The notes beneath the pieces were generated by a model. It worked only from the letters and a program-made list of their open reading frames with translations. It was not told the origin of the DNA and did not search any database. The translations under genes and the position numbers were made by a program. A stretch of 64,000 bases of DNA, taken from positions 618,667 through 682,666 of the forward strand of contig CBDFKL010000006.1 of NCBI GenBank assembly GCA_965248825.1, read 5' to 3'. This DNA is from Alphaproteobacteria bacterium. GTDB taxonomy: Bacteria > Pseudomonadota > Alphaproteobacteria > UBA828. Numbering within the stretch: position 1 is the stretch's first letter; each line of letters begins with the position of its first letter. Below, one piece after another: positions 1 through 64,000 of this stretch.

Positions 1-1
1 T

Positions 2-232
2 CTGCTGCGCGCGCTCCAGGCCAGGCACCGATTGGCCTATCTCTTCATCAGCCACGATCTCAAGGTGATCCGTGCGCTCTGCCACGAGGTGATCGTGCTG
101 CGCGACGGCCAGGTGGTGGAACAGGGACCGACCGGGCAGATCTTCGAAGCCGCCCAGACCCCTTACACCCGCGCCCTGCTCGCGGCCGCGCTCGACCTCG
201 AAGCGACCGAGACCGGCGCGGTCAAGATGTGA
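2..232 (+). CDS. C-terminus of dual-ATPase oligopeptide/microcin C ABC transporter subunit (YejF-like), 5' partial
   Basis: LAYLFISHDLKVIRALCHEVIVLRDGQVVEQG...PYTRALL: H-loop plus oligo_HPY tail. Confidence 0.8.
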   Translation: MLRALQARHRLAYLFISHDLKVIRALCHEVIVLRDGQVVEQGPTGQIFEAAQTPYTRALLAAALDLEATETGAVKM

Positions 233-318
233 GTCGCGGCGGAGGCGCCATCGTCAACCGGAGGCGCCGTGTTCGCTCACCGGCCGACAAGCGGATGAGG
301 AAGATCATCCGCCCGGGA

Positions 319-690
319 TCATGCCATTTTCAAACCGGACTCCTCGAACCGGCGAAAGTCTGCCGCATTCGCGGTCGCGATGGACGCGCCGTCGGCGAGA
401 GCCGCCGCCGCGATCATGCAGTCCATCAATGATCCACGCCGCCGCCCCGACCGATTGAACAAATGCGCGGCGGTCTCCGCGTGAACCACCGTGAAGTCAC
501 CGCGCCGGCCAATGATCGCGGCGACCCATTCCATCTCGTGCCCGTCGAGTGGACCGCATAGAAACTCCGCCCAGGCGACCGTGCTCATGCCCAGGGCCTC
601 GCCCGCGCCGACCCAATCCCGCAGCATGCGTTCCTCGGCCGACCCGCGGCTCAGCGCCCGAATCAGAAAGCTCGTATCCAGATAGATCAT
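319..690 (-). CDS. vapC: PIN-domain VapC-type toxin
   Basis: MIYLDTSFLI start, later acidic motif DCMIAAAAL...ATANAADF; start overlaps antitoxin stop (TGATG). Confidence 0.85.
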   Translation of the reverse strand: MIYLDTSFLIRALSRGSAEERMLRDWVGAGEALGMSTVAWAEFLCGPLDGHEMEWVAAIIGRRGDFTVVHAETAAHLFNRSGRRRGSLMDCMIAAAALADGASIATANAADFRRFEESGLKMA

Positions 691-971
691 CAGCCCTCGG
701 ACTCCGTCGGCCGCGCGGCCGCGCGGCGCTCGACCTTCAGATCCCGCTCCCAGCGCGCGAGATCGACCCCGCGCTCGCGCAGTGAAGCCTGCAATCGGTC
801 GAGGGCGCCCAGCGCCGCACGGTCCTCCCGAAGCCCTTCCGTCGCCGCAATTCGAATGGCGCGCCGCAAGACCTCGGACTTCGACACGTTCCAGCGTCGC
901 GCCAACGCCTCCAACGCGCGCACGGAGTCGACGTCCAGCGAATAGGTCGATTTAATCGTTGTTACGGCCAT
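690..971 (-). CDS. Ribbon-helix-helix (CopG-like) antitoxin
   Basis: MAVTTIKSTYSLD...LARRWNVSKSEVLRRAI RHH pattern, directly upstream of the PIN gene; ATG at 971 preferred. Confidence 0.8.
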   Translation of the reverse strand: MAVTTIKSTYSLDVDSVRALEALARRWNVSKSEVLRRAIRIAATEGLREDRAALGALDRLQASLRERGVDLARWERDLKVERRAAARPTESEG

Positions 972-1006
972 AACATCAATGTACGGCCATACATAAAGCG
1001 CGTCAA
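963..1006 (-). promoter_or_regulatory. Sigma70-type promoter and probable autoregulatory operator of the TA pair
   Basis: Minus strand TTGACG-17 nt-TACATT-6 nt-ATG; 10-bp direct repeat TACGGCCATA at 963-972 and 982-991. Confidence 0.6.
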
Positions 1007-1046
1007 GCCGCCGCACCTCAGATGTCGTATCTCAAGCGGTGGCGAG

Positions 1047-2207
1047 TCAGCGCTCGGCGAAATAGCGCTCCAGGATGCCGAGATAGATGTCCGCCAAGCG
1101 TTCGAGCGCCTCGACCGGCACGCACTCGTCGATCTTGTGCATGGTTCGGCTGATCAGGCCGAACTCGGCGACCGGGCAGTGGTCCTTGATGAAGCGCGCG
1201 TCCGAGGTGCCGCCGGTGGTGCTGAGGGCGGGTCTTGCGCCGGTCGCGGCGGCGACGGCCTCGGCGATGATCGTGCTGAGCCGGCCCGGCGGGGTCACGA
1301 AGGCCTCACCGGTCAGCTCGGTGGTGAGCTCGTAGGGCGTGCCGACGCCGTCGAGGCATGCGCGGATCCCGCGTTCGAGGCTCGCGCCGGTGTGGCGGTC
1401 GTTGAAACGCAGGTTGAAGCGCGCCGTCGCCGCGCCGGGAATGACGTTGGTCGCGTCATTGCCCACATCGATCGTGGTGATCTCGAGATTGCTCGGCTGA
1501 AAATGCTCGGTCCCCTTGTCGAGCTTCATGCGGGTCAGGGCATGCAGCAGGGCGAGAAGGCGGGGCACCGGATTGTCGGCGAGCGCCGGATAGGCGACGT
1601 GGCCTTGCGTGCCGACGACCCGAAGCGTGCCGTTGAGGCTGCCGCGCCGGCCGATCTTCGCCATTTCGCCGAGCCTTTCGGGGTTGGTCGGCTCGCCGAC
1701 CAGACAGGCGTCGAGCGCCTCGCCGCGGTCCGCGAGCCAGGCGAGCACCTTGCGCGTGCCGTTGATCGCGGGCCCCTCCTCGTCGCCGGTGATGAGCAGG
1801 CTGATGGAGCCGCCCCCGGCCCCGCCGGCGGCATCGAAGCGCGCGGCCGCGGCGACGAACGCGGCGATCGCGCCCTTCATATCGCTCGCCCCCCGGCCGT
1901 AAAGAACGCCGTCCTCGACCGCGGCGGCGAAGGGGTCTCGGGTCCAGCGCGCGCGCTCTCCGACCGGCACCACGTCGGTATGGCCGGCAAAACAGAAATT
2001 GGGCGGGCCGGTCCCGCGCCGGGCGTAGAGATTGTCGACGGCCGCGGTTCCGGGCTCCTCGAAGGGCAGCCGATGGCAGGTGAAGCCGATCTCGGTGAGC
2101 GCCGCTTCGAGCACGCCGAGCGCGCCGCCGTCCTCAGGCGTGATGCTCGGGCAACGGATCAGCGCGCGGGCGAGCGCCAGCGGATGCTCCAATCCGGCCG
2201 CGCTCAA
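1047..2207 (-). CDS. dapE: Succinyl-diaminopimelate desuccinylase
   Basis: [43 protein letters not shown] motifs; probable TTG start overlapping dapD stop. Confidence 0.95.
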
Positions 2208-3052
2208 TTCCGGAGCAGCTCGTTGATCGAGGTCTTGGCCCGGGTCCCGGCATCCACCCGCTTGACGATCACCGCGCAATAGAGGCCCGGGCCGGGCGCG
2301 CCGTCCGGCAGCTCTTTGCCCGGCAGCGAGCCCGGGACCACGACCGAATAGGACGGGATGCGTCCGCGATGGATGGCGCCGGTCCCGCGGTCGATGACCC
2401 GCGTCGAGGCGCCGACATAAACGCCCATCGCAAGCACCGAGCCCTGCTCGACGATGACCCCTTCCGCGACCTCGCTGCGCGCGCCGACGAAACAGTCGTC
2501 CTCGATGATCACCGGGCTCGCCTGCAGCGGCTCCAGCACGCCGCCGATGCCGGCGCCGCCGGAGATATGGCAATTCCTGCCGATCTGCGCGCAGCTCCCC
2601 ACCGTGGCCCAGCTGTCGATCATCGTACCGCCGTCGACATAGGCGCCGACATTCACGAAAGACGGCATCAGGACGACGTCCGGCGCGACATAGGCGGAGC
2701 GGCGCACGATGGCGCCGGGCACGGCGCGGAAGCCCGCTTCGCGAAAGCGTGCCTCGTCCCAGCCGGCGAATTTGGAGGGCACCTTGTCGTACCAGGACGT
2801 CGCGATGCCCGGCCCCCCCGGGATCATCGCCATGTCATTGAGACGGAACGAGAGCAGCACCGCCTTCTTGAGCCACTGATTGACGTGCCAGGCGCCGTCC
2901 CGCTTCTCCGCGACGCGCGCGGCGCCGGAATCGAGCAGCGCGAGCGCCGCCTCGACCGCGTCACCAGCGGCGCCGCCGCTCGCCGGCGTCAGGCTATCGC
3001 GACGCTCCCACGCGGCGTCCACGGCATGTTCGAGTTCCTGTGTGGTCACCAA
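2204..3052 (-). CDS. dapD: 2,3,4,5-tetrahydropyridine-2,6-dicarboxylate N-succinyltransferase
   Basis: [23 protein letters not shown], hexapeptide repeats, KTSINELLR end. Confidence 0.97.
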
Positions 3053-3089
3053 CGTCTCCCTGGCTCCATCGCGCGCCCTAACCTAGCTG

Positions 3090-3788
3090 TCAACGCGGCG
3101 CCGCGGTGGCCAGCATCGCGTCCAGCCAAACCGGGAGATCGTCGGTTACATAGTCCGGCGTGATCCGCTCGTCGCCGGAAAACGACCAGGCGCCGTCATT
3201 GCGGATCCAGACGGTGGCCATGCCGAGCGCCGCGGCCGGCTCCAGATTGCGCAGGATGTCCTCGAACAGGATGGCGCGCGTCGGGTCGACGGCGTACTGG
3301 AGCGTCAGGCGCTCATAGGCACCCGGAAAGGGCTTGGGGATCCAGTCGGCCGCCGCGATGTCGTAGATCGCGCTGAAGTGATGGTCGATGCCGAGCCGCG
3401 CCATGACCCGCTCGGCATAAGGGACGTCGGCGTTGGTGAAGACCAGCTTGCGTCCGGGCAGGCGGGCGAGCGCCGCCTCCAGTGTTTTGCTCGGCGAGAG
3501 CGGCGAGAGATCGATATCGTGAACGAATTCGAGGAACGGACCCGGTTCCATGCCGTGCTTCAGCATGAGTCCGCGAAGCGTCGTGCCGTATTCCCGGAAG
3601 TAGCTCTTCTGCAGCCGCTGGGCTTCCGTCCGGTCGACGTCAAAGTAAGTCGCAATATAGGCGCCGATCCGCTGGCTGACCTGCTCGAAGAGGCGCGAGC
3701 TCGACGGGTAGAGGGTATTGTCGAGATCGAATATCCAGGTCTCGATATGGGCAAGGTCGACGCCGTTGGGCGCTGCGGCCGGGCTCAT
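3090..3788 (-). CDS. HAD-superfamily pyrimidine 5'-nucleotidase
   Basis: WIFDLDNTLYP, YGTTLRGLM, FTNAD, PKP, FEDILRNL; usual neighbour of dapD in Alphaproteobacteria. Confidence 0.9.
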   Translation of the reverse strand: MSPAAAPNGVDLAHIETWIFDLDNTLYPSSSRLFEQVSQRIGAYIATYFDVDRTEAQRLQKSYFREYGTTLRGLMLKHGMEPGPFLEFVHDIDLSPLSPSKTLEAALARLPGRKLVFTNADVPYAERVMARLGIDHHFSAIYDIAAADWIPKPFPGAYERLTLQYAVDPTRAILFEDILRNLEPAAALGMATVWIRNDGAWSFSGDERITPDYVTDDLPVWLDAMLATAAPR

Positions 3789-3792
3789 GGCA

Positions 3793-4311
3793 TCAATTGC
3801 ATTGCCCGTTGGAGCCCTCGGAGCACACCTTCTCGCCGTCGGTCCAGCGCGCGCCGCTAAGGTCCGCCTTGAGGAAATCGGTGCCGTCGAGCCGGGCGCC
3901 GGTGAAGTCGGCACGACGCAGATCCGCGCGGAAAAATCGGGCGCGCCGAAGATCCGCGTCTCGGAACGACGCCCCCGTCAAATCCGATTTGGTGAAGTCG
4001 ATGCCGATCAAGCGGGCGCCTGTCCAGAGCGTCTCGACGAGAACCGCGCCGGCGAACTTGGCGCGCCTGCCGTCGACCTTGGTGAAATTAGTCCGCGTGA
4101 GATCCGAGCGCGCGAGGAACGCATCGCGCAGCGACGCGCCGGTCAAGTCGACCTCGACGAATGTCCGATTGTCGAGAGAGCAGCGCCGCCAATCCACGCC
4201 CGGGTTCGGCGTGTCGGTGCATGCGGCATAGGCTGCCGGCGCTACGAGCGCCAGGACAAGCCCGATCAGCCCCGCCGTCACAGCGCTCTTTTGTCTTTGT
4301 CTCCCAGGCAC
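3793..4311 (-). CDS. Secreted pentapeptide-repeat protein
   Basis: Signal-like N-terminus (…APAAYA), A(D/N)LXX repeats, Cys pairs at both ends. Confidence 0.85.
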   Translation of the reverse strand: MPGRQRQKSAVTAGLIGLVLALVAPAAYAACTDTPNPGVDWRRCSLDNRTFVEVDLTGASLRDAFLARSDLTRTNFTKVDGRRAKFAGAVLVETLWTGARLIGIDFTKSDLTGASFRDADLRRARFFRADLRRADFTGARLDGTDFLKADLSGARWTDGEKVCSEGSNGQCN

Positions 4312-4362
4312 CGCCTACATGTAGCCCGATGCACCGCCTTACACCAAGGCGAAAATCACCGA

Positions 4363-4851
4363 TCAACGCACAGGCGGATCGAGGCCGAAGCCTCGTTCGA
4401 GCGCGAGCGGCCGTGGCAGCGAGCCGTGCACCTCCATCACGGCGGCAATCCGGCGCACCACATCCTCCGGAAACGGTGCAGACCGCCGGGTTTCGAGGTC
4501 GACATGGATGCCGACCCATTCGGAGCAGGCCGCCGTCCATCCCTCGCTCCCGTGCTCCAGCAGATGAGCCATCTGAAAGCGTTTGTCGTCATAGCCGATG
4601 AGCTGGGTCTTGACCCGCACCTCGCTGCCGAGCGTCAACTCGCGCCGGTAGACGGTGCGCATGTCGAGCGCAAAAATCGACTTGTTGTGCCGGCGGACGT
4701 AGTCCTGACCGACGCCGACGAACGAGAAGAACGCGTCGGTCGCGTGATCGGCAACAACGATATAGGAGGCCACGTTCATGTGGCCGTTGTAGTCGATCCA
4801 CTCGGGCCGAACGATCTCGCGATGGAGGCAGAGAGGCGCCTCGATCGTCAT
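4363..4851 (-). CDS. Hotdog-fold thioesterase (4HBT-like)
   Basis: VRPEWIDYNGHMNVASY motif. Confidence 0.85.
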   Translation of the reverse strand: MTIEAPLCLHREIVRPEWIDYNGHMNVASYIVVADHATDAFFSFVGVGQDYVRRHNKSIFALDMRTVYRRELTLGSEVRVKTQLIGYDDKRFQMAHLLEHGSEGWTAACSEWVGIHVDLETRRSAPFPEDVVRRIAAVMEVHGSLPRPLALERGFGLDPPVR

Positions 4852-4874
4852 GTCCGCTGGGTCTTTGGAACCGC

Positions 4875-5099
4875 TCAGTCGGTATCCGGGCGTCGCCCGC
4901 CGCGCCCGCGGGGCTCGTCCGATTCGCGCTCGATGCGCTTGCGATCCAGCTCGGTGTCGGTCTGCACCGCCTCGTTCTGCGTCACCCTTCGGTCCGCCTT
5001 CCCGCGCCCCGCCCGCGCCCGGTTTTCGGCGCTCTGCCGTGCTTTCAACGCGCGTTCACGCTTCTTGCGGAATTGATTGAGATTGACGACATCGCCCAT
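4875..5099 (-). CDS. DUF4169-family small basic protein
   Basis: MGDVVNLNQFRKKRER...AENRARAGR pattern. Confidence 0.75.
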   Translation of the reverse strand: MGDVVNLNQFRKKRERALKARQSAENRARAGRGKADRRVTQNEAVQTDTELDRKRIERESDEPRGRGGRRPDTD

Positions 5100-5284
5100 G
5101 ACCAAAGGCCTTCCGGTTTGTCGACAAACATGATTTAAGGTGAGCAGGGCCTCCCCACCCAATCCAACCCGACCGATTGACGAGCAAGCCTAGCCGAAAT
5201 GAATCGGGCTGTTAACCGGAGTCGTTCGGGCCGTCGCCGTTCGAGCGCCATACGGGGCCGCTCGGCTCCGAGGCATGGCAAGCC

Positions 5285-8200
5285 GTGAAATTCGTCTACG
5301 GCATCCTTGCCTTTCTGGTGCTCCTTGCCCTCGCCATTTTTCTGGTGCCGTTGCTTCTCGACTGGGAACGCTTCAAGCCCGAGATCAGCGAGTACATAGA
5401 AGCCAGCACCGGCCGCGAGCTTTGGATCGACGGCGAGATCGCGGTCTCCATCCTGCCCTCGCCGACGATAACCATCACCGATCTGCGTCTCGCCAATCTT
5501 CCGGGCGCGAGCGTTCCCGACCTTGCGCGGATCAAGTCGATTGATCTCGCCCTGGCGTTGGGCCCGCTGTTCAGCGGCACGTTCGCCATCACCGGCCTCG
5601 AGATGGTCGAGCCGGTCGTCGAGCTGGAACGACTCGCCGACGGCAGCCCCAATTGGACCTTCGAGAGCGCGACCGGCAGCACATTGGAAGAAATCGCCGC
5701 GAGCGAGCCGAGCGCGACCGACAGCCAGTCGGTCAGGATCGATTCGATCACCGTCCGGAACGGCACGGTTGTCTACCGGAATGCGGAGGGTCGGCCGCCC
5801 GAGCGGATCGAGCGGATCGAGGCGAATTTCTCCGCACGCTCTCTTGACGGGCCGTTCCGCGGCGAGGGCACGTTCTCGATACGCGAATCGATGGTCGGGT
5901 TTCGGCTCGCGACGGGCGCGATCGAAGAGACCCGCGACATGCCGGCAACGATCGAGGCGGCGTTCAATGGCGGGCTCGGCACCCTGATTCTCGAAGGAAC
6001 CATGCGGGACGTCGATACCTCGCCTTCCTTCGACGGCACCATGCGCGCGACGGCGCCCGACTTCGGCGCTTTCTTGAGCGCCTTCGCGATCGATCCCGAG
6101 TCGGTGTCATCGGCGGCGCTGTTGAGCGACACCTTCTCGGCAAAGGGCGCGTTTAGTGCGAGCGCCGAGGCGCTTGCGGCACGCGAGTTCCAGCTTCGGC
6201 TGGGCGAAAGCCAAGCGACCGGTGCGCTCTCCTGGCGGGGCGGTGACGATCCGTTTTTCGACGCCCAGATAGCGCTCAATCGGATCGACCTCGACAAGAT
6301 CATACCGGCCGGCGCGGGTGCCGATCCGCCGCCCGCGGGGGCTCGCGCGGATTCCGGCGAGACAACGACCGGCGGAGCGGACCCGGCCGCCTTGTTCGAA
6401 AGCATCCCCAAGGACATCGCGGCCGCGGTCAACCTCACGATCGGCACCGTCACCTATCGTGAGGGCGTGATCCGCCAGGCACGGGCAAGCCTCGCCCTCG
6501 ACGAGGGTGTGGTCACGATCCAACAAGCCTCCGCGTTGCTGCCCGGAGGCGCCGACGTCACGCTCTTCGGCCAGTTGACGATGGACGACGACGGGCCCTG
6601 GTTCGAAGGCAAGGTCGACATCGCAGCCGACGACTTGCGCGCCGTCCTGGCCTGGCTTGGCTTGGACCTCGACGCCGTCCCGGCGGACCGGCTTCGCCGT
6701 CTCGCCGCGAGCCTGGATCTCTCCGCCGGCGTCGATCGAATCGCGGCTTCGAAGATGGACATCCGGGTCGATGCCACGCGGGTCGCCGGCGATGCGGCCG
6801 TCGAGATCGGCGAGCGGCTGCGCGTGTTCGGGGCGCTGGCGGTTGACGGCATCAACGCGGACGCTTACCTGCCGGCCGGTCCCGGCACTATGGCCGCACC
6901 GGCAGCCGACACCGATGACCGGGATGCGGCGCCCATCGACGAGCCGCAGGCCGGATCGATGACCGCGGGCGGCGGCCGGTGGCCGGTGCCGGATGGGATC
7001 GATGCCGATCTCAAGCTGGCGGTCGGCGCCCTGACCTATGGCGGCGTACGCCTGCTCGGGCTGGAGCTCGACGCCCTTCTCGACAAGGGCGATGTGACGG
7101 TGCGCCGCGCGTCGGTGATGGACGCAGCAGGCGCAAGAGTGTCGCTGAACGGCAGCGCCCGCAGGCACGGAACCGAGACGGCAATCGACCTCGCCGTCGA
7201 AGGAAAGGCACGCTCGCTCTCCGGTCTCGTCGCGCTTCTCGATATCGACCCGGGGTTTCGCTCCGAGACATTTGGCGAGATCACGTTGCAAGGCGCGCTC
7301 ACGGGGGATCAAGAAGCCCTCACCGTCGATCTCGCCCTCGCCGCTCGCGCCGCCGAGCTGTCGCTCACAGGCGCGATCGAGACGCCGCTCGACCGGCCTT
7401 CCGCGAATCTCGCCGTCAGCCTTCGCGCATCCGATGCGGCGGAACTCGCTCGGATCATCGGGCTCACGCCGACCGCCACGATCGAGCGACTCGGCGCGCT
7501 GGCGATCGACGGCGGAATCGAGGGCAGCACCGCGTCCGTCGCCATCAGGCTCGGCGCCGAAGCCGCCGACGCAACGCTGCAAATCGTCGGAAACGTAAAA
7601 GATCCTCTTGCCTCCCCGAGCTACCGTGTGACCATCGACTTCCGCCATCCGCGCGCCTCGGCCTTCGTTGAAACCATGACTGGCGAGCAGGCCGCGGCAT
7701 CCTTGTTCGGCGGCCTGCACCTCGCCGGGACGGTCTCCGGAAATCGAGCGGCGGCCGATATCTCCAACCTCAAGGCCGAGCTCGGTGGCAACCGGATAGA
7801 CGGTGGGATCTTCCTCCACCTGGGTCGGAAGCCGCTGTCGATCAGCGCCGACCTCCGCGCGGACGAGCTCGACCTCGCGCTGCTCGGAGGCGGCATCACG
7901 AGGAGCAGCGAGGCGGGCGGCATGGCGGCCACCGACGGCTCCGCGCCGCGCGCCGGTGAATGGTCGGATGAGCCCATCGAGCTGGGATTTCTCGATCACG
8001 TCAATGGGGCGCTGACGCTCGACGCCGGCGCGCTCATTCTGGGGTCCTATCGTATCGAGCAGGCCATGCTCGAGCTCTCCGCAGCCGAGGGCGCGCTCGC
8101 ACTCCGCTCGCTTCGCGGGCAGCTCTTCGGCGGCGCGTTGGAGGCCGAGGGCAGCCTCGCCGGCGGATCGGAGCCGGCCGGCAGCGTGCGGTTTTCTCTA

Positions 8201-8983
8201 TCCGACCTCGATATCGGAGCCGCCTTGCACCACGCCGCGGGCGTCGATGCGGTGACCGGAAGCGCCGCGATCGACGGGCGTCTCACCACAAGCGGGGGCA
8301 CGGCGCTCGCCATGATCGAGGGGCTGGCCGGCGATGTGACCATCGGCTCACGCGGGGGCGCGGTGGAAGGCGTGAACCTCCCGGCCATCAACCGCCGGCT
8401 CGGCGACCTCGACGGGATCGCGAGCTTTGTAGCCTTGGCGGAAGCCGGTCTCTCGAGCGGTCGAACCGCAATCCGCTCTCTCGACGGGACGATCCGAGTG
8501 CAGGACGGCCTGGCGCGCATCGATGATTTCAAGATCGTCGCCGACAGCGGCTCAGGCGATATAAGCGGCATCGCCGACCTCGCCACCTGGTTGATCGATC
8601 TTACGGCGCTGTTCCGGCTCGTGGAGTACCCGGAGGCACCGCCGATCGGCGTGACGCTCGTGGGTTCGATCGACCAACCCGAGCGCCACTATCTGATCGA
8701 GGAGATGCAGACCTATCTCGTCGACGGCGATTTCCTGGCCACCGCACGACAAGGCGACCCGCCCAGGATCACGGATCGAGAGGGTGCGAAAACGGAGCCT
8801 GGGGCCACCGCGGACGCACCGCTGCGCGAGGAATTGCTCGACAGTCCGGATGAGGTCGAGAGTCGCGCCGAGCCGCCCCCCGCCGACGCGTCCGCGCCTC
8901 AACCTGGCCCGCTGCCCGAGCGCGACCGGGGCGACGAGCTCCAGGATTTCGTCGATGACCTGCTGCGCAAGCTCGACGACTAG
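5285..8983 (+). CDS. AsmA-family protein
   Basis: N-terminal TM then DWERFKPEI...TGREL-IDGEI, long beta-rich body, AsmA_2-like C-terminus. Confidence 0.9.
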   Translation: MKFVYGILAFLVLLALAIFLVPLLLDWERFKPEISEYIEASTGRELWIDGEIAVSILPSPTITITDLRLANLPGASVPDLARIKSIDLALALGPLFSGTFAITGLEMVEPVVELERLADGSPNWTFESATGSTLEEIAASEPSATDSQSVRIDSITVRNGTVVYRNAEGRPPERIERIEANFSARSLDGPFRGEGTFSIRESMVGFRLATGAIEETRDMPATIEAAFNGGLGTLILEGTMRDVDTSPSFDGTMRATAPDFGAFLSAFAIDPESVSSAALLSDTFSAKGAFSASAEALAAREFQLRLGESQATGALSWRGGDDPFFDAQIALNRIDLDKIIPAGAGADPPPAGARADSGETTTGGADPAALFESIPKDIAAAVNLTIGTVTYREGVIRQARASLALDEGVVTIQQASALLPGGADVTLFGQLTMDDDGPWFEGKVDIAADDLRAVLAWLGLDLDAVPADRLRRLAASLDLSAGVDRIAASKMDIRVDATRVAGDAAVEIGERLRVFGALAVDGINADAYLPAGPGTMAAPAADTDDRDAAPIDEPQAGSMTAGGGRWPVPDGIDADLKLAVGALTYGGVRLLGLELDALLDKGDVTVRRASVMDAAGARVSLNGSARRHGTETAIDLAVEGKARSLSGLVALLDIDPGFRSETFGEITLQGALTGDQEALTVDLALAARAAELSLTGAIETPLDRPSANLAVSLRASDAAELARIIGLTPTATIERLGALAIDGGIEGSTASVAIRLGAEAADATLQIVGNVKDPLASPSYRVTIDFRHPRASAFVETMTGEQAAASLFGGLHLAGTVSGNRAAADISNLKAELGGNRIDGGIFLHLGRKPLSISADLRADELDLALLGGGITRSSEAGGMAATDGSAPRAGEWSDEPIELGFLDHVNGALTLDAGALILGSYRIEQAMLELSAAEGALALRSLRGQLFGGALEAEGSLAGGSEPAGSVRFSLSDLDIGAALHHAAGVDAVTGSAAIDGRLTTSGGTALAMIEGLAGDVTIGSRGGAVEGVNLPAINRRLGDLDGIASFVALAEAGLSSGRTAIRSLDGTIRVQDGLARIDDFKIVADSGSGDISGIADLATWLIDLTALFRLVEYPEAPPIGVTLVGSIDQPERHYLIEEMQTYLVDGDFLATARQGDPPRITDREGAKTEPGATADAPLREELLDSPDEVESRAEPPPADASAPQPGPLPERDRGDELQDFVDDLLRKLDD

Positions 8984-9102
8984 ACGGTGACGGGACGGGC
9001 CTACCCGGCCCGCCCCGTGAGCAATGACGATCCCGCACCGGAAGGAAGAGGTCCCGAGAGGAAGGCACGGCGCGCCGGCGCGGAGCGCCGAGCCCCGCCC
9101 AC

Positions 9103-10587
9103 TCAGGAGGTCGCGAAGGGAAGGGCGACGAAGCGCTCGCGCCCGTCGCGGTTCATCAGGAACAGAGCGGCCTTTCGGTCGCCGTCCCGCGCGGCATCGA
9201 GGCGCTCGTTAACCTCCGCGATGGAAGCCACGGGCTGGTTGCCGACGGCGACGATCACGTCACCGGGGCGGACGCCCTTGCGCGCGGCGACGCCTCCGGG
9301 TGCCACCTCGGCAACGACCACGCCGCCTCGTTCACCGTCGGTGCCGAGGCCCTCACGCATCGCCGGGTCGATGTTTTCGAGGCGAAAGCCGAAGGCATCG
9401 AGCCGGGCCGGCTCATCCGAGTCGGCCTCGACCGGCGCCGCCCCGTGGGCAATCGCCGCCGTCAGCTCGATCGATTGGCCGTCGCGCCAGACCGTGAGCA
9501 CGGCGGATTGTCCGGCGTCTATGGCGGCTATTCTGCGTGACAGGGCCCGCACATCGTCGATTTTCTCCCGGTCCACCGCGGTGATGATGTCGCCCGGTTC
9601 GATGCCGGCCGCGGCGGCTGGGCTGGCCGGCTGCACGCCCGCGACAATCGCGCCTTCCGCCGCGGCGAGGCCGAGGCTGTCGGCGATGTCCACGGTGACG
9701 GGCTGGATCTGGACGCCGAGCCAGCCGCGCATGACCCGGCCGTGCATCTTGAGGTCGTCGATGACGCTCTGCGCCGTGGCGGCCGGGACCGCGAAGCCGA
9801 CCCCGACATTGCCGCCGGAGGGCGAGACGATCGCCGTGTTGACGCCGATGACCTCGCCCCTCAGGTTGAAGCTGGGGCCGCCCGAGTTGCCGCGATTGAT
9901 CGGTGCGTCGATCTGCAGATAGTCGCCATAGGGGCTCGACCCGATCCCTCGACCGCGCGCCGAGACGATGCCGAATGTCGCGCTCTTACCGAGCCCGAAG
10001 GGATTGCCGACGGCGACCACCCAATCACCCACGCGATAGCTGTCCTCGGCTGCGAAGCGCACGGTGGGCAGCGGCTCGTCGACCTCAATCTTGAGCAAAG
10101 CGAGATCGGTCTTCCGGTCGCGTCCGACGATATCGGCATCGATCCGATCGCCATTGTCGAGCACCACCGTGACGGTCTCAGCGCCCGCGATCACGTGATT
10201 GTTGGTCACGACATAGCCATCGGCGTCGACGATGAACCCGGAGCCGATGCCCTGGCGCGGCGGCATCATGCCGTGCTGCCCGTAGCCGGGCTCGCCGAAG
10301 AAACGCTCGAAATGCTCAGGCATGCGGGCGCCCGGCCAGCGATCGGCGGTAGGCATGGGCCGGGCCTTGTGGGCAACCTCGATCGAAACGACCGCAGGGC
10401 TCACCGCTTCGACCACGGTCGCGAAGCTCAGCTCCGACAAGCTCTGATCGACCAATGGCGGTGGCGTGATCGCCGTGCTCGCTTTGAGCGAACCGGACAA
10501 GCCGCCGCCGGCCGCCGCAATCATGCCGAGACCCGCGAGGGTCCCCACAATGATCATCCTTTTGCGTGTCAACGAAAGCGCGCTCAT
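9103..10587 (-). CDS. DegP/DegQ (HtrA, Do-family) serine endoprotease with two PDZ domains
   Basis: GSGFIV, TNNHV, DLALLKI, INRGNSGGP catalytic motifs, RGWLGV PDZ start. Confidence 0.95.
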   Translation of the reverse strand: MSALSLTRKRMIIVGTLAGLGMIAAAGGGLSGSLKASTAITPPPLVDQSLSELSFATVVEAVSPAVVSIEVAHKARPMPTADRWPGARMPEHFERFFGEPGYGQHGMMPPRQGIGSGFIVDADGYVVTNNHVIAGAETVTVVLDNGDRIDADIVGRDRKTDLALLKIEVDEPLPTVRFAAEDSYRVGDWVVAVGNPFGLGKSATFGIVSARGRGIGSSPYGDYLQIDAPINRGNSGGPSFNLRGEVIGVNTAIVSPSGGNVGVGFAVPAATAQSVIDDLKMHGRVMRGWLGVQIQPVTVDIADSLGLAAAEGAIVAGVQPASPAAAAGIEPGDIITAVDREKIDDVRALSRRIAAIDAGQSAVLTVWRDGQSIELTAAIAHGAAPVEADSDEPARLDAFGFRLENIDPAMREGLGTDGERGGVVVAEVAPGGVAARKGVRPGDVIVAVGNQPVASIAEVNERLDAARDGDRKAALFLMNRDGRERFVALPFATS

Positions 10588-10707
10588 CGTCCCCTCACTC
10601 GCTGTTTCCCTGTCGCGTCGCGGCCGATGGGCGGCCACGACAGCTATATGACATCGCAAGCTGTCAGCAGTGTGGACAGGGCATTAAGTCTTGGTAATGG
10701 GCACCGC

Positions 10708-10978
10708 CTGGCCCGCAATTCTCACCAGGGTCATGGTCTGCGCGGCGCTGTCCGGCCGACAGGGCAGGAAAGCCGCGCAGCGCGATGTGGGGCATCGGGC
10801 AAACGGCTTGACGCACCCTGTCGGCCGGACAGCGCCGCCCTTCGGGTCGCGTCCAGGCGCCCGCCCGTGTCGTCGCGGGCCTCAACCGTATTCCCTGATA
10901 CGCTTTTCGGCCCGCTCCTAGCGGATCGAACGCCTGGACGCGACGCAGGCCGTGACCCTGGTGAGAAATGCGGGCTAG
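10708..10978. mobile_element. 271-bp MITE-like palindromic element, copy 1
   Basis: Terminal inverted repeats CT(G)GCCCGCA(A)TTCTCACCAGGGTCA...TGACCCTGGTGAGAAATGCGGGCTAG; 12 differences from copy 2 by manual alignment. Confidence 0.85.
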
Positions 10979-12369
10979 CCGGCCGCCGATAGCGGCTCCG
11001 GGAATGCCACGATGACGCGCAAGCCCCCCAACGGGCTCTCGTCAAGGGTCAGCGCCGCCTGGTGGAGCGACGCGACGCCGGCGACCAGGCTCAACCCGAG
11101 TCCGCTGCCGTCGGTGGTGCGGCTCGCGTCGAGGCGAACGAAGCGCTGCAGCACGCGCTCCCGATCGGCCGGCGAAATCCCCGGCCCCGAATCATCGACC
11201 GTCAGGCACGGGGCTCCGGACGGGGCGCCCGTGAGCGTGACGGCGATGCGACCCTCGCCCGTGTATCTCAGCGCGTTGTCGAGCAGATTGGCGACGAGCT
11301 GCGAGAGGAACTGGGTGTGACCGATCACGGTGACGTCCTCGTCAAGCGCGGCCTCGAGCGTCAACCCCTTCTCTTCTGCGAGCGGCCCGTAGAGCTCGAC
11401 GATATCGGCGACCACGGCACGGAGATCGACCCGGCTCATGGCGATCCGGCCCTTGCCGGATTCGGCGCGGGCGATCTCCATCAGCACCGTGAAGGTGCTG
11501 ATGATGCCGTCAGTCTCGGCGATCGCCTGCTCGAGGGCGGCGCGATAGCCGCGTGCGTCCGACGGGCTCTCGAGCAATGCAAGCTCCATCCGCGACTTGA
11601 GTCGGGTGAGTGGGCTGCGCAAATCATGGGCGACGCTGTCGGTCACCGTACGCAGCCCGGTCATGAGTTTCTCGATCTCGTCGAGCATCTCATTGACCGT
11701 GGTCGAGAGCCGGTCGAACTCGTCTCCGACCTCGGTGACCGGCAGGCGCCGCGAGAGATCGCCCCTGACGATGCGCTGGCCGGTCTCACGCACGGCATCG
11801 ACCCGGCGCAGCATCTTGCGGCTGATGAAAACGCCGCCGAGAAGGCCGAGGATCAAGGTGATCCCGAGCGCGCCGCCGAGGGATTCGAGAATCAGCCCTT
11901 CAAAATCCGTTCGACCGCGGGGGTCGCGCCCGATGAGCAGGTGGAACTCGCCCCGAAGCACGAAGACGCGGGCGCGGATGTCACGCGCGGCGGCTCCTTC
12001 CTCGCCCACCCGCCTCGCCGAGATGTCGACCCAGGCGCTTTCCGGCGCCCGCGCCTCGCGCGGCCAAGCGCCGAGATTGCCGGCGAGCGGTCGAAACCTC
12101 GGATCGGTCAGGAGATAGACGCTGTCCGGATCGCCGTAGGGGCCGCTTCGCTCCTCGATGACGGCGACCAGCCGACGCAAGCCGCGTGCCCGATATTGCT
12201 CGGCGAGGCCCCTGATCTCGGCCTCGATCGTGGCGGTCGTCTGCCGATCGATGACCCGCACCGTGGTCCAGTAAATGAACGCGAGCAGCACCAGGACGGA
12301 AGCGCCGAAGAGGCCGACATAGAGCAGGGACAGCCGGAACGTCGATGTCCGGAGCAGCCTAGCCCGCAT
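10975..12369 (-). CDS. Sensor histidine kinase (2 TM, HAMP, HisKA, HATPase)
   Basis: VAHDLRSPLTRL H-box, NLLDNALRY N-box, DDSGPGI, GSGLGLS. Confidence 0.95.
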   Translation of the reverse strand: MRARLLRTSTFRLSLLYVGLFGASVLVLLAFIYWTTVRVIDRQTTATIEAEIRGLAEQYRARGLRRLVAVIEERSGPYGDPDSVYLLTDPRFRPLAGNLGAWPREARAPESAWVDISARRVGEEGAAARDIRARVFVLRGEFHLLIGRDPRGRTDFEGLILESLGGALGITLILGLLGGVFISRKMLRRVDAVRETGQRIVRGDLSRRLPVTEVGDEFDRLSTTVNEMLDEIEKLMTGLRTVTDSVAHDLRSPLTRLKSRMELALLESPSDARGYRAALEQAIAETDGIISTFTVLMEIARAESGKGRIAMSRVDLRAVVADIVELYGPLAEEKGLTLEAALDEDVTVIGHTQFLSQLVANLLDNALRYTGEGRIAVTLTGAPSGAPCLTVDDSGPGISPADRERVLQRFVRLDASRTTDGSGLGLSLVAGVASLHQAALTLDESPLGGLRVIVAFPEPLSAAG

Positions 12370-12629
12370 TTCTCACCAGGGTCATGGTCTGCGCGGCGCT
12401 ATCCGGCCTACAGGGCAGGAAAGCCGCGCAGCGCGATGTGGGGCATCGGGCAAGCGGCTTGACGTACCCTGTCGGCCGGACAGCGCCGCCCTTCGGGTCG
12501 CGTCCAGGCGCCCGCCCGCGTCGTCGCGGGCCTCAACCGTAGGCACCGCTACGCTTTTCGGCCCGCTCCTAGCGGATCGAACGCCTGGACGCGACGCAGG
12601 CCGTGACCCTGGTGAGAAATGCGGGCTAG
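12359..12629. mobile_element. 271-bp MITE-like palindromic element, copy 2
   Basis: Perfect 26-bp TIR CTAGCCCGCATTTCTCACCAGGGTCA, internal hairpins, same orientation as copy 1. Confidence 0.88.
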
Positions 12630-13300
12630 CCCGCACGAAGGCAATACCCGACGCCGCGCACGGTGTGAATCAACGGCTTATCGAAGCCCCTGTCGATCTT
12701 CCGGCGGAGCCGGCTTACATGAACGTCGATCACGTTGGTCTGCGGATCGAAGTGATAGCCCCAGACCTGCTCGAGCAGCATGGTACGGGTCACGACTTGG
12801 CCGGCATGGCGCATGAAATAGGCCAGGAGATTGAACTCGCGCGGCTGCAGCGTGACGTCGCGGCCGGCGCGCCTCACCACGCGGGACAGCAGGTCCATCT
12901 CGAGATCATCGAGGCATAGGCGCGTCTCACCGCCGTCGATCCCGGCGCGGCGAAGCAGGGCCTCCAGCCGCGCCAACAGCTCGGAGAACGCGAACGGCTT
13001 GGTGAGGTAGTCGTCGCCGCCGGCCCGGAGACCGCGCACCCGGTCATCCACTTGGCCGAGCGCGCTGAGAATGAGCACCGGCGTCTGCCGCCCCTTGCGG
13101 CGCATGGTCTCGATCAGCGCGAGCCCATCGAGGCCCGGCAGCATGCGATCGACCACCGCGACGTCGAACTGGTAGTCCAACGCGAAACCGAGGCCCTCCT
13201 GCCCGTCATGGACGAGCTCGACCACGTGGCCGCTTTCGGTCAGGCCCTTGCCCAGATAGCGGGCCGTTTCGATATCGTCCTCGATGACCAGAACGTGCAT
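12626..13300 (-). CDS. OmpR-family response regulator
   Basis: VIEDD, VVDRMLPG, DDYLTKPF receiver; TNVIDVHVSRLRRKID...IHTVRGVGY winged helix. Confidence 0.96.
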   Translation of the reverse strand: MHVLVIEDDIETARYLGKGLTESGHVVELVHDGQEGLGFALDYQFDVAVVDRMLPGLDGLALIETMRRKGRQTPVLILSALGQVDDRVRGLRAGGDDYLTKPFAFSELLARLEALLRRAGIDGGETRLCLDDLEMDLLSRVVRRAGRDVTLQPREFNLLAYFMRHAGQVVTRTMLLEQVWGYHFDPQTNVIDVHVSRLRRKIDRGFDKPLIHTVRGVGYCLRAG

Positions 13301-13349
13301 GGCTCCAACCTTGGCGAACCGGCCGGTGCTTTCAAGGGGTCGGGCGTGC

Positions 13350-14207
13350 TCATTTGCGGCGCACGCCCGGTGGGGCGTCGTAAAGCGCGAGGCGGACGGC
13401 GCGCCACGCCGCCTCCAGCCCGCGGCGAAGCGCCGTGCCGTCCTCGGCCAAGAGACGCGCGATCACCCCGCTCTCGTTCGGGAGCGCCGAAGCGCCGCCA
13501 TAAACCGCGCCTGCGCTCGCCACCGCCTCACGGAGGGCTTCGCGGAGCGCGGCTCGTGCGGCACCTCGATGGGCGACGACGAAACTCCCCTGCGCGGGCC
13601 AGGGCGCGACTTGACTCCCGCCAATGGCGAAGCGATCGCCCGACACAATGTAACGTTCGAGCGCGAGCAGCCGACCCGCGGGATCCCTGATTCGCATTTC
13701 CGCCTGAAACCGTTCGAACCGGCGGTCTTCGCCGCCGGGGTCGTGATGGGTGAAGCTCTCGGACGCGACCACGGTGGCACCGGGGGCGGCGGTGATGTCC
13801 AACACCGAGACCAGCCGAGCGCCCGGAAACATGATCAGCGGGTCCGGGAGGTATTCGAGCAGCGCGCCGTCGGCTGCCTCGAGCGCCACCCTCTGCCGCG
13901 CCTCGGCCGCCGGCATGCGGTGGACGATCGTCGCCGCTTGGGTGGTCACATGGGCCGCGCTCCGCGGCTCGGCGACACAGATCATATGGAGATCGTCGCC
14001 CTGGTAGACTCCGCCCGACACGGACTGGAGATAGAGCGTCAGCGCCCCGGCGGGCTCGCGATCCAGGTAGAACGGCCGCGTGATGTGAAACGGGTAGCCG
14101 ACCCGCTGGCGAGAGATATAGCTCTGCCCGTCGGGTGCGCGCGCAAATCGGAGCGCCGCCTGAGGCTCGACATTGTGTCGGGCGGCGGCAGGAGCGGGCA
14201 CGGGCAC
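13350..14207 (-). CDS. ureD: Urease accessory protein UreD/UreH
   Basis: YPFHITRPF, LQSVSGGVYQGD, TTQAATIVH, LEYLPDPLIMFPGA, terminal RRK; GTG start estimated. Confidence 0.85.
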   Translation of the reverse strand: MPVPAPAAARHNVEPQAALRFARAPDGQSYISRQRVGYPFHITRPFYLDREPAGALTLYLQSVSGGVYQGDDLHMICVAEPRSAAHVTTQAATIVHRMPAAEARQRVALEAADGALLEYLPDPLIMFPGARLVSVLDITAAPGATVVASESFTHHDPGGEDRRFERFQAEMRIRDPAGRLLALERYIVSGDRFAIGGSQVAPWPAQGSFVVAHRGAARAALREALREAVASAGAVYGGASALPNESGVIARLLAEDGTALRRGLEAAWRAVRLALYDAPPGVRRK

Positions 14208-14218
14208 GCGGGCAGCGG

Positions 14219-15928
14219 TCAGCGCAATAGATAGTGTTGGCCGAGCGTGATCCTGTCGATCGGGTCGCAGGTCGCGAGCTCGCCGTCGACGAAGACCTCG
14301 AAGGTCTGAGAATCGACCCGGATGTCGGGGCACGCGTCGTTGTGCAGCATGTCCTTCTTGGTGAGCTTGGTGAAGCTCCCGATCGGCAGGATCGGCTTGG
14401 CGAGGCCGAGGCGCCCGGACACGTCGATATCGAGCGCCCGGCGGTGCGCAAAGGTCGCGCTCAGGGTCTGCGGCGCGCGCCCGTGATAGCCGAACTGAGG
14501 CCGCATCACCACGGGCTCGGTCTGGAAATAGCTTCCCGACGGATCGCCGCTCGCGCCCCAGGCGACGAAGCCGCCCTTGATCACGCCGAACGGCTTGATG
14601 CCGAAGAAGGCCGGGCGCCAGGTCACGAGGTCGGCCATCTTGCCCGGCTCCAGCGAGCCCACATAGCGATCGATCCCGAAGGCGATCGCCGGGTTGATGG
14701 TGTATTTCGCGAGGTAACGCTTGATCCGCTCGTTGTCGGCGTCCTTGGTCTTCTCTTCCGTGAGGCGCCCGCGTTGATCGCGCATCTTGCTCGCGAGCTG
14801 CCAGCACCGCGTGATGACCTCGTTGATCCGCCCCATGCCCTGGCTGTCCGAGCCGAACATGGCGACTGCGCCGATGTCATGCAGCACGTCCTCCGCTGCG
14901 ATCGTCCCGTGGCGCACCCGGCTCTCGGCGAAGGCCACATCTTCCGGAAGGTCGTAGCGCAGCAGGTGACAGGCCATGGTCATATCGAGCTGCTCGTCGA
15001 AGACATTGACCGTGTAGGGGTTGGTCGGATTGGTCGACGACGGCAGGCAATGGGGCTCGCCGTTGCACCGGATGATGTCCGGCGCGTGACCGCCGCCTGA
15101 GCCTTCGGTGTGATACATGTGGATCGTGCGGCCCGCGATCGCCGCCATCGTGTCCTCGTAAAATCCCGATTCGTTCAGCGTGTCGGTGTGGATCTGGACC
15201 GGGAAGTCGTGTTCGGCGGAGGCCCTGAGGCACGCATCGATCGTGGCCGGCATCGCGCCGTAATCCTCATGGATCTTGACGCCGATGATGGCACCGTCGA
15301 GGTGCTCGGCGATGGTCGCCGGATCATGCGATGAACCGCGGCCGAAGAAGCCGAAGTTGATCGGCCATTCCTCCGAGGCTTCGAGCATGCGGTATGTGTT
15401 CCACGGCCCGCCGCAATCGATCGCGAAGAGCGGCCCCATGGTGCCGCCGATCATGGTGGTGAGGCCGCTGGCGAGCGCATGTTCGCACTGGCCCGCCGAC
15501 ATCCAATGCACATGGACGTCGATCCCTCCCGGGGTGACGATCAGGCCGCCGGCCGGGTAGTAGGTGGTATTGGGACCGCAGACCAGATCGGCGTCCACCC
15601 CGTCTTGGGTATTGGGGTTGCCGGCCTTGCCGACGCCCGCGATCTTGCCGTCCTTGATCCCGATATCGGCTTTCACCAAGCCCAGAACCGGATCGATGAT
15701 GGTCGCGTTCTCGACCAGCATGTCGAGCGCGCCATCGGCGCTGGAGGTATGGGCGTCGTAGGACATGCCGTCGCGCATCACGCGGCCGGCGCCGGTCCAG
15801 CACTCATCTCCATAGCTGGTGTAGTCGTGCTCGATCTCGCCGACGAGGGCGGTGTCCCCGAGCCGAATCTTGTCACCCTTGGTGGGCCCGTAATAACGGG
15901 CATAGGTCTCGCGCGCGATCTTCACCAT
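14219..15928 (-). CDS. ureC: Divergent urease alpha-subunit homologue
   Basis: [66 protein letters not shown]; substrate-pocket motifs altered. Confidence 0.92.
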
Positions 15929-15932
15929 GGTC

Positions 15933-16628
15933 TTACGCTCCCCGGAAGCCGCGCGCCTTCGCGCGGGCTATCGCCTGCTCTCTGACCGCCGGAGAGTCGA
16001 TCATGCCCTCCGTGAGACTGTTGAACCCGGTAACCCGGCCACGGCCGCCGATTTTCACCAGCGCCACGTCCTTTTTCTGGCCCGGCTCGAAGCGGACGGC
16101 GGTGCCCGACGGGATATCGAGGCGCATGCCGAAGCTCTCGGCTCGATCGAACTCGAGCGCCCGGTTGATCTCGAAGAAGTGGAAGTGGCTGCCCACCTGG
16201 ACCGGGCGGTCGCCGGTGTTGGTGACCGAGGCACGCGCGGTCCTGCGCCCCGCGTTCAGCTCGATCTCACCCGCCGGCGTGATGATCTCGCCGGCGCGGC
16301 GTCCGGCCGCGGCCTTCTTCTTGCCGGGGCGGATCGGCTGGTGGACGGTGATCAGCTTTGCGCCGTCCGGGAACATGGCCTCGACATGAAGCACCGGAAG
16401 CAGCTCGACCACGCCGGGCATGACATCGTCCGAGCTCAGGATCTCCGCCCCATAGCCCATGAGGTCCTTGAGCGAGCGGCCTTCGCGGGCGGACATGAGT
16501 AGCTCGTCGCAGATATAGGCGATCGCCTCGGGATGGCTGAGCTTGATGCCGCGGCGCTTGTGCTCGCGCGCAAGCTGCGCAGCCATGAAGATGTTGAGCC
16601 GTTCCAGCTCCGTCGGGGTGAGGTTCAT
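15933..16628 (-). CDS. ureAB: Fused urease gamma/beta subunit
   Basis: MNLTPTE...KLSHPEA...[17 protein letters not shown] (gamma), then [19 protein letters not shown]...[15 protein letters not shown] (beta). Confidence 0.92.
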
Positions 16629-16773
16629 CGGCCGTCGTCTCCCCTTCTGTCGCACGCCCGGATGACGAGCACGAGCACCTAGCGTAATCGCCGGAGGCCG
16701 AGGAAAACAGCCGAATTTGCCGCGTGGAGCCGGTGGCATAGACTCGCGGTGAGATGGACAAGGAGCAGAGCCG

Positions 16774-17787
16774 ATGGCAGTGAGGGCGAATCGCCAAATC
16801 GTTCTGGCCGCGAGACCCGCAGGTCCGCCCAAGGAGACGGACTTCAGGCTGATCGAGCAGCCGATCCCGGCGCCGGAGCCCGGCGAGCTTTTGGTGAGAA
16901 CGATCTGGCTCTCGCTCGATCCCTACATACGGCTCAGGATCGGCTCGGACGAGCAGTATTATCCCGCCGTCCCGATCGGCGCGGTGGTGGTCGGCGGCGC
17001 GGTCAGCCGGGTCGTGGAGAGCCGGCACCCCGGCTTCGCGCCGGGCGACATCGTGGACGACTATACGGGCTGGCAGGACTACGCCATCGCCAAGGGCGCA
17101 AGCGCACGCAAGGTCGACCCGGCCCTCGGCCCGCTCTCCACGGCCGTCGGCATTCTCGGCATGCCCGGCCTCACGGCCTATCTCGGTCTGATCAAGGTCG
17201 GCCGGCCCGCCCCCGGCGACACGGTGGTGGTCGCGGCGGCGGCCGGCGCGGTCGGCGCCGTGGTCGGCCAGGTCGCGAAGATTGCCGGTTGCCGGGCGGT
17301 CGGTATCGCGGGCTCGGCGGACAAGCTGCGCCATCTCACCGGCGAGCTCGGTTTCGACGCCGCCATCGACCGCAAGACCGCGGATCTCGGGAGCGCCCTC
17401 GCCGAGGCCTGCCCCGACGGGATCGACGTCTATTTCGAGAATGTCGGCGGGCCGATCGGTGACGCCGTCTATCCGCATCTCGCCCACGGCGCCCGCGTCG
17501 TGATCTGTGGCGGAATCTCCCACTACAACGCGACCGAGCGGCAACAGGTCAACAGCCACCTCGCCAACATCCTGTTCACCGAAGCGCAGGTGCGCGGCTT
17601 CAACATCTTTTCCTACGCGGCGGATTACGAGCAGGCGCGCAAACGGCTCGCGCATTGGCTCAAGGAGGGGCGGCTCGCATTCCGGGAGGATATCGTCGAT
17701 GGTCTGGAAAACGCACCGGCCGCGTTTCAGCGTCTCTTCGACGGCCGCAATTTCGGCAAGCTTCTCATAAGAGTCTCCGCGGAATAG
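16774..17787 (+). CDS. NADP-dependent oxidoreductase (CurA/YncB, prostaglandin-reductase-like MDR)
   Basis: [39 protein letters not shown]. Confidence 0.92.
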
Positions 17788-17863
17788 CATCGACGAGCCG
17801 ATGAAATCCTTCACCGGCTCGTCGGGACCATGACCGGCCGCGCGCGGTGCGCGCGGCAAGATC

Positions 17864-18538
17864 CTATTCGTGCCCGTGGACGTGACGCGCGCCGACACGG
17901 ATGCAAACCGGCACCGGACGATCGACATCCGGGTCCGGCGGCGAGGCGAGCAAGTCCTCCACCTCCTCGAGCACGAGCCCGGTAATATACGGAATCGGCA
18001 GCTCGTAGGACTCGGCAAGCGGTACCCACCTCAGGTCGAGCAGCTCGCCATTGCCGCCGAGCGTGCCGACCATGTCGGTCGACCGGGCCAGGAAGAAGCG
18101 CGCATTGAAGCGCCGCGGCAGCCCCGGCGGCGTGACCGCCCGGTAGATGTAATCGAGCCGGTCGAACGCCGGCGCCAGTCCCGCCGCGTGGAACGGCCGC
18201 CACCCCGGCCGAACCGGGCCGATATCCGGCGGCTCCCGCAGGCCAAGCATGAGCCCGGTCTCCTCGAAGGTTTCGCGCACCGCGGCAGCGGCGAGCGAGC
18301 GGGCCCGCGACGGCGTCGCCGAGCGCGCGAGGCGCGCGGCCACCGCCGGCCTGAGCTCCGTCGCCGGCCGAACCCAGCGATCACAGGCCTCAACGCCGCC
18401 GCCCGGAAACACATAGCTGTCGGGCATGAATACCTGACGTGGCGGGCGCCGGCCCATCAGGACTTCGGGGCCGGCCGCGCCGTCACGCAACAGCACCAGC
18501 GTGGCGGCGTCCTTAGGCCTCCGGCTGCGGCGCTTCAC
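17864..18538 (-). CDS. NUDIX hydrolase
   Basis: RPKDAATL, FMPDSYVFPGG, AAVRETFEETG, TPPGLPRRFNARFF. Confidence 0.9.
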   Translation of the reverse strand: MKRRSRRPKDAATLVLLRDGAAGPEVLMGRRPPRQVFMPDSYVFPGGGVEACDRWVRPATELRPAVAARLARSATPSRARSLAAAAVRETFEETGLMLGLREPPDIGPVRPGWRPFHAAGLAPAFDRLDYIYRAVTPPGLPRRFNARFFLARSTDMVGTLGGNGELLDLRWVPLAESYELPIPYITGLVLEEVEDLLASPPDPDVDRPVPVCIRVGARHVHGHE

Positions 18539-18594
18539 GTCTTGTCACTGCCCGGCCGGTGGCGCGGCGCACCAGTCCGGATCCGCCATCGCTC

Positions 18595-21500
18595 TCAAGC
18601 GATTCCCATCTGCCGAAGCATCGCACGGCAGAGCACGCTGTTCGGCTCCCTGTACTCTTCGAGCACCGTGAAGTGATTGTGGCCGGGTAGATCGACATAG
18701 TGACCTTGAAGGCCGCTTCCGGTCCACGCGGCGAGGTAGGCCTCGGATTGCCGGTGAAACTCCGCAGACTCCTCGCCGCCGAGCGTGACGATCAGCGGCG
18801 ACGCTTGGTCCGGCAGGTGTCGAATGGGACTCATCCGATCGACCTCTTCGGGGGTCAAGCGGAGCGTGGGCTGCAACCAGGAATGCATGAAGGGCTCCAG
18901 GTCGAAGAGGCCGCTGATCGCGGTGCCCCCTTTCACGAGATCGGGCGGCAGTCCGTAATCGCCGGCCCAATCGGTCGCGAGGAGCATTGCCGTCAGATGG
19001 CCGCCTGCCGAATGTCCCGAGACGTAGAGCCGGCTTCGGTTGCCTCCAAACGTCGCGGCATTGCGATAGACCCATGCGGCCGCGGCGCGGTTTTGCCGGA
19101 CGATCTCCGTGATGGTGACGCTCGGGCAGAGCGCATAGTTGTTGATCACGACCGTCACGCCCGCCGACACCAGGCCCTCCGCCACGAAGCTGAACTCCCT
19201 GCTGCTCAGCGAATGCCAATAACCGCCATGGATGAACATGTGGATCGGCGCATCCGGCCGAGCCGCGGGATAGATGTCGAGGGTCTCGGCGTTGGTCGGC
19301 CCAAACTGAACATCGAGCCGGGGCCCGAGCTGCTTCCGGACACGGGCGCTATTGGAGAGGAAGCTGTCCACATAGCGGCCAAAATCGGGCACGGCGCGTT
19401 CTGCATCATATTGCTCGTCGATCTCGGCCTGCGTGCGGAACGAGTGATAGAGGTAAGGACCGACCGGCGGACCTGATCGCGCGTGTACCGGCGCAGCCGG
19501 CGCGCCGGCGCGCACCGCCATCGGCTTGGACGGCCGCCGGAGAGGCCGCCCCTCGCCCGAGAAAGCCGGCAGCCAACGGCTCAGTCTTTGCCCGACCGAG
19601 CCGGTCGTCATGTCCGAAGACCTTCGCCGCCTCGGCGCTCCGTGTCGCTGACGGCGCCGAGAGCGCGCGGCGGCGCGTGCCGCCGCTTTCTCGCTCGCGT
19701 GGAACTCGACCACCGCCGCGCCGCCGCCATAGGTCGGGCCATAAGCGTGGACCGTCGCGCTGTGAAAGCGGCCTCCCATGGCGCCGAGCACCCAGGCGAA
19801 ATGCTTGAAGCCCATGTCGGCGCGGGCATCCCGGACATAGTCGGGCATCAGCGATTTCAGCGACGCGGCGTCGCCCGTGACCATCATGTCAAGAACCCGC
19901 CGGTTCCATTCATCCTCGGCGGCGCTCGCGATGTGATCATCGGCCGGGTCGATTTCTCGACGGAAGCTGGAGCCCGATAGTCCTCCCACGCCGATCACGG
20001 CCACGCGGCGGCCCAGACGGATCGCCTGGTTTGCGGCCATCTCCCCGAGCTTCGAGGTTCGCTCCCAGTCGTGATAGATATTGTTGGCCGCCATCACCAC
20101 CGGCCATGCGCCGCCGGCATTCAGAAACCGGTTGGCAACGAGGCTGCCGGTGTCGATCGGGAACCCGTCGTAATTGACGCCGCGCGCCTTGACCCCGATG
20201 GAACGGCTGGCGGCGATGCAGGCGTCTGCGAGCTCGGTATCGATCTCGATGTCGTAGTCGATCTCGCCAAGCTCGTGCCAATTCTCGTCGACATGGACGC
20301 CGCGGATCCGCGGCCGCGCTTGCCAAAGCTGGTCGAGAACCGCGAGCCATTGGGTTGAGTAGATGAGGAGGACGTCGGGGTTGGCCGCGCGCAGGGCGGC
20401 CGCGGCTTCCTCCAACCCTTCCGCAATGTCGGCCCAGGGCGGCGCGTCTCGCGCGAGCAGCGGCAAGGGGCTCCCGGGAACGAGCAAGGCGGCGACGACG
20501 GCCGGCGCTTCGTCTCGCCGCCGTCGGAAGAACAGCGCGCGTTGAAATCGATCGCCGACGCCGAGCGCCTCGAGGAGTTCATTGCGGCCTTTGTCCGAAT
20601 CGTCGAGATGCCGAAGTGCGTTGACGATGCCCATAAAGCCGCGCGGCAACACGAAAATAATCACGATCGCGGCGATTCCCAAAACCAACAGCGGATATTC
20701 GGTGAACCCCGAAAGCACGCGATCGACACCGACGAATATGGCGGCGCCGACGATCGGGCCGGCCAACGTGCCCATGCCGCCCGCGACCACGATGAATACG
20801 AAATAGGCCGACCAGAAAATCGTGAACGCTGCAGGCGGCGTGATGATCACCGCGTCGATGTAGAACAGGCCCGCTGCGAGACCGCTGAGGCCGCCGGCGA
20901 CGATAAAAACCAGCAGCTTCACCTTGCGGATGTCGATGCCCACGGTCTGCGCCGCTTCTTCGTTGTCGCGCACCGCGGTAAGCGCAAGCCCGTAGCGGCT
21001 CTTGAGGAGCCGCGAGATCACCACCGTCGCAAAGATGAGGAGACCGAGGCCTGCGTAGTACATCTCGATCTGCGTGGCGTCGGTTTTAATCTGCATACCG
21101 CCGCCGGCGCCGACCACCTTCCACTCATTGAAGACCGAACCGACCGCGGCCGCGATCAGCCAGCTTGCGACCGCGAAATAGGCGCCCTGAAGGCGCAAGA
21201 GGGGCAAAGCTCCGAGAAAGATGAGCAGCAGGATGATGACGCGGCGGATGTAGACCTCACCGAAGATGTCGGCTTCGGGGAAGTAGATCAGCGCCACCTC
21301 ATAGCCGGCCCACAACACGCCCGCCGCCGCCACGGGCTTCCAAACCCCGACACCGGTCAAGCTCTCCCGCACCGGTACGGCGAGAAGAAATGCGAACGCC
21401 GCCGTGACAATCCCGGAAATCGGCAACGCCAGCCATACGTTGACGCCCCCATAGTAGAACATGATCGCGAGGGCAAAGCCGCCGATGCCGATATAAACCT

Positions 21501-21711
21501 GGTTTCCGAAAGAGAGCAGCCCGCAATAGCCCGCGAGCAGATTCCAGGCATGGCCGAACACGGCGAACACGAAGAACGTGAATATCAAATAGATCAGATA
21601 GCTCTGATCGCCGACCAGCCACGGTATTGCGATGGCAAAACCAATGAGCGCGGCGAGCAGGCCGCGGCCGCGCCAACCGGTCAGTATCAGGTCGAGCCCC
21701 TGTGCGATCAT
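18595..21711 (-). CDS. Three-domain fusion: LivM-type ABC permease + AmnA-like (LigB-fold) dioxygenase alpha subunit + arylformamidase-like alpha/beta hydrolase
   Basis: Uninterrupted 1038-aa ORF: WNLLAGYCGLLSFG/AVRDNEEAA/GGMGTLAGP (about 21711-20620); VPGSPLP...YSTQW...DMGFKHF...YGPTYG (about 20505-19700); HGGYW, GHSAG, HNHF (about 19456-18595). Confidence 0.85.
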   Translation of the reverse strand: MIAQGLDLILTGWRGRGLLAALIGFAIAIPWLVGDQSYLIYLIFTFFVFAVFGHAWNLLAGYCGLLSFGNQVYIGIGGFALAIMFYYGGVNVWLALPISGIVTAAFAFLLAVPVRESLTGVGVWKPVAAAGVLWAGYEVALIYFPEADIFGEVYIRRVIILLLIFLGALPLLRLQGAYFAVASWLIAAAVGSVFNEWKVVGAGGGMQIKTDATQIEMYYAGLGLLIFATVVISRLLKSRYGLALTAVRDNEEAAQTVGIDIRKVKLLVFIVAGGLSGLAAGLFYIDAVIITPPAAFTIFWSAYFVFIVVAGGMGTLAGPIVGAAIFVGVDRVLSGFTEYPLLVLGIAAIVIIFVLPRGFMGIVNALRHLDDSDKGRNELLEALGVGDRFQRALFFRRRRDEAPAVVAALLVPGSPLPLLARDAPPWADIAEGLEEAAAALRAANPDVLLIYSTQWLAVLDQLWQARPRIRGVHVDENWHELGEIDYDIEIDTELADACIAASRSIGVKARGVNYDGFPIDTGSLVANRFLNAGGAWPVVMAANNIYHDWERTSKLGEMAANQAIRLGRRVAVIGVGGLSGSSFRREIDPADDHIASAAEDEWNRRVLDMMVTGDAASLKSLMPDYVRDARADMGFKHFAWVLGAMGGRFHSATVHAYGPTYGGGAAVVEFHASEKAAARAAARSRRRQRHGAPRRRRSSDMTTGSVGQRLSRWLPAFSGEGRPLRRPSKPMAVRAGAPAAPVHARSGPPVGPYLYHSFRTQAEIDEQYDAERAVPDFGRYVDSFLSNSARVRKQLGPRLDVQFGPTNAETLDIYPAARPDAPIHMFIHGGYWHSLSSREFSFVAEGLVSAGVTVVINNYALCPSVTITEIVRQNRAAAAWVYRNAATFGGNRSRLYVSGHSAGGHLTAMLLATDWAGDYGLPPDLVKGGTAISGLFDLEPFMHSWLQPTLRLTPEEVDRMSPIRHLPDQASPLIVTLGGEESAEFHRQSEAYLAAWTGSGLQGHYVDLPGHNHFTVLEEYREPNSVLCRAMLRQMGIA

Positions 21712-22625
21712 CGCGAAAAGAGACCCTGTGGGCGGACGGCGAGCACGAACAAGATCAACATGTAACCGGCGACGAGTTGCGCGGAGGGGCCGAAATATGT
21801 CCCGGCAAGCACTTGGGTGATCCCGAGCAGAACGCCGCCGACGAGGCTGCCGGCAATCGATCCGAGGCCGCCGACGATGACGACGCCGAACGCGATCAGG
21901 AGGAACTGCGGCCCGTCAAACGGTTGAAACGTGCGCGACATCCCCACCGCAACGCCGGCGACACCGGCGACCGCGAGGGAGATGGCACTCGCGATCGCGT
22001 AGATCCGATCGGTGCGGATTCCCATGAGAGAGGCCATCTCGGGGTCGTCCGACGCCGCTCGGATGGCCCGCCCCGCATGGGTGCGATGCAGGAACAGATG
22101 GACGCCCACCAGGATCGCAACGGCGGTGCAGAAGAAGATCAGGCGCAGGGTCGAAATGCTGAGATCCTGCGTCAGACGAATTGCCGAATAGCTCAGCGCA
22201 TTCTTAATCACCGTGGCGTCGGAGGCGAAGATCCCGAGTAGTGCATGAGCGATCACGATCGACACGCCGAAGGTCACCAGAATCGGAGACATGAGCCCGA
22301 AATTGGACGACATGCCCTTCTCTTCCATCGCCTGAACGGAGACCCGATTCAGCACATGGCGTTGCAGCCCGTAGCCGATCGCGAACATGGCGGGCACGAC
22401 CACGATCAGCGAGACGAAGGGCGGGAAACCGAGATACTGGACGGTGACGGCGGCGATATATGCCGCGACGATGAGCCAATCGCCATGAGCCAGATTGACC
22501 AGGCGCATGACGCCGAACACGAGCGCGAGGCCGAGGCTGATAATGGCGTAATAGCCGCCCAGCATGGCGCCGGAGAGAAGTCCGTTGGCGATGTCGATGA
22601 GCGTCCAGTAGAGGTCTTCGCTCAT
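21708..22625 (-). CDS. Branched-chain-amino-acid-type ABC permease (LivH-like)
   Basis: GLALVFGVMRLVNLAHG, GRAIRAASDD, VIVGGLGS. Confidence 0.93.
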   Translation of the reverse strand: MSEDLYWTLIDIANGLLSGAMLGGYYAIISLGLALVFGVMRLVNLAHGDWLIVAAYIAAVTVQYLGFPPFVSLIVVVPAMFAIGYGLQRHVLNRVSVQAMEEKGMSSNFGLMSPILVTFGVSIVIAHALLGIFASDATVIKNALSYSAIRLTQDLSISTLRLIFFCTAVAILVGVHLFLHRTHAGRAIRAASDDPEMASLMGIRTDRIYAIASAISLAVAGVAGVAVGMSRTFQPFDGPQFLLIAFGVVIVGGLGSIAGSLVGGVLLGITQVLAGTYFGPSAQLVAGYMLILFVLAVRPQGLFSR

Positions 22626-23392
22626 CAGCCGAAGCTCTCCATTCCAACCCCGAAATATGCGGCGCTGACCTGCTCCTCGGTAAACTCGGTGGGCTTACCC
22701 TCCAGCACGACTTGACCTTCGAGCATCACGAACACCTGTGATGCGACGCCGAGCGCGCGTTTCATGTCCTGTTCGATCACGATCACCGTCACGCCGCGGT
22801 CGTGGATCTGGCTGACCTTCTGATAGATGTCGTCAACCACGAACGGGGCCAGGCCGAGCGACAACTCGTCGAACAGGATCAGCTCAGGCGACGACATCAG
22901 GGCCCGCCCGACGGCCACCATTTGCTGCTCGCCGCCGGACATCTCCGAGACGATCTGCCGTCGACGCTCGGCCAGGATGGGAAACAGCGCGTAGACCTCG
23001 TCCAGCCGCTCCTTCAGATCGGCCCGACAGCGAGGCAGGTAGGCCCCCGCCATGAGGTTTTCTTGCACCGAGAGCCGCGAGAATAGGCGGCGTCCTTCGG
23101 GCACCATGGCGATGCCCGCATTGACGATGTCCTCGGTCGCGAGGTGCTCGATGGCGCGGCCTTCGAACTCGATCCTTCCCTCGATACGAGCGAGGCGGCC
23201 GCGGTTCATCAACCCCACCAAGGATTTCAGCAGGGTGGTCTTACCCGCGCCGTTCGCACCGATAATCGAGAGAATCTCGCCGCGCTCGATCTCGAAACCG
23301 ATATTGGTGAGCGCACGAAGCTCGCCGTAATAGGCGGAAAGACCCGCGACTTTGAGAAGCGGTCCGTCGTCTTCAGGCGCCAAGATAGACAC
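22625..23392 (-). CDS. ABC ATP-binding protein (LivF-like)
   Basis: GANGAGKTT, PEGRRLF, MSGGEQQM, DELSLGLAP. Confidence 0.93.
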   Translation of the reverse strand: MSILAPEDDGPLLKVAGLSAYYGELRALTNIGFEIERGEILSIIGANGAGKTTLLKSLVGLMNRGRLARIEGRIEFEGRAIEHLATEDIVNAGIAMVPEGRRLFSRLSVQENLMAGAYLPRCRADLKERLDEVYALFPILAERRRQIVSEMSGGEQQMVAVGRALMSSPELILFDELSLGLAPFVVDDIYQKVSQIHDRGVTVIVIEQDMKRALGVASQVFVMLEGQVVLEGKPTEFTEEQVSAAYFGVGMESFG

Positions 23393-24089
23393 GGCGAACT
23401 TCCGATGCGTTTATCACCTCCTGCGGTGGCCCGGAGACCAAAAGCCGTCCCGCGTCCAAGGCGATGAGACGGTCGGTCGCGGTCAGCATGGTCTTCATCA
23501 CATGCTCGATCCACACCACCGTGATGCCCGAATCCCTAATGCCGCGAATGAGCTCGATGAACCGCTCGACCTCGGCATCGGTCAGCCCGGCCGCCACCTC
23601 GTCGATCAGAATGAGTTTGGGTTGCATGGCGAGTGCGCGCGCGAGCTCGTGGCGCTTGCGGGTAAGAAGCGGCAATCGGCCGGCGAGCGTGTTGCGCTCC
23701 GCCCGCAGCTCCATCGCCGCGATGACGCGTTCGACCCAGGCCGCCGCCGCCGCCTCATCCAAATCGCCGCCGAACCGAGCGGCGACCATGAGGTTGTCGA
23801 GCACGGTCATATGGGTGAACGGGCGCGGGATCTGATAGGTCCGGGCGAGACCCGCGCGGGCGCGATCGTGGGCCGGCAACCGGGTTAAATCGGCACCGTC
23901 GAATCGGATGTGCCCGGAATCGGCCCGGATGTTACCGGCGAGCAGGCCGAACAGCGTGGTCTTCCCGGCGCCATTCGGCCCAATGATCCCGAGTATCTCG
24001 CCTTGCCGTACGTCGAAGGAAATCCGGTCGGCGACCTTCAACGCGCCGAAAGATTTGCAAAGCCGAGAAACGTTCAGAATTTCGGTCAT
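23373..24089 (-). CDS. ABC ATP-binding protein (LivG-like)
   Basis: GPNGAGKTT, ARTYQIPRPF, DEVAAGL, IEHVM, YLG end. Confidence 0.93.
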   Translation of the reverse strand: MTEILNVSRLCKSFGALKVADRISFDVRQGEILGIIGPNGAGKTTLFGLLAGNIRADSGHIRFDGADLTRLPAHDRARAGLARTYQIPRPFTHMTVLDNLMVAARFGGDLDEAAAAAWVERVIAAMELRAERNTLAGRLPLLTRKRHELARALAMQPKLILIDEVAAGLTDAEVERFIELIRGIRDSGITVVWIEHVMKTMLTATDRLIALDAGRLLVSGPPQEVINASEVRRVYLGA

Positions 24090-24147
24090 CGTGCCGGACA
24101 GACGAAAGACCAAGACGGCGTACACATTTCGGACCATCCCTACGGAC

Positions 24148-24183
24148 GAGGTGGTGCGGCGACGCCGGGCGCCGCACCACCTC
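24148..24183. terminator. Perfect 14-bp hairpin just downstream of the SBP gene (mRNA stabiliser or attenuator)
   Basis: GAGGTGGTGCGGCG-8 nt-CGCCGCACCACCTC; no U-tract. Confidence 0.55.
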
Positions 24184-24189
24184 CGCGCT

Positions 24190-25449
24190 CTATTGCTGGT
24201 AGAGGCGCATCTCCGCCGTCTTCATCACGTCCGGATAGACGGCGTTGTAGACGTTGTCCTTGACCCAGCGGTTTGTCTCGGAATCTACCCGCCACTGGGC
24301 GCCGCCGAGCGGTTGAACCGAATAGTGCTGCTCGTTGAACGAGACCCGACCGACAACCGTATCGAGATCAGTCTCGCTCAAGGCCTGGAGGAGCGCCGCC
24401 CGATCGGTCGTGCCCGCCCGCTGCAAAGCGTCGAACAGCACGTCATAGGAGGCGTCCGTATAGGCCAGCGGCGGCGAGTAATATTTGTCGGGATTGGCGC
24501 TCTCATAGGCATCGACCAATCCCTGGCCCGTGTAGCCGCCATATTTCGACGAGCCCGGATAGGCCGGCGACCAGAAATTCACGCTCAGGATGTCGATTCC
24601 GAATTCGCCGAGCGCGCGCATCGCCTCCGGATAACCGGTCGCTTTGTCGATGATGTACATCCGCGGCTTGAAGCCGGCTTGAGCGGCTTGTTGCAGATAG
24701 TTCTGCAAGTCGGGCGGCGCCAGCACGCCGGTAACGACCTCGACCCGCCCACGCTTGAACTTGTTGATGATCGCCGAGAAATCGGGAATGCCCTGCTCGA
24801 AGCGGCCGGGATCGACCGGCTCCCAACCCTCGCCCTTGAAGGTCGGATCGAAGAGGCTCGCGAAGACCACGCCGTCCGGGTCGTTCGGATAGAGATAGCC
24901 GATCTTCCCGTTAAACCCACCGGGCAGGGACTTGATCATCCCGACGTGATTGGCCACCAGGTCCGGCACACCGAAGAAGAAATGGTGCGTGTAGCTATAG
25001 GTCTTCGGTTTACCGTCGGGGCCGAACAGCCACGCCTCGACCGGCGTATTCGACGTGATGCAAGGCACCTCATAGCGCTCGCACAAGTCGGACGGCGCGT
25101 TGGTCGTGTCGGGTGTGCCTTGGGCGAAGACCACGTCAACTTTCTCGGCCAGGATCGCCCGTGTCGCGGCCTCACCGGAGCCGGCCATCGTGCCCTTCGA
25201 ATCGAAGATCTCGAATTCGATCTTGCACTGCTGATCACCGACCTGCAGACCGCCGGCCTCGTTGATGGGGTCGACCTTGTTGTGGTCCAGCCAGGGGGTC
25301 TCGCGCCCCATGTCGAGGAGCGGACCGGTGAGCGGCACCACGCGCCCGACCGTGACGACGCACGCCTCGGCCGCCGCGACGGGCGCTGCCTGCCAGAACG
25401 CGCTCACGAAAGCCATCGCGAATGCCGCAAGTAAGAGTAGCTTCTTCAT
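24190..25449 (-). CDS. ABC substrate-binding protein (Liv/HAAT type I periplasmic fold)
   Basis: MKKLLLLAAFA signal peptide, VGRVVPLTGP, DSK, DFSAIINKFK, DTVVGRVSF. Confidence 0.9.
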   Translation of the reverse strand: MKKLLLLAAFAMAFVSAFWQAAPVAAAEACVVTVGRVVPLTGPLLDMGRETPWLDHNKVDPINEAGGLQVGDQQCKIEFEIFDSKGTMAGSGEAATRAILAEKVDVVFAQGTPDTTNAPSDLCERYEVPCITSNTPVEAWLFGPDGKPKTYSYTHHFFFGVPDLVANHVGMIKSLPGGFNGKIGYLYPNDPDGVVFASLFDPTFKGEGWEPVDPGRFEQGIPDFSAIINKFKRGRVEVVTGVLAPPDLQNYLQQAAQAGFKPRMYIIDKATGYPEAMRALGEFGIDILSVNFWSPAYPGSSKYGGYTGQGLVDAYESANPDKYYSPPLAYTDASYDVLFDALQRAGTTDRAALLQALSETDLDTVVGRVSFNEQHYSVQPLGGAQWRVDSETNRWVKDNVYNAVYPDVMKTAEMRLYQQ

Positions 25450-25477
25450 CTTCATCTCCCCGGTTCGTTTTTCTGCT

Positions 25478-26290
25478 CTACACTTTGAATTCGACGACGG
25501 CGGCACCAGCACCATAGGTCGGACCGTAGGCGTGAATACGGGCGCCATAGTAGCGGCCGCCGGTCGCGCCCTGGATCCACGCGAAATGCTTGAAGCCCAT
25601 ATCGACTCTTGCTTCCGCTGCGTAGTCCGCGCAGATCCGCTCGACCTCCTGCGTCTCGCCTTTCTCCAGGAGGTTCAGAACACGCCGGTTCCAACGGTCG
25701 TCTTCATCGCTCGCGATGCGGTCGCCAGCGATATCGATCTCGTCACGGAAAATTGTGCCCGAAAGGCCGCCGACGGCCACAGCCGCGAACCGCTTGCCCT
25801 GCGCAATTGCGGCCTCTGCGGCTGCAGTCCCGATTCGTTGGGTGGTCTCGAAGTCATGATAGAGATTGTTCGCCGCCAGCACGAAGCGCTGCCCGCCGCC
25901 GGGGTCAAGACTGTTGCTGGCGACGATCGCCCCGGTATCGACCGGGAACTCATCGTAGTCGACCCCTTTCGAGCGAATCCCAAGCGCGTTGGCACTCTCG
26001 ATGCACGCATGGGCGAGTTCGGTGTCGATGTGCAGGTCGAACGGCAGGTCGCCAAACTCGTACCAGTTTTCGTCGACATGCACCCCCTGCAGCCGGGGGC
26101 TTTCCTGCCAAAGCTCGTCGAGTACCGCTATCCACTGAGTGGAGTAGAGAAGAACGGCATCCGGACGCGCCGCGGCGAGCGCGCGGGCGGCTTTTTCGTA
26201 GCCGGCGGCAAGCGCCGACCACGGCGGGTTGTCCTTACGCAAATACGGCAGAGGAGAGCCCGGGACCAGGAACGCGGCGACGAGGCTCAT
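25478..26290 (-). CDS. amnA: 2-aminophenol 1,6-dioxygenase alpha (non-catalytic) subunit
   Basis: VAAFLVPGSPLP, YSTQWIAVLD, HVDENW, ANNLYH, DMGFKHFAW; follows amnB. Confidence 0.88.
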   Translation of the reverse strand: MSLVAAFLVPGSPLPYLRKDNPPWSALAAGYEKAARALAAARPDAVLLYSTQWIAVLDELWQESPRLQGVHVDENWYEFGDLPFDLHIDTELAHACIESANALGIRSKGVDYDEFPVDTGAIVASNSLDPGGGQRFVLAANNLYHDFETTQRIGTAAAEAAIAQGKRFAAVAVGGLSGTIFRDEIDIAGDRIASDEDDRWNRRVLNLLEKGETQEVERICADYAAEARVDMGFKHFAWIQGATGGRYYGARIHAYGPTYGAGAAVVEFKV

Positions 26291-26292
26291 TG

Positions 26293-27321
<1,029 letters not shown>

Positions 27322-27357
27322 TCAAAACAAGCGGCACCCGCCAGAGCGCCGTCCTAA

Positions 27358-29370
27358 CCCGACTTCCGCAACTCGGGGGTCATGAAGGTTTTAACCCATT
27401 GATTTTCCGCGATCGGACCCCCAAAGGTCGGCACTACAGGGCGCCGAAGGGAGAGGCGTTCCGTGCGCCGTCAGGCGGAGATCCGCGGCGCGGGTTGTTT
27501 CGGCAGGGTCAAGCCAAGCTGGTGCAGCAGTAATTCGTGCTCCTTGTTCGGCCGGGTGTGGCGCGGCAGGACGAGGTGCCGGCCGTCGATGGTCGGCAGG
27601 TGGACGTCCACCATCTGGATGGTGGCGAACGTCTTGAGGATGGCGCGTGGGGTGAGGCCAGCGGCGTGTGGCCGGGCGAGGTTCTTCAGGGTGACGAGCA
27701 GGCAGTAGGCGATGAATGAGACGAAGATGTGCGCCTCGATCCGCTCTTCGCGCTGATGGAAGATGGGCCGGATCGCGAGGTCGTGCTTGAGTTCCTTGAA
27801 CGCCTGCTCGATCTCGATGAGCTGCATGTACAGGCGCCAGAGCGTGGCGGGATCTTCGGCGACCATGTTGGATCGCAACAGATAGCGGCCCTCGCGGCGG
27901 CGTACGCGGCGCAGCCGGTCGCGCCGCAGGCGGAATGAGAAGCCGTCCGCAGCGAGCTCCTTGTCGGTCTCGGGCACACCGATGTCGACCAGGCTCCAGG
28001 CCCGGCCCGCTTCCTTCTTGGCGGCACCGAGCTTGAGCATCAGCTGATCCCGGCTGTTGGACTGGCGTTGCAGCTCGCCCAGCCGGCGCCACAGTTTCTT
28101 CAGCCGGCGCCGGCGCATGCCGCGTTCCTTGAGGAGCCGCCCCTCGCTGCGCACCAGGACGTAAAGCTCTCCGTCTTCGGCCAACAGCTTGACGTCTACG
28201 GACTGGCGCACCTCCTGCCAGGGCAGGTCCAGGAACGCCTTCTCAAGCCGCGTCAGCCGGCCCTTGGGCGTGCCCACCAGATAGCGCACCGGCGCATCGC
28301 CCTCGCGCATCAAGGCCAGCGTCTCCTCGGTGGGAATGCCGCGGTCCATGATCCAGATCCGGTCGGAGCGACCGTATTGCCGTTCGATCTTCTCCAGGAA
28401 CTCCGCCAGCGTGGTCTGGTCGGCGGTGTTCCCCGGCATCACCTCGTAGGCCAGCGGAAAGCCCTCGGGCGTCACGATCAGCGCGATCACCACCTGCACG
28501 CAGTCCGGGCGCCTGTCCCGGCTGTAGCCGAACCGGCGCTTGTCCTCGAACGGCGGGTCGCTCTCGAAGTAGGTCGAGGTCAGGTCGTACAGCAGCACAT
28601 CGAAGCGCACGTCGAACAGCGTCGCCCAACGGGCGCGAAGGAACGAGAAGAACTCCTGCTTATGGAGCAGCAGCTTGTCGAGGCAGCGATACAGCGTGTC
28701 GTCGGCGATCGCCCGATCGCAGCCCAGAAGATCGCGCAACGCGCTGTGCTCGTACCAGTGACGGTGGAGACGCCACTCGCTCCCCGGGTCGATCAGTCGG
28801 TAGCAGACCTGGATCTTCAGGATGTCCAGCCACCTCGTGCCTTGACGGCTCGGGGTCAGGCGCGGGCCCCAGAAGCGGTCCAGATCAAGCCGATCCCACA
28901 GGACCAGGGCCAGCCAGCACGCCCCCCATTGGCGCGGGTCGTGCAGGGCCACGTCCGCGACGTTGATCTTGACCACCTCGCAGTCCAGCGCCGGCGCCTC
29001 CCGATCCTCGGGAAACAGCGCCATCTGCCGAGACCCCGACTTGCCCTCCACAACCTCGATCGAGCGGCACCACGCCGCGCGCTGGCTGTCGTTGATCTCG
29101 CCGAGATGGAGAACGTGGCGCTGAACAACGCGGCCGCCGCGGACCCGGACGTTCTCCACCACGCTCCAGTAGCGGTGCTCCTTGCCGTCCTTAAAGCGTC
29201 TCTTGCAGCGCACGAACATGAGGGTAGCGTCCGGCGCTTCGCCAGCACAATCAAGGGGGTAGGTCGGCACTACACGCGGTTCCGGAGAGCCAAAGACCGG
29301 AAATCCGCCACTTTCCGGGCCGAAAAACCGTCAAATTAGCCGAATGCCGTGCCGAGTTGCGGAAGTAGGG
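27358..29370 (-). mobile_element. IS1634-family insertion sequence, apparently intact
   Basis: 19-bp terminal IRs CCC(G/T)ACTTCCGCAACTCGG (1 mismatch), flanked by CTAA on both sides. Confidence 0.9.
27471..29219 (-). CDS. IS1634-family DDE transposase
   Basis: MFVRCKRRFKDGKEHRYWSVVE, LYDLTSTYFE, GYSRDRRPD, IMDRG, IEQAFKELK, RPIFHQ. Confidence 0.93.
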   Translation of the reverse strand: MFVRCKRRFKDGKEHRYWSVVENVRVRGGRVVQRHVLHLGEINDSQRAAWCRSIEVVEGKSGSRQMALFPEDREAPALDCEVVKINVADVALHDPRQWGACWLALVLWDRLDLDRFWGPRLTPSRQGTRWLDILKIQVCYRLIDPGSEWRLHRHWYEHSALRDLLGCDRAIADDTLYRCLDKLLLHKQEFFSFLRARWATLFDVRFDVLLYDLTSTYFESDPPFEDKRRFGYSRDRRPDCVQVVIALIVTPEGFPLAYEVMPGNTADQTTLAEFLEKIERQYGRSDRIWIMDRGIPTEETLALMREGDAPVRYLVGTPKGRLTRLEKAFLDLPWQEVRQSVDVKLLAEDGELYVLVRSEGRLLKERGMRRRRLKKLWRRLGELQRQSNSRDQLMLKLGAAKKEAGRAWSLVDIGVPETDKELAADGFSFRLRRDRLRRVRRREGRYLLRSNMVAEDPATLWRLYMQLIEIEQAFKELKHDLAIRPIFHQREERIEAHIFVSFIAYCLLVTLKNLARPHAAGLTPRAILKTFATIQMVDVHLPTIDGRHLVLPRHTRPNKEHELLLHQLGLTLPKQPAPRISA

Positions 29371-29371
29371 C

Positions 29372-29648
29372 TAACACTCGGCCGGGTCCTCGACGAGATC
29401 CTGGCCGACGGCTCGGAGACCCGTTCGGCGGTCGTGGCGATCCGGCCATTGATGCTGACCGACCCGCAACACCCGTGGCGGCGCATCCGGGCACGCGCCG
29501 GGCTCGACGACGTGCGCATCCTCGATCTCCGTTACAGCTTCGCCTCGCGCGCGATACCGTCAAGGCCTCCGCCGCCCGCATCGGCGACAGCATCGAACGC
29601 GATCTGGAGGCGGTGGAAGACGACAGCAACGAGGCAGCAGCTCGATAG
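29372..29648 (+). pseudogene. Internally deleted tyrosine-integrase C-terminal remnant
   Basis: LGRVLDE..AVVAIRPLMLT | PWRRIRARAGLDDVRILDLRYSFASRA (degenerate HDLRH) | second frame ARDTVKASAARIGDSI. Confidence 0.7.
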
Positions 29649-29660
29649 TGCCGACGCGCT

Positions 29661-29960
29661 TCACGATATCGTCAGAGCATCTACATCACGGCCGCCGTAA
29701 AGAATTCTGAGGAACGTCACGGTGTCCGCGCTCACATGGAAAGCGATGGTCACCCGTCGCTCGAAACCGATGACCCGCAGGCCGGGAAACAGGTCGTCCC
29801 GCCGCATACCTCGTTCCGGAAAATCCGCAAACTCCCGACAATAGGTCTCGATGCGTTCCACATAGGCCATGGCCCGACCGGCGTCCGCACGCTCGGCGAT
29901 GAACAGGTACAGGTCCTTGAGATCGTCGCGGGCTTCGGGCGCGAAGACGACCTTATGCAT
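29661..29960 (-). CDS. parE: RelE/ParE-family toxin
   Basis: VVFAPEARDDLKDLYLFIA, FPERGMRRDDL, LRILYGGRD. Confidence 0.9.
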   Translation of the reverse strand: MHKVVFAPEARDDLKDLYLFIAERADAGRAMAYVERIETYCREFADFPERGMRRDDLFPGLRVIGFERRVTIAFHVSADTVTFLRILYGGRDVDALTIS

Positions 29961-30243
29961 CGCGTCCGGGGTTCTTCACACGCCCGGCGTGGAGGTCTCG
30001 GATTTCGCCGAAGACCCGGTCGGCGGAGATCGCGCGTCCGGGATCGGACCCCATTGCGGCCGCGACCGGCACGACCTCTTCGCGCAGCCAGCGCTCGACG
30101 GCAGCGTCGCGTTCCTGCAAGGCCCGCAGGCCCGCGCGTATCACTTCGCTGCTCGTGGCATAGGCGCCGGAGGCGACGAGGCTATCGATATATCTTGCCT
30201 GTTCGCCGGGCAGGCTGAATGTCCGTTTATGGGAAGCCGCCAT
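29953..30243 (-). CDS. parD: ParD-family RHH antitoxin
   Basis: RTFSLP...IDSLVASGAYATSSEVIRAGLRALQERD; overlaps the toxin start. Confidence 0.88.
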   Translation of the reverse strand: MAASHKRTFSLPGEQARYIDSLVASGAYATSSEVIRAGLRALQERDAAVERWLREEVVPVAAAMGSDPGRAISADRVFGEIRDLHAGRVKNPGRDA

Positions 30244-30259
30244 CGTCAAAACCTTCAGG

Positions 30260-30277
30260 TGAGATGATCTTCTCTCA
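30260..30277. promoter_or_regulatory. Palindrome upstream of parD, candidate operator
   Basis: TGAGA-N8-TCTCA in an AT-rich patch 17 nt before the ATG. Confidence 0.35.
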
Positions 30278-30409
30278 TGGTGTGATAATTTCATACTCAA
30301 TTCCAGGGCCGCGTGATCCCCGCAACAATCGCCGGTGAGTACCCGTTGTTGGGTAAATCACAGTCCGTCCGCGTCGACCGCGACTTGCGCGTTGTAGCAC
30401 CGGCGAAAC

Positions 30410-30618
30410 TCGTGGCGCGCGCTCGACCAATTGCGCAATCTCCCTGCGCAACTGATCGACCAGCGCTCCCGCCCGGTCGTAGCGCACATTGCGATGACGG
30501 CTCGCGTTCACATCGACCTGGGTGCCATCCACGCTCACCGTGCCGACCCGCGACACCTCCACCGCCCGGGGGAGTGATCACTCATCCCAAGATCCGGGAA
30601 AAGTCCGACAGACTGTTA
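30410..30618 (-). pseudogene. IS1182-family remnant (end sequence plus short transposase fragment)
   Basis: VGTVSVDGTQVDVNASRHRNVRYDRA matches the IS1182 first-Asp motif (DGTKIxANAS); end-like TAACAGTCTGTCGGACTT at 30618-30601. Confidence 0.65.
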
Positions 30619-31020
30619 CCTCGACGATTTGTGGAAATCGAAGGTCATTTCGACCGTGGCTCCAAGGGGGAGGGCGTGAACGCCGACAGCGGTTCGCGCC
30701 GGCGGTTGAATATCCTCGGTGAACACGGCCTCCCAGGCCTCGTTGATCGCCGGGAATTGCTCGAAAACCGTGGTGTAGATGGTCGCCGATACCATGTTCT
30801 CCAAGCCAAGGCCGATCTCGGGCAACGCGGAAACGAGGTTATGAAGGATCTTCGCCGCCTCCGGCCCCGGTCCGCCCGCCTCCAGGGCGCCGGTCTCGGG
30901 GTCGAGCGCGATCATTCCGGCGAAGCGATAGAGCGGCCCCGCCTTGATGCAAGGGCTATAGCGAAAACGCGGCCGCGGCAGAGCCTCAGCAAAGACGGCG
31001 ACCGGGCTACAACTTGACAC
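30616..31020 (-). CDS. RidA/YjgF-family protein, candidate 2-aminomuconate deaminase (AmnD-like)
   Basis: PRFRYSP, AGMIALDP, FPAINEAW, PARTAVGVHALPLGATVE (catalytic Arg kept); overlaps the dehydrogenase stop; GTG start estimated. Confidence 0.8.
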   Translation of the reverse strand: MSSCSPVAVFAEALPRPRFRYSPCIKAGPLYRFAGMIALDPETGALEAGGPGPEAAKILHNLVSALPEIGLGLENMVSATIYTTVFEQFPAINEAWEAVFTEDIQPPARTAVGVHALPLGATVEMTFDFHKSSR

Positions 31021-32494
31021 AGATGTTTCTCTGCTCCGCGTAGAAGTTGAGCGAATGAAGCCCACCCTCGCGGCCGATCCCGGACAATTTGACTCCGCCG
31101 AACGGCGTTCGCAGATCGCGGAGGAACCAGCAATTGATCCAGACGATGCCGACGCGAATCCGGCGCGCCACGCGGTGCGCGCGCGACAGATCTCGAGTCC
31201 ATAGCGCGGTCGCGAGGCCGTACTCGCTGTCGTTCGCGCGCGCGATCGCCTCGTCTTCGCCGTCGAACGGCGCGATGTGGCAGACCGGCCCGAATATCTC
31301 CTCGCGCACACAACGCGCGCCGTCGGAGAGGCCGGTCCAAATCGTCGGCTGTATATAAGACCCGCCGTCGCGCTCGTCTCCGAACCCCGGCACGCCGCCG
31401 CCGGTCACGACGTCCGCACCCTCCTCGACGGCGAGATCGTAATACGCGCGCACCTTCGCACGATGCTCGGCGGAGATGAGCGGCCCCGTCGTGCATTCTT
31501 CGGCCCACGGGTCGGCAAGAACGAGCGCCTCGGCCCGTTCCTTCAATGCCGAGACGAAACGCTCATAAATCGGGCGCTCGACATAGATGCGCTCGGAACT
31601 GAGGCAGACCTGCCCGCAGTTTGCGAACACCGATCGCGTGGTGCCTTCGATCGCGGCGTCGAAATCGGCATCGGCAAAAATGACCGCCGCGTTCTTTCCG
31701 CCGAGCTCGAACGAAAGCGGCTTCACGGTATCGGCGGCCGCCTTCATGATGGCGGCGCCCGTCTTGCTTTCGCCGGTGAAGGTGAGCGCGTCGATCCCGG
31801 GGTGGCGAGACAGCCATTCGCCCGCTGAATCAGGCCCGAAGCCATGCACCACATTGAATACGCCGGGCGGTACGCCGGCGCTGTCCATCACCTCGGCGAG
31901 CAGGGTCGCGGTTGCGGGCGTCTCCTCGGACGGTTTGGCAACAACCGTGTTCCCGCTGGCGAGCGCAGGCGCAACCTTCCAGGTGAGCAGGAGCAGCGGC
32001 AGGTTCCATGGTGCGATGACGCCGACCACGCCGTGCGGCTCTCGAACCGTGTAGTTCAATGCGCCCCGACCATCGGGCGTATCCATCTCGAAGCAGTCGG
32101 TCCCGGCGGTGCCGATCAAATCGGCGAAGAGCCGAAAATTGGCCGCTCCTCGGGGGATGTCGACGGCTCGAGCGAGAGAAGCCGGCTTGCCCGTATCGGC
32201 CACTTCGGCCGTGAGGAAATCATCGAAGCGCGCCTCAATCCCGTCGGCGACCCTGTGAAGCAGCGTGCAGCGCTCGGCGACCGGCATCACGCGCCACGCC
32301 GTTTCAAGGGCATGCCGTGCCGCCAGGACGGCGGCATCGACGAGCGGCCGGTCCGCTTCATGCACCCGAGCGACGATCGCGCCGTTCACCGGCGTCACGT
32401 CGTCAAACAGCCTGTCGGTCGCCTCGAAACGGCCGCCGACATAGTTGCTCAGCTCCTTGATGCCCGGATAGGTCTCGGTCGCGTGCGTGGCCAT
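31007..32494 (-). CDS. amnC: 2-amino/2-hydroxymuconic 6-semialdehyde dehydrogenase (AmnC/DmpC family)
   Basis: DIPRGAANF, PWNLPLLLLTWKVAPALA, KPSEETP, ELGGKN, GQVCL, WFLRDLRTPFGG. Confidence 0.88.
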   Translation of the reverse strand: MATHATETYPGIKELSNYVGGRFEATDRLFDDVTPVNGAIVARVHEADRPLVDAAVLAARHALETAWRVMPVAERCTLLHRVADGIEARFDDFLTAEVADTGKPASLARAVDIPRGAANFRLFADLIGTAGTDCFEMDTPDGRGALNYTVREPHGVVGVIAPWNLPLLLLTWKVAPALASGNTVVAKPSEETPATATLLAEVMDSAGVPPGVFNVVHGFGPDSAGEWLSRHPGIDALTFTGESKTGAAIMKAAADTVKPLSFELGGKNAAVIFADADFDAAIEGTTRSVFANCGQVCLSSERIYVERPIYERFVSALKERAEALVLADPWAEECTTGPLISAEHRAKVRAYYDLAVEEGADVVTGGGVPGFGDERDGGSYIQPTIWTGLSDGARCVREEIFGPVCHIAPFDGEDEAIARANDSEYGLATALWTRDLSRAHRVARRIRVGIVWINCWFLRDLRTPFGGVKLSGIGREGGLHSLNFYAEQRNICVKL

Positions 32495-32677
32495 TGGATC
32501 CCAACTCCGAGGGGCGCGCTGACGGCTGGCGGGGGCCGGCGCTCGACCGCGCTATCTGCGCAGCGTATTGAGACTGGCATGCCGTAGCAAGTTCCGTAAT
32601 AGTTTGGAAAACAAGACACTGAGCGGCGGGACGGCGACCGCCAAGCGGGCACCGTCACCACGGAGGAGATCGTACCC

Positions 32678-34378
32678 ATGGGCGCGGGTGGCATCATTCT
32701 CATCATCGCTGTGATCCTTGCCGTTATCGGGATCGCATGGCTCTTGTTCTGGTGGCTCTACGAGCGGGCATCCAAGGAGATGTCGTTCGTGCGCACCGGC
32801 GTGGGCGGCGAGAAGGTGGTCATGAACAGCGGCGCCTTCGTCTTGCCCGTTCTTCACAACACCACCGCCGTCAACATGAAGACGATGCGTCTCGACCTGG
32901 CGCGCGAGAAGGATCAAGCGCTGATCACCCGCGATCGCATGAGGGTCAACGTCGCGGCCGAGTTTTTCGTCCGGGTCCGACCCGATGCCGAGGCAATCGC
33001 GGCAGCCGCGCAATCCCTCGGATCGAAGACCCTGGATGCGGAGCAGTTGCGGCCCTTGCTGGAAGGCAAGTTCGTTGATGCATTGCGGGCGGTCGCGGCT
33101 GAGCGAGACATGCAGACATTGCACGAGCAGCGGATCGCCTTCGTGCGTAGCGTGCGTGAGGCGTCGGCGCGAGAAATCGAAAGCAACGGCTTGGAACTCG
33201 AATCGATCTCACTCACGGGCCTGGATCAAGCGAGCCGCGAATATTTCAATCCAAACAATGCGTTCGACGCGGAGGGCTTGACCAAGCTCACGGCGGAGAT
33301 CGAAACGCGGCGGCGCGCGCGCAACGAGATCGAACAGGACGCGGAAGTCGCGATTCAAGAAAAAAATCTCGAGGCGGAGCGCCTCAAGCTGGAAGTCGCC
33401 AAGCAGGAGGAGCATGCACGCCTGCAGCAGCAAAAGGAGATCGCGATCCGGCGCGCACAGCAGAAGTCGGAGATCGCGGCCGAGGAGGCCGAGCGAGATC
33501 GGCTCACGGAGGAATCTCGGGTCAATGCACGCGAGCAGATCGAGCTCACTCAAATCACCTTCGAGCGCATCGTCGCCGAAGCGCGCCTGGACTCAGAGCA
33601 GGTGGTCCGCGAGCGCGAAGTGGCCCGAGATGCCTCGGTCGAACTGGCCCGGTTCGAAAGAGACATCACGGTGGCCCGGCGGTCGACGGACCAATCGCGC
33701 GCCCAGGCCGACGCTGAAACGGCGCGCTCGCAAGCCGTGAAAGCGAGCGAAGCCGTGACCACGGTGCGCGAGGTCGAACGGGCGGAGCGACAGAAGGCGA
33801 TCGAGTTGGTCGCGGCGCGCCAAGAGGCGGAGCGGGCTGCGATCGATGTGGTCGTCTCGGCGGAAGCCCGGCGCCAGGTCGCGGCAGAACAGGCGGAAGC
33901 CAGCCACATTCAGACGGAAAGCGAGGTGAACCGCTTGCGCCTCCTCGCAACGGCCGAGGCGGACGCGGAAAAACAACGGGCGGGTGCAGCAGACGTGCGC
34001 AGCGCCGTGGAAGCAAAAGCCAAGCGCGCCTTGCACGAAGCAGATACCGCGCTCACGCCCGCGCTCATCGAACTAAAGGTCAAGATGGCCATTATCGAGC
34101 GGTTGCAAGACATCATCGGTGAAACGGTCAAACCGCTCGAAAACATCGAGGGTATCAAGATCGTCCATGTCGACGGCCTCGGCGCTGGCGCCAGTGGGGG
34201 CGGAGATGGCCGTCCCGGCAATTATGCGGAGCAGCTCACGGACAGCGCGCTGCGCTATCGAGCCCAGGCCCCGATCGTCGATGCGCTGCTCAAGGAGATC
34301 GGCATGCCCGGTGCAGATCCAGGCCGTCTCGCCGACTTGCTGGATCGCTTGTCTCGCCAAGCCGGGGAAAGCGACTAG
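32678..34378 (+). CDS. Flotillin/SPFH-domain protein (YqiK-like)
   Basis: N-terminal TM, FVRTGVGG, ITRDRMRV, FNPNNAFDAEGLT, coiled coil, ALRYRAQAP end. Confidence 0.92.
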   Translation: MGAGGIILIIAVILAVIGIAWLLFWWLYERASKEMSFVRTGVGGEKVVMNSGAFVLPVLHNTTAVNMKTMRLDLAREKDQALITRDRMRVNVAAEFFVRVRPDAEAIAAAAQSLGSKTLDAEQLRPLLEGKFVDALRAVAAERDMQTLHEQRIAFVRSVREASAREIESNGLELESISLTGLDQASREYFNPNNAFDAEGLTKLTAEIETRRRARNEIEQDAEVAIQEKNLEAERLKLEVAKQEEHARLQQQKEIAIRRAQQKSEIAAEEAERDRLTEESRVNAREQIELTQITFERIVAEARLDSEQVVREREVARDASVELARFERDITVARRSTDQSRAQADAETARSQAVKASEAVTTVREVERAERQKAIELVAARQEAERAAIDVVVSAEARRQVAAEQAEASHIQTESEVNRLRLLATAEADAEKQRAGAADVRSAVEAKAKRALHEADTALTPALIELKVKMAIIERLQDIIGETVKPLENIEGIKIVHVDGLGAGASGGGDGRPGNYAEQLTDSALRYRAQAPIVDALLKEIGMPGADPGRLADLLDRLSRQAGESD

Positions 34379-34512
34379 CCAGGGACGGCAGAAAATGTCG
34401 GTCGCCGAGGGGCAATTGCGCCGATTTGAGGAAGACGGATCCCTCGTCACCGAACGCAGCCGGAGGCCGGGACGTGGCGACCGCGACGCAGGAATCGAGA
34501 CACAAGGAGCCT

Positions 34513-35118
34513 GTGGCGCTTCGCGCAAGTAGCGAAGCGGTTGCTGCGGCGCTCGAGCTTCTTGCGCGCGACGACGCCGCGGTCGTCCCGCTGCTGGCGC
34601 CGGCGGCCTGCGGGGCGCTCATCGACGCATCGGCAGACCTCGCCTTTCGCCGCGCCAAGCCGGTGATTGGCGAGGGCGAACGCGCCGTTCGTCAGGATTT
34701 CGACATCTGCCTCGCGATTCCCCAAGAGCACCCGCTCCGGCGCTTGGCCCGCGACCTCGAACGCCTGATCGCCGGCGCGCTCGATCGGATGGCCGCGCCA
34801 CCCCTCACCGACTTCCGGATCAACGATCTGGTGATGCAACGCTACCCGCCGGGCGCGCACGGCATCACGCCGCACCGCGATCACGTCCGCTATATCGGCC
34901 TCGTCGCGATCGTTCAGCTCAGCGGCGATGGGCGCTTCTGCGTCTGCGACGATCGCCCCGGCAACGGCGCGCGCGAACTCCCGGCCGGGCCCGGCGATGC
35001 GATTCTGATGCGCGCACCCGGCTTCGCCGGCCGCCGCGACCGGCCGTTCCATTTCCTCGACGACATTACGGCCGAGCGCTACGGCTTCGGCATGCGCTGC
35101 GAGCGAAGCCCGCGATGA
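34513..35118 (+). CDS. 2OG-Fe(II) oxygenase (AlkB-like)
   Basis: ITPHRDH (HxD), distal His in PFHF, RYGFGMR; GTG start after AAGGAG. Confidence 0.75.
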   Translation: MALRASSEAVAAALELLARDDAAVVPLLAPAACGALIDASADLAFRRAKPVIGEGERAVRQDFDICLAIPQEHPLRRLARDLERLIAGALDRMAAPPLTDFRINDLVMQRYPPGAHGITPHRDHVRYIGLVAIVQLSGDGRFCVCDDRPGNGARELPAGPGDAILMRAPGFAGRRDRPFHFLDDITAERYGFGMRCERSPR

Positions 35119-35125
35119 CTGAAAT

Positions 35126-35776
35126 CTAGTCGGTGCCGAACAGCCGGTCGCCCGCATCGCCCAGGCCGGGAACGATATAGGCTTTCTCGTCGAGACGCTG
35201 GTCGAGGCTGGCAGCCCAGACCTCGACGGTGTTGTGGCGCTCGTTGAAGGCGCGCATGCCTTCGGGCGAGGCGACCATGGCCATGAACCGGACGTTCTCG
35301 TCGCCGACCCCGTTCCGATTGAGCAGATCGACCGCGTATGACGCGGAATAGCCGGTCGCGAGCATCGGGTCGACCAGGATGAACAGACGGTTCTTGTCCT
35401 CGGGCAGCCGCACATAATACTCGACCGGACGGTGGGTATCGGGGTCGCGGTAGAGCCCGATATGGCCGATCGGCGCTGTGGGCAGAAGCTCCGCCAAGCC
35501 CTCCGCCATCCCCAAGCCCGCCCTCAGGATGGGCACGATCGCCGGCTTGCGGCCGCGCAGAATCGGCGCTTCCATCGGCGTGAGGGGTGTTTTGATCGCC
35601 ATCGTGTCCATCGGCAGGCCACGGGTGATCTCATAGCCGATGAGCAGCGCAATCTCGCGCAAGAGCGCGCGGAAGAGCGGGGTCTGGGTTCCCTTGTCGC
35701 GCAGATGGCTGAGTTTGTGCTGAACCAGCGGATGGTCGACCAGGTGCAGGTTGGTGAATGCGCCAACATTGCTCAT
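35126..35776 (-). CDS. upp: Uracil phosphoribosyltransferase
   Basis: [40 protein letters not shown]. Confidence 0.97.
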
Positions 35777-36357
35777 GACGTGCTTCCCGATCGTTGGCCC
35801 TCATAAAGGGACGGGGCGATGTGGGGCATGAGCAGCCTGAACGGAATCAGCAACAAGCTCGCCATCGCGACCTTGATTCCGTAATCGCCGAGCGCCCACG
35901 TATCCCAGGGCAGGTCGGTGTAGGCGAAGGCCGCACTAAAGAAGATCGCGGTGTCGAGCGCCGAGGCCGAAAGCGATGAGACCAACGGCGCGCGCCACCA
36001 GATCCCGCGGCGCAAGCGGTGGAACAGCGCAATATCGAAGAGCTGCGCGCAGATGAAGGCGAAGCCCGAAGCGAGGGCGATGCGCACGCCATCCATCAGC
36101 GGAAGCTCCGCCGCGACTGAAAGAATGACCGACAAGGCCATGCCGAACGGAAAGCCGACATAAGCGACCGTGCGGGCGCGCCCGGGTCCGTGGGCCCGAT
36201 TGGTCAAATCGGCCACCAGAAACGCGAGGGGATAGGTGAACGCGCCCCAGGTCAGCCAATCGTTGATCGGATATTGAACGGCGACGTTCGAAACTCCGAT
36301 CACACCCATCATTGCGACGATGGGGAGCCATAACGGTCCCAGGGTGGCCGCCTTCAT
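35773..36357 (-). CDS. VUT-family (YhhQ-like) queuosine-precursor transporter
   Basis: [34 protein letters not shown]. Confidence 0.85.
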
Positions 36358-36417
36358 GGCCGCGGACTATACGGTGCCGGCCGGGTGAGGCCAACTCGGT
36401 TGGCGCAGAAAGAGGGG

Positions 36418-36714
36418 TCAATCCGCGGCGTTTGCCGCAAGCGCGTTCTTGACCTGACGTTTGACGCGTCGCGCGCCTTTGGAAAGCCGCGAATCCGGTG
36501 TCCTCAGCAGATAGGCATCGAGCCCACCCCTTCGCTCGACCGTGCGAATCGCGCTCACCGCGACCCGAAGGCGCACCATCCGCCCCAGCGCGTCGCTGAG
36601 CAGCGCCTTGTCGTGCAGATTGGGCAGGAAACGCCGCCGGGTCTTGTTATGCGCATGACTGACATGGTTGCCGGTCAACACGCCCTTGCCGGTCAGCTCG
36701 CAGCGCCGCGCCAT
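36418..36714 (-). CDS. rpmB: 50S ribosomal protein L28
   Basis: [33 protein letters not shown]. Confidence 0.97.
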
Positions 36715-36757
36715 GGTCTCGGGCTCCATAAACCGAGGAGCGGTCTGTTTAGAGCGA

Positions 36758-37786
36758 TCACGCACCGCGGTCAAGCGGGCCGCCGTCAGCCGCGCGGGCG
36801 CCCATAAAGCTCTCGACGATGCGCCGCGCGGCCGCCCCCGGCGTGAGCTCCTGCGCCGCTACCGCGGCCTCGAGCGTCGCGGCGATCGGCGCGAGCCGGT
36901 CGTCGGCGCGCAGCGCCGCGATCAGCGATTCCTCGACCTCATGCCACAGCCACGCCTTGGCCTGGACGGCGCGCTTCGCCTCGAGCGCGTCGTCCCGTGC
37001 CATGGTCGCCCGATGTCGCTCGATCGCAGTCCAGATCTCGTCGAGGCCGCGCCCCTCGCTTGCCGAGCAGGTCATCACGCAGGGTGTCCACGGCCCGCTT
37101 CTCCCGAACAGCGACAGGGCCGAGCCGAAGTCCGCTTCGGTGTGGGCGGCCTGGTCCGCTAGGACCCCATCGGCCTTGGTGACGACGACCATGTCGGCAA
37201 GTTCGACCACGCCCCGCTTGATGCCCTGCAACTCGTCACCGGCGCCGGGCTGAATCAGCAGCATGAAGAAATCGACCATGTCGGCGACCGCGACCTCGGA
37301 CTGGCCGACACCGACAGTCTCCACCAGCACGATATCGAAGCCCGCCGCCTCGCAGGCAAGCATGGCATCGCGCGTCCGCCGGGCGACGCCGCCGAGGGTT
37401 CCGCCGGTCGGGGAGGCACGGATGAAGCTCCCTTTTCGCTGCGCCAAGCCGACCATGCGCGTCTTGTCCCCGAGAATCGAGCCGCCTGATCGCGTGCTGG
37501 ACGGGTCGATCGCGAGCACGGCGATGCGATGACCGCGATCGATCACGAGTCCACCCAGTGCTTCGATGAATGTTGATTTGCCCACCCCCGGTGCGCCGGA
37601 AACACCGATACGGACTGCCTTTCCCGAATGCGCTAGAAATGTCTCGAGCAGATCCTCGGCCGCAGCGCGGTCGTCGTCCTGAGTCGATTCGATCAACGTG
37701 ATCGCCGTCGCGAGCGCCCGCCGATCGCCGGCAAGGACGTTATCAGCCCGGGGAACCCGACCGACGGAGCGTTTGCCCTTCGCCAT
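36758..37786 (-). CDS. meaB: Methylmalonyl-CoA mutase chaperone GTPase
   Basis: [39 protein letters not shown]; start uncertain. Confidence 0.93.
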
Positions 37787-38501
37787 GGCGCCGGATGCTA
37801 GCATATCGACCACCCCCGACCTCGCCGCCATCTTGGAACGTCTGGAAGCGGCGGGACGGCCGGATGCGCTCGCGGGCATGGCACGTTATGCGATCGATAC
37901 CGAGAACGCCTTAGGTGTCGCGATCCCGCAACTTCGGCGCATCGCGCGGGACTACGGCCCCAGCCACGTCACCGCGCTCGCGCTGTGGCAGACCGGTATT
38001 CACGATGCCCGCCTGCTCGCCACCATGGTCGCCGAGCCCGAGCGGACGACACCCGGCCTTTGCGATGCCTGGGCCGCGGATTTCCGCTCGTGGGATCTTT
38101 GCGACCAAGCTTGCACAAACCTGTTCCGCCATACCGGCTTTGCTCACAGCCTCATCGATCGCTACCGGAAGGCCGAGCCGGAGTTCGTCAAGCGCGCCGG
38201 CTTCACGATGATCGCGGTACTGGCCGTGCACGACAAAACGCCCGACGCCGCGGTCTTCACCCATTACCTCCGCGTGATTGAGGAATCGGCGAATGACCCG
38301 CGCAACTTCGTGAAGAAGGCCGTTAGCTGGGCGCTCCGACAAATCGGCAAACGCAATCGAACCCTCCACACGCGGGCGACGGCCGTTGCCGAGATCCTTG
38401 CCGGCCGGAACGATAGGACCGCGAGATGGATCGGAAATGATGCCCTTCGGGAACTGAGAAATCCGAAGGTCATGGCAAAGCTCGGCGTTCGATCCCGGTA
38501 G
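37785..38501 (+). CDS. DNA alkylation repair protein (AlkD-like HEAT-repeat)
   Basis: GVAIPQLR, SWDLCD, DPRNFVKKAVSWALRQIGKRN, ARWIG; start uncertain. Confidence 0.85.
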   Translation: MAPDASISTTPDLAAILERLEAAGRPDALAGMARYAIDTENALGVAIPQLRRIARDYGPSHVTALALWQTGIHDARLLATMVAEPERTTPGLCDAWAADFRSWDLCDQACTNLFRHTGFAHSLIDRYRKAEPEFVKRAGFTMIAVLAVHDKTPDAAVFTHYLRVIEESANDPRNFVKKAVSWALRQIGKRNRTLHTRATAVAEILAGRNDRTARWIGNDALRELRNPKVMAKLGVRSR

Positions 38502-38514
38502 GCGCCCACAAGAG

Positions 38515-40389
38515 TCAAACGGGCGCCGGCTGATCGGCGAGCTCTCCATCTTCTTCTGCGAGCCGCTGCGCGAGCTCTTCCTTGAGCTCCGCGGCCTCCT
38601 GCTGGCGCCGCCACATTTCGGCATAGCGCCCGTTGCGCGCGAGCAGCTCGGCGTGCCGGCCCCGCTCGACGATACGACCGCCTTCGAGCACGATGATCTG
38701 GTCGGCATCGATGATGGTGGAGAGCCGATGAGCGATCATCAGCGTCGAGCGATCGCGGCTGACCTCGCGGAGATTCGCCTGGATCTCCTTCTCGGTCCGG
38801 GAATCGAGGGCCGATGTCGCCTCGTCGAACAGCAGGATCCGGGGCTGCTTGAGGATGGTCCGCGCGATCGCGACCCGCTGCTTCTCGCCGCCCGACAGCT
38901 TGAGGCCACGCTCGCCGACCAGGCTGTCATAGCCATCTGGCAGCCCCTCGATGAATGCGTGGATATGGGCGAGGCGTGCCGCTTCCTCGACCTCCGCGCG
39001 GCTCGCCTCCGGCCGGCCATAGGCGATGTTGTAGTAGATCGTATCGTTGAACAGCACGGTGTCCTGAGGGACGATTCCGATCGCCGCGCGCAGGCTCTCC
39101 TGCTGCACGTCGCGCAGGTCTTGCCCGTCGATCCGGACACTGCCGGCTTCGATGTCGTAGAAGCGGAACAGAATGCGCGAGATGGTCGACTTGCCGGCGC
39201 CGCTTGCACCCACGATGGCGACGGTCTTACCGGGCGGGACGCTGAACGAGACCCCCTCGAGAATGCGCCGGCGGGCCTCGTAGCTGAAGTGCACGTCGTC
39301 GAACTCGATCGCGCCTGCGCTGACCTCGAGCGGCGGTGCGTCGTCGGCGTCCTCGATTTCCCGGTTGACCGACAGGATGCCGAACATCGCCTCCATATCG
39401 GTCAGAGACTGCTTGATCTCCCGATAGACGAAGCCGAGGAAGTTCAACGGGATGTAGAGTTGGAGCAGATAGGTGTTGACCAGCACGAAGTCACCGATGG
39501 TCATGGTGCCGGCGGCGACCTCATTGCCTGCCATGATCGTGATGCCGGTCAGGCCGATCGAGATGATCAATCCCTGACCGATATTGAGGAGCGAGAGGCT
39601 GGTTTTGCTCTGCACCGCCGCTCGCTCATAGTGCTGCCGGGAGATGTCGAACCGCGCTGCCTCGTGCCCCTCATTGCCGAAATATTTGACCGTCTCGTAG
39701 TTGAGCAGGCTGTCGATCGCCTTGGTGTTGGCCTCGCTGTCCCGCTCGTTCATGCGCCGGCGATATTTCAGCCTCCATTCGGTGACCGAGAGCGTGAACG
39801 CGATGTAGGTGCCGATGGTGACGAAGGTGATGGCCGCGTAGACGATGCCGTAGAGCGCCCACAAGATGCCGCAGACCATGGTGACTTCGACCAGCGTCGG
39901 CAGCACGTTGAACAGCATGAAGGTGAGCAGGAACTCGATCCCCCTGGTGCCGCGCTCGATGGCCCGGCTGAGGCCGCCAGTCCGCCGCTCGATGTGGAAG
40001 CGGAGCGAGAGCCGATGCAGGTGATTGAAGATCTGGAGCGCGATCGTGCGGATCGCGCGCTCGGCAACCTTCGCGAAGACCGCATCGCGCAACTCTCCGA
40101 ATGCGACCGTGAGCACGCGGAGCGCCCCATAGGCGAGCAGAATCGCGACCGGGACGACGATCACCGCCGCCGCGTCGTCCGAGAGGACGTCGACCACCTC
40201 CTTGTAGAGGAGTGGGACGTAGACGTTCGCGCCCTTGGCGCCGATCAGAAGGAGCACCGCGAGCATGACGCGGCCGCGCATCTCGAGAGAGCCGGGCGGC
40301 CACAGATAGGGCAACAGGGTGCGAAGCGTCTGCAGATGCGAGCGTTCGGACGGCGGGCTCTCGCGCGCCTCCCGATCGAGAGAAACCAT
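38515..40389 (-). CDS. Atm1/ABCB-type ABC exporter
   Basis: RRTGGLSRAIERG, DSLLNYETVKYF, GASGAGKST, LSGGEKQR. Confidence 0.93.
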   Translation of the reverse strand: MVSLDREARESPPSERSHLQTLRTLLPYLWPPGSLEMRGRVMLAVLLLIGAKGANVYVPLLYKEVVDVLSDDAAAVIVVPVAILLAYGALRVLTVAFGELRDAVFAKVAERAIRTIALQIFNHLHRLSLRFHIERRTGGLSRAIERGTRGIEFLLTFMLFNVLPTLVEVTMVCGILWALYGIVYAAITFVTIGTYIAFTLSVTEWRLKYRRRMNERDSEANTKAIDSLLNYETVKYFGNEGHEAARFDISRQHYERAAVQSKTSLSLLNIGQGLIISIGLTGITIMAGNEVAAGTMTIGDFVLVNTYLLQLYIPLNFLGFVYREIKQSLTDMEAMFGILSVNREIEDADDAPPLEVSAGAIEFDDVHFSYEARRRILEGVSFSVPPGKTVAIVGASGAGKSTISRILFRFYDIEAGSVRIDGQDLRDVQQESLRAAIGIVPQDTVLFNDTIYYNIAYGRPEASRAEVEEAARLAHIHAFIEGLPDGYDSLVGERGLKLSGGEKQRVAIARTILKQPRILLFDEATSALDSRTEKEIQANLREVSRDRSTLMIAHRLSTIIDADQIIVLEGGRIVERGRHAELLARNGRYAEMWRRQQEAAELKEELAQRLAEEDGELADQPAPV

Positions 40390-40522
40390 GCGGCGGGCCG
40401 TGATCTTGTCGTTTCGCCTCGCCGATGGCGAAGCCCTGAGCCACTCACATAAGCATGAAGCGACCGCGGATCAATTCCCGGTGACACGGGGCCCGGCGCC
40501 GGCCCACGCGCCGGCGCTCGGC

Positions 40523-42670
40523 TCAGGCGGCTTTCTCGCGCCGGCGGATCAGTGTCATGATCTCGGAAGCGGCGTTCGGAATGTTGGTGCCCGGGCCATA
40601 GATCGCCGCGACGCCGGCCTCGCGCAGGAACGCGTAATCCTGCGGCGGAATGACGCCGCCGCAGACCACCACCACATGCCCGGCGCCCGCCTCGCGCAGC
40701 GCCTCGACGAGATCCGGCACCAGGGTCTTGTGCCCGGCCGCCTGGCTCGACACGCCGACGACGTGCACATCGTTCTCCAGCGCGTCGCGGGCGGCCTCCT
40801 GCGGGGTCTGAAACAAGGGGCCGATATCGACGTCGAAACCGATGTCGGCGAACGCCGTGGCGATCACCTTGGCGCCACGGTCGTGCCCGTCCTGGCCGAG
40901 CTTGACCACCAGCAAGCGCGGCCGGCGCCCCTCCGCCTCGGCGAAGAGCGCGGTCTCGCGCTGGATGCTCTCGAACGCCGCGTCTTGCGCATAGGCCGCG
41001 CCATAGACGCCCGAGACGGCGCGGACGGTTGCCCGATGGCGGGTGAACACGGCCTCCAGCGCGTCGGAGACCTCGCCGACCGTGGCCCGCGCGCGCATCG
41101 CCTCGATCGACAGCGCGAGCAGGTTGCCATCCGCGCGGGCGGCCTCGGCCAGACCATCGAGCACCGCGCGGCACGCGCTCTCGTCTCGTTCGTCTCTGAC
41201 GGCGGCGATCCGGGCGATCTGCGCGTCACGGACCGCCTGGTTGTCGACATCGAGCAGTGCGGGCATGTCGTTGGTATCCGCGGCATAGCGGTTGACGCCG
41301 ACGACGACGTCCTCGCCCCGATCGACCCGCGCCTGGCGCCGCGCCGCGGCTTCCTCGATGCGGAGCTTGGGCATGCCGGCGGCCACCGCCTTGGTCATGC
41401 CGCCGAGCGCTTCGACCTCATCGATCAGCTGCGCCGCTTCCCGGGCCAGTGCATCGGTGAGCGCCTCCACGTAGTAGGAGCCGCCGAGCGGGTCGACGAC
41501 GCGGGGCACGCCGGTTTCGTCCTTCAGAATCAATTGAGTGTTCCGCGCGATCCGGGCCGAGAAGTCGGTCGGCAAGGCGACCGCCTCATCGAGAGCATTG
41601 GTGTGGAGCGACTGGGTCCCGCCGAGGACCGCCGCGAGCGCTTCGTAGGCCGTCCTGATCACATTGTTGTAGGGATCCTGCTCCGCGAGGGAAACGCCCG
41701 ATGTCTGGCAGTGGGTGCGCAGCATCACGGAGCGCGGGTCTTCGGGCTCGAACTGACGCATCAGGCGGGCCCACAGCAGCCGCCCTGCGCGGAGCTTCGC
41801 AATCTCCATGAAAAAATTCATGCCGATACAGAAAAAGAAGGAGAGCCTCGGCGCGAAGTCGTCGATCGCGAGACCGCGGGCCCGTGCGGCGCGCACATAT
41901 TCCAGGCCGTCAGCGAGGGTGAAACCGAGCTCCTGAACCAGCGTCGCGCCGGCCTCCTGCATGTGATAGCCGGAGATCGAGATCGAATTGAACCTCGGCA
42001 TGTGCGAGGCGGTATAGGCGATGATATCGGCGACGATCCGCATGCTCGGCTCGGGCGGATAGATGTAGGTGTTGCGGACCATGAATTCCTTCAGAATGTC
42101 GTTCTGAATGGTCCCGGCGAGGCGTTCCCGGCTCGCGCCCTGCTCTTCCGCCGCCACGATGTAGGCCGCGAGCACCGGCAGAACCGCCCCGTTCATGGTC
42201 ATCGAGACGCTCACCTCGCCGAGCGGGATGCCGTCGAACAGAATCTTCATGTCCTCGACGGTGTCGATCGCGACGCCCGCCTTGCCGACATCGCCCCGGA
42301 CACGAGGGTGATCGCTGTCATAGCCGCGGTGGGTCGCGAGGTCGAAGGCGACGGAGAGGCCCTTCTGGCCGCCGGCGAGGTTGCGCCGGTAGAACGCATT
42401 CGACTCTTCGGCGGTGGCGAAGCCGGCATATTGCCGGATCGTCCAGGGTCGGTTGGCAAACATGGTCGCCCGCACGCCGCGCGTGAAGGGCGCGAATCCG
42501 GGCAGGCCCGGTTGATCCTGGAGCGCTTCCAGATCGGCCGCGGTGTAGAGCGGCTTGACCCCGATGCCCTCGGGCGTCTCCCACGCAAGGGATTCCGGCC
42601 CCGCGCCGGCAAGCTCCCCAGCGGCGAGGGCTTCCCAGTCGGAGAACGTCTTCTTCGGGAAGTCGGCCAT
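40523..42670 (-). CDS. scpA: Methylmalonyl-CoA mutase
   Basis: [40 protein letters not shown]12-binding motif. Confidence 0.97.
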
Positions 42671-42766
42671 GCCGTCGCGCTCCCTTTCGCGACTGCAAAA
42701 AGTATCGGTCATGGCAGGTGACCGGTCAATCAACGCCCGGCTGCATGGTTGCGACGGTCGTGATCC

Positions 42767-43750
42767 CTACCCCCAGAGCGCCGCCGCCGGTGGTTCCAGA
42801 ACCGTGCGGCGGTAGCTGAGGCCCGGGTCGCGATCCTTCGCCAGCAGCAGCGGGCCGTCGAGATCGACATAGTCGGCGTGCCCGGCGAGCAGCACCGCCG
42901 GCGCCATGGCGAGCGAGGTCCCGACCATGCAGCCGACCATGATCCCAAGGCCCGCGGCCTTCGCATCGGCGATGAGCGCGAGCGCCGCGGTCAGGCCGCC
43001 CGTCTTGTCGAGCTTGACGTTGATGAGCTGATAACGGTCCTCGAGCCGCGGCAGATCGGCCGTCGTATGGCAGCTCTCGTCCGCACAGAGCGGGAGCGCG
43101 AAGTGCCGGCCGGCAAGGACCGCGTCCTCGCTTGCCGGCAGCGGTTGCTCCACCATCTCGACACCAAGAGCGCCGAATGCGGGCAGGAACTCCTTCAGCA
43201 TTGCCGCCCTCCAGCCCTCGTTCGCGTCGACGATCAGCCGCGCGTTCGGTGCATTCTCGTGGACGGCGCGGATTCGCGCGAGATCGCCCTCGCCGGTGAC
43301 CTTGAGCTTGAGCAGCGGCAGATCGGAATGGCGCGCCGCGGCACGGCCCATATTCTCCGGCGTGTCGAGGCTGAGCGTCATCGCGGTCGTGCAGGGGCGC
43401 GGCGGCGCCAACCCCGCCAGCTCCCAGGCGCGGCACCCGGATTGCTTCGCCTCCAGATCCCAGAGCGCGCAGTCGACCGCGTTGCGGGCGGCACCGGCCG
43501 GGAGCGCGTCGAGCAACGCTTCTCGGGTCAGGCCGCCTTCGATCGCCCGGCGAACGCCTTCGATCTCCTCGCGCACGCCGACCGGCGTCTCGTCATAGCG
43601 TGGATAGGGAACGGCCTCGCCGCGCCCCGTAAGACCTGCCTCCGAAAGCTCGACCACCACCGTCCGTGCTTCGGTCTTGGCACCGCGCGCGATGCGAAAC
43701 GCGCTGCGAAGCGGCCACGTCTCAAGGCGCACGGTCAGGCGCCGACGCAT
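42767..43750 (-). CDS. dgcA: N-acetyl-D-glutamate racemase / dipeptide epimerase (enolase superfamily)
   Basis: LKLKV, VDANEGW, EQP, ADES, KLDKTGG, DLDG; adjacent to the DUF1611 gene. Confidence 0.8.
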   Translation of the reverse strand: MRRRLTVRLETWPLRSAFRIARGAKTEARTVVVELSEAGLTGRGEAVPYPRYDETPVGVREEIEGVRRAIEGGLTREALLDALPAGAARNAVDCALWDLEAKQSGCRAWELAGLAPPRPCTTAMTLSLDTPENMGRAAARHSDLPLLKLKVTGEGDLARIRAVHENAPNARLIVDANEGWRAAMLKEFLPAFGALGVEMVEQPLPASEDAVLAGRHFALPLCADESCHTTADLPRLEDRYQLINVKLDKTGGLTAALALIADAKAAGLGIMVGCMVGTSLAMAPAVLLAGHADYVDLDGPLLLAKDRDPGLSYRRTVLEPPAAALWG

Positions 43751-43753
43751 GGG

Positions 43754-44764
43754 CTACCCCAAGCGATCGGCGATCGGCCCGACTCCGGTGCGCACCGGAT
43801 CGACGCAGGGCAGACCGTGGGTCTCCGCCAATTCCTCGAGCAGCATGCCGGCATCCGCCGCCGCGAGTCCGTGTGTGTTGATGCTCAGACCGGCGCAAAA
43901 GACGTCGGGGTTGGTCAGCCGCGCCGCGTCGAGATTGGCTGCGATACAGGGGTCGATTTCCGGCAGCGGCCAGCCCGGCAAGCCACGCATATGGGTTCGC
44001 GTCGGCTCGTGGCAGACCACGATCGCGTCGGGCTGCGCGCCGTGGATCAGGCCCAAAGTCACGCCCGCAAACGATGGGTGAAAGAGCGATCCCTGCCCCT
44101 CGATGAGGTCCCAGTGGTCGGGATCGTTCTCCGGCGTAAGCCATTCGGTCGCACCGGAGATGAAGTCGGCGACGACCGCGTCGACCGAGACTCCCTCACC
44201 CACGATAAAGATCCCGGTTTGTCCGGTCGCGCGAAAGCTGCAGGCAACCTCGCGGCTGCGCAGTTCGGCCTCGAGCGCGAGGGTGGTGTACATCTTGCCG
44301 ACCGACGCATCGGTGCCGACCGTCAGCAAGCGCTTGCCGGCCCGGCGCACGCCCGATCCGACCGAGAACTCGCGCGACGGATGGCGCACGTCGAAAAGCC
44401 GCCGGCCCCGCGCCTCGGCCTTCTCCCGGATCGGCCCAACGTCGCTGAGCCGCGCATGAAGCCCGCTCGCGAGATCGAGGCCCGCGTCGAGCGCGGCCAG
44501 GAGTGTCGCGATCCAGCTCTCCCCGATCACCCCGCCCCGGTTGGCCACGCCGATGATCAGGCTCTTGGCCCCCTGGGCCGCGGCTTCCTCGACCGTCATG
44601 TCGGGAAGATCGAGGCGTGCGTTGCACCCCTCCAGCCTGAGCTGCCCGAGACACCAATCGGGCCGCCAGGCGAAGACTCCACGGGCGGTCTTGGCGGCGA
44701 GATCGTCGCGCGCATCACCGAGAAAGAGCAGGTAGGGTGAATCGATCTGCGGACGCGCGTTCAT
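43754..44764 (-). CDS. dgcN: D-glutamate N-acetyltransferase (DUF1611 family)
   Basis: PYLLFLGD, AKTARG, VGTDASVGKMYT, ATGQTGI, EGQGSLFHP. Confidence 0.85.
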   Translation of the reverse strand: MNARPQIDSPYLLFLGDARDDLAAKTARGVFAWRPDWCLGQLRLEGCNARLDLPDMTVEEAAAQGAKSLIIGVANRGGVIGESWIATLLAALDAGLDLASGLHARLSDVGPIREKAEARGRRLFDVRHPSREFSVGSGVRRAGKRLLTVGTDASVGKMYTTLALEAELRSREVACSFRATGQTGIFIVGEGVSVDAVVADFISGATEWLTPENDPDHWDLIEGQGSLFHPSFAGVTLGLIHGAQPDAIVVCHEPTRTHMRGLPGWPLPEIDPCIAANLDAARLTNPDVFCAGLSINTHGLAAADAGMLLEELAETHGLPCVDPVRTGVGPIADRLG

Positions 44765-44899
44765 GCCTCTCCCTTCTTCACGCTTTTCCCAAGTCTGGCG
44801 AGTCGTGCGCGCGGCTGCAAGGATCGGCGCTTGCGCTTGATCCGGGCGAGCGCGACGGGCTAGGGTGCGCCGCTTTCGCCTGAGGCGCCGCGGATCGTC

Positions 44900-45922
44900 A
44901 TGCGAGTCGTATCGGATTTTATCGAGCTGATCGGAAAGACGCCGCTGGTTCGCCTGCGCGGCGCCTCCGAGGCGACCGGCTGCGAGATCCTCGGCAAATG
45001 CGAATTCCTGAACCCGGGCGGATCGGTCAAGGACCGAGCTGCGCTCTACATCGTGCGCGATGCCGAGCAACGAGGTCAGTTGGGACCCGGCGGGACCATC
45101 GTCGAAGGCACCGCCGGCAATACCGGCATCGGCCTTGCGCTCGTCGGCAATGCCCTCGGCTACCGTTCGGTGATCGTGATCCCGGAGACCCAGAGCCAGG
45201 AAAAGAAGGAGATGTTGCGGCTCTGTGGCGCCGAGCTGATCGAGGTGCCGGCGGTGCCCTACCGGGACCCCGACAACTATGTGAAATATTCGGGACGGCT
45301 TGCCGCCGAGCTTGCCGAGAAGGAGCCGAACGGGGCGATCTGGGCCAATCAGTTCGACAATGTGGCCAATCGCCGGGCCCATGTCGAAACGACCGGGCCT
45401 GAGATTTGGGAGCAGACCGAGGGCAAGGTCGACGGCTTCATCTGCGCGGTCGGGACCGGCGGCACCCTCGCCGGCGTCGGCATGGCGCTCAAGGAACGGA
45501 AGCCCTCCGTCGTGATCGGCCTCGCCGACCCGATGGGCGCCGCGCTCTACAATTACTATGCCCATGGCGAGCTGAAGGCGGAGGGCGATTCGATCACCGA
45601 GGGGATCGGTCAGGGCCGGGTCACCGCGAATCTCGAGGAAGCGCCAATCGACGTGCCGTTCCAGATCCCGGACGCGGAGGCACTGCCCGTGATCTTCGAT
45701 CTGGCGCAGAACGAAGGCCACCTCATGGGCGGCTCGACCGGAATCAACGTCGCCGGCGCGATCCGGCTGGCGAGGCATATGGGACCCGGCCACACCATCG
45801 TCACCGTGCTCTGCGACTACGGGACGCGCTATTTCAGCAAGCTCTACAATCCCGCGTTCCTGCGCGAGCGCGGCCTGCCGGTACCACCGTGGCTCGATGA
45901 CGCCCGTGATGCCGCCGACTGA
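44900..45922 (+). CDS. cysK: Cysteine synthase A family (PLP)
   Basis: NPGGSVKDR, EGTAGNTG, GTGGT, ITEGIGQG. Confidence 0.92.
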   Translation: MRVVSDFIELIGKTPLVRLRGASEATGCEILGKCEFLNPGGSVKDRAALYIVRDAEQRGQLGPGGTIVEGTAGNTGIGLALVGNALGYRSVIVIPETQSQEKKEMLRLCGAELIEVPAVPYRDPDNYVKYSGRLAAELAEKEPNGAIWANQFDNVANRRAHVETTGPEIWEQTEGKVDGFICAVGTGGTLAGVGMALKERKPSVVIGLADPMGAALYNYYAHGELKAEGDSITEGIGQGRVTANLEEAPIDVPFQIPDAEALPVIFDLAQNEGHLMGGSTGINVAGAIRLARHMGPGHTIVTVLCDYGTRYFSKLYNPAFLRERGLPVPPWLDDARDAAD

Positions 45923-46631
45923 GGCCCTGTTTCGGGCCGAGCCCTATACGCGCACCTGCGAGGCCCGGATCAGCGCGGCGGAGCAAGGTGCGGTTCGGCT
46001 GGACCGAACGATCTTCTATCCGGAGGGCGGCGGCCAACCCGGCGATACCGGTCTCCTGCGCGGCGAAGACGGCACCACGCTCACGATCCGAGACACGCGA
46101 AAGGGCGCGGCGGCCGATGACATCATTCATCTGCTTGATTCGGACGCGGAGCCGCCTGCGCCGGGAGACCGCGTGGTCGCGATACTCGATTGGGAGCGCC
46201 GCCATCGGCACATGCGCATGCATAGCTGCCTGCATCTGCTCAGCGCGGTGGTCGACGCGCCGGTGACCGGCGGCCAATTGACGGCGGAGAAAGGCCGGCT
46301 CGATTTCGACCTCGAGGCGCAGCGCTTGGACAAGACGGCCATCGAGGAACAGCTCAACGCGCTCATCGCACGGGACCTGCCGGTGATGCCGCGTTGGATC
46401 AGCGATCGGGAGCTCGCGGCGCAGCCGGAGCTGGTGAAGACCATGAGAGTAAAGCCGCCGGTGGGTCACGGCCGCGTCAGGCTGATCGACATCGAGGGAA
46501 TCGACCTTCAGCCCTGCGGCGGCACCCATGTCGCTCGAACCGGCGAGATCGGGCCGGTCATGGTTCGAAAAATCGAGAACAAGGGCAAGCACAACCGGCG
46601 CGTCACCATTGCGTTCAAGGATCCGTCATGA
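45897..46631 (+). CDS. AlaX-type free-standing alanyl-tRNA editing protein
   Basis: FYPEGGGQPGD, RMHSCLH (HxxxH), QPCGGTH (CxxxH); start may be 45909. Confidence 0.9.
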   Translation: MTPVMPPTEALFRAEPYTRTCEARISAAEQGAVRLDRTIFYPEGGGQPGDTGLLRGEDGTTLTIRDTRKGAAADDIIHLLDSDAEPPAPGDRVVAILDWERRHRHMRMHSCLHLLSAVVDAPVTGGQLTAEKGRLDFDLEAQRLDKTAIEEQLNALIARDLPVMPRWISDRELAAQPELVKTMRVKPPVGHGRVRLIDIEGIDLQPCGGTHVARTGEIGPVMVRKIENKGKHNRRVTIAFKDPS

Positions 46632-47494
46632 GCGCCGAGGAGACGCCGCTTCTGGTGACGCCCGCCTGGCTTGCCGCGCACACCGGCGGCGACCACCCGG
46701 TCCGAATCCTCGACGGCTCCTGGCATATGCCGACGGCGGCGCGCGAGCCCGGCGCCGAGTTTCAGGAGGCCTGCATCCCGGGCGCCGCCTTCTTCGACAT
46801 CGACCGGATCTGCGATCCGGAATCGGCGCTACCACATATGCTGCCGCCGCCCGATCTGTTCGCGCGCGGCGTCGCCGCCCTGGGGATCAGCAACCGATCG
46901 CACGTCGTGGTCTACGACACCATGGGGCTCTATAGCGCGGCGCGCGTGTGGTGGATGTTCCGCGTATTCGGCCATCAGGCCGTATCGGTCCTCGCCGGCG
47001 GCTTGCCGCGCTGGCTGGCGGAAGGACATCCGGTCGAGAGCGGAGAGACCGCAATCAAACCCGCCGACTTCACGGCGGAACGCCACGACGCGCTCGTCCG
47101 TTCCTTCGAGCAGGTCGGTGCGAGTGTCGCCGAGAGGAGCGCGCAAATCGTCGACGCCCGCTCGGCAGGTCGTTTCGCGGGCACCGATCCCGGGCCGAGG
47201 CCCGACCTGGCGAAAGGCCATATTCCGGGCAGCCGCAACGTGCCCTTCGCCGCGGTTCTCGACGGCGATGGCGCGACGCTGGGCGAGACTGCAGCGATCC
47301 GCCGCGTTTTCGCCGAGGCCGGTGTCGACCCCGCGCGCCCGGTCATCACGACCTGCGGCTCGGGCATTACCGCGTGCACACTCGCTCTCGCTCTCGCCGC
47401 GATCGGTGCGGAGGACGTCGCCGTCTATGACGGCTCCTGGACCGAGTGGGGCGGGCGGGCGGACGCGCCGGTCGAGACCGGCGCGATGTCGTAG
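46628..47494 (+). CDS. sseA: 3-mercaptopyruvate sulfurtransferase
   Basis: LPHMLP, SAARVWW, DARS, GHIPG, TCGSGITA, YDGSWTEW. Confidence 0.93.
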   Translation: MSAEETPLLVTPAWLAAHTGGDHPVRILDGSWHMPTAAREPGAEFQEACIPGAAFFDIDRICDPESALPHMLPPPDLFARGVAALGISNRSHVVVYDTMGLYSAARVWWMFRVFGHQAVSVLAGGLPRWLAEGHPVESGETAIKPADFTAERHDALVRSFEQVGASVAERSAQIVDARSAGRFAGTDPGPRPDLAKGHIPGSRNVPFAAVLDGDGATLGETAAIRRVFAEAGVDPARPVITTCGSGITACTLALALAAIGAEDVAVYDGSWTEWGGRADAPVETGAMS

Positions 47495-47507
47495 GCGGCA
47501 CCGGCCG

Positions 47508-48467
47508 ATGCGGCGGCGAGGACTTGGCTCGACCATCGCGATCATTCTGATGACGGCGCTGGCGCTGTCAGCGGCCGGCCAAGCTTCGGCGAGTGAGCCG
47601 GTGCCTGATCCGTTGTCGGGCGACGTGATCGGGAAGGTCGGTTCGCTGGTCACATCCTACGAGGATACGCTGCTCGATATCGCACGGGACAACGGCCTCG
47701 GCTATGTCGAGATGATCGCGGCCAACCCCGGCGTCGACCCGTGGCTCCCCGGCGAGCGTACCCGGATCGTCTTGCCGACCGCGCATATTCTCCCGGATGT
47801 CGAGCGGCTGGGCCTGGTCGTCAACCTGGCCGAGCATCGCCTCTACTATTTCGGCCCTCCCGGTACCCCACCGATGACCTTCCCGATGGGGGTTGGCATG
47901 GAAGGCTGGTCAACCCCTCTCGGCAGCACCGAAATTGCGCGCAAGAAAGAACGGCCGATCTGGTTCCCGCCGGACTCGATCCGGGCCGAGACACCGGGCT
48001 TGCCCGCCGCCGTTCCGCCAGGTCCCGACAATCCCCTCGGCAGCCATGCGCTTTATTTCGACTGGCCCAACTATCTGATCCACGGCACCAATGATCCATG
48101 GGGAATCGGGCGCCGGGTGAGCCACGGGTGTATCCGCCTCTATCCCGAGGATATCGTGCGATTGTTCCAGATGGTCGAGCTCGGCACGCCGGTCAACGTC
48201 ATCGATCAAGCCATAAAAATCGGCTGGTCGGGCGGCGAGCTCTATGTCGAGGCACATCCCGATCCCAGGCAGGCGGACGATCTGGAAAGGACCGGGCGCG
48301 TCGCGCACCCCGCCGAACGCCCGCTTGCCGATGTCTTCTACCGGATCAAGGCTCGAGCGGGAACCGATCAGGATCGGCTGGATTGGCGCAGGATTCGACG
48401 CATCGTCGAGAAACGATCCGGCGTTCCGGTCCGGGTAACCGGAGATCGACCCGCGACCGCGAGCTAG
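47508..48467 (+). CDS. L,D-transpeptidase (ErfK/YbiS/YcfS/YnhG type)
   Basis: Signal peptide, ANPGVDPWLP, GPDNPLG, IHGTN...VSHGCIRL, YkuD C-terminal extension. Confidence 0.92.
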   Translation: MRRRGLGSTIAIILMTALALSAAGQASASEPVPDPLSGDVIGKVGSLVTSYEDTLLDIARDNGLGYVEMIAANPGVDPWLPGERTRIVLPTAHILPDVERLGLVVNLAEHRLYYFGPPGTPPMTFPMGVGMEGWSTPLGSTEIARKKERPIWFPPDSIRAETPGLPAAVPPGPDNPLGSHALYFDWPNYLIHGTNDPWGIGRRVSHGCIRLYPEDIVRLFQMVELGTPVNVIDQAIKIGWSGGELYVEAHPDPRQADDLERTGRVAHPAERPLADVFYRIKARAGTDQDRLDWRRIRRIVEKRSGVPVRVTGDRPATAS

Positions 48468-48505
48468 CGCGACCGGAAGGCTCGCCGGAACGGTCCGCGA
48501 CTCTG

Positions 48506-48859
48506 CTACTTTCGCATTTTCTTCTGGAAGATACGGTCCGCCTTGTCGGCGGCGGCCCGCGCCGCCTCAGCCGCTTCTTCGGCCGCCTGCGCTGCACGCT
48601 CGGCCGCATCCGCAGCGGCCTGCGCGTTGCGATTGGCCTCGGCGATCTCACTTCTCAGCTCGCGCAGACCAATCATGGCCCGGCTGCCCGTATCCCTGGC
48701 GTCTTTGGCGATCGCCATCGCCTCGCCGGCGGCCTCCATCGCTCCGCTGCCGGACGCGGTCGCTGAGCCGCTGTCGGTCGCCGCAGTTTGACAACCGACC
48801 GCGACAGCCAGCGGAAGGGCGACGATAAGTACCCGCGACGCCAATGATCTGGTGAGCAT
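48506..48859 (-). CDS. Lpp/OprI-like alanine-zipper lipoprotein
   Basis: Lipobox AVGC, Ala-rich coiled coil, C-terminal ADRIFQKKMRK. Confidence 0.75.
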   Translation of the reverse strand: MLTRSLASRVLIVALPLAVAVGCQTAATDSGSATASGSGAMEAAGEAMAIAKDARDTGSRAMIGLRELRSEIAEANRNAQAAADAAERAAQAAEEAAEAARAAADKADRIFQKKMRK

Positions 48860-48963
48860 TGCCTCCTCCTGACTCCACGAATCGTGCGGGGAGTTGAGTG
48901 GATTCGCCGAAGGGTGTCAAGGAAATGTCGGCCGGACCGTCCGGCGGAGGGCGGGGCCAACCG

Positions 48964-49863
48964 TCACCGAGGGCTCTGCGGCCAGCGCCGATGTAGCCAG
49001 AGCCATTGCTCGGGTCGCTCGCGGATCCAGCCTTCGAGCGTGAGATTAATGTCGGTCATGATCGCGCGGATGTTCTCGTCTCGCGTGCCGTCGCGCCGAA
49101 TGGCGAGCTTGGGGAATACGGTGATGCGAAAGCGGACGCCGGCGAGCCGCTCGACCCGAACAGGCCAAACGGGGCAGTCATATTTCAGCGCAAGCGATGC
49201 CAAAGCGGGCGTCGTCATGGCGTCGCGGCCGAAGAACGAGACCGGAACACCGCCGTTGAATTTCTGGTCCACCAGGAGAGCGAGGTGCTTGCCCGCCTTG
49301 AGCGTACGCACCATATCGCGCGCGCCGGCGGCGCCTTTCGGAACGCGGTGCCGCGCGACCGTACCCCTGGAGCGCCAGATCAACCGATCAACGATCGGGT
49401 TGTTCGGCGCCCTGTAGACGAGGGCGACGGGGATACCGCTCTGCTCGGGCGCGAGCGCGGCCACCTCCCAATTGCCGACATGGCCGGAAAAGAAGATGCC
49501 GCCCCGCGCCGATCGTTTGGCCTCTTCGAGATGGTCGCGCCCGACCAACTCGATCCGCCCGCCCGGCGCGTCGACCGAGAAGCGGCCTAGATGCGGATAT
49601 TCCGCAGCCACGCGGCCGAGGTGACGCCACATGCGCCGGGCGCAGCGGCGAACCTCGATCGGCGAAAGCTCGGGAAACGCGCGCGCGATGTTGTCGATGC
49701 CCCGCCGGTGGACCGGGAGCATCGGCCCGATCAGACCGGCCGCCGCGGCGCCGAACGCCGAGGCCCATCTCACCGGGAGGGCCCGCAAGAATGCGAAGGC
49801 CGCAAAGGCCGCGGTGCCTTCGCACCGATAGCGCAACCGCCGCGCCCAAGACACTCTACGCAC
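48964..49863 (-). CDS. Lipid A secondary acyltransferase (LpxL/HtrB family)
   Basis: GHVGNWE, YRAPNNP, LVDQK, RPEQWLWLHRRW. Confidence 0.92.
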   Translation of the reverse strand: MRRVSWARRLRYRCEGTAAFAAFAFLRALPVRWASAFGAAAAGLIGPMLPVHRRGIDNIARAFPELSPIEVRRCARRMWRHLGRVAAEYPHLGRFSVDAPGGRIELVGRDHLEEAKRSARGGIFFSGHVGNWEVAALAPEQSGIPVALVYRAPNNPIVDRLIWRSRGTVARHRVPKGAAGARDMVRTLKAGKHLALLVDQKFNGGVPVSFFGRDAMTTPALASLALKYDCPVWPVRVERLAGVRFRITVFPKLAIRRDGTRDENIRAIMTDINLTLEGWIRERPEQWLWLHRRWPQSPR

Positions 49864-50848
49864 GGGAAAGCCGTGCCACGATCGGCTCCAATAAGGCGCG
49901 TGGTTCCGCAGGATCGCGCCATTCGAGGGTCACGGAAAGCGTCCGCACCATCGGTCTCGCTTCCCGCGGCAGCCGGACATAATCCTTCTCCGTCGTCACC
50001 GGTACCGCGTCCCGCGCGCTCGCATGTTCGACGATTTCCATGATCTCGTCCGGCCCGTAACGGTGGTGATCGGCAAAGGCATAGCGCGCGATCACCTCGC
50101 AGCCAATATCGGTGAGGGTCTCGAAAAACTTGCTCGGGCGGCCGATCCCGGCGAAGCCGACCACGGGCCGCTCTCGGAGCTCAAACGCTTCGAGCCCGGG
50201 TACCAGCGCCGCCTCGATGACCGGCAGATCGAGTCGTCCGAGCGCCGCGAGCGCGCCATATCGGTCCGGCCCGATGAGAACCAGCGCATCGGCTCGGCGC
50301 AACCCGCGCGCCAGGGACTCGCGCAACGGGCCGGCCGGCAAGCGGCGGCCGTTGCCGAACCCGGCTCCTCCATCGACGACCGCGAGCGAGAGATCCTTTA
50401 CCAAGCTCGGCGTTTGCAGACCGTCGTCCATCACCACGAGATCCGCGCCCGCCGCGGCCGCCGCCGCGGCGCCTGCCGGCCGATCGCGGGAGAGCCAGGT
50501 CGGCCCCGCTGCCGCGAGCAGCAACGCTTCGTCACCAACCGCCCGCGCGTCGTGCCGGGCGGGATCGACCCGCAAAGGGCCGCGCTCGCGCCCGCCATAA
50601 CCGCGGGTCAAGAGGTGGGTTTTGATGCCATCCTGCGCGAGCAGACCGGCGAGGGCCAGAACGGTCGGCGTCTTGCCCGCGCCGCCCGCCGTGAAATTGC
50701 CGACGCAGAGCACCGGGAGAGCGGCACGCGCCGGCCGGATCAGGCCGTTGCGGACTTGCGTGGCGAACTCATAGGCCCAGGACACGGGAGTGAGCGCAGC
50801 GGCGGCGATCCCGCCGCGCTCAGGCGCCCAAAACTCCGGTGCGCGCAT
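49856..50848 (-). CDS. lpxK: Tetraacyldisaccharide 4'-kinase
   Basis: VGNFTAGGAGKTP, RGYGG, GDE, MDDGLQ, PAGPLRE, TTEKD. Confidence 0.95.
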   Translation of the reverse strand: MRAPEFWAPERGGIAAAALTPVSWAYEFATQVRNGLIRPARAALPVLCVGNFTAGGAGKTPTVLALAGLLAQDGIKTHLLTRGYGGRERGPLRVDPARHDARAVGDEALLLAAAGPTWLSRDRPAGAAAAAAAGADLVVMDDGLQTPSLVKDLSLAVVDGGAGFGNGRRLPAGPLRESLARGLRRADALVLIGPDRYGALAALGRLDLPVIEAALVPGLEAFELRERPVVGFAGIGRPSKFFETLTDIGCEVIARYAFADHHRYGPDEIMEIVEHASARDAVPVTTEKDYVRLPREARPMVRTLSVTLEWRDPAEPRALLEPIVARLSRA

Positions 50849-52133
50849 CGGAACCGTGCGCTCCAAGATGCTCGCAAATCAGGCCGAGCACGGCCTCCAC
50901 CGCCCCTCCCAGCCTGTGGGCGGCCTCGCTGGCGGCAATCCGCCGACGCTTTCGGGCGGTCTCGTCTTCGAGCAATACGCTTACTTCTTGGGCAAGCTCC
51001 CTTGCGTTGGCTACCCGACCGACCGCGCCGGCATCTTCCAGCGCAGCATAGGCCTCCGCGAAATTCTCCGTCGACGGTCCGGTCACGATCGCGCAGTCGA
51101 GCCGCGCCGGCTCCAGCGGGTTATGGCCGCCATGGGGCGCGAGCGAACCGCCGACCAACGCGATCTCGGCCAGGCGGTAGACCAAGCCGAGCTCGCCAAG
51201 CGTATCTGCGAGATAAACGGCCGTCTCGGAGGTGATCGCCATATTCTGCGAGCGCCGGGCAGTGGCGAGGCCACGGTTGCGGAAGAGATCGGTGACCTCC
51301 GCACCACGCTCCGGGTGGCGCGGGACGATGATCGCCAGGAGATCGGGGAATGCCTCGCGCAGCGACCGATGCGCCTCGGCGACGATCGCCTCTTCGCCGT
51401 CATGGGTGCTCGCCGCGATCCAGCAGCGCCGCCCGGCGATCGCCCGGCGCAGCGCTGCCAAGAGCTTCTCATCCGCCGGCAAAGGCGGCGCGTCGCTCTT
51501 GAGGTTGCCGCGGACGGCGACATGGCTCGCGCCGAGCGCCCTGAAGCGCTCCGCGTCGGACTCGGTCTGCGCCAACACGCAGGTGAAGCTGTCGAGCAGC
51601 GGCCGGATCAAGCGCGGCACCCGCCGCCAGCGGGCGGCCGAACGGCCCGACATGCGCGCGTTGATCAGAAGCATCGGCACGCCGCGCGCCGCGGTCTCGA
51701 GGACGAGATTGGGCCACAGTTCCGACTCCACCCAGACGGCCAGATCGGGTTGCCAGTGACCGACGAAACGCCGGACCGCGCTCAGCCGGTCGACCGGCGC
51801 GTATTGGTGCAGAGCGCCGGGCGGGAGCCGTTGCCGCAGGAGCTGCGCCGAGGTGACGGTGCCAGACGTGACCAGGACCTGAACATCGGGAAACTTCGCG
51901 CGCATGTGGGCGATAAGCGGCAGTAATGAGGCGCCCTCACCGACGCTGGCGCCGTGCATCCAAACCAGGCGCCCGGCCGGTCTCGGCAAGCTCGCCCGCC
52001 CGAGCCGCTCGCCGAAGCGCGTTTCGTCTTCTTTGCCTTTGCGCCGCCGGTGGGCGAGCCAGGCATGGGTGATCGGTGCGGCGAGCACGCTTGCGCCGCG
52101 ATAGGCGCGCGGCGTGACCAGGGTCGTGATCAT
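50820..52133 (-). CDS. waaA: Kdo transferase
   Basis: WMHGASVGE, ESELWP, NARMS, ASTH, PRHPER, GGHNPLEPA. Confidence 0.95.
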   Translation of the reverse strand: MITTLVTPRAYRGASVLAAPITHAWLAHRRRKGKEDETRFGERLGRASLPRPAGRLVWMHGASVGEGASLLPLIAHMRAKFPDVQVLVTSGTVTSAQLLRQRLPPGALHQYAPVDRLSAVRRFVGHWQPDLAVWVESELWPNLVLETAARGVPMLLINARMSGRSAARWRRVPRLIRPLLDSFTCVLAQTESDAERFRALGASHVAVRGNLKSDAPPLPADEKLLAALRRAIAGRRCWIAASTHDGEEAIVAEAHRSLREAFPDLLAIIVPRHPERGAEVTDLFRNRGLATARRSQNMAITSETAVYLADTLGELGLVYRLAEIALVGGSLAPHGGHNPLEPARLDCAIVTGPSTENFAEAYAALEDAGAVGRVANARELAQEVSVLLEDETARKRRRIAASEAAHRLGGAVEAVLGLICEHLGAHGSDARTGVLGA

Positions 52134-52882
52134 CGGGCCTCGGCAGCCGTCGGAGCGCGGCCCGCATCGCCGCGCACCGGCGCGTCGGTCCCGGCCGGCT
52201 CGACCGGTGTCACGCCGACCATCCGATCGGCCGCGGCGGTCAGCTCATTGAGCCGCGTTTCCAGGGTGAGGCGTGCCGCCTCCATCGCGGCCTCATCCGC
52301 ATCGGCCGGGACGTGAATCGGTGCCCCCCACAGATAGGCGCCTCTGCTGAATGGCATGGCGATTACGAATCGGTCCCAACTGTCCGCGAGCATGCGCCGC
52401 GAGACCGCATAGGTGGCCGGCACGATCGGGACCTGAGAAAGGCGAGCCAACGCGATGATCCCGGGCTGCACCCGCATCCGCGGGCCCCGCGGCCCATCCG
52501 GCGTGATCCCGAGATAGCCGCCATTCTTCAGCAGGCGGAGCGAGGCGCGCGAGGCAGACGCGCCGCCGCGCGTTCGCGAGCCGCGAATCGCAGCCACGCC
52601 CAGATGCCGCACCGCGCGCGCGATGCTCTCACCGTCGCGGTGCCGCGAGATCATGACATGCATCGTTGCGTCCTCTCGCCAACCCTGCGGCGCCATCATC
52701 AGCCGGCCATGCCAGAAAGCGGCAATGAAGGGCCGGCCTCCGCGCAGCAGCGCTTCCGCATCCTCGCGCCCGCGCGTCTGCCAGCGGCTGGTCGCATAGA
52801 CAAAGCCGGTATAGCGTGCAAACAGCCAGGAGAGCATCGCGAGCGCGAGCCGGCTCCGCGCGATGCGCTTACCGAGAGCCAT
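52130..52882 (-). CDS. DUF374 lysophospholipid-acyltransferase-family protein
   Basis: AFWHGR, SRHRDGE, ITPDGPRGP, SWDRF..PFS. Confidence 0.85.
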   Translation of the reverse strand: MALGKRIARSRLALAMLSWLFARYTGFVYATSRWQTRGREDAEALLRGGRPFIAAFWHGRLMMAPQGWREDATMHVMISRHRDGESIARAVRHLGVAAIRGSRTRGGASASRASLRLLKNGGYLGITPDGPRGPRMRVQPGIIALARLSQVPIVPATYAVSRRMLADSWDRFVIAMPFSRGAYLWGAPIHVPADADEAAMEAARLTLETRLNELTAAADRMVGVTPVEPAGTDAPVRGDAGRAPTAAEAR

Positions 52883-52884
52883 GC

Positions 52885-54678
52885 CTATTCTGCGGCCTCA
52901 TTGGCAGCGAACTGCATCGCATAGAGCCGCGCATAGACGCCGCTCGATGCGAGCAACGACCGGTGCGTGCCCGATTCGGCGACCCGGCCGCCTTCGATCA
53001 CGTGGATGTGGTCGGCATCCTTCACCGTCGACAGGCGATGGGCGATAACCAGAGTGGTCCGACCGCGCATCAAGCTGCGCAGCGCTTCTTGCACCTGGTG
53101 TTCCGATTCGGTGTCGAGGGCGCTCGTCGCCTCGTCGAGCAGGAGGATCGGAGCGTTCTTGAGCGTGGCGCGGGCGATCGAAAGGCGTTGGCGCTGGCCG
53201 CCAGACAACTTGACCCCGTGCTCGCCGATGATCGTATCGTAGCCATCGGGAAGCTCGGCGATGAAGCGGTCGGCGCCGGCGGTCCGGGCGGCAGCCACAA
53301 TCTCCTGGTGAGAGGCCTCGATCCGCCCATAGGCGATGTTGGCTCGGATGGTGTCGTCGAACAGCACTGCCTCCTGGCTTACCAGGGCCACCGCATCGCG
53401 CACGCTTTCCAGGGTAGCCTTACGAACGTCCGTGCCGTCGATCATGACCGATCCCTGGTCGACGTCATAGAAGCGCGGGATCAGGTTGAGCACCGTGGAT
53501 TTTCCGGCCCCTGACGGCCCGACCAACGCGACCGTCTTTCCGGCCGGGATCTCGAGGGTCACGTCCCGAAGCGCGGCGACGCCGTTCCGATAGGAGAAGC
53601 ATACGCCCTCGAGTATGACGGCCCCGCCGTCGATCCGCAGCGGGCGGGCATCCCGGGCTTCGACAATGCGCGGCGCGGTATCCAGGATGTCGAACACGCG
53701 CTGGCTCGCGGCGAGGCCCTCTTGCAGGCTTGCATTGAGGTTGGCCAGCGCTTTGAGCGGCCGATAGGCGAGCAGCATCGCCGTGACAAACGCGAAGAAG
53801 GCGCCTGGCGTGAGCGCCCCTTCGATCACCTGCCAACCGCCATAGAGAATCAGCACCGCGACGAACACGCCGCCGAGGGTCTCCATGATCGGCGTCGCGG
53901 CAGCACGGATTCGGTGCGCCTTGAAGACCAACCTGAACACGCTCTCGATCAGTTGGTCGGCGCGCGCCGATTCGAAGCGTTCCCTGTTGTAGGCCTTGAC
54001 GTGACGGGCGCCCTGGAAGGTCTCGTTGAGCCGCGCGGTGAACAGGCCGAGCTCGCTCAGTGCGGAGGTCGAGATCTTGCGCATGCGCCGGCCGATCCTG
54101 ACGATCGGAAAGACCGCGATCGGAAAGACGACGCACGCGATCAACGCGAGTTTCCAGTCCTTCTCGAACATCACGCCGATCAGAAACAGCAAGGTGAGCG
54201 AATCCTTGACCATGCCGGTGAGCGCGTTGGCCACGGCATTGCGCATCAGATTGACGTCATTGGTAAGCCGGGAGACCAGCTTGCCCGACGCCGTGTCCTG
54301 GAAGAACGCCAGGTCGAAGCGGAGAATATGAGCGAACAACCGGCTCTGGAGATCGGCGATGACGCGCTGGCCGACGAAGGCCATCAGCACCGCCTGGCCG
54401 TAGGTGGCGGCGCCCCTGATCAGCGTTATGACGATGACCGCAGCGGGAACCGTGATCAGGAGATCGCGATTCTTCTCGATGAAGATCTGGTCCAGCACCG
54501 GCTCCATGAGATAGGCGAGCGCTGCGATCGCACCTGCGGCCAGTACCATGCAGAGCCCGGCGAGTAGCAGCCGGCCGATATAGGGGCGCACATGGTCGCG
54601 CACGAGGCGGACCAAAAGGAGCCTCGTCGAACCTGGTCTATGGGGCGGGTCAGGCTGCTCCACGGCTTCGCTCGGCAC
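52885..54678 (-). CDS. msbA: Lipid A flippase ABC transporter
   Basis: ABC TMD+NBD (GPSGAGKST, LSGGQRQR) heading the waaA-lpxK operon. Confidence 0.9.
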   Translation of the reverse strand: MPSEAVEQPDPPHRPGSTRLLLVRLVRDHVRPYIGRLLLAGLCMVLAAGAIAALAYLMEPVLDQIFIEKNRDLLITVPAAVIVITLIRGAATYGQAVLMAFVGQRVIADLQSRLFAHILRFDLAFFQDTASGKLVSRLTNDVNLMRNAVANALTGMVKDSLTLLFLIGVMFEKDWKLALIACVVFPIAVFPIVRIGRRMRKISTSALSELGLFTARLNETFQGARHVKAYNRERFESARADQLIESVFRLVFKAHRIRAAATPIMETLGGVFVAVLILYGGWQVIEGALTPGAFFAFVTAMLLAYRPLKALANLNASLQEGLAASQRVFDILDTAPRIVEARDARPLRIDGGAVILEGVCFSYRNGVAALRDVTLEIPAGKTVALVGPSGAGKSTVLNLIPRFYDVDQGSVMIDGTDVRKATLESVRDAVALVSQEAVLFDDTIRANIAYGRIEASHQEIVAAARTAGADRFIAELPDGYDTIIGEHGVKLSGGQRQRLSIARATLKNAPILLLDEATSALDTESEHQVQEALRSLMRGRTTLVIAHRLSTVKDADHIHVIEGGRVAESGTHRSLLASSGVYARLYAMQFAANEAAE

Positions 54679-54755
54679 CAGCGTAAGCGCCTAAGCGCTT
54701 GAAAAAGGCCAATAGCACGGCCGGGCCTTCGGCTCCAGCCGTGTGGGGCGCGGGG

Positions 54756-55568
54756 TCAGCGCGCGAAATCGGCGAGGCGTGCCAGGAGTCCGTCGTGGAC
54801 CGCCGCGTTGCTCGCGAGGCAGGTCCGGTGCATCGGCCGGTCGTCATTGTAGACGAGCGGCGCTCCCTGCAAGGTGGTGACCCGGCCGCCCGCTTCACGG
54901 ACCAATAAATCGCCCGCGCACAGATCCCAATCGGCCTTGGTCCAGGCGCTCGCCGCCGCATCGAAGGCGCCGGCCGCGACCAGCGCGAACTTGTAGGCGA
55001 TCGAGCTCACCGCCTTGACGGTGCCGTTGGTGAACCGCTCGGGCCAAGCGGCTTCGCGATGCTCTGAACGGCTCGTCAAAATGGCGAGCACGCCAGCGTC
55101 GTCATTGCGGCTGACCGCGATCGGCGCGCCGTTGAGGCGCGCGCCGGCGCCGGCGCGCGCCTCGTACATCTCTTCCTTCGCAGGGTTGTAGACGGCGGCC
55201 GCAATCGGCTGGCCCCTCTCGATCAAGGCTACGGCAATCGCGAACTCGGGAACGCCGCGGAGAAAGCTGTTGGTGCCGTCGATCGGGTCGACCACCCAGA
55301 CCCGCGAGGTCTTGAGGCGCTCTTTGTCGTCCTCGGATTCCTCGGAGAGCCAACCGTAATGCGGCCGCGCACCGCAGAGCCGCTCGCGCAGCAGGGCGTT
55401 GACCTCCATGTCGGCCTCGCAGACCGGATGAAACCGGGTCTTGCGCCAGACCTTTTGCTCGCCGCCGAAGCGGGCGAGCGCGACCGCGCCGCCATCACGC
55501 ACCGCCTCGACCAGGAGGCGGTGATCCGCCTCGAGGCTCCGATCCACGCCGGCTCCGCCGTCGCTCAC
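54756..55568 (-). CDS. Inositol monophosphatase/CysQ-family phosphatase
   Basis: LSEE, WVVDPIDGT, WDLCAG. Confidence 0.88.
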   Translation of the reverse strand: MSDGGAGVDRSLEADHRLLVEAVRDGGAVALARFGGEQKVWRKTRFHPVCEADMEVNALLRERLCGARPHYGWLSEESEDDKERLKTSRVWVVDPIDGTNSFLRGVPEFAIAVALIERGQPIAAAVYNPAKEEMYEARAGAGARLNGAPIAVSRNDDAGVLAILTSRSEHREAAWPERFTNGTVKAVSSIAYKFALVAAGAFDAAASAWTKADWDLCAGDLLVREAGGRVTTLQGAPLVYNDDRPMHRTCLASNAAVHDGLLARLADFAR

Positions 55569-56914
55569 CGGCCGGCGACCGTCATGCCGTCGATGCGCAC
55601 GGTCGGGCTGTCGATACCATAGCGGAACACCAGATCGCTCGCCGGCGTAAGCCCGCGAAACATGTCCTTGAGATTGCCGGCGACGGTGACCTCGCTGACG
55701 GGATAGGCGATCTCGCCGCCTTCAATCCAGAAGCCGGCCGCGCCCCGGCTGTAGTCGCCGGTCACACCATTGACGCCCATGCCGATCAGCTCGGTGACAT
55801 AGAGGCCGTCCGCGACTCCGGCGAGCAGAGCTTCGGTGCTCTCGACGCCGGGGGCGAGCGTCAGGTTGGAGGGTGACGGCGAGGGCGGCGCGCTCGCGCC
55901 GCGCGAGGCGTGGCCGGTGCTGGCGAGACCGAGCTGGCGCGCCGAGCGGCTGTCAAGCAGCCAGCTCCGCAGGACGCCGTCCGCGACGATCTCGCGGCGC
56001 TCCGTGGCGACCCCCTCGCCATCGAAGGGGCGCGAACGCAGCCCGCGCATCCGGTGCGGGTCGTCGACGACCGCGATTCCGGCGGCGAAGATCCGGGTGC
56101 CGAGCGCATCCTTCAGGAAACTCGTGCCGCGGGCGATCGACGGCCCGGAGATCGCGCCGGCGAGATGGCGGAGAAGACCGCCGGCGATGCGCGGATCGTA
56201 GACCACGGGAATTTGGCCCGAGCGCGCCTTGCGGGCGCCGAGCCGGCGCACTGCCCGCGCGCCGGCCCTGCGTCCGACCGCCGCGGCGTCATCCAGATCG
56301 GCATCATGCACGGCCGACGCCCAGTCATAGTCGCGCTCCATCGCCGTGCCTTCCCCGGCCAGCACCGCGACGCTGACCCAGAACCGGCTGGTCGCATAAC
56401 CCCCTGAGAAACCGCCGCTCGTGACCAGCGTCGCCTCCGTGCGGTCCCAACCCGCGCTTCCGCCCTCGGAATTGGTGACTCCGCCGACGGCGCGAGCCGC
56501 ATCCTCCGCCTCCATCGCGCGGGCCAGTAATGCCTCGGCATCGGGCTCGCCGGTATCGACGAGATCGAGCGATGGCCAATCCCTGGCGAGGCGCGCCGGA
56601 TCGGCGAGGCCCGCATGGGGATCCTCCGGCACCGAGCGCGCCATGGCGACTGCCCGCTCGGCGAGCGAGGCCAGCACGTCATCGCCGTGGTCGGTGGTGG
56701 AGACGATGGCTTGCTTGTTGCCGACGAACACGCGCAGCCCGAGGTCGCGGCTCTCCGAGCGCACGAGCTCCTCGGGCTCACCCAGGCGGCAGCTTGCATC
56801 GAGGGCATTGCCGCGCATGAGCAGCGCATCGGCGGCATCCGCGCCCCGCTGCATCGCATGCCTGACAAGGCCGGCTAGCAGATCGACGGAGTCACGCGTC
56901 CCGGTTGCTTCCAT
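55565..56914 (-). CDS. pmbA: TldE/PmbA-family protein
   Basis: NSEGG, MERDY, RPFDGEG, TGDYSRGAAGFW, EVTVAGNL. Confidence 0.9.
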   Translation of the reverse strand: MEATGTRDSVDLLAGLVRHAMQRGADAADALLMRGNALDASCRLGEPEELVRSESRDLGLRVFVGNKQAIVSTTDHGDDVLASLAERAVAMARSVPEDPHAGLADPARLARDWPSLDLVDTGEPDAEALLARAMEAEDAARAVGGVTNSEGGSAGWDRTEATLVTSGGFSGGYATSRFWVSVAVLAGEGTAMERDYDWASAVHDADLDDAAAVGRRAGARAVRRLGARKARSGQIPVVYDPRIAGGLLRHLAGAISGPSIARGTSFLKDALGTRIFAAGIAVVDDPHRMRGLRSRPFDGEGVATERREIVADGVLRSWLLDSRSARQLGLASTGHASRGASAPPSPSPSNLTLAPGVESTEALLAGVADGLYVTELIGMGVNGVTGDYSRGAAGFWIEGGEIAYPVSEVTVAGNLKDMFRGLTPASDLVFRYGIDSPTVRIDGMTVAGR

Positions 56915-56963
56915 GGCTAATAAGGGCCGGCCCGTTGATGGCCGCTGCTACGGAAGCGCCGAT

Positions 56964-57437
56964 TCAAGAGCCGAAAAAGCTGGCGCGAATGCGTCGATTC
57001 TTCTCGAAATATTGCTGATGGTAGTCCTCGGCCAACCAGTACTCGGCGGCCGGTTCGATTTGAGTCGAGATCGGGTGTCCCGCCGCCACGAGCGTCGCCT
57101 TGCTCGCCTCGGCTACGGTCTTTTGGGCATCCGACTCGTAGAAGATGGCCGAGCGATATTGAGTACCGATGTCGGGCCCCTGGCGGTTCACCTGGGTCGG
57201 ATCGTGCACCTGCCAGAACAGATCGAGGAGCGCTTCGTAGCCGACCCGCGCGGGATCGAAAACGACCCGCACCACCTCCGCATGCCCGGTCTGGCCGCCG
57301 CACACGTCGTGGTAGCTCGGCTCGGCCATGTGACCGCCGCTGTAGCCGACCGAGGTTTCGATGACCCCGTCGACCCGGCGGAACGCCGCCTCGACGCCCC
57401 AGAAACAGCCCGCACCGAAGATCGCCGTCTCAGTCAT
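56964..57437 (-). CDS. msrA: Peptide-methionine (S)-S-oxide reductase
   Basis: [38 protein letters not shown]. Confidence 0.95.
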
Positions 57438-57591
57438 CCCGTCCTCACACCCGCAGTTTCATTGTGTGATAGATAACATTTTGGACCGAGACGGCAAGCC
57501 GCGCGGACACGGAGCGTGCCACGCCTGCCCGAACCGTCGTTAAAACGAGCACCATGCTGTCTCGGGCGCCGGGCATGACGGGAGCAACAGG

Positions 57592-58854
57592 ATGACGATC
57601 AGGATCGAAACGGCCGGCGATTACGAGGCTTACCGCAAGCGCGTGTTCGACTTCCTCTGGCGCGAGGTGGAGCCCCGCGCGAGCGAGATCGAACGGACCG
57701 GCGAATTCCCGCGGGAGGCGCTCTTTCCCCAGTTCCGCGAGCATGGCCTGTTCGGCGCGGTGATCCCGCGGAAATATGGCGGCATCGCGCTGAATTGCGC
57801 CCAATACCTGCCGCTCCTGGCCGAATTCTCCAAGGTCTCGGGCGTCGTGCGGGTGCTGCTGCACGTCCACAACACGAGCGCCCGCGCGGTCGTTGCCTAC
57901 GGCACCGAGGCCCAGAAGGAAGCGCTCCTGCCGGCGCTCGCCCGCGGCGACCAATCACTCACATTCGCGATCACCGAGCCCAATTCAGGGAGCGGGATGG
58001 ATGTCGGAACGCGAGCAATTCGCGATGGCGATCATTGGATCGTCAATGGCGCGAAGCACTACATCACCAATGCGGATTTCGCGACCGGCCATCTGATCTG
58101 TTGCCGGACCGGCGAGCGCGGCGACCGTCGCGGGCTGACGGCGCTGGTGGTGCCGGCAGGCGCGCCCGGCTTCACGGTCGAAGCGATGCCCGACATGATG
58201 GGCAATAACGGCCCGCCCCACGGCATCCTGCGCTTCGAGAATACGCCGGTCCCGGCAGACAGCCTGATCGGCGCGGAGGGCGACGGGATTGATGTCTTCC
58301 TCGGCGAGCTGGAGCCGAGCCGTGTCTTCGTCGCCGCGAGCTCGCTTGGCACGGCCGAGCGTGCGCTCGAGATCGCCCTCGACTTCGCCGAAAAACGGAT
58401 CACCTTCGGCCGCGCCATCGCGACCCGCCCCTCGGTCCAATCGGAACTCGCCGAAATGGCCCGCGACATCTATGCGCTCCGCCTCATTCTCGAGGACGTG
58501 GCGGTCAAGATCGACCGCCACGAGGCCTGCGCCCTGGAAGCCTCGATCGCCAAGCTGTTCGGGCTCGAGACCGTGATGCGGGTGACCGACAAGGCGATGG
58601 ACGTGGTCGGCGGGCGCGCCTATTTCACCGATTACCCCTATCCGCTGGAGCGGCTCTATCGCGAATCGCGGATCAACATGCTCGAGGAGGGAACGCCCTC
58701 GATTCAGCGGCTTGTCATCGCCCGCAGCCTCTTTGGGCAGACGACGCCGCTTGAGATCGGCACCCTGGGCGAGCCCTACCAGCCGTCCGGCACCGACCCG
58801 GCCCTGGGTGACCGGCCGCCCCAGGACCTGAGCTACGCCCACGGGGGCGACTGA
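57592..58854 (+). CDS. Acyl-CoA dehydrogenase family protein
   Basis: YGTEAQK, FAITEPNSGS, NGAKHYITNA, RITFGRAI, LERLYRESR...EEGT. Confidence 0.9.
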   Translation: MTIRIETAGDYEAYRKRVFDFLWREVEPRASEIERTGEFPREALFPQFREHGLFGAVIPRKYGGIALNCAQYLPLLAEFSKVSGVVRVLLHVHNTSARAVVAYGTEAQKEALLPALARGDQSLTFAITEPNSGSGMDVGTRAIRDGDHWIVNGAKHYITNADFATGHLICCRTGERGDRRGLTALVVPAGAPGFTVEAMPDMMGNNGPPHGILRFENTPVPADSLIGAEGDGIDVFLGELEPSRVFVAASSLGTAERALEIALDFAEKRITFGRAIATRPSVQSELAEMARDIYALRLILEDVAVKIDRHEACALEASIAKLFGLETVMRVTDKAMDVVGGRAYFTDYPYPLERLYRESRINMLEEGTPSIQRLVIARSLFGQTTPLEIGTLGEPYQPSGTDPALGDRPPQDLSYAHGGD

Positions 58855-58861
58855 ACCCGGA

Positions 58862-60646
58862 TCAGAGCGGCCAGACCACGAGAATCAGCGGGATGGAGAG
58901 CGCGACGATGAGGATCTCGAGCGGCAGCCCCATGCGCCAATAATCGCCGAAACGGTAGCCGCCGGGGCCCATCACCAGGGTGTTGTTCTGATGGCCGATC
59001 GGGGTCAGGAAAGCGCATGAGGCGCCGATCGCCACCGCCATCAGGAACGGATCGACGCTGGTGCCGAGACGCTCCGCGAGGCCGACACCGATCGGCGCCA
59101 TGATCACCGCGGTCGCGGCGTTGTTCACGATGTCGGAGAGCGTCATCGTGACGACCATGACCAGGATCAGCACTAAAACCGGCGACAGCGCCGCGCCGGA
59201 TCCCAGGATGGTATCGGTGATCAGCTCCGTGGTCCCGGTCGTCTCCAGCGCGCCGCCGATCGGGATCATCGAGCCGAGCAGCACGATCACCGGCCAGTTG
59301 ATGCTGTCATAGGCCTCGCGCAGCGAGGAGACCTTGAGGAAGAGCATGGCCATCGCCGCGATCCCGAGCGCGATCGGCGGCGCGACCAGGCCGGCGGAGG
59401 CGGTCGCCATGGCCACCGCGAAGATGCCGACGGGGACCCAGGCCCGGCCGGAACCGCGGATCTTGATGTCTCGGGCGGCGAGTGGCAGGCAGCCGAGGCT
59501 CGCCAGAACCGCCGGCATCTGATCCTCGGGTCCCTGGAGCAGCAGGACGTCGCCGGCGCGGAAGCGCAGGGTGCGAAGCCGGCTCCGCACGCGCTTGCCC
59601 TGGCGCGAGACGGCGAGAAGGTTGACGCCATAGCGGCTGCGCAAGGACACCCCGCTTGCGGTGCGCCCCTCGATCATGCCGTTGGGCGATACCACGACCT
59701 CGAGAAGGGCCAGATCCTCCGAGCCGAGAGCGTCGGCGACCTCGCGCCCGACGCCGACCAGCTCGAGGCCGAGGGCGCCGACCATCTCGCCGATGCCTTC
59801 GGGCGCCGCCTCGATGACCAGAATATCGTCTTGCTTGATGCGGCCCCGCCAGGTGGCGGTGTGGATCCGTTGATGGGCGCGGATCAACCCCACCAGCTCG
59901 GCGCTCTGCTCCTCGAAGATCGATTCAAGCTGGCGCACACCCTTGCCGATAAGCGCGGCGTCCTTGGGGACCCGGGCCTCGGTGACATAGTCGTCGATAT
60001 CGAGGATCTCCCGCGACGGGCCGCCCTCGCGCCGCGCGCGCGGGATCAGGCGCCAGCCGATGAGCGCGACGAAGAGGACCCCCATCAACGCCACCGGGAA
60101 ACCGACCGGCGCGAAGTCGAACATGGCGAAGGGCGCGCCCGTCACCTCGGCCCGATAGGCCGCGACGATGATGTTGGGCGGCGTGCCGATCAGGGTGATC
60201 AAGCCACCGAGGATGGCCGCGAAGGCCAGCGGCATGAGCACGAGACCGGGGGCGTGCTCGGCACGGCGTGCGGCGCGCAGCGCCACCGGCATGAACAGGG
60301 CGAGGGCGCCGACATTATTGATAAAGGCCGAGAGGATCGAGGTGATCCCGCCCAGCGCGCCGATCTGGACGGAGGCATGCCGCTCCGCATGCTGATCGAG
60401 ATGCCTGGAGAGGAGCGCGATCAAAGCCGAGCCGGAGAGCGCCCGGCTGATGATCAGCACGGCGGCCACGGTAATTACCGCTGGGTGCCCGAAGCCGCGA
60501 AAGGCCGCCATCGGTTCGACCAGACCAAGCACCACGGCCAGCAAGAGGCCGCTGAAGGCGATCAAATCGTAGCGCCAGCGCCCCCAGATAAAGAGGCCGA
60601 GCACGCCGACGAGCAGCGCCAGCATCAACATTTGATCGACAGGCAT
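58862..60646 (-). CDS. SLC13-family permease with TrkA-C domains
   Basis: SAFINNVGA, TLIGTPPN, two RCK_C-like domains, FLTPIGHQNN, GGYRFGDY. Confidence 0.9.
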   Translation of the reverse strand: MPVDQMLMLALLVGVLGLFIWGRWRYDLIAFSGLLLAVVLGLVEPMAAFRGFGHPAVITVAAVLIISRALSGSALIALLSRHLDQHAERHASVQIGALGGITSILSAFINNVGALALFMPVALRAARRAEHAPGLVLMPLAFAAILGGLITLIGTPPNIIVAAYRAEVTGAPFAMFDFAPVGFPVALMGVLFVALIGWRLIPRARREGGPSREILDIDDYVTEARVPKDAALIGKGVRQLESIFEEQSAELVGLIRAHQRIHTATWRGRIKQDDILVIEAAPEGIGEMVGALGLELVGVGREVADALGSEDLALLEVVVSPNGMIEGRTASGVSLRSRYGVNLLAVSRQGKRVRSRLRTLRFRAGDVLLLQGPEDQMPAVLASLGCLPLAARDIKIRGSGRAWVPVGIFAVAMATASAGLVAPPIALGIAAMAMLFLKVSSLREAYDSINWPVIVLLGSMIPIGGALETTGTTELITDTILGSGAALSPVLVLILVMVVTMTLSDIVNNAATAVIMAPIGVGLAERLGTSVDPFLMAVAIGASCAFLTPIGHQNNTLVMGPGGYRFGDYWRMGLPLEILIVALSIPLILVVWPL

Positions 60647-60739
60647 GGGCGGCCATGTTTAGCCAATTGCCGGCGCTTGCGATAGACACGCGAGGCCGCA
60701 GCCGCCCGGTGGGTTCACCGGGGCGGCGGTCGAGCATGT

Positions 60740-61363
60740 TCAAGGAGCTTCGCCCAGCTCCATGATCAGACGCTCGGCCTCCACCAGATCTTCGGTGCGA
60801 TTGGCGTTGAAGAACGGGTCGACCCGATCGACGGTGAAGGCGACCTCGACGAGCTCGTGACGCGCGGTCCAACGATCGATCCGCCGTTCGCCGCGCGCAA
60901 CCAGCGCCGCCCGGAGGTCGGCGCGCAGCGCCACCGGCCAGAGCCCGAAGACCGGATGCGCCCGCCCCCCGGAAGCGGCGCAGGCGAGGTCCGCGCCCGC
61001 ACCGTCCCGCGCCGCGGCCAACCGTGCGACGAAATCCGGCGGCAGAAACGGCGTGTCCGTGGCGAAACTCGCGACCAAGCTGCAGTCGGGCGCCCGATCC
61101 GCCGCCCAGTCGAGCGCAGCCAGAATGCCGGCGAGCGGCCCCGCGTGGCCCGGCACGGTATCCGGCACCACCGGCAAGCCGAAGCCTGCGAACCGCGTCG
61201 CATCACCATTGGCATTCAGGATGAGCGGGCCGACCTGTGGGGCTGCGCGCGCGATCACCCGCGCGAGCAGGGTCTCGCCGGCGAGCACGCGCAGGCACTT
61301 GTCGCCCCCGCCCATGCGGCGCGCCAGGCCACCGGCCAGCAGCACGCCTGCGATCTCGGTCAT
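60740..61363 (-). CDS. mobA: Molybdenum cofactor guanylyltransferase
   Basis: LAGGLARRMGGGDK, GPLAG, DTPFLP, FFNAN. Confidence 0.93.
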   Translation of the reverse strand: MTEIAGVLLAGGLARRMGGGDKCLRVLAGETLLARVIARAAPQVGPLILNANGDATRFAGFGLPVVPDTVPGHAGPLAGILAALDWAADRAPDCSLVASFATDTPFLPPDFVARLAAARDGAGADLACAASGGRAHPVFGLWPVALRADLRAALVARGERRIDRWTARHELVEVAFTVDRVDPFFNANRTEDLVEAERLIMELGEAP

Positions 61364-61379
61364 GACAGGCGCAATCCCC

Positions 61380-62714
61380 TTAGCCGTAAAGCACCGACAC
61401 GATCGCGACCGCCGCGATGATACCGGCGAGATCCGCGCTCAGCGCCGGCACCAGCGCATAGCGGATGCGGCGGATCTGCACGGCGCCGAAATAGACCGCG
61501 AGCACGTAGAACGTCGTCTCGGTCGAGCCTTGAAACGTGCTCACCAGATAGCCCGTATAGCTGTCGGGGCCGACAGCCGGGTCGTTGATGATCGAGGCCA
61601 GAATGCCGTAGGCGCCCGAGCCGGACAACGGGCGCAGGATCGCCATCGGGAGCGCCTCGGGCGGCATGCCGATATGCCGCGTGACCGAGCCGAGCGGTTC
61701 GATGATGAGGTCCATCGCGCCGCTTGCCCGGAACATCCCCACCGCAACGAGTATCGCGACCAGATAGGGGATGATCCTGAGCGCGACCGAAAAGCCCTCC
61801 TTTGCGCCCTCGACGAACACCTCATAGATGCGCACGCGGCGCGCGACGCCGAACCCGAGCAGGCCGAGCATCAGCGTTGGAATGATCCAGGGCGCGATGT
61901 CGCGGCCGAACAGAACGGTCAGCGGGATCAGCCCGCCGAGGCCCGCCAGCACGGTGAAGGAGACCCAGACCGGATAGGGCCTGGAGGCTTTCTCCGCCAA
62001 CGCCCGCTGCTCTTCGCCGAGCGCCGCCGCCGGCTCGTCCGCTGGCTCGCCGTCGGTCTCGGCTTCGGTCTCGGTGATCGCCGCCGGCGGCGGCACGGGC
62101 CGTGCCGGGGGGAACCAGCGGATGCAAAGCTTGGCGACGACGATCGCAACGGTGGTCGAGCAGACCGTCGCGACCAGCGTGGTCGGAACGATGCCCGCCG
62201 GATCATCGGAGCCGGACGCTGCGCGCAGCGCGATCACCCCGGTCGCGAGCAGAGTCACGCTCGATGTGTTGATGGCGAGAAACAGGATCATCGCGTTGGT
62301 TGCGGTGCCGGGAATCGGGTTGAGCTTGTTGAGCTCCTGCATCGCGCGGATACCGAAGGGGGTCGCGGCATTGCCGAGGCCGAGAAGATTCGCCGACATG
62401 TTGAGGATCATCGCCCCCATCGCCGGGTGCTCGGCCGGCACGTCGGGGAAGAGACGCACCATCAGGGGGCGCACCAGACGGGCGATGATGACCAGCAGGC
62501 CGCCCGCTTCCGCGACCTTCATCAGCCCGAGGAACAGGGCCATCACGCCGACCAGCCCGAGCGCCAGCGTCACCGCGCCCGTCGCGGCGTCGATCATGGC
62601 GGCGCCGAGCACCTCCATCGGAATCTCTTGCGAGCTGCCCGCCAGCCACGGCAGATGCCGGACCGCCGCCACGACGAAGGCGATCAGGACGATCGCGAAG
62701 AAGATGCCGTTCAA
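61380..62714 (-). CDS. Fused SpmA/SpmB nucleoside-recognition (Gate) membrane protein
   Basis: LGLGNAATPFGIRAM, AINTSS, RPLSGSGA, GSTETTFYVLAVYFG. Confidence 0.88.
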   Translation of the reverse strand: MNGIFFAIVLIAFVVAAVRHLPWLAGSSQEIPMEVLGAAMIDAATGAVTLALGLVGVMALFLGLMKVAEAGGLLVIIARLVRPLMVRLFPDVPAEHPAMGAMILNMSANLLGLGNAATPFGIRAMQELNKLNPIPGTATNAMILFLAINTSSVTLLATGVIALRAASGSDDPAGIVPTTLVATVCSTTVAIVVAKLCIRWFPPARPVPPPAAITETEAETDGEPADEPAAALGEEQRALAEKASRPYPVWVSFTVLAGLGGLIPLTVLFGRDIAPWIIPTLMLGLLGFGVARRVRIYEVFVEGAKEGFSVALRIIPYLVAILVAVGMFRASGAMDLIIEPLGSVTRHIGMPPEALPMAILRPLSGSGAYGILASIINDPAVGPDSYTGYLVSTFQGSTETTFYVLAVYFGAVQIRRIRYALVPALSADLAGIIAAVAIVSVLYG

Positions 62715-62822
62715 GGAGCTGCGCCTCGGCTACGGGACCCTGCGATTCGTTATGCTCAATGGTCCCTGCTTTGAATCGGCTTGAAAAGCGTCGCGGCCCT
62801 GCACACGTCTCGACGGTCTCCG

Positions 62823-62960
62823 ATGAAGCGCAAACCCTCCAAACGCAATCCCGCCGCGCGGGTTCTCGGCGATCCGCGCTTCCGCGGCCGCGTCGTCAAG
62901 GCGAAGAAAGGCAAAGGCGCCTACCGGCGGCGCCCCAAGCACCGCGCGGCAACCGTCTAG
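62823..62960 (+). CDS. ArfA-like alternative ribosome-rescue factor (45 aa, not in ORF track)
   Basis: MKRKPSKRNPAARVLGDPRFRGRVVKAKKGKGAYRRRPKHRAATV resembles the ArfA core N..L.DPLFRQRV.K.KKGKGSY.RK.KH. Confidence 0.75.
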   Translation: MKRKPSKRNPAARVLGDPRFRGRVVKAKKGKGAYRRRPKHRAATV

Positions 62961-63006
62961 GGCGCGCCTAGCGGTGGCGGGGGCGGCCGGTTCGGGGCCG
63001 GGCCGA

Positions 63007-63999
63007 CTACTTGTCGATGTCCCCCATGCACATATATTTGACCTCCATGAACTCATCGAGGCCGTAGTGGGAGCCCTCGCGGCCGATGCCGGATTCCTTC
63101 ATGCCGCCGAACGGCGCCACTTCCGTCGAGATGATCCCGGTATTGATCCCGACGATGCCGTATTCGAGCTGCTCGGCCACCCGCCAGATGCGCCCGATAT
63201 CGCGGCTGTAGAAATAGGCCGCGAGGCCGAATTCGGTGTCGTTCGCCAGTTGCACCGCCTCGTCGTCGGTTTCGAACCGAAACAGGGGAGCCAGCGGGCC
63301 GAAGGTCTCCTCGCGGGCGACCTTCATCTGAGTGTTCACATTGGCGATCACGGTGGGCTCGAAGAAGGTGCCGCCGAGCTTATGCCGCTTGCCGCCCTGG
63401 ATCACCGTCGCGCCCTTGTCGATCGCGTCCTGGATGTGCTCCTCGACCTTCTCGACCGCCGCGGCGTCGATCAGCGGGCCTTGCTGGGTCTCGCCTTCGA
63501 GCCCGGGGCCGACGACCAGCTTGGACGAGGCCTCGGCCAGCTTCTCGGCGAAGGTGTCGTAGACGTCGCCTTGCACCAGGAAGCGATTGGCGCAAACGCA
63601 GGTCTGTCCGGTATTGCGGTATTTCGAGGCCATGGCGCCGTTAACGGCGGAGTCCATATCGGCGTCGTCGAACACGATGAACGGCGCATTGCCGCCGAGC
63701 TCCATCGACACCTTCTTGACCGTGTGTGCGCATTGCTCGAGCAGGATCTTGCCGACCTCGGTCGAGCCGGTGAAGGACAGCTTCCGCACGATCGGATTGG
63801 CCGTGATCTCGCCGCCGACCTCGCCCGAGGGCCCGGTGATGACGTTGAAAACCCCCGGCGGTAACCCGGCGCGCTCGCCGAGCTCGCAGAGCGCGAGCGC
63901 GGAATAGGGCGTCGCCGTCGCCGGCCGCGCGATCACCGTGCATCCGGCGGCGAGCGCGGGGCCGGCCTTCCTGGTGATCATCGCGTTCGGGAAGTTCCA
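63007..63999 (-). CDS. gabD: NAD(P)-dependent succinate-semialdehyde dehydrogenase, 5' partial
   Basis: [45 protein letters not shown]. Confidence 0.92.
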
Positions 64000-64000
64000 C

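Follow-up and report, generated by a model that had tools for sequence, protein, structure and literature searches.

The window, by which we mean the whole stretch of 64,000 nucleotides analysed here, carries two minus-strand genes in the range 14219-16628, ureAB and ureC, with ureD directly after them. The gamma and beta partners of the alpha subunit are encoded alongside it, as a fused ureAB gene directly upstream. The three genes are as follows:

15933-16628, minus strand: ureAB, fused gamma/beta urease subunit, 231 aa, ATG at 16628
14219-15928, minus strand: ureC-like gene, urease alpha subunit, 569 aa
13350-14207, minus strand: ureD, accessory gene, about 285 aa, PF01774 at 140 bits

Four bases separate the ureAB stop from ureC, whose ATG has GGGGAG upstream, and 11 bases lie between the ureC stop and the GTG start of ureD at 14207, a start inferred from the 285-aa length of its relatives and from the local sequence. 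The open frame of ureAB extends past the chosen ATG to 16832; the relatives of its product are 231 aa long. Profile searches placed PF00547 at residues 1-99 and PF00699 at residues 113-208 of this protein, which scored 334.5 bits against NF009671, 'bifunctional urease subunit gamma/beta' (cut-off 243). The alpha subunit scored 736.3 bits against TIGR01792 (EC 3.5.1.5; curated cut-off 680) and 788.6 bits against NF009686 (cut-off 354).

Active-site residues and altered motifs

An earlier note on this DNA had described the alpha subunit as a urease-fold enzyme with an intact dimetal centre and a rebuilt substrate pocket, possibly acting on something other than urea. As regards the metal centre, the translation contains all six ligands: H139 and H141 (in DVHVH), K218 (in KIHED), H247 (in IHTD), H273 (in YHTEG) and D361. 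The substrate-orienting H220 and the flap-locking D222, both also in KIHED, are retained, as are the flap residues C320 and H321 and the second flap-locking residue, R337. An alignment of 34 sequences showed H139, H141, K218, H220, D222, H247, H273, H321, R337 and D361 to be invariant. The motif changes that the note had listed are likewise all present in the translation, including the shortening of the active-site loop by four residues:

15758-15799, minus strand: N-terminal motif of 14 residues, residues 44-57 (canonical KFGGGKxIRDGMGQ)
15401-15448, minus strand: shortened active-site loop of 16 residues, residues 161-176
14903-15004, minus strand: mobile flap, residues 309-342, with Cys320-His321 and Arg337 kept
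14828-14848, minus strand: DSQGMGR, residues 361-367, with the metal ligand Asp361
14513-14539, minus strand: SGSYFQTEP, residues 464-472 (canonical NASIPTPQP)

Compared with the canonical GGGTGPxxGTxATTCTPGPW, the loop lacks four residues. The gap is visible after the HxH strand in the HMMER alignment to Helicobacter pylori UreB, and Ala169 of the short loop pairs with the canonical loop Ala in a MAFFT alignment. Within the 13-residue flap motif at residues 311-323, the canonical His at 313 is Gln, Val at 319 is Ala and His at 322 is Leu. In SDSQGMGR, Gly364 replaces the canonical Ala of DSQA.

According to the accessible text of PMC7433671, urea is held in the Sporosarcina pasteurii urease by His222 and the backbone carbonyls of Ala170, Ala366 and Gly280, and is also bound by Cys322 and His323 of the flap, with His323 locked by Asp224 and Arg339; the role of the flap in catalysis is covered there and in the accessible text of PMC7547064. 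The urea contacts altered in the window enzyme are backbone donors, namely those of the shortened loop and of Gly364 in place of Ala366. Replacement of DSQA by DSQG may keep function, the contact being through the backbone.

An AlphaFold (AF2) model of the alpha subunit (pLDDT 88.4, pTM 0.92) returned ureases as all 39 of its top PDB matches, at TM 0.94-0.96 and about 2.0 Å; model confidence is lower at the loops round the metal site and at 463-466 (pLDDT below 50). Identity to the closest solved ureases (PDB chains) is 48-52%. The short loop is absent from the solved ureases aligned here, those of H. pylori and Yersinia, which have the long loop.

Phylogenetic placement and extent of the changes

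We placed the alpha subunit in two trees, one built under LG+G4 from 67 rows and the other under LG+C20 PMSF from 49 rows, both by 'quick' searches with SH-aLRT support only. Canonical ureases, with the long loop, DSQA and split subunits, formed one clade (support 98 in both trees), and ureases with the short loop and DSQG formed a separate clade (support 86 and 87 in the two trees). Two branches, here the 570-aa branch and the 569-aa branch, make up the core of the short-loop clade (support 100 for 45 rows under LG+G4, 99 for 33 rows under LG+C20 PMSF). Within the latter branch, the window gene falls in a subclade of uncultured Alphaproteobacteria with support of 98 (LG+G4) and 100 (LG+C20 PMSF). 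Its ureAB/ureC pair displays the traits of the clade, combining a fused subunit, the short loop and DSQG with a placement inside it. Whether the gene falls outside the canonical ureases, in a clade that shares its substitutions, had been raised with the earlier claim, and both trees answer in the affirmative. The position of the long-branched paralogue at locus L006 of the same genome is unsure.

All 23 rows of the window subclade (the window and L007-L028) have their catalytic residues intact and carry a common 19-letter protein motif together with DE[Q/G]LDMTM[A/S]CHLL. Since the same states recur in every row, the motif changes are not sequencing errors. Nor are they private to this gene: of the five motif changes, a much larger clade has the short loop and DSQG as well. 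Clade-wide traits comprise the short loop (3-4 residues shorter), DSQG, a new Asp in the loop and the fused gamma/beta subunit. Confined to the subclade are three changes in the flap (313 His to Gln/Gly, 319 Val to Ala/Ser, 322 His to Leu), a change at residue 277, next to Gly278 (Ala to Ser/Gly), and the replacements GGGK to GAGR, Trp223 to Tyr and GSY[F/W]Q at 465-469. To describe the altered motifs as almost unvarying among true ureases overstates the case at three sites, where the Yersinia urease has Leu, Asn and Gly. On this sequence comparison, the 'rebuilt pocket' belongs for the most part to the short-loop lineage as a whole, and several of the other changes are tolerated in a verified urease.

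We quantified divergence over the 250 alignment columns in which 18 canonical sequences show at least 94% conservation, counting those where each group departs from the canonical consensus. These amount to 40 columns in the 570-aa branch, 43 in the remainder of the 569-aa branch, 53 in the L006 paralogue and 60-62 in the window subclade, an excess of about 20 changed canonical-invariant sites over the 570-aa branch. The path from the common ancestor of both branches to the window gene, summed on the LG+G4 tree, is about 0.60 substitutions/site, compared with 0.22-0.28 for the 570-aa members, making the window branch 2-3 times longer.

Our literature search found no biochemically verified enzyme within the short-loop clade and no report on the function, phenotype or assay of fused short-loop ureases. 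The 'urease-like operon' of a Methylobacterium paper is a single table entry, and a paper on Enterobacter hormaechei deals with a split ureA/ureB/ureC cluster. Haloarcula UreC was considered as a verified short-loop urease and rejected, its 4-residue deletion being a different one and ATTCT and DSQA being kept.

The sister 570-aa branch

Ureases of the 570-aa branch, which carry a ureC annotation in Methylobacterium radiotolerans (pMRAD01), Aminobacter, Labrys, Hyphomicrobium, Methylophaga and on an Acinetobacter plasmid, are 63-66% identical to the window enzyme. They share with it the fused subunit, the short loop, DSQG and the conserved loop Asp, but unlike it have a loop one residue longer and keep the canonical flap DEHLDMxMVCHHL and GGGK. 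Their operon, which occurs in Aminobacter, Labrys, Mesorhizobium, Hyphomicrobium, Methylophaga and others, starts with an AmiR-like regulator, a Peripla_BP_5 binding protein, two permeases and two ATPases, and continues with ureE, ureF, ureAB, ureC, ureG, ureD, HupE/UreJ and an HTH-cupin regulator. In M. radiotolerans pMRAD01 and on the Acinetobacter plasmid, the depositors' name for the binding protein is urtA; one UrtA-like binding protein scored 407.7, below the curated UrtA cut-off of 492.75. The operon of M. radiotolerans pMRAD01 adjoins urate-catabolism genes. Five cultured or named genomes were checked for further urease genes: Methylophaga sulfidovorans DSM 11578 and Hyphomicrobium sp. 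GJ21 yielded no ureC other than the 570-aa type, and the remaining three also have a canonical ureC. On this indirect evidence, the best-placed members of the short-loop lineage look like real ureases.

Maturation genes, paralogues and gene neighbourhood

Marine members of the window subclade carry ureE-ureF-ureAB-ureC-ureD-ureG in one operon. In the genus of the window, the same operon is dispersed over three loci, with ureD beside the window gene, ureF at positions 10205-10948 of locus L005 and a ureE-ureG pair at about 1868651-1869741, near 1.869 Mb, on the same contig. The genome holds two UreD, two UreF, two UreG plus one weak match, and a second UreE. The extra UreG, UreE, UreD and UreF are 84%, 66%, 52% and 50% identical, respectively, to their counterparts in the marine operon, and each is closest there. 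The window UreD is 78% identical to the UreD of subclade members in the genus, and only 25% to the other UreD of its own genome, at L006. As these lineage-specific proteins are closest to the marine operon, a complete nickel-insertion system of the lineage has been kept.

Three ureC genes are present in the window's genome, none of them with the long loop. The copy at L006 lies in a split ureA-ureB-ureC-ureE-ureF-ureG-ureD cluster beside an Urt-like transporter and is closest to the Yersinia urease. The copy at L005 is of the 570-aa type, in the order ureF-ureAB-ureC, and is followed by genes for a cytosine-deaminase-like amidohydrolase, an isochorismatase-family protein and an amidase. All three ureC score classes recur in 15 of the 18 other genomes of the genus, and two or three ureC genes occur in four of five marine relatives with the window type. 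Within the genus, dN/dS of the window ureC was 0.045-0.093 (11 of 11 comparisons); across all three ureC classes in four genomes it was 0.033-0.094, with the window gene in the same range. Strong purifying selection acts on all three ureC classes.

The flanks of the locus within the genus comprise a Nudix gene, a divergently transcribed gene for a CurA-like reductase, a two-component system, DegP and AsmA. They differ in the marine relatives, the downstream two-component system, DegP and AsmA being conserved in the genus only. No urea transporter adjoining the window cluster was seen in the window or in the neighbourhoods of the relatives. Nor did the relatives' neighbourhoods contain a conserved neighbour pointing to aryl ureas, carbamates or cyclic ureas. 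The particular substrates named in the earlier note are without support. A Pfam scan of the remaining hypothetical neighbours gave no useful match. LigB-type dioxygenases, an esterase and a Liv-type transporter located upstream (18.6-27.3 kb) were rejected as substrate clues, because they do not accompany the gene in the relatives surveyed and have a DDE transposase as neighbour.

Proposed function

Based on these data, we propose that the gene very probably encodes a conserved, active nickel enzyme, and that the locus, on balance, specifies a nickel-dependent isozyme of urease, catalytically active and belonging to an uncharacterised lineage of the family. We favour a urease isozyme because the subunits score above their cut-offs, the catalytic residues are kept, the fold matches are all ureases and dN/dS is low; because the marine relatives have the whole set in one operon and the genome retains lineage-matched accessory proteins; and because of the context of the 570-aa branch (UrtA-like binding protein, HupE/UreJ, sole ureC, urate catabolism) and the variants seen in Yersinia.

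With gene structure, residues, clade, accessory set and purifying selection established, we infer nickel loading, activity and substrate as follows. The enzyme would consist of the fused gamma/beta subunit and the alpha subunit, with its own UreD scaffold. Catalysis most likely follows the course of known ureases. A carbamylated Lys218 would bridge two Ni held by His139, His141, His247, His273 and Asp361, while His220 would orient the substrate carbonyl. Backbone carbonyls of the short loop, Gly278 and Gly364 would take hydrogen bonds from the amide nitrogens, and the flap, with Asp222 and Arg337 as its lock, would place Cys320-His321 above the site. Maturation is predicted to depend on proteins of its own lineage, from ureD adjacent to the gene, ureF at L005 and ureE-ureG elsewhere. 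The most likely substrate is urea, in which case the three ureases of the cell would differ in kinetics, pH profile or regulation and not in chemistry.

Several observations sit less easily with a urease isozyme. The window subclade has 60-62 of the 250 columns changed against 40 in the 570-aa branch, including three flap sites and residue 277, and its branch is longer (about 0.60 versus 0.22-0.28 substitutions/site). Its ureC coexists almost constantly with another ureC, which fits a non-redundant role. The cluster has no adjoining urea transporter in the neighbourhoods surveyed, and the UrtA-like proteins of the sister branch fall below the UrtA cut-off. The literature we searched yielded no assayed member of the short-loop clade.

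The chief alternative is that of the earlier note, a hydrolase with a new substrate. Here the dinickel chemistry would be kept and the pocket reshaped by the loop, Gly364, Ser277 and the flap for a urea-like compound, such as an N-substituted urea, hydroxyurea, a small amide or a ureido compound, with urea left to the other two ureases. We regard such neofunctionalisation as possible but rather unlikely. What keeps it alive are the roughly 20 extra changes at canonical-invariant sites, which are conserved across the subclade, the longer branch, and the coexistence with two other ureC genes, all three classes being under purifying selection and occurring together in 15 of 18 same-genus genomes; the separate clade in both trees also agrees with it. 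In S. pasteurii, the C-beta of Ala366 packs against the Ni(2) water (accessible text of PMC7433671), and its loss would free slight room at the Ni(2)-bound nitrogen. Moreover, other members of the 569-aa branch occur in varied, non-urea contexts, with an MttB-family methyltransferase and a DAO oxidase, with a Peptidase_S15-family hydrolase, and with an M17 aminopeptidase in the same operon.

The new-substrate proposal is thus partly upheld by the separate clade, but four points weaken it. Both the short loop and DSQG occur clade-wide, and the 570-aa branch that shares them is found with ureEFGD, a UrtA-like transporter and HupE/UreJ. The Yersinia urease, a verified enzyme, likewise departs from the canonical state at two sites of the flap and at the Ala of the loop, and shows such flap and A-to-G variants. 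The contacts affected are those of the backbone, whereas the side chains that contact urea and lock the flap, as identified in the accessible text of PMC7433671, are all kept. Finally, no conserved neighbour offers a matching transporter or downstream enzyme for aryl ureas, carbamates or cyclic ureas, and the nearby LigB and esterase genes are genome-specific and stand beside a transposase.

We would extend this alternative only with reserve to the broader statement that urea is no longer the substrate of the window enzyme, and perhaps of the entire 569-aa branch, this dinickel hydrolase having turned to another small urea-like nitrogen compound. If this unlikely statement were true, the three 'ureases' of the genus would be enzymes for different substrates that share one scattered maturation system. 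Databases label every protein of the short-loop clade 'urease subunit alpha', a label on which counts of environmental urea users rest, even though one urea-binding loop is rebuilt throughout the clade.

A catalytically silent or decaying copy, kept by linkage or for a non-enzymatic role, is very unlikely. It has a precedent in Brucella ure2, which gives no active urease according to the accessible text of PMC2868824 and PMC2492869, and in the genus ureE, ureF and ureG have indeed been lost from the side of the cluster. Such a copy is at odds with a dN/dS of 0.05-0.09, with catalytic residues intact in 23 of 23 subclade rows and with the retention of lineage-specific accessory genes elsewhere in the genome. 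We consider a nickel-independent (for example iron) urease for times of scarce nickel, like Helicobacter mustelae UreA2B2, which is not known to need the nickel accessory proteins, to be very unlikely as well, for although the cluster in the genus carries ureD alone and the H. mustelae structure 3qga is among the close structural matches of the model, a full lineage-specific UreD/UreE/UreF/UreG set is present in the genome and forms one operon with the urease genes in relatives, and the sister branch has a HupE/UreJ nickel-transporter gene.

At stake between a urease isozyme and a hydrolase for a urea-like compound is whether urease tolerates a rebuild of this loop or whether the dinickel urease fold has a new substrate class. 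The scattered yet complete second accessory set also offers a case for how maturation proteins recognise their own apoenzyme.

Comparison with known ureases

The window enzyme has the same fold as the UreABC of Klebsiella aerogenes and S. pasteurii (TM 0.96, 49-52% identity) and shares with them the six metal ligands, the catalytic His, Asp, Cys-His and Arg residues and the accessory system. It differs from both in that gamma and beta are fused, the loop bearing the Ala170 carbonyl is four residues shorter, DSQA is DSQG, three flap residues, GGGK and NASIPTPQP are altered, and its clade is separate. H. pylori, the best PDB sequence match (624 bits), resembles the window in pairing a gamma-beta fusion (UreA) with an alpha subunit, but its urease keeps the long loop and DSQA. 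The window ureAB is not of the Helicobacter type, scoring 261.6 against the Helicobacter model NF010592 (cut-off 353).

In the acid-active urease of Yersinia enterocolitica (4z42, 6yl3), a working enzyme, Leu replaces the His of DEH, the second His of the flap is Asn (CHNL) and the Ala of the loop is Gly; these states were read from its alignment to L006 and carried over to the window through a second alignment. Unlike the window enzyme, the Yersinia urease has split subunits, the long loop and DSQA.

Brucella ure2 and H. mustelae UreA2B2 are, like the window genes, extra urease sets beside another. In contrast to both, the genome studied here has three sets under equal purifying selection and retains the nickel-maturation genes.

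Upstream genes and urease paralogues in the same genome

Upstream of the ureC-like gene, the window holds one long frame in which three domain types are joined, which may represent a true fusion or a loss of stop codons. Beyond it lie two further LigB-type genes and, beyond these, a transposase.

Window 18595-21711, minus strand: single 1038-aa open frame with LivM-like ABC permease, LigB-type dioxygenase and alpha/beta-hydrolase (esterase) domains
Window 25478-27288: two further LigB-type genes
Window 27471-29270: DDE transposase

Elsewhere on the same contig (C6 of the window's own genome, G000), three loci carry urease-related genes.

L005 4208-10948 (C6 about 1389200-1395950), minus strand: cluster of the genome's 570-aa urease
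L006 8289-10010 (C6 about 1019294-1020985), minus strand: ureC of a split-subunit ureABCEFGD cluster
L107 about 6643-7742 (C6 1868651-1869741), minus strand: ureE-ureG pair of the fused-urease lineage

The 570-aa cluster (L005) is ordered ureF-ureAB-ureC, followed by genes for a cytosine-deaminase-like amidohydrolase, an isochorismatase-family hydrolase and an amidase. The isochorismatase-family hydrolase weakly resembles BiuH and RutB, the amidase is weakly similar to AtzE and allophanate hydrolase, and the cluster could be a nitrogen-salvage cluster of the ureide or biuret type. The split-subunit ureC (L006) is also atypical, with a short loop (GGGSGPKTVGIECPG), the motifs DIHPH and IHADT, a TCHNL flap and GGGNAPD in place of GGGHAPD; its dN/dS is 0.03-0.06 despite a very long branch in the tree. 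The ureE-ureG pair (L107) has no urease structural gene nearby, and is flanked by an ABC transporter on one side and a CoxLMS-type molybdenum hydroxylase on the other.

Short-loop relatives in other genomes and on plasmids

Many hosts of the 570-aa operon are methylotrophs, which hints at a connection of this type with methylated nitrogen compounds. At three loci in Hyphomicrobiales and Alphaproteobacteria MAGs (L048, L049, L052), the operon is flanked by an N,N-dimethylformamidase beta subunit-like gene and sarcosine-oxidase-type genes, and on an Acinetobacter plasmid (L087) it follows glnT and glutamate-synthase-like genes.

Klebsiella and Enterobacter plasmids, at 58.2% identity, account for 7 of the 40 matches listed; their cluster is described here from one plasmid, pMB5632_2 of Klebsiella aerogenes (L085).

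L085 3296-5704: urease-like cluster with a fused, short-loop, DSQG enzyme
L062, L063 (Acidocella) 3244-10431: divergent 568-aa member and upstream genes

In the L085 enzyme, Ser replaces the flap Cys (MTSHHL). The cluster also encodes ureG, ureF and an ABC transporter, and adjoins IS26 and tellurite-resistance genes.

The Acidocella 568-aa member is preceded by two genes of no known kind and an M17 leucyl-aminopeptidase-family gene. From the first of those two genes through ureF, consecutive genes overlap by 4 bases, so the run looks as if it were one operon.

Diversity of the urease fold

Many urease-like clusters of full length lie still further off, at about 38-52% identity; they retain the metal ligands, but their loops are even shorter or different. 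In further clusters the metal ligands are gone entirely. The representative proteins for this diversity are P0123, P0124, P0127-P0129, P0133, P0138, P0139 and P0150. Unexplored branches of the urease fold outnumber what annotation implies.

Follow-up and report, generated by a model that had tools for sequence, protein, structure and literature searches.

Ring cleavage in the 2-aminophenol pathway is known from AmnAB and CnbCaCb (PDB 3VSG-3VSJ, 8IHG, 7TXY), enzymes with an alpha subunit that is soluble, free and about 270 aa long. One paper describes the pathway as shown so far only in nitrobenzene and chlorobenzene degraders, with a ring-cleavage product that spontaneously cyclises to picolinate; actinobacteria appear to enclose the pathway in the ARO microcompartment, where confinement of the meta-cleavage steps, argued from semialdehyde instability and picolinate loss, is ascribed to a shell of proteins together with an extension of AmnB that may serve encapsulation (PMC10470539). 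There is thus a precedent for coupling this pathway in space. ABC importers of the LivHMGF/LivJ type (branched-chain amino acid/urea type) are usually encoded by an operon for a pair of BPD_transp_2 permeases, a pair of ATPases and a binding protein of the Peripla_BP_6 family. In AmpG1-Slt of Acinetobacter baumannii, the permease has an extra domain that binds a soluble enzyme from its own pathway, by which catalysis is coupled to import; that domain lies in the periplasm and is not paralogous to an enzyme subunit, catalysis precedes import, and the permease is of the major-facilitator type (PMC13507758). Esterases of HSL family IV and the AFMID-type kynurenine formamidase (PDB 9N8R, 2PBL, 4E11; HaHSL) have an HGG oxyanion motif, a GxSxG nucleophile and a Ser-Asp-His triad.

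The locus described here, in a 64,000-nucleotide stretch of alphaproteobacterial DNA (the window), shares features with each of these systems. A single ORF encodes a permease of the LivM type, followed by a LigB domain of the AmnA type (AmnA'), a disordered linker of 80 aa and, at the end, a serine hydrolase (Table 1). As in AmnAB/CnbCaCb, there is an alpha-subunit homologue, an AmnB similar to CnbCb, and AmnC- and AmnD-like genes alongside; unlike in those systems, an ABC permease carries a further, covalently attached alpha copy, with the hydrolase added in the lineage of the window, and the operon has its own importer. The importer has the components of the LivHMGF/LivJ type, whereas its LivM has about 680 extra residues, predicted to be cytoplasmic, that form enzyme-derived domains. 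Confinement would be by tethering to a transporter rather than by a shell, and in different phyla from the microcompartment. The hydrolase carries the motifs of HSL family IV and AFMID enzymes and differs from them in being fused or operon-linked to the aminophenol pathway. A preliminary description of the window had proposed a stop-free ORF of these parts, and all of them were found by ORF, Pfam and AlphaFold analysis.

Table 1. Positions in the window of the fusion gene, its parts and the neighbouring genes.
Feature	Position	Strand	Evidence
Complete fusion ORF	18595..21711	-	ATG start, 1038 aa, no internal stop
LivM-type permease domain, residues 1-354	20650..21711	-	Pfam BPD_transp_2; NCBIfam LivM/UrtC matches below cut-offs; AlphaFold helix list
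Basic tail (predicted cytoplasmic) from last membrane helix to AmnA-like domain, residues 355-403	20503..20649	-	Lys/Arg counts; pLDDT; homologue alignment
AmnA' domain, residues 404-672	19696..20502	-	Match to PDB 3vsg_A; iron-ligand positions; identity to free AmnA
Disordered Arg/Ala/Pro-rich linker, residues 673-752	19456..19695	-	Composition; GC by codon position; pLDDT
Serine hydrolase domain (HSL family IV / AFMID-like), residues 753-1038 and stop codon	18595..19455	-	Pfam BD-FAE/Abhydrolase_3; PDB matches; triad
LivH-type partner permease	21708..22625	-	Pfam BPD_transp_2 E 8.5e-35; syntenic in related loci
ABC ATPase	22625-23392	-	Pfam ABC_tran (pair E 2e-29 and 2.5e-26)
Second ABC ATPase	23373-24137	-	Pfam ABC_tran (pair spans 22625..24137)
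Periplasmic substrate-binding protein	24190..25548	-	Pfam Peripla_BP_6 E 2.3e-33
Stand-alone AmnA (alpha subunit)	25478..26290	-	3vsg_A E 2.3e-98
AmnB, catalytic beta subunit	26293..27288	-	3vsg_B (CnbCb) E 1.7e-166; His31, His80, Glu269 invariant
AmnD-like RidA-family deaminase	30619..31035	-	tblastn with orthologue from locus L010, 75% identity over 138 aa; NCBIfam Rid below cut-off
AmnC-like 2-hydroxy/aminomuconic semialdehyde dehydrogenase	31007..32494	-	NCBIfam TIGR03216, 853 bits (cut-off 693)

Pfam families were matched over their curated cut-offs by all three folded parts of the ORF: BPD_transp_2 at residues 165-355 (E 3e-26; 92.6 bits, cut-off 26.8), LigB at 423-654 (E 1.8e-15), and BD-FAE/Abhydrolase_3 at 811-938 (E 3e-15 and 2e-12). 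The ATG of the gene overlaps the stop codon of livH (ATGA). NCBIfam scores of the permease domain were far below the cut-offs for LivM (100 bits, cut-off 366) and UrtC (95 bits, cut-off 296), which does not support equivalence to either, with branched-chain amino acid or urea specificity, and a PDB sequence search with the permease part gave no match at E up to 0.01 and thus no solved relative. The basic tail is variable among the aligned homologues, contains nine Lys/Arg including RRRR, and has pLDDT <50 at 356-362, 369-376, and 382-402. The linker has the length and Arg/Ala-rich character previously reported (80 aa; 17 Arg, 14 Ala, 10 Pro); its GC content is flat over the codon positions (0.75/0.76/0.75), pLDDT is <50 at residues 691-759, and among homologues it is unalignable and varies in length. 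The AlphaFold model of the whole protein (pTM 0.40) has no confident arrangement of domains.

In the helix list from that model, 12 membrane helices are predicted in the permease domain, eight before and four after the basic coupling loop at 238-260. Together with the basic tail, this arrangement suggests an N-in/C-in permease, with the soluble domains in the cytoplasm. Fusions of LivM to an ATPase, which would be an independent argument for a cytoplasmic C-terminus, were absent among the 5048 ORFs of at least 250 aa in the genome of the window, so the topology is based on the predicted helices and charge counts. Free orthologues of the hydrolase begin directly at the conserved LYRxF motif and have no signal peptide.

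An ORF of this length might result from an error in assembly or sequencing, or from recent read-through of three genes; the linker does resemble translated non-coding DNA, and a few relatives deviate, with the third part out of frame in one (P0057) and only two Pfam families in three other long proteins (P0029, P0047, and P0052). However, among the 120 best protein clusters, 51 have the three domains, all in one frame at 57-83% identity, and 65 have the two-domain form of permease and LigB (AmnA). A LigB domain is fused in 46 of the 50 loci compared at species level, which represent Alpha-, Beta-, and Gammaproteobacteria; three of the others are cut by contig ends and one (L053) has an unfused LivM without amn genes. 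No amn-linked unfused LivM was found among the 50. Besides the window, 14 species-level loci keep the three domains in one frame. The contigs from public runs that span both junctions show no differences; they come from four runs on one sample in one study, perhaps the source of the window itself, and therefore add no independent support. No RNA run was listed for the window. Recurrence in many independent assemblies places the fusion far beyond chance or assembly error, and the 51 clusters and 46 fused loci rule out an artefact or read-through, the probability of which is negligible. The fusion is genuine and evolutionarily conserved. No fusion of this kind was known to the preliminary description, and a search of one literature library found no paper on a permease-AmnA fusion; the architecture itself is nevertheless widespread, which had not been foreseen.

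A separate hydrolase gene lies between the binding protein and the ATPases in 19 of the 20 two-domain loci that cover this interval and in none of the 13 three-domain loci; one two-domain locus (L030) has no hydrolase within 20 kb. This gene arrangement is of the Rosetta-stone kind. The fused hydrolases form one clade and the separate ones another (SH-aLRT 95 and 98), and, judged from the sequences, the hydrolase joined the same polypeptide in a second, independent fusion.

AmnA' is 57% identical to the stand-alone AmnA of the operon, a 270-aa ORF (153/267, gapless); 39 of the first 60 aligned residues are the same, close to the 40 counted by hand before. It matches the alpha subunit 3vsg_A with E 3.1e-100 and 338 bits, as compared with 332 bits for free AmnA, and thus scores as a canonical AmnA. 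Matches to 8ihg_B (E 3.9e-90) and to beta subunits (about 1e-22 to 1e-24) likewise indicate a full-length homologue that is nearer to alpha than to beta. Unlike the free, soluble protein, it is a segment of a 1038-aa membrane protein. Gly413, Gln454, and Asp632 of AmnA' align with His31, His80, and Glu269 of AmnB, which we take to be the iron ligands of the catalytic subunit and which are invariant in 35/35 AmnB sequences. Lacking the His/His/Glu ligands, AmnA' is predicted to be non-catalytic, in agreement with its earlier description as a full-length, non-catalytic paralogue of AmnA.

Docking of AmnB by the fused AmnA had also been proposed. A complex model of AmnB with residues 400-672 gave an ipSAE of 0.90 (0.90, 0.90, and 0.89 in three runs), compared with 0.23 for the best control, and passed a mark attained by 58/80 solved complexes and 2/110 mismatched pairs. 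The runs share at least 94% of contacts, and the pLDDT of the partner is at least 94. This result may reflect only likeness to, or memory of, solved AmnAB complexes (3VSG/3VSH, 8IHG, 7TXY). From the same model, 31 contact positions were compared with the 236 other positions. The mean match of the fused copy to the free AmnA of its own operon is 0.73 at the contacts and 0.53 elsewhere; contacts are the better matched in 27/27 loci of the type of the window (0.77 and 0.55 in the window itself), and for equally conserved random position sets the count was 79/5000. Agreement of the fused and free consensus sequences is 26/31 at the interface and 170/236 in the rest, which is no significant excess (Fisher p = 0.20), and the contact positions, listed from that one model, might be conserved for reasons of fold.

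The contacts are not kept everywhere, which the preliminary description had not foreseen either. In a divergent subclade of nine sequences (Devosia, Paracoccaceae, Cohaesibacteraceae, and MAGs) the fused domain is retained and the contact residues are lost: agreement is 5/31 at contacts and 98/236 elsewhere (p = 0.006), with the interface lower in 8/8 loci. The domain can therefore persist without an AmnB-contact surface. These counts are from a careful alignment; a fast alignment, with one column shifted in the divergent subclade, had the same outcome. Free AmnA adjoins AmnB in 36/36 loci, thus AmnB can do without the fused copy. The docking proposal gains computational support from the model and from the loci of the type of the window; this subclade speaks against it.

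The hydrolase motifs begin at residues 828 (HGGYW), 899 (GHSAG), 978 (GGEES), and 1011 (HNHF). With HGG at 828-830, Ser901, Asp937, and His1013 in place, the predicted catalytic triad is intact, and H828, G829, G830, W832, S901, D937, and H1013 are identical in 38/38 aligned homologues. The PDB matches are 9n8r, deposited as 'Lipase 1' (E 2.2e-44), 2pbl (E 9e-21), and the kynurenine formamidase 4e11 (E 6e-16); the best NCBIfam match, HaHSL_fam, is below its cut-off (166 bits, cut-off 320). The motifs and triad expected of an AFMID/kynurenine-formamidase-like enzyme are present, however the nearest relatives are generic esterases, deposited or named as lipases, rather than formamidases. Since the domain is closer to 9n8r and HaHSL_fam than to 4e11, arylformamidase-like activity is only one possibility.

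The gene order common to the related loci is amnC-amnD-amnB-amnA-binding protein-ATPases-livH-livM::amnA', and the window has the complete importer set. The true start of the binding protein is probably further downstream than that of the listed ORF, because this overlaps the end of amnA. Its PDB matches are weak, to Leu/Ile/Val-binding proteins (E about 6e-5), and give no hint of the ligand. The AmnD-like orthologues carry Pfam Ribonuc_L-PSP. DmpG_comm, of the lower meta-cleavage pathway, had no match in the genome of the window, which is 100% complete by marker genes.

By gene content and order, the permease, AmnA', and hydrolase functionally belong with AmnB and the importer, the substrate of which is probably aromatic, judged from the operon. 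The best reading, to which we give a probability of about 0.58, is that 2-aminophenol dioxygenase is tethered to the transporter together with an unmasking hydrolase, AmnB binding being predicted. In the inner membrane, the LivM-type permease would belong to an ABC importer that depends on a binding protein, and would carry AmnA', the flexible tether, and the hydrolase on its presumably cytoplasmic C-terminus. AmnA' would bind the catalytic AmnB of the operon via the normal alpha/beta interface and so anchor 2-aminophenol 1,6-dioxygenase at the importer exit. In a published study of AmnAB, neither subunit was soluble alone and the solved tetramer is two alpha/beta pairs joined via the beta subunits (PMC10470539); a hybrid could assemble from an alpha'-beta pair on the tether and an alpha-beta pair in solution, which would use free AmnA and, as proposed here, explain why it is always kept. 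The hydrolase would most likely unmask an imported ester or N-acyl conjugate of 2-aminophenol before ring cleavage, and AmnC and AmnD would carry the unstable semialdehyde on to 4-oxalocrotonate. We infer the order of reactions, the channelling, and the substrate; through the fusion, the enzymes for the first steps of breakdown are probably located where the substrate comes into the cell.

AmnA' might instead be a cytoplasmic ligand-binding domain, the vestigial pocket of which senses substrate or product and throttles the importer (trans-inhibition), or briefly holds imported aminophenol. Persistence of the domain in the subclade with degenerate contacts implies some role without that surface, AmnB always has a free AmnA, and residues outside the modelled interface, for example N544, H547, D548, K636, and H637, are invariant among 19 fusion proteins. 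However, a pure sensor would not need the contacts, which in loci of the type of the window are the best-preserved part between the paralogues, and where regulatory domains are known in ABC importers, the ATPase subunits carry them. A sensing or holding role is therefore considered unlikely.

It is quite unlikely, for its part, that the fusions secure only co-expression, stoichiometry, or stability, with the domains acting as if free, or the alpha-like domain doing little, and nothing gained by proximity. The hydrolase is a separate gene in 19 loci, fused alpha copies have longer tree branches than free ones, and the disordered, poorly conserved linker without coding-type GC periodicity is what former intergenic read-through would leave. 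Retention of permease and AmnA' over three proteobacterial classes argues otherwise, the sole unfused LivM being without amn genes, as do the second, independent fusion, which put the hydrolase on the same polypeptide, and the selective preservation of the interface.

For the tethered dioxygenase, a wider proposal can be made tentatively: that these loci represent a widespread, undescribed class of ABC importer, in which the permease bears a pseudo-enzyme subunit, the catalytic half of a ring-cleaving dioxygenase is brought to it, a hybrid alpha'-beta:beta-alpha enzyme forms at the cytoplasmic side of the transporter, and aminophenol unmasked by the hydrolase is cleaved on entry. If so, reactive aminophenol would never accumulate free in the cytoplasm, and bacteria would have a catabolic metabolon that is coupled to import and arose by duplication of a non-catalytic subunit. 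That an importer is physically coupled to the first catabolic enzymes is a frequent proposal, rarely backed by gene structure; here, two independent fusions and the conserved operon agree in pointing to it, and the proposed docking module, a duplicated pseudo-enzyme subunit, is an unusual design for such a link. The loci also suggest that there is a natural substrate for the 2-aminophenol pathway among marine and soil Proteobacteria, and this may be a conjugated aminophenol that needs import and unmasking.

In the Paraburkholderia locus L053, the unfused relative of the transporter lies beside an intradiol dioxygenase and IS110 transposases, which is weakly informative on substrate. The docking hypothesis is directly testable, since the domain (404-672) and its proposed partner, AmnB, are both defined, and the two-domain form, the three-domain form, and the subclade with the degenerate interface are natural controls. 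At least one carrier of the fusion is cultured, Phaeobacter sp. 11ANDIMAR09 (locus L049).

The minus-strand reading frame of 1038 aa begins with an ATG that overlaps the stop codon of livH and contains no internal stop. Pfam domains above the curated cut-offs cover a BPD_transp_2 permease (residues 165-355), LigB (residues 423-654) and BD-FAE/Abhydrolase_3 (residues 811-938). Coordinates, Pfam and alignment confirm the preliminary description of a LivM-type permease, an AmnA paralogue, an Arg/Ala-rich linker of about 80 aa and a hydrolase in one stop-free frame. The LigB part is 57 % identical to the stand-alone 270-aa AmnA (153/267, no gaps); 40 matches had been reported in the first 60 aligned residues, and the likeness holds, with 39/60 counted here. 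In the 80-residue linker (673-752), 17 residues are Arg, 14 Ala and 10 Pro, and GC is nearly the same at the three codon positions (0.75/0.76/0.75); in the flanking domains, third positions are GC-rich as usual. Read along the minus strand, the amnC-like gene and amnD come first, then an insertion, followed by amnB and amnA, the gene for a Peripla_BP_6 binding protein, those for two ATPases, livH and lastly the fusion; related loci show the same gene order.

Features of the fusion operon and its surroundings in the window
Feature	Position	Strand	Evidence
Urease alpha	14219-15928	-	
Urease gamma/beta, fused	15933-16832	-	
CurA-like NADPH enone reductase	16774-17787	+	NCBIfam, 432.6 bits (just under cut-off 440)
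Permease-AmnA′-hydrolase fusion	18595-21711	-	Pfam
amnA, stand-alone	25478-26290	-	
amnB	26293-27288	-	catalytic beta subunit, E 1.7e-166
IS1634-family element	27355-29373		between amnD and amnB
Terminal inverted repeats	27355-27376, 29352-29373		22 nt, 91 % complementary
Transposase	27471-29270		
Segment absent from L010	29374-30618		about 1.25 kb
amnD, RidA-type	about 30619-31035	-	
amnC-like aldehyde dehydrogenase	31007-32494	-	TIGR03216, 853 bits

When the whole fusion protein was used as the query of a large protein collection, the three domain families occurred together in 51 of the best 120 clusters (query counted; 57-83 % identity, 988-1043 aa), and 65 had the permease and LigB only (665-741 aa). 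Four long clusters (P0029, P0047, P0052 and P0057; 936-1011 aa) also contain only the permease and LigB families; the third part of P0057 is visibly out of frame in the alignment, and all four probably reflect hydrolase domains that are frameshifted, or decaying, in certain assemblies. In the alignment, two-domain proteins stop exactly at the end point of free AmnA, and three-domain proteins extend beyond it, first with a linker that cannot be aligned and then with a hydrolase starting at the conserved motif LYRxFxTQxEID. Surveying a single genome for each prokaryotic species gave 50 loci, assigned by record title to Rhodospirillales, Sneathiellaceae, Azospirillaceae, Ferrovibrionaceae, Devosia, Paracoccaceae/Roseobacteraceae, Cohaesibacteraceae, Burkholderiales and Ectothiorhodospiraceae. 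The LigB domain is fused behind the permease in 46. One carrier, Phaeobacter sp. 11ANDIMAR09 (L049), is in culture. Three loci are cut by contig ends, and the exception is L053 (Paraburkholderia sp. JHI869), with an unfused 401-aa LivM and without amn genes. There, the related transporter adjoins an intradiol (catechol-type) dioxygenase and two IS110-family transposases (L053:6092-11116).

An assembly artefact is excluded by the comparative data alone, given the 51 three-domain clusters and the 46 fused loci. Contigs from four public runs, all of one sample that is possibly the window's own source, also span both junctions without a difference or gap; those of run X1 include pieces of 1542 nt (18400-19795) and 2016 nt (19780-21795). 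These contigs break at 19766-19809 in all four runs, with short pieces of much higher depth (13-60) at the break. The position corresponds to the codons of the GFKHFAW motif, common to fused and free AmnA, and the assembly graph may be split by this word, which both paralogues contain.

The fused LigB domain matches the solved alpha subunits of 2-aminophenol and 2-amino-5-chlorophenol 1,6-dioxygenases (3vsg_A, E 3.1e-100; 8ihg_B, E 3.9e-90) and is far weaker against the beta subunits (about 1e-22 to 1e-24). Its score against 3vsg_A is 338 bits, compared with 332 bits for the window's free AmnA. In AmnB, His31, His80 and Glu269 are invariant in 35/35 sequences; their counterparts in the solved beta chain, at positions 13, 62 and 251, are taken to be the iron ligands. 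The fused domain, like the free AmnA copies, lacks them, with Gly413, Gln454 and Asp632 in their place, and is therefore a non-catalytic alpha subunit (AmnA′), full-length, as first described. Every locus that includes amnB also has a free alpha gene beside it (36/36); the fused copy is an extra alpha in each case and nowhere the only one. When 46 fused and 37 free alpha sequences were placed in one tree with six beta sequences as root, the free copies fell into a single clade (SH-aLRT 91) and the fused ones into an unresolved basal grade, with the same sub-groups recurring among both. This fits a single old alpha duplication followed by co-inheritance, of which the tree is no proof.

The hydrolase motifs HGGYW, GHSAG, GGEES and HNHF are all present, starting at residues 828, 899, 978 and 1011, and the oxyanion motif (HGG, 828-830) and triad (Ser901, Asp937 and His1013) are identical in 38/38 fused and free homologues. 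The nearest solved relatives are 9n8r, deposited as 'Lipase 1' (E 2.2e-44), the putative esterase 2pbl (E 9e-21) and, third, Drosophila kynurenine formamidase 4e11 (E 6e-16). Among NCBIfam models, the HaHSL esterase family scores best (166 bits, under the cut-off of 320). By sequence, the domain belongs to the HSL family IV/AFMID-like group of serine hydrolases; the data do not justify a formamidase name, and the arylformamidase-like function proposed earlier is one possibility only, since 9n8r and 2pbl rank above 4e11.

Among 20 two-domain loci whose contig covers the interval separating the binding-protein gene from the ATPase genes, a free hydrolase orthologue lies exactly there in 19, the sole one without it being L030. 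No free hydrolase gene was found in this interval in the 13 three-domain loci that cover it. The fused hydrolases form one clade (15 rows, SH-aLRT 95) and the free ones another (21 rows, SH-aLRT 98). This pattern and the two clades indicate that a hydrolase gene already belonging to the operon became attached to the permease protein by a single event of relocation and fusion. Two two-domain loci have, additional to the copy in the interval, a second hydrolase paralogue upstream of amnC/amnB (L020:879-1778 and L041:209-1189), in a clade of its own (SH-aLRT 99). The window's own genome also contains, far from the window, two adjacent divergently oriented hydrolase-domain paralogues (L003 and L004, G000:C6:3493524-3495371) of 281 and 326 aa (46-50 % identical).

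In an AlphaFold model of the whole fusion protein (19-sequence alignment; mean pLDDT 70.5, pTM 0.40), residues 13-354 form 12 long helices, eight before and four after a basic conserved loop (238-260), presumably the ATPase-coupling loop. Lys/Arg content is high in this loop and in the post-helix tail (9 in 42 residues, RRRR included), and alternate loops are near zero; helix count and charge distribution point to an N-in/C-in topology. Free hydrolase orthologues start right at the conserved motif, without a signal peptide, and AmnA, AmnB, AmnC and AmnD of the characterised pathway are cytoplasmic enzymes. On these grounds, AmnA′ and the hydrolase can reasonably be placed in the cytoplasm.

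The preliminary description proposed that the fused AmnA docks AmnB at the importer, and for this the support is moderate and computational. A complex of AmnB (16-sequence alignment) with fusion residues 400-672 (19-sequence alignment) was predicted with an ipSAE of 0.90 (three runs: 0.90, 0.90 and 0.89), against 0.23 for the best of three controls; the runs share at least 94 % of contacts, with partner pLDDT of at least 94. By the calibration of the method, 58/80 solved complexes and 2/110 mismatched pairs reach the pass mark, although a pass here may reflect only likeness to known structures, AmnAB complexes having already been solved. The 31 contact positions of this model were therefore compared with the other 236. 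In 37 window-type fused copies, mean top-residue frequency is 0.78 at contacts and 0.67 elsewhere (79/5000 random position sets are as conserved), and 37 free AmnA copies are similar (0.83 and 0.71; 17/5000). Fused and own-operon free AmnA match at 73 % of contact positions and 53 % of others, and the contact match exceeds the remainder in 27/27 window-type loci (window, 0.77 and 0.55), making the predicted AmnB-touching surface the best-shared part of the two alpha paralogues. A weaker form of the test, comparing the group consensus of fused and free copies, was not significant (26/31 contacts and 170/236 others, p = 0.20).

Nine fused domains diverge (L040, L042-L045, L048, L050, L051 and L054, from Devosia, Paracoccaceae and Cohaesibacteraceae as well as MAGs). 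Their LigB part (located at about 11.1-12.0 kb of each locus) has only about 28-34 % identity to AmnA and very long branches in the alpha tree. Contacts are less conserved than the remainder (0.47 vs 0.59), the consensus agrees with AmnA at 5/31 contacts vs 98/236 positions elsewhere (Fisher p = 0.006), and in 8/8 loci with a cognate AmnA the match is lower at the interface (0.12 vs 0.27). The docking surface appears to be lost here, with the domain still fused and open; either it is decaying, or it has a second role without need of AmnB. That a fused domain is kept after apparent loss of its contact surface keeps alive a less likely alternative for AmnA′, as a cytoplasmic ligand-binding domain that would act as a sensor and throttle the importer. 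In the window-type loci, the shared contact surface favours AmnB docking.

That importer, AmnA′, hydrolase and AmnAB are functionally linked is very well supported. The suggested transporter-tethered metabolon stands in part, with AmnB docking moderately supported and channelling and the acylated aminophenol substrate putative. The binding-protein-dependent importer would carry in a 2-aminophenol derivative, the tethered hydrolase (the free one in other lineages) would strip an acyl or ester group, AmnB held by AmnA′ would cleave the ring at the membrane, and AmnC and AmnD would convert the unstable semialdehyde to 4-oxalocrotonate. The hydrolase step is tentatively placed upstream on two grounds: the characterised core pathway (AmnAB, AmnC and AmnD) is not known to require a serine hydrolase, and the hydrolase is located at the transporter. 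In a report on a related AmnAB, neither subunit was soluble by itself, and the tetramer is two alpha/beta pairs joined via the beta subunits (PMC10470539). With this geometry, a tethered alpha′-beta pair could join a soluble alpha-beta pair, which may be why both alpha genes are kept. The same paper describes the ring-cleavage product as unstable, cyclising spontaneously to picolinate, and an actinobacterial microcompartment proposed to enclose the 2-aminophenol pathway (PMC10470539); the former offers a reason for spatial coupling and the latter an earlier example of it. Coupling of another kind between a permease and an enzyme has been demonstrated for AmpG1 and Slt (PMC13507758). In the present case, the coupling device would be a duplicated pseudo-enzyme subunit carried by the permease of an ABC importer. 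The permease-LigB architecture is visible in databases, one source giving two-domain members the automatic name 'permease subunit / aromatic ring-opening dioxygenase'; no publication on a permease-AmnA fusion was found in the main texts of the literature searched.

With the IS1634-family element inserted, amnB, amnA and the transporter genes may no longer be driven by the promoter upstream. The close relative L010 also lacks a further segment beside the element, and its amnD-amnB gap is about 88 bp. A DmpG-type aldolase communication domain was not found in the window's own genome (100 % complete by marker genes), and the usual lower meta-cleavage route may therefore be missing. A CurA-like reductase gene lies near the operon and is not kept next to it in L010; speculatively, its product could in principle reduce 4-oxalocrotonate. 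The urease genes just downstream of the operon region are unrelated to the fusion.
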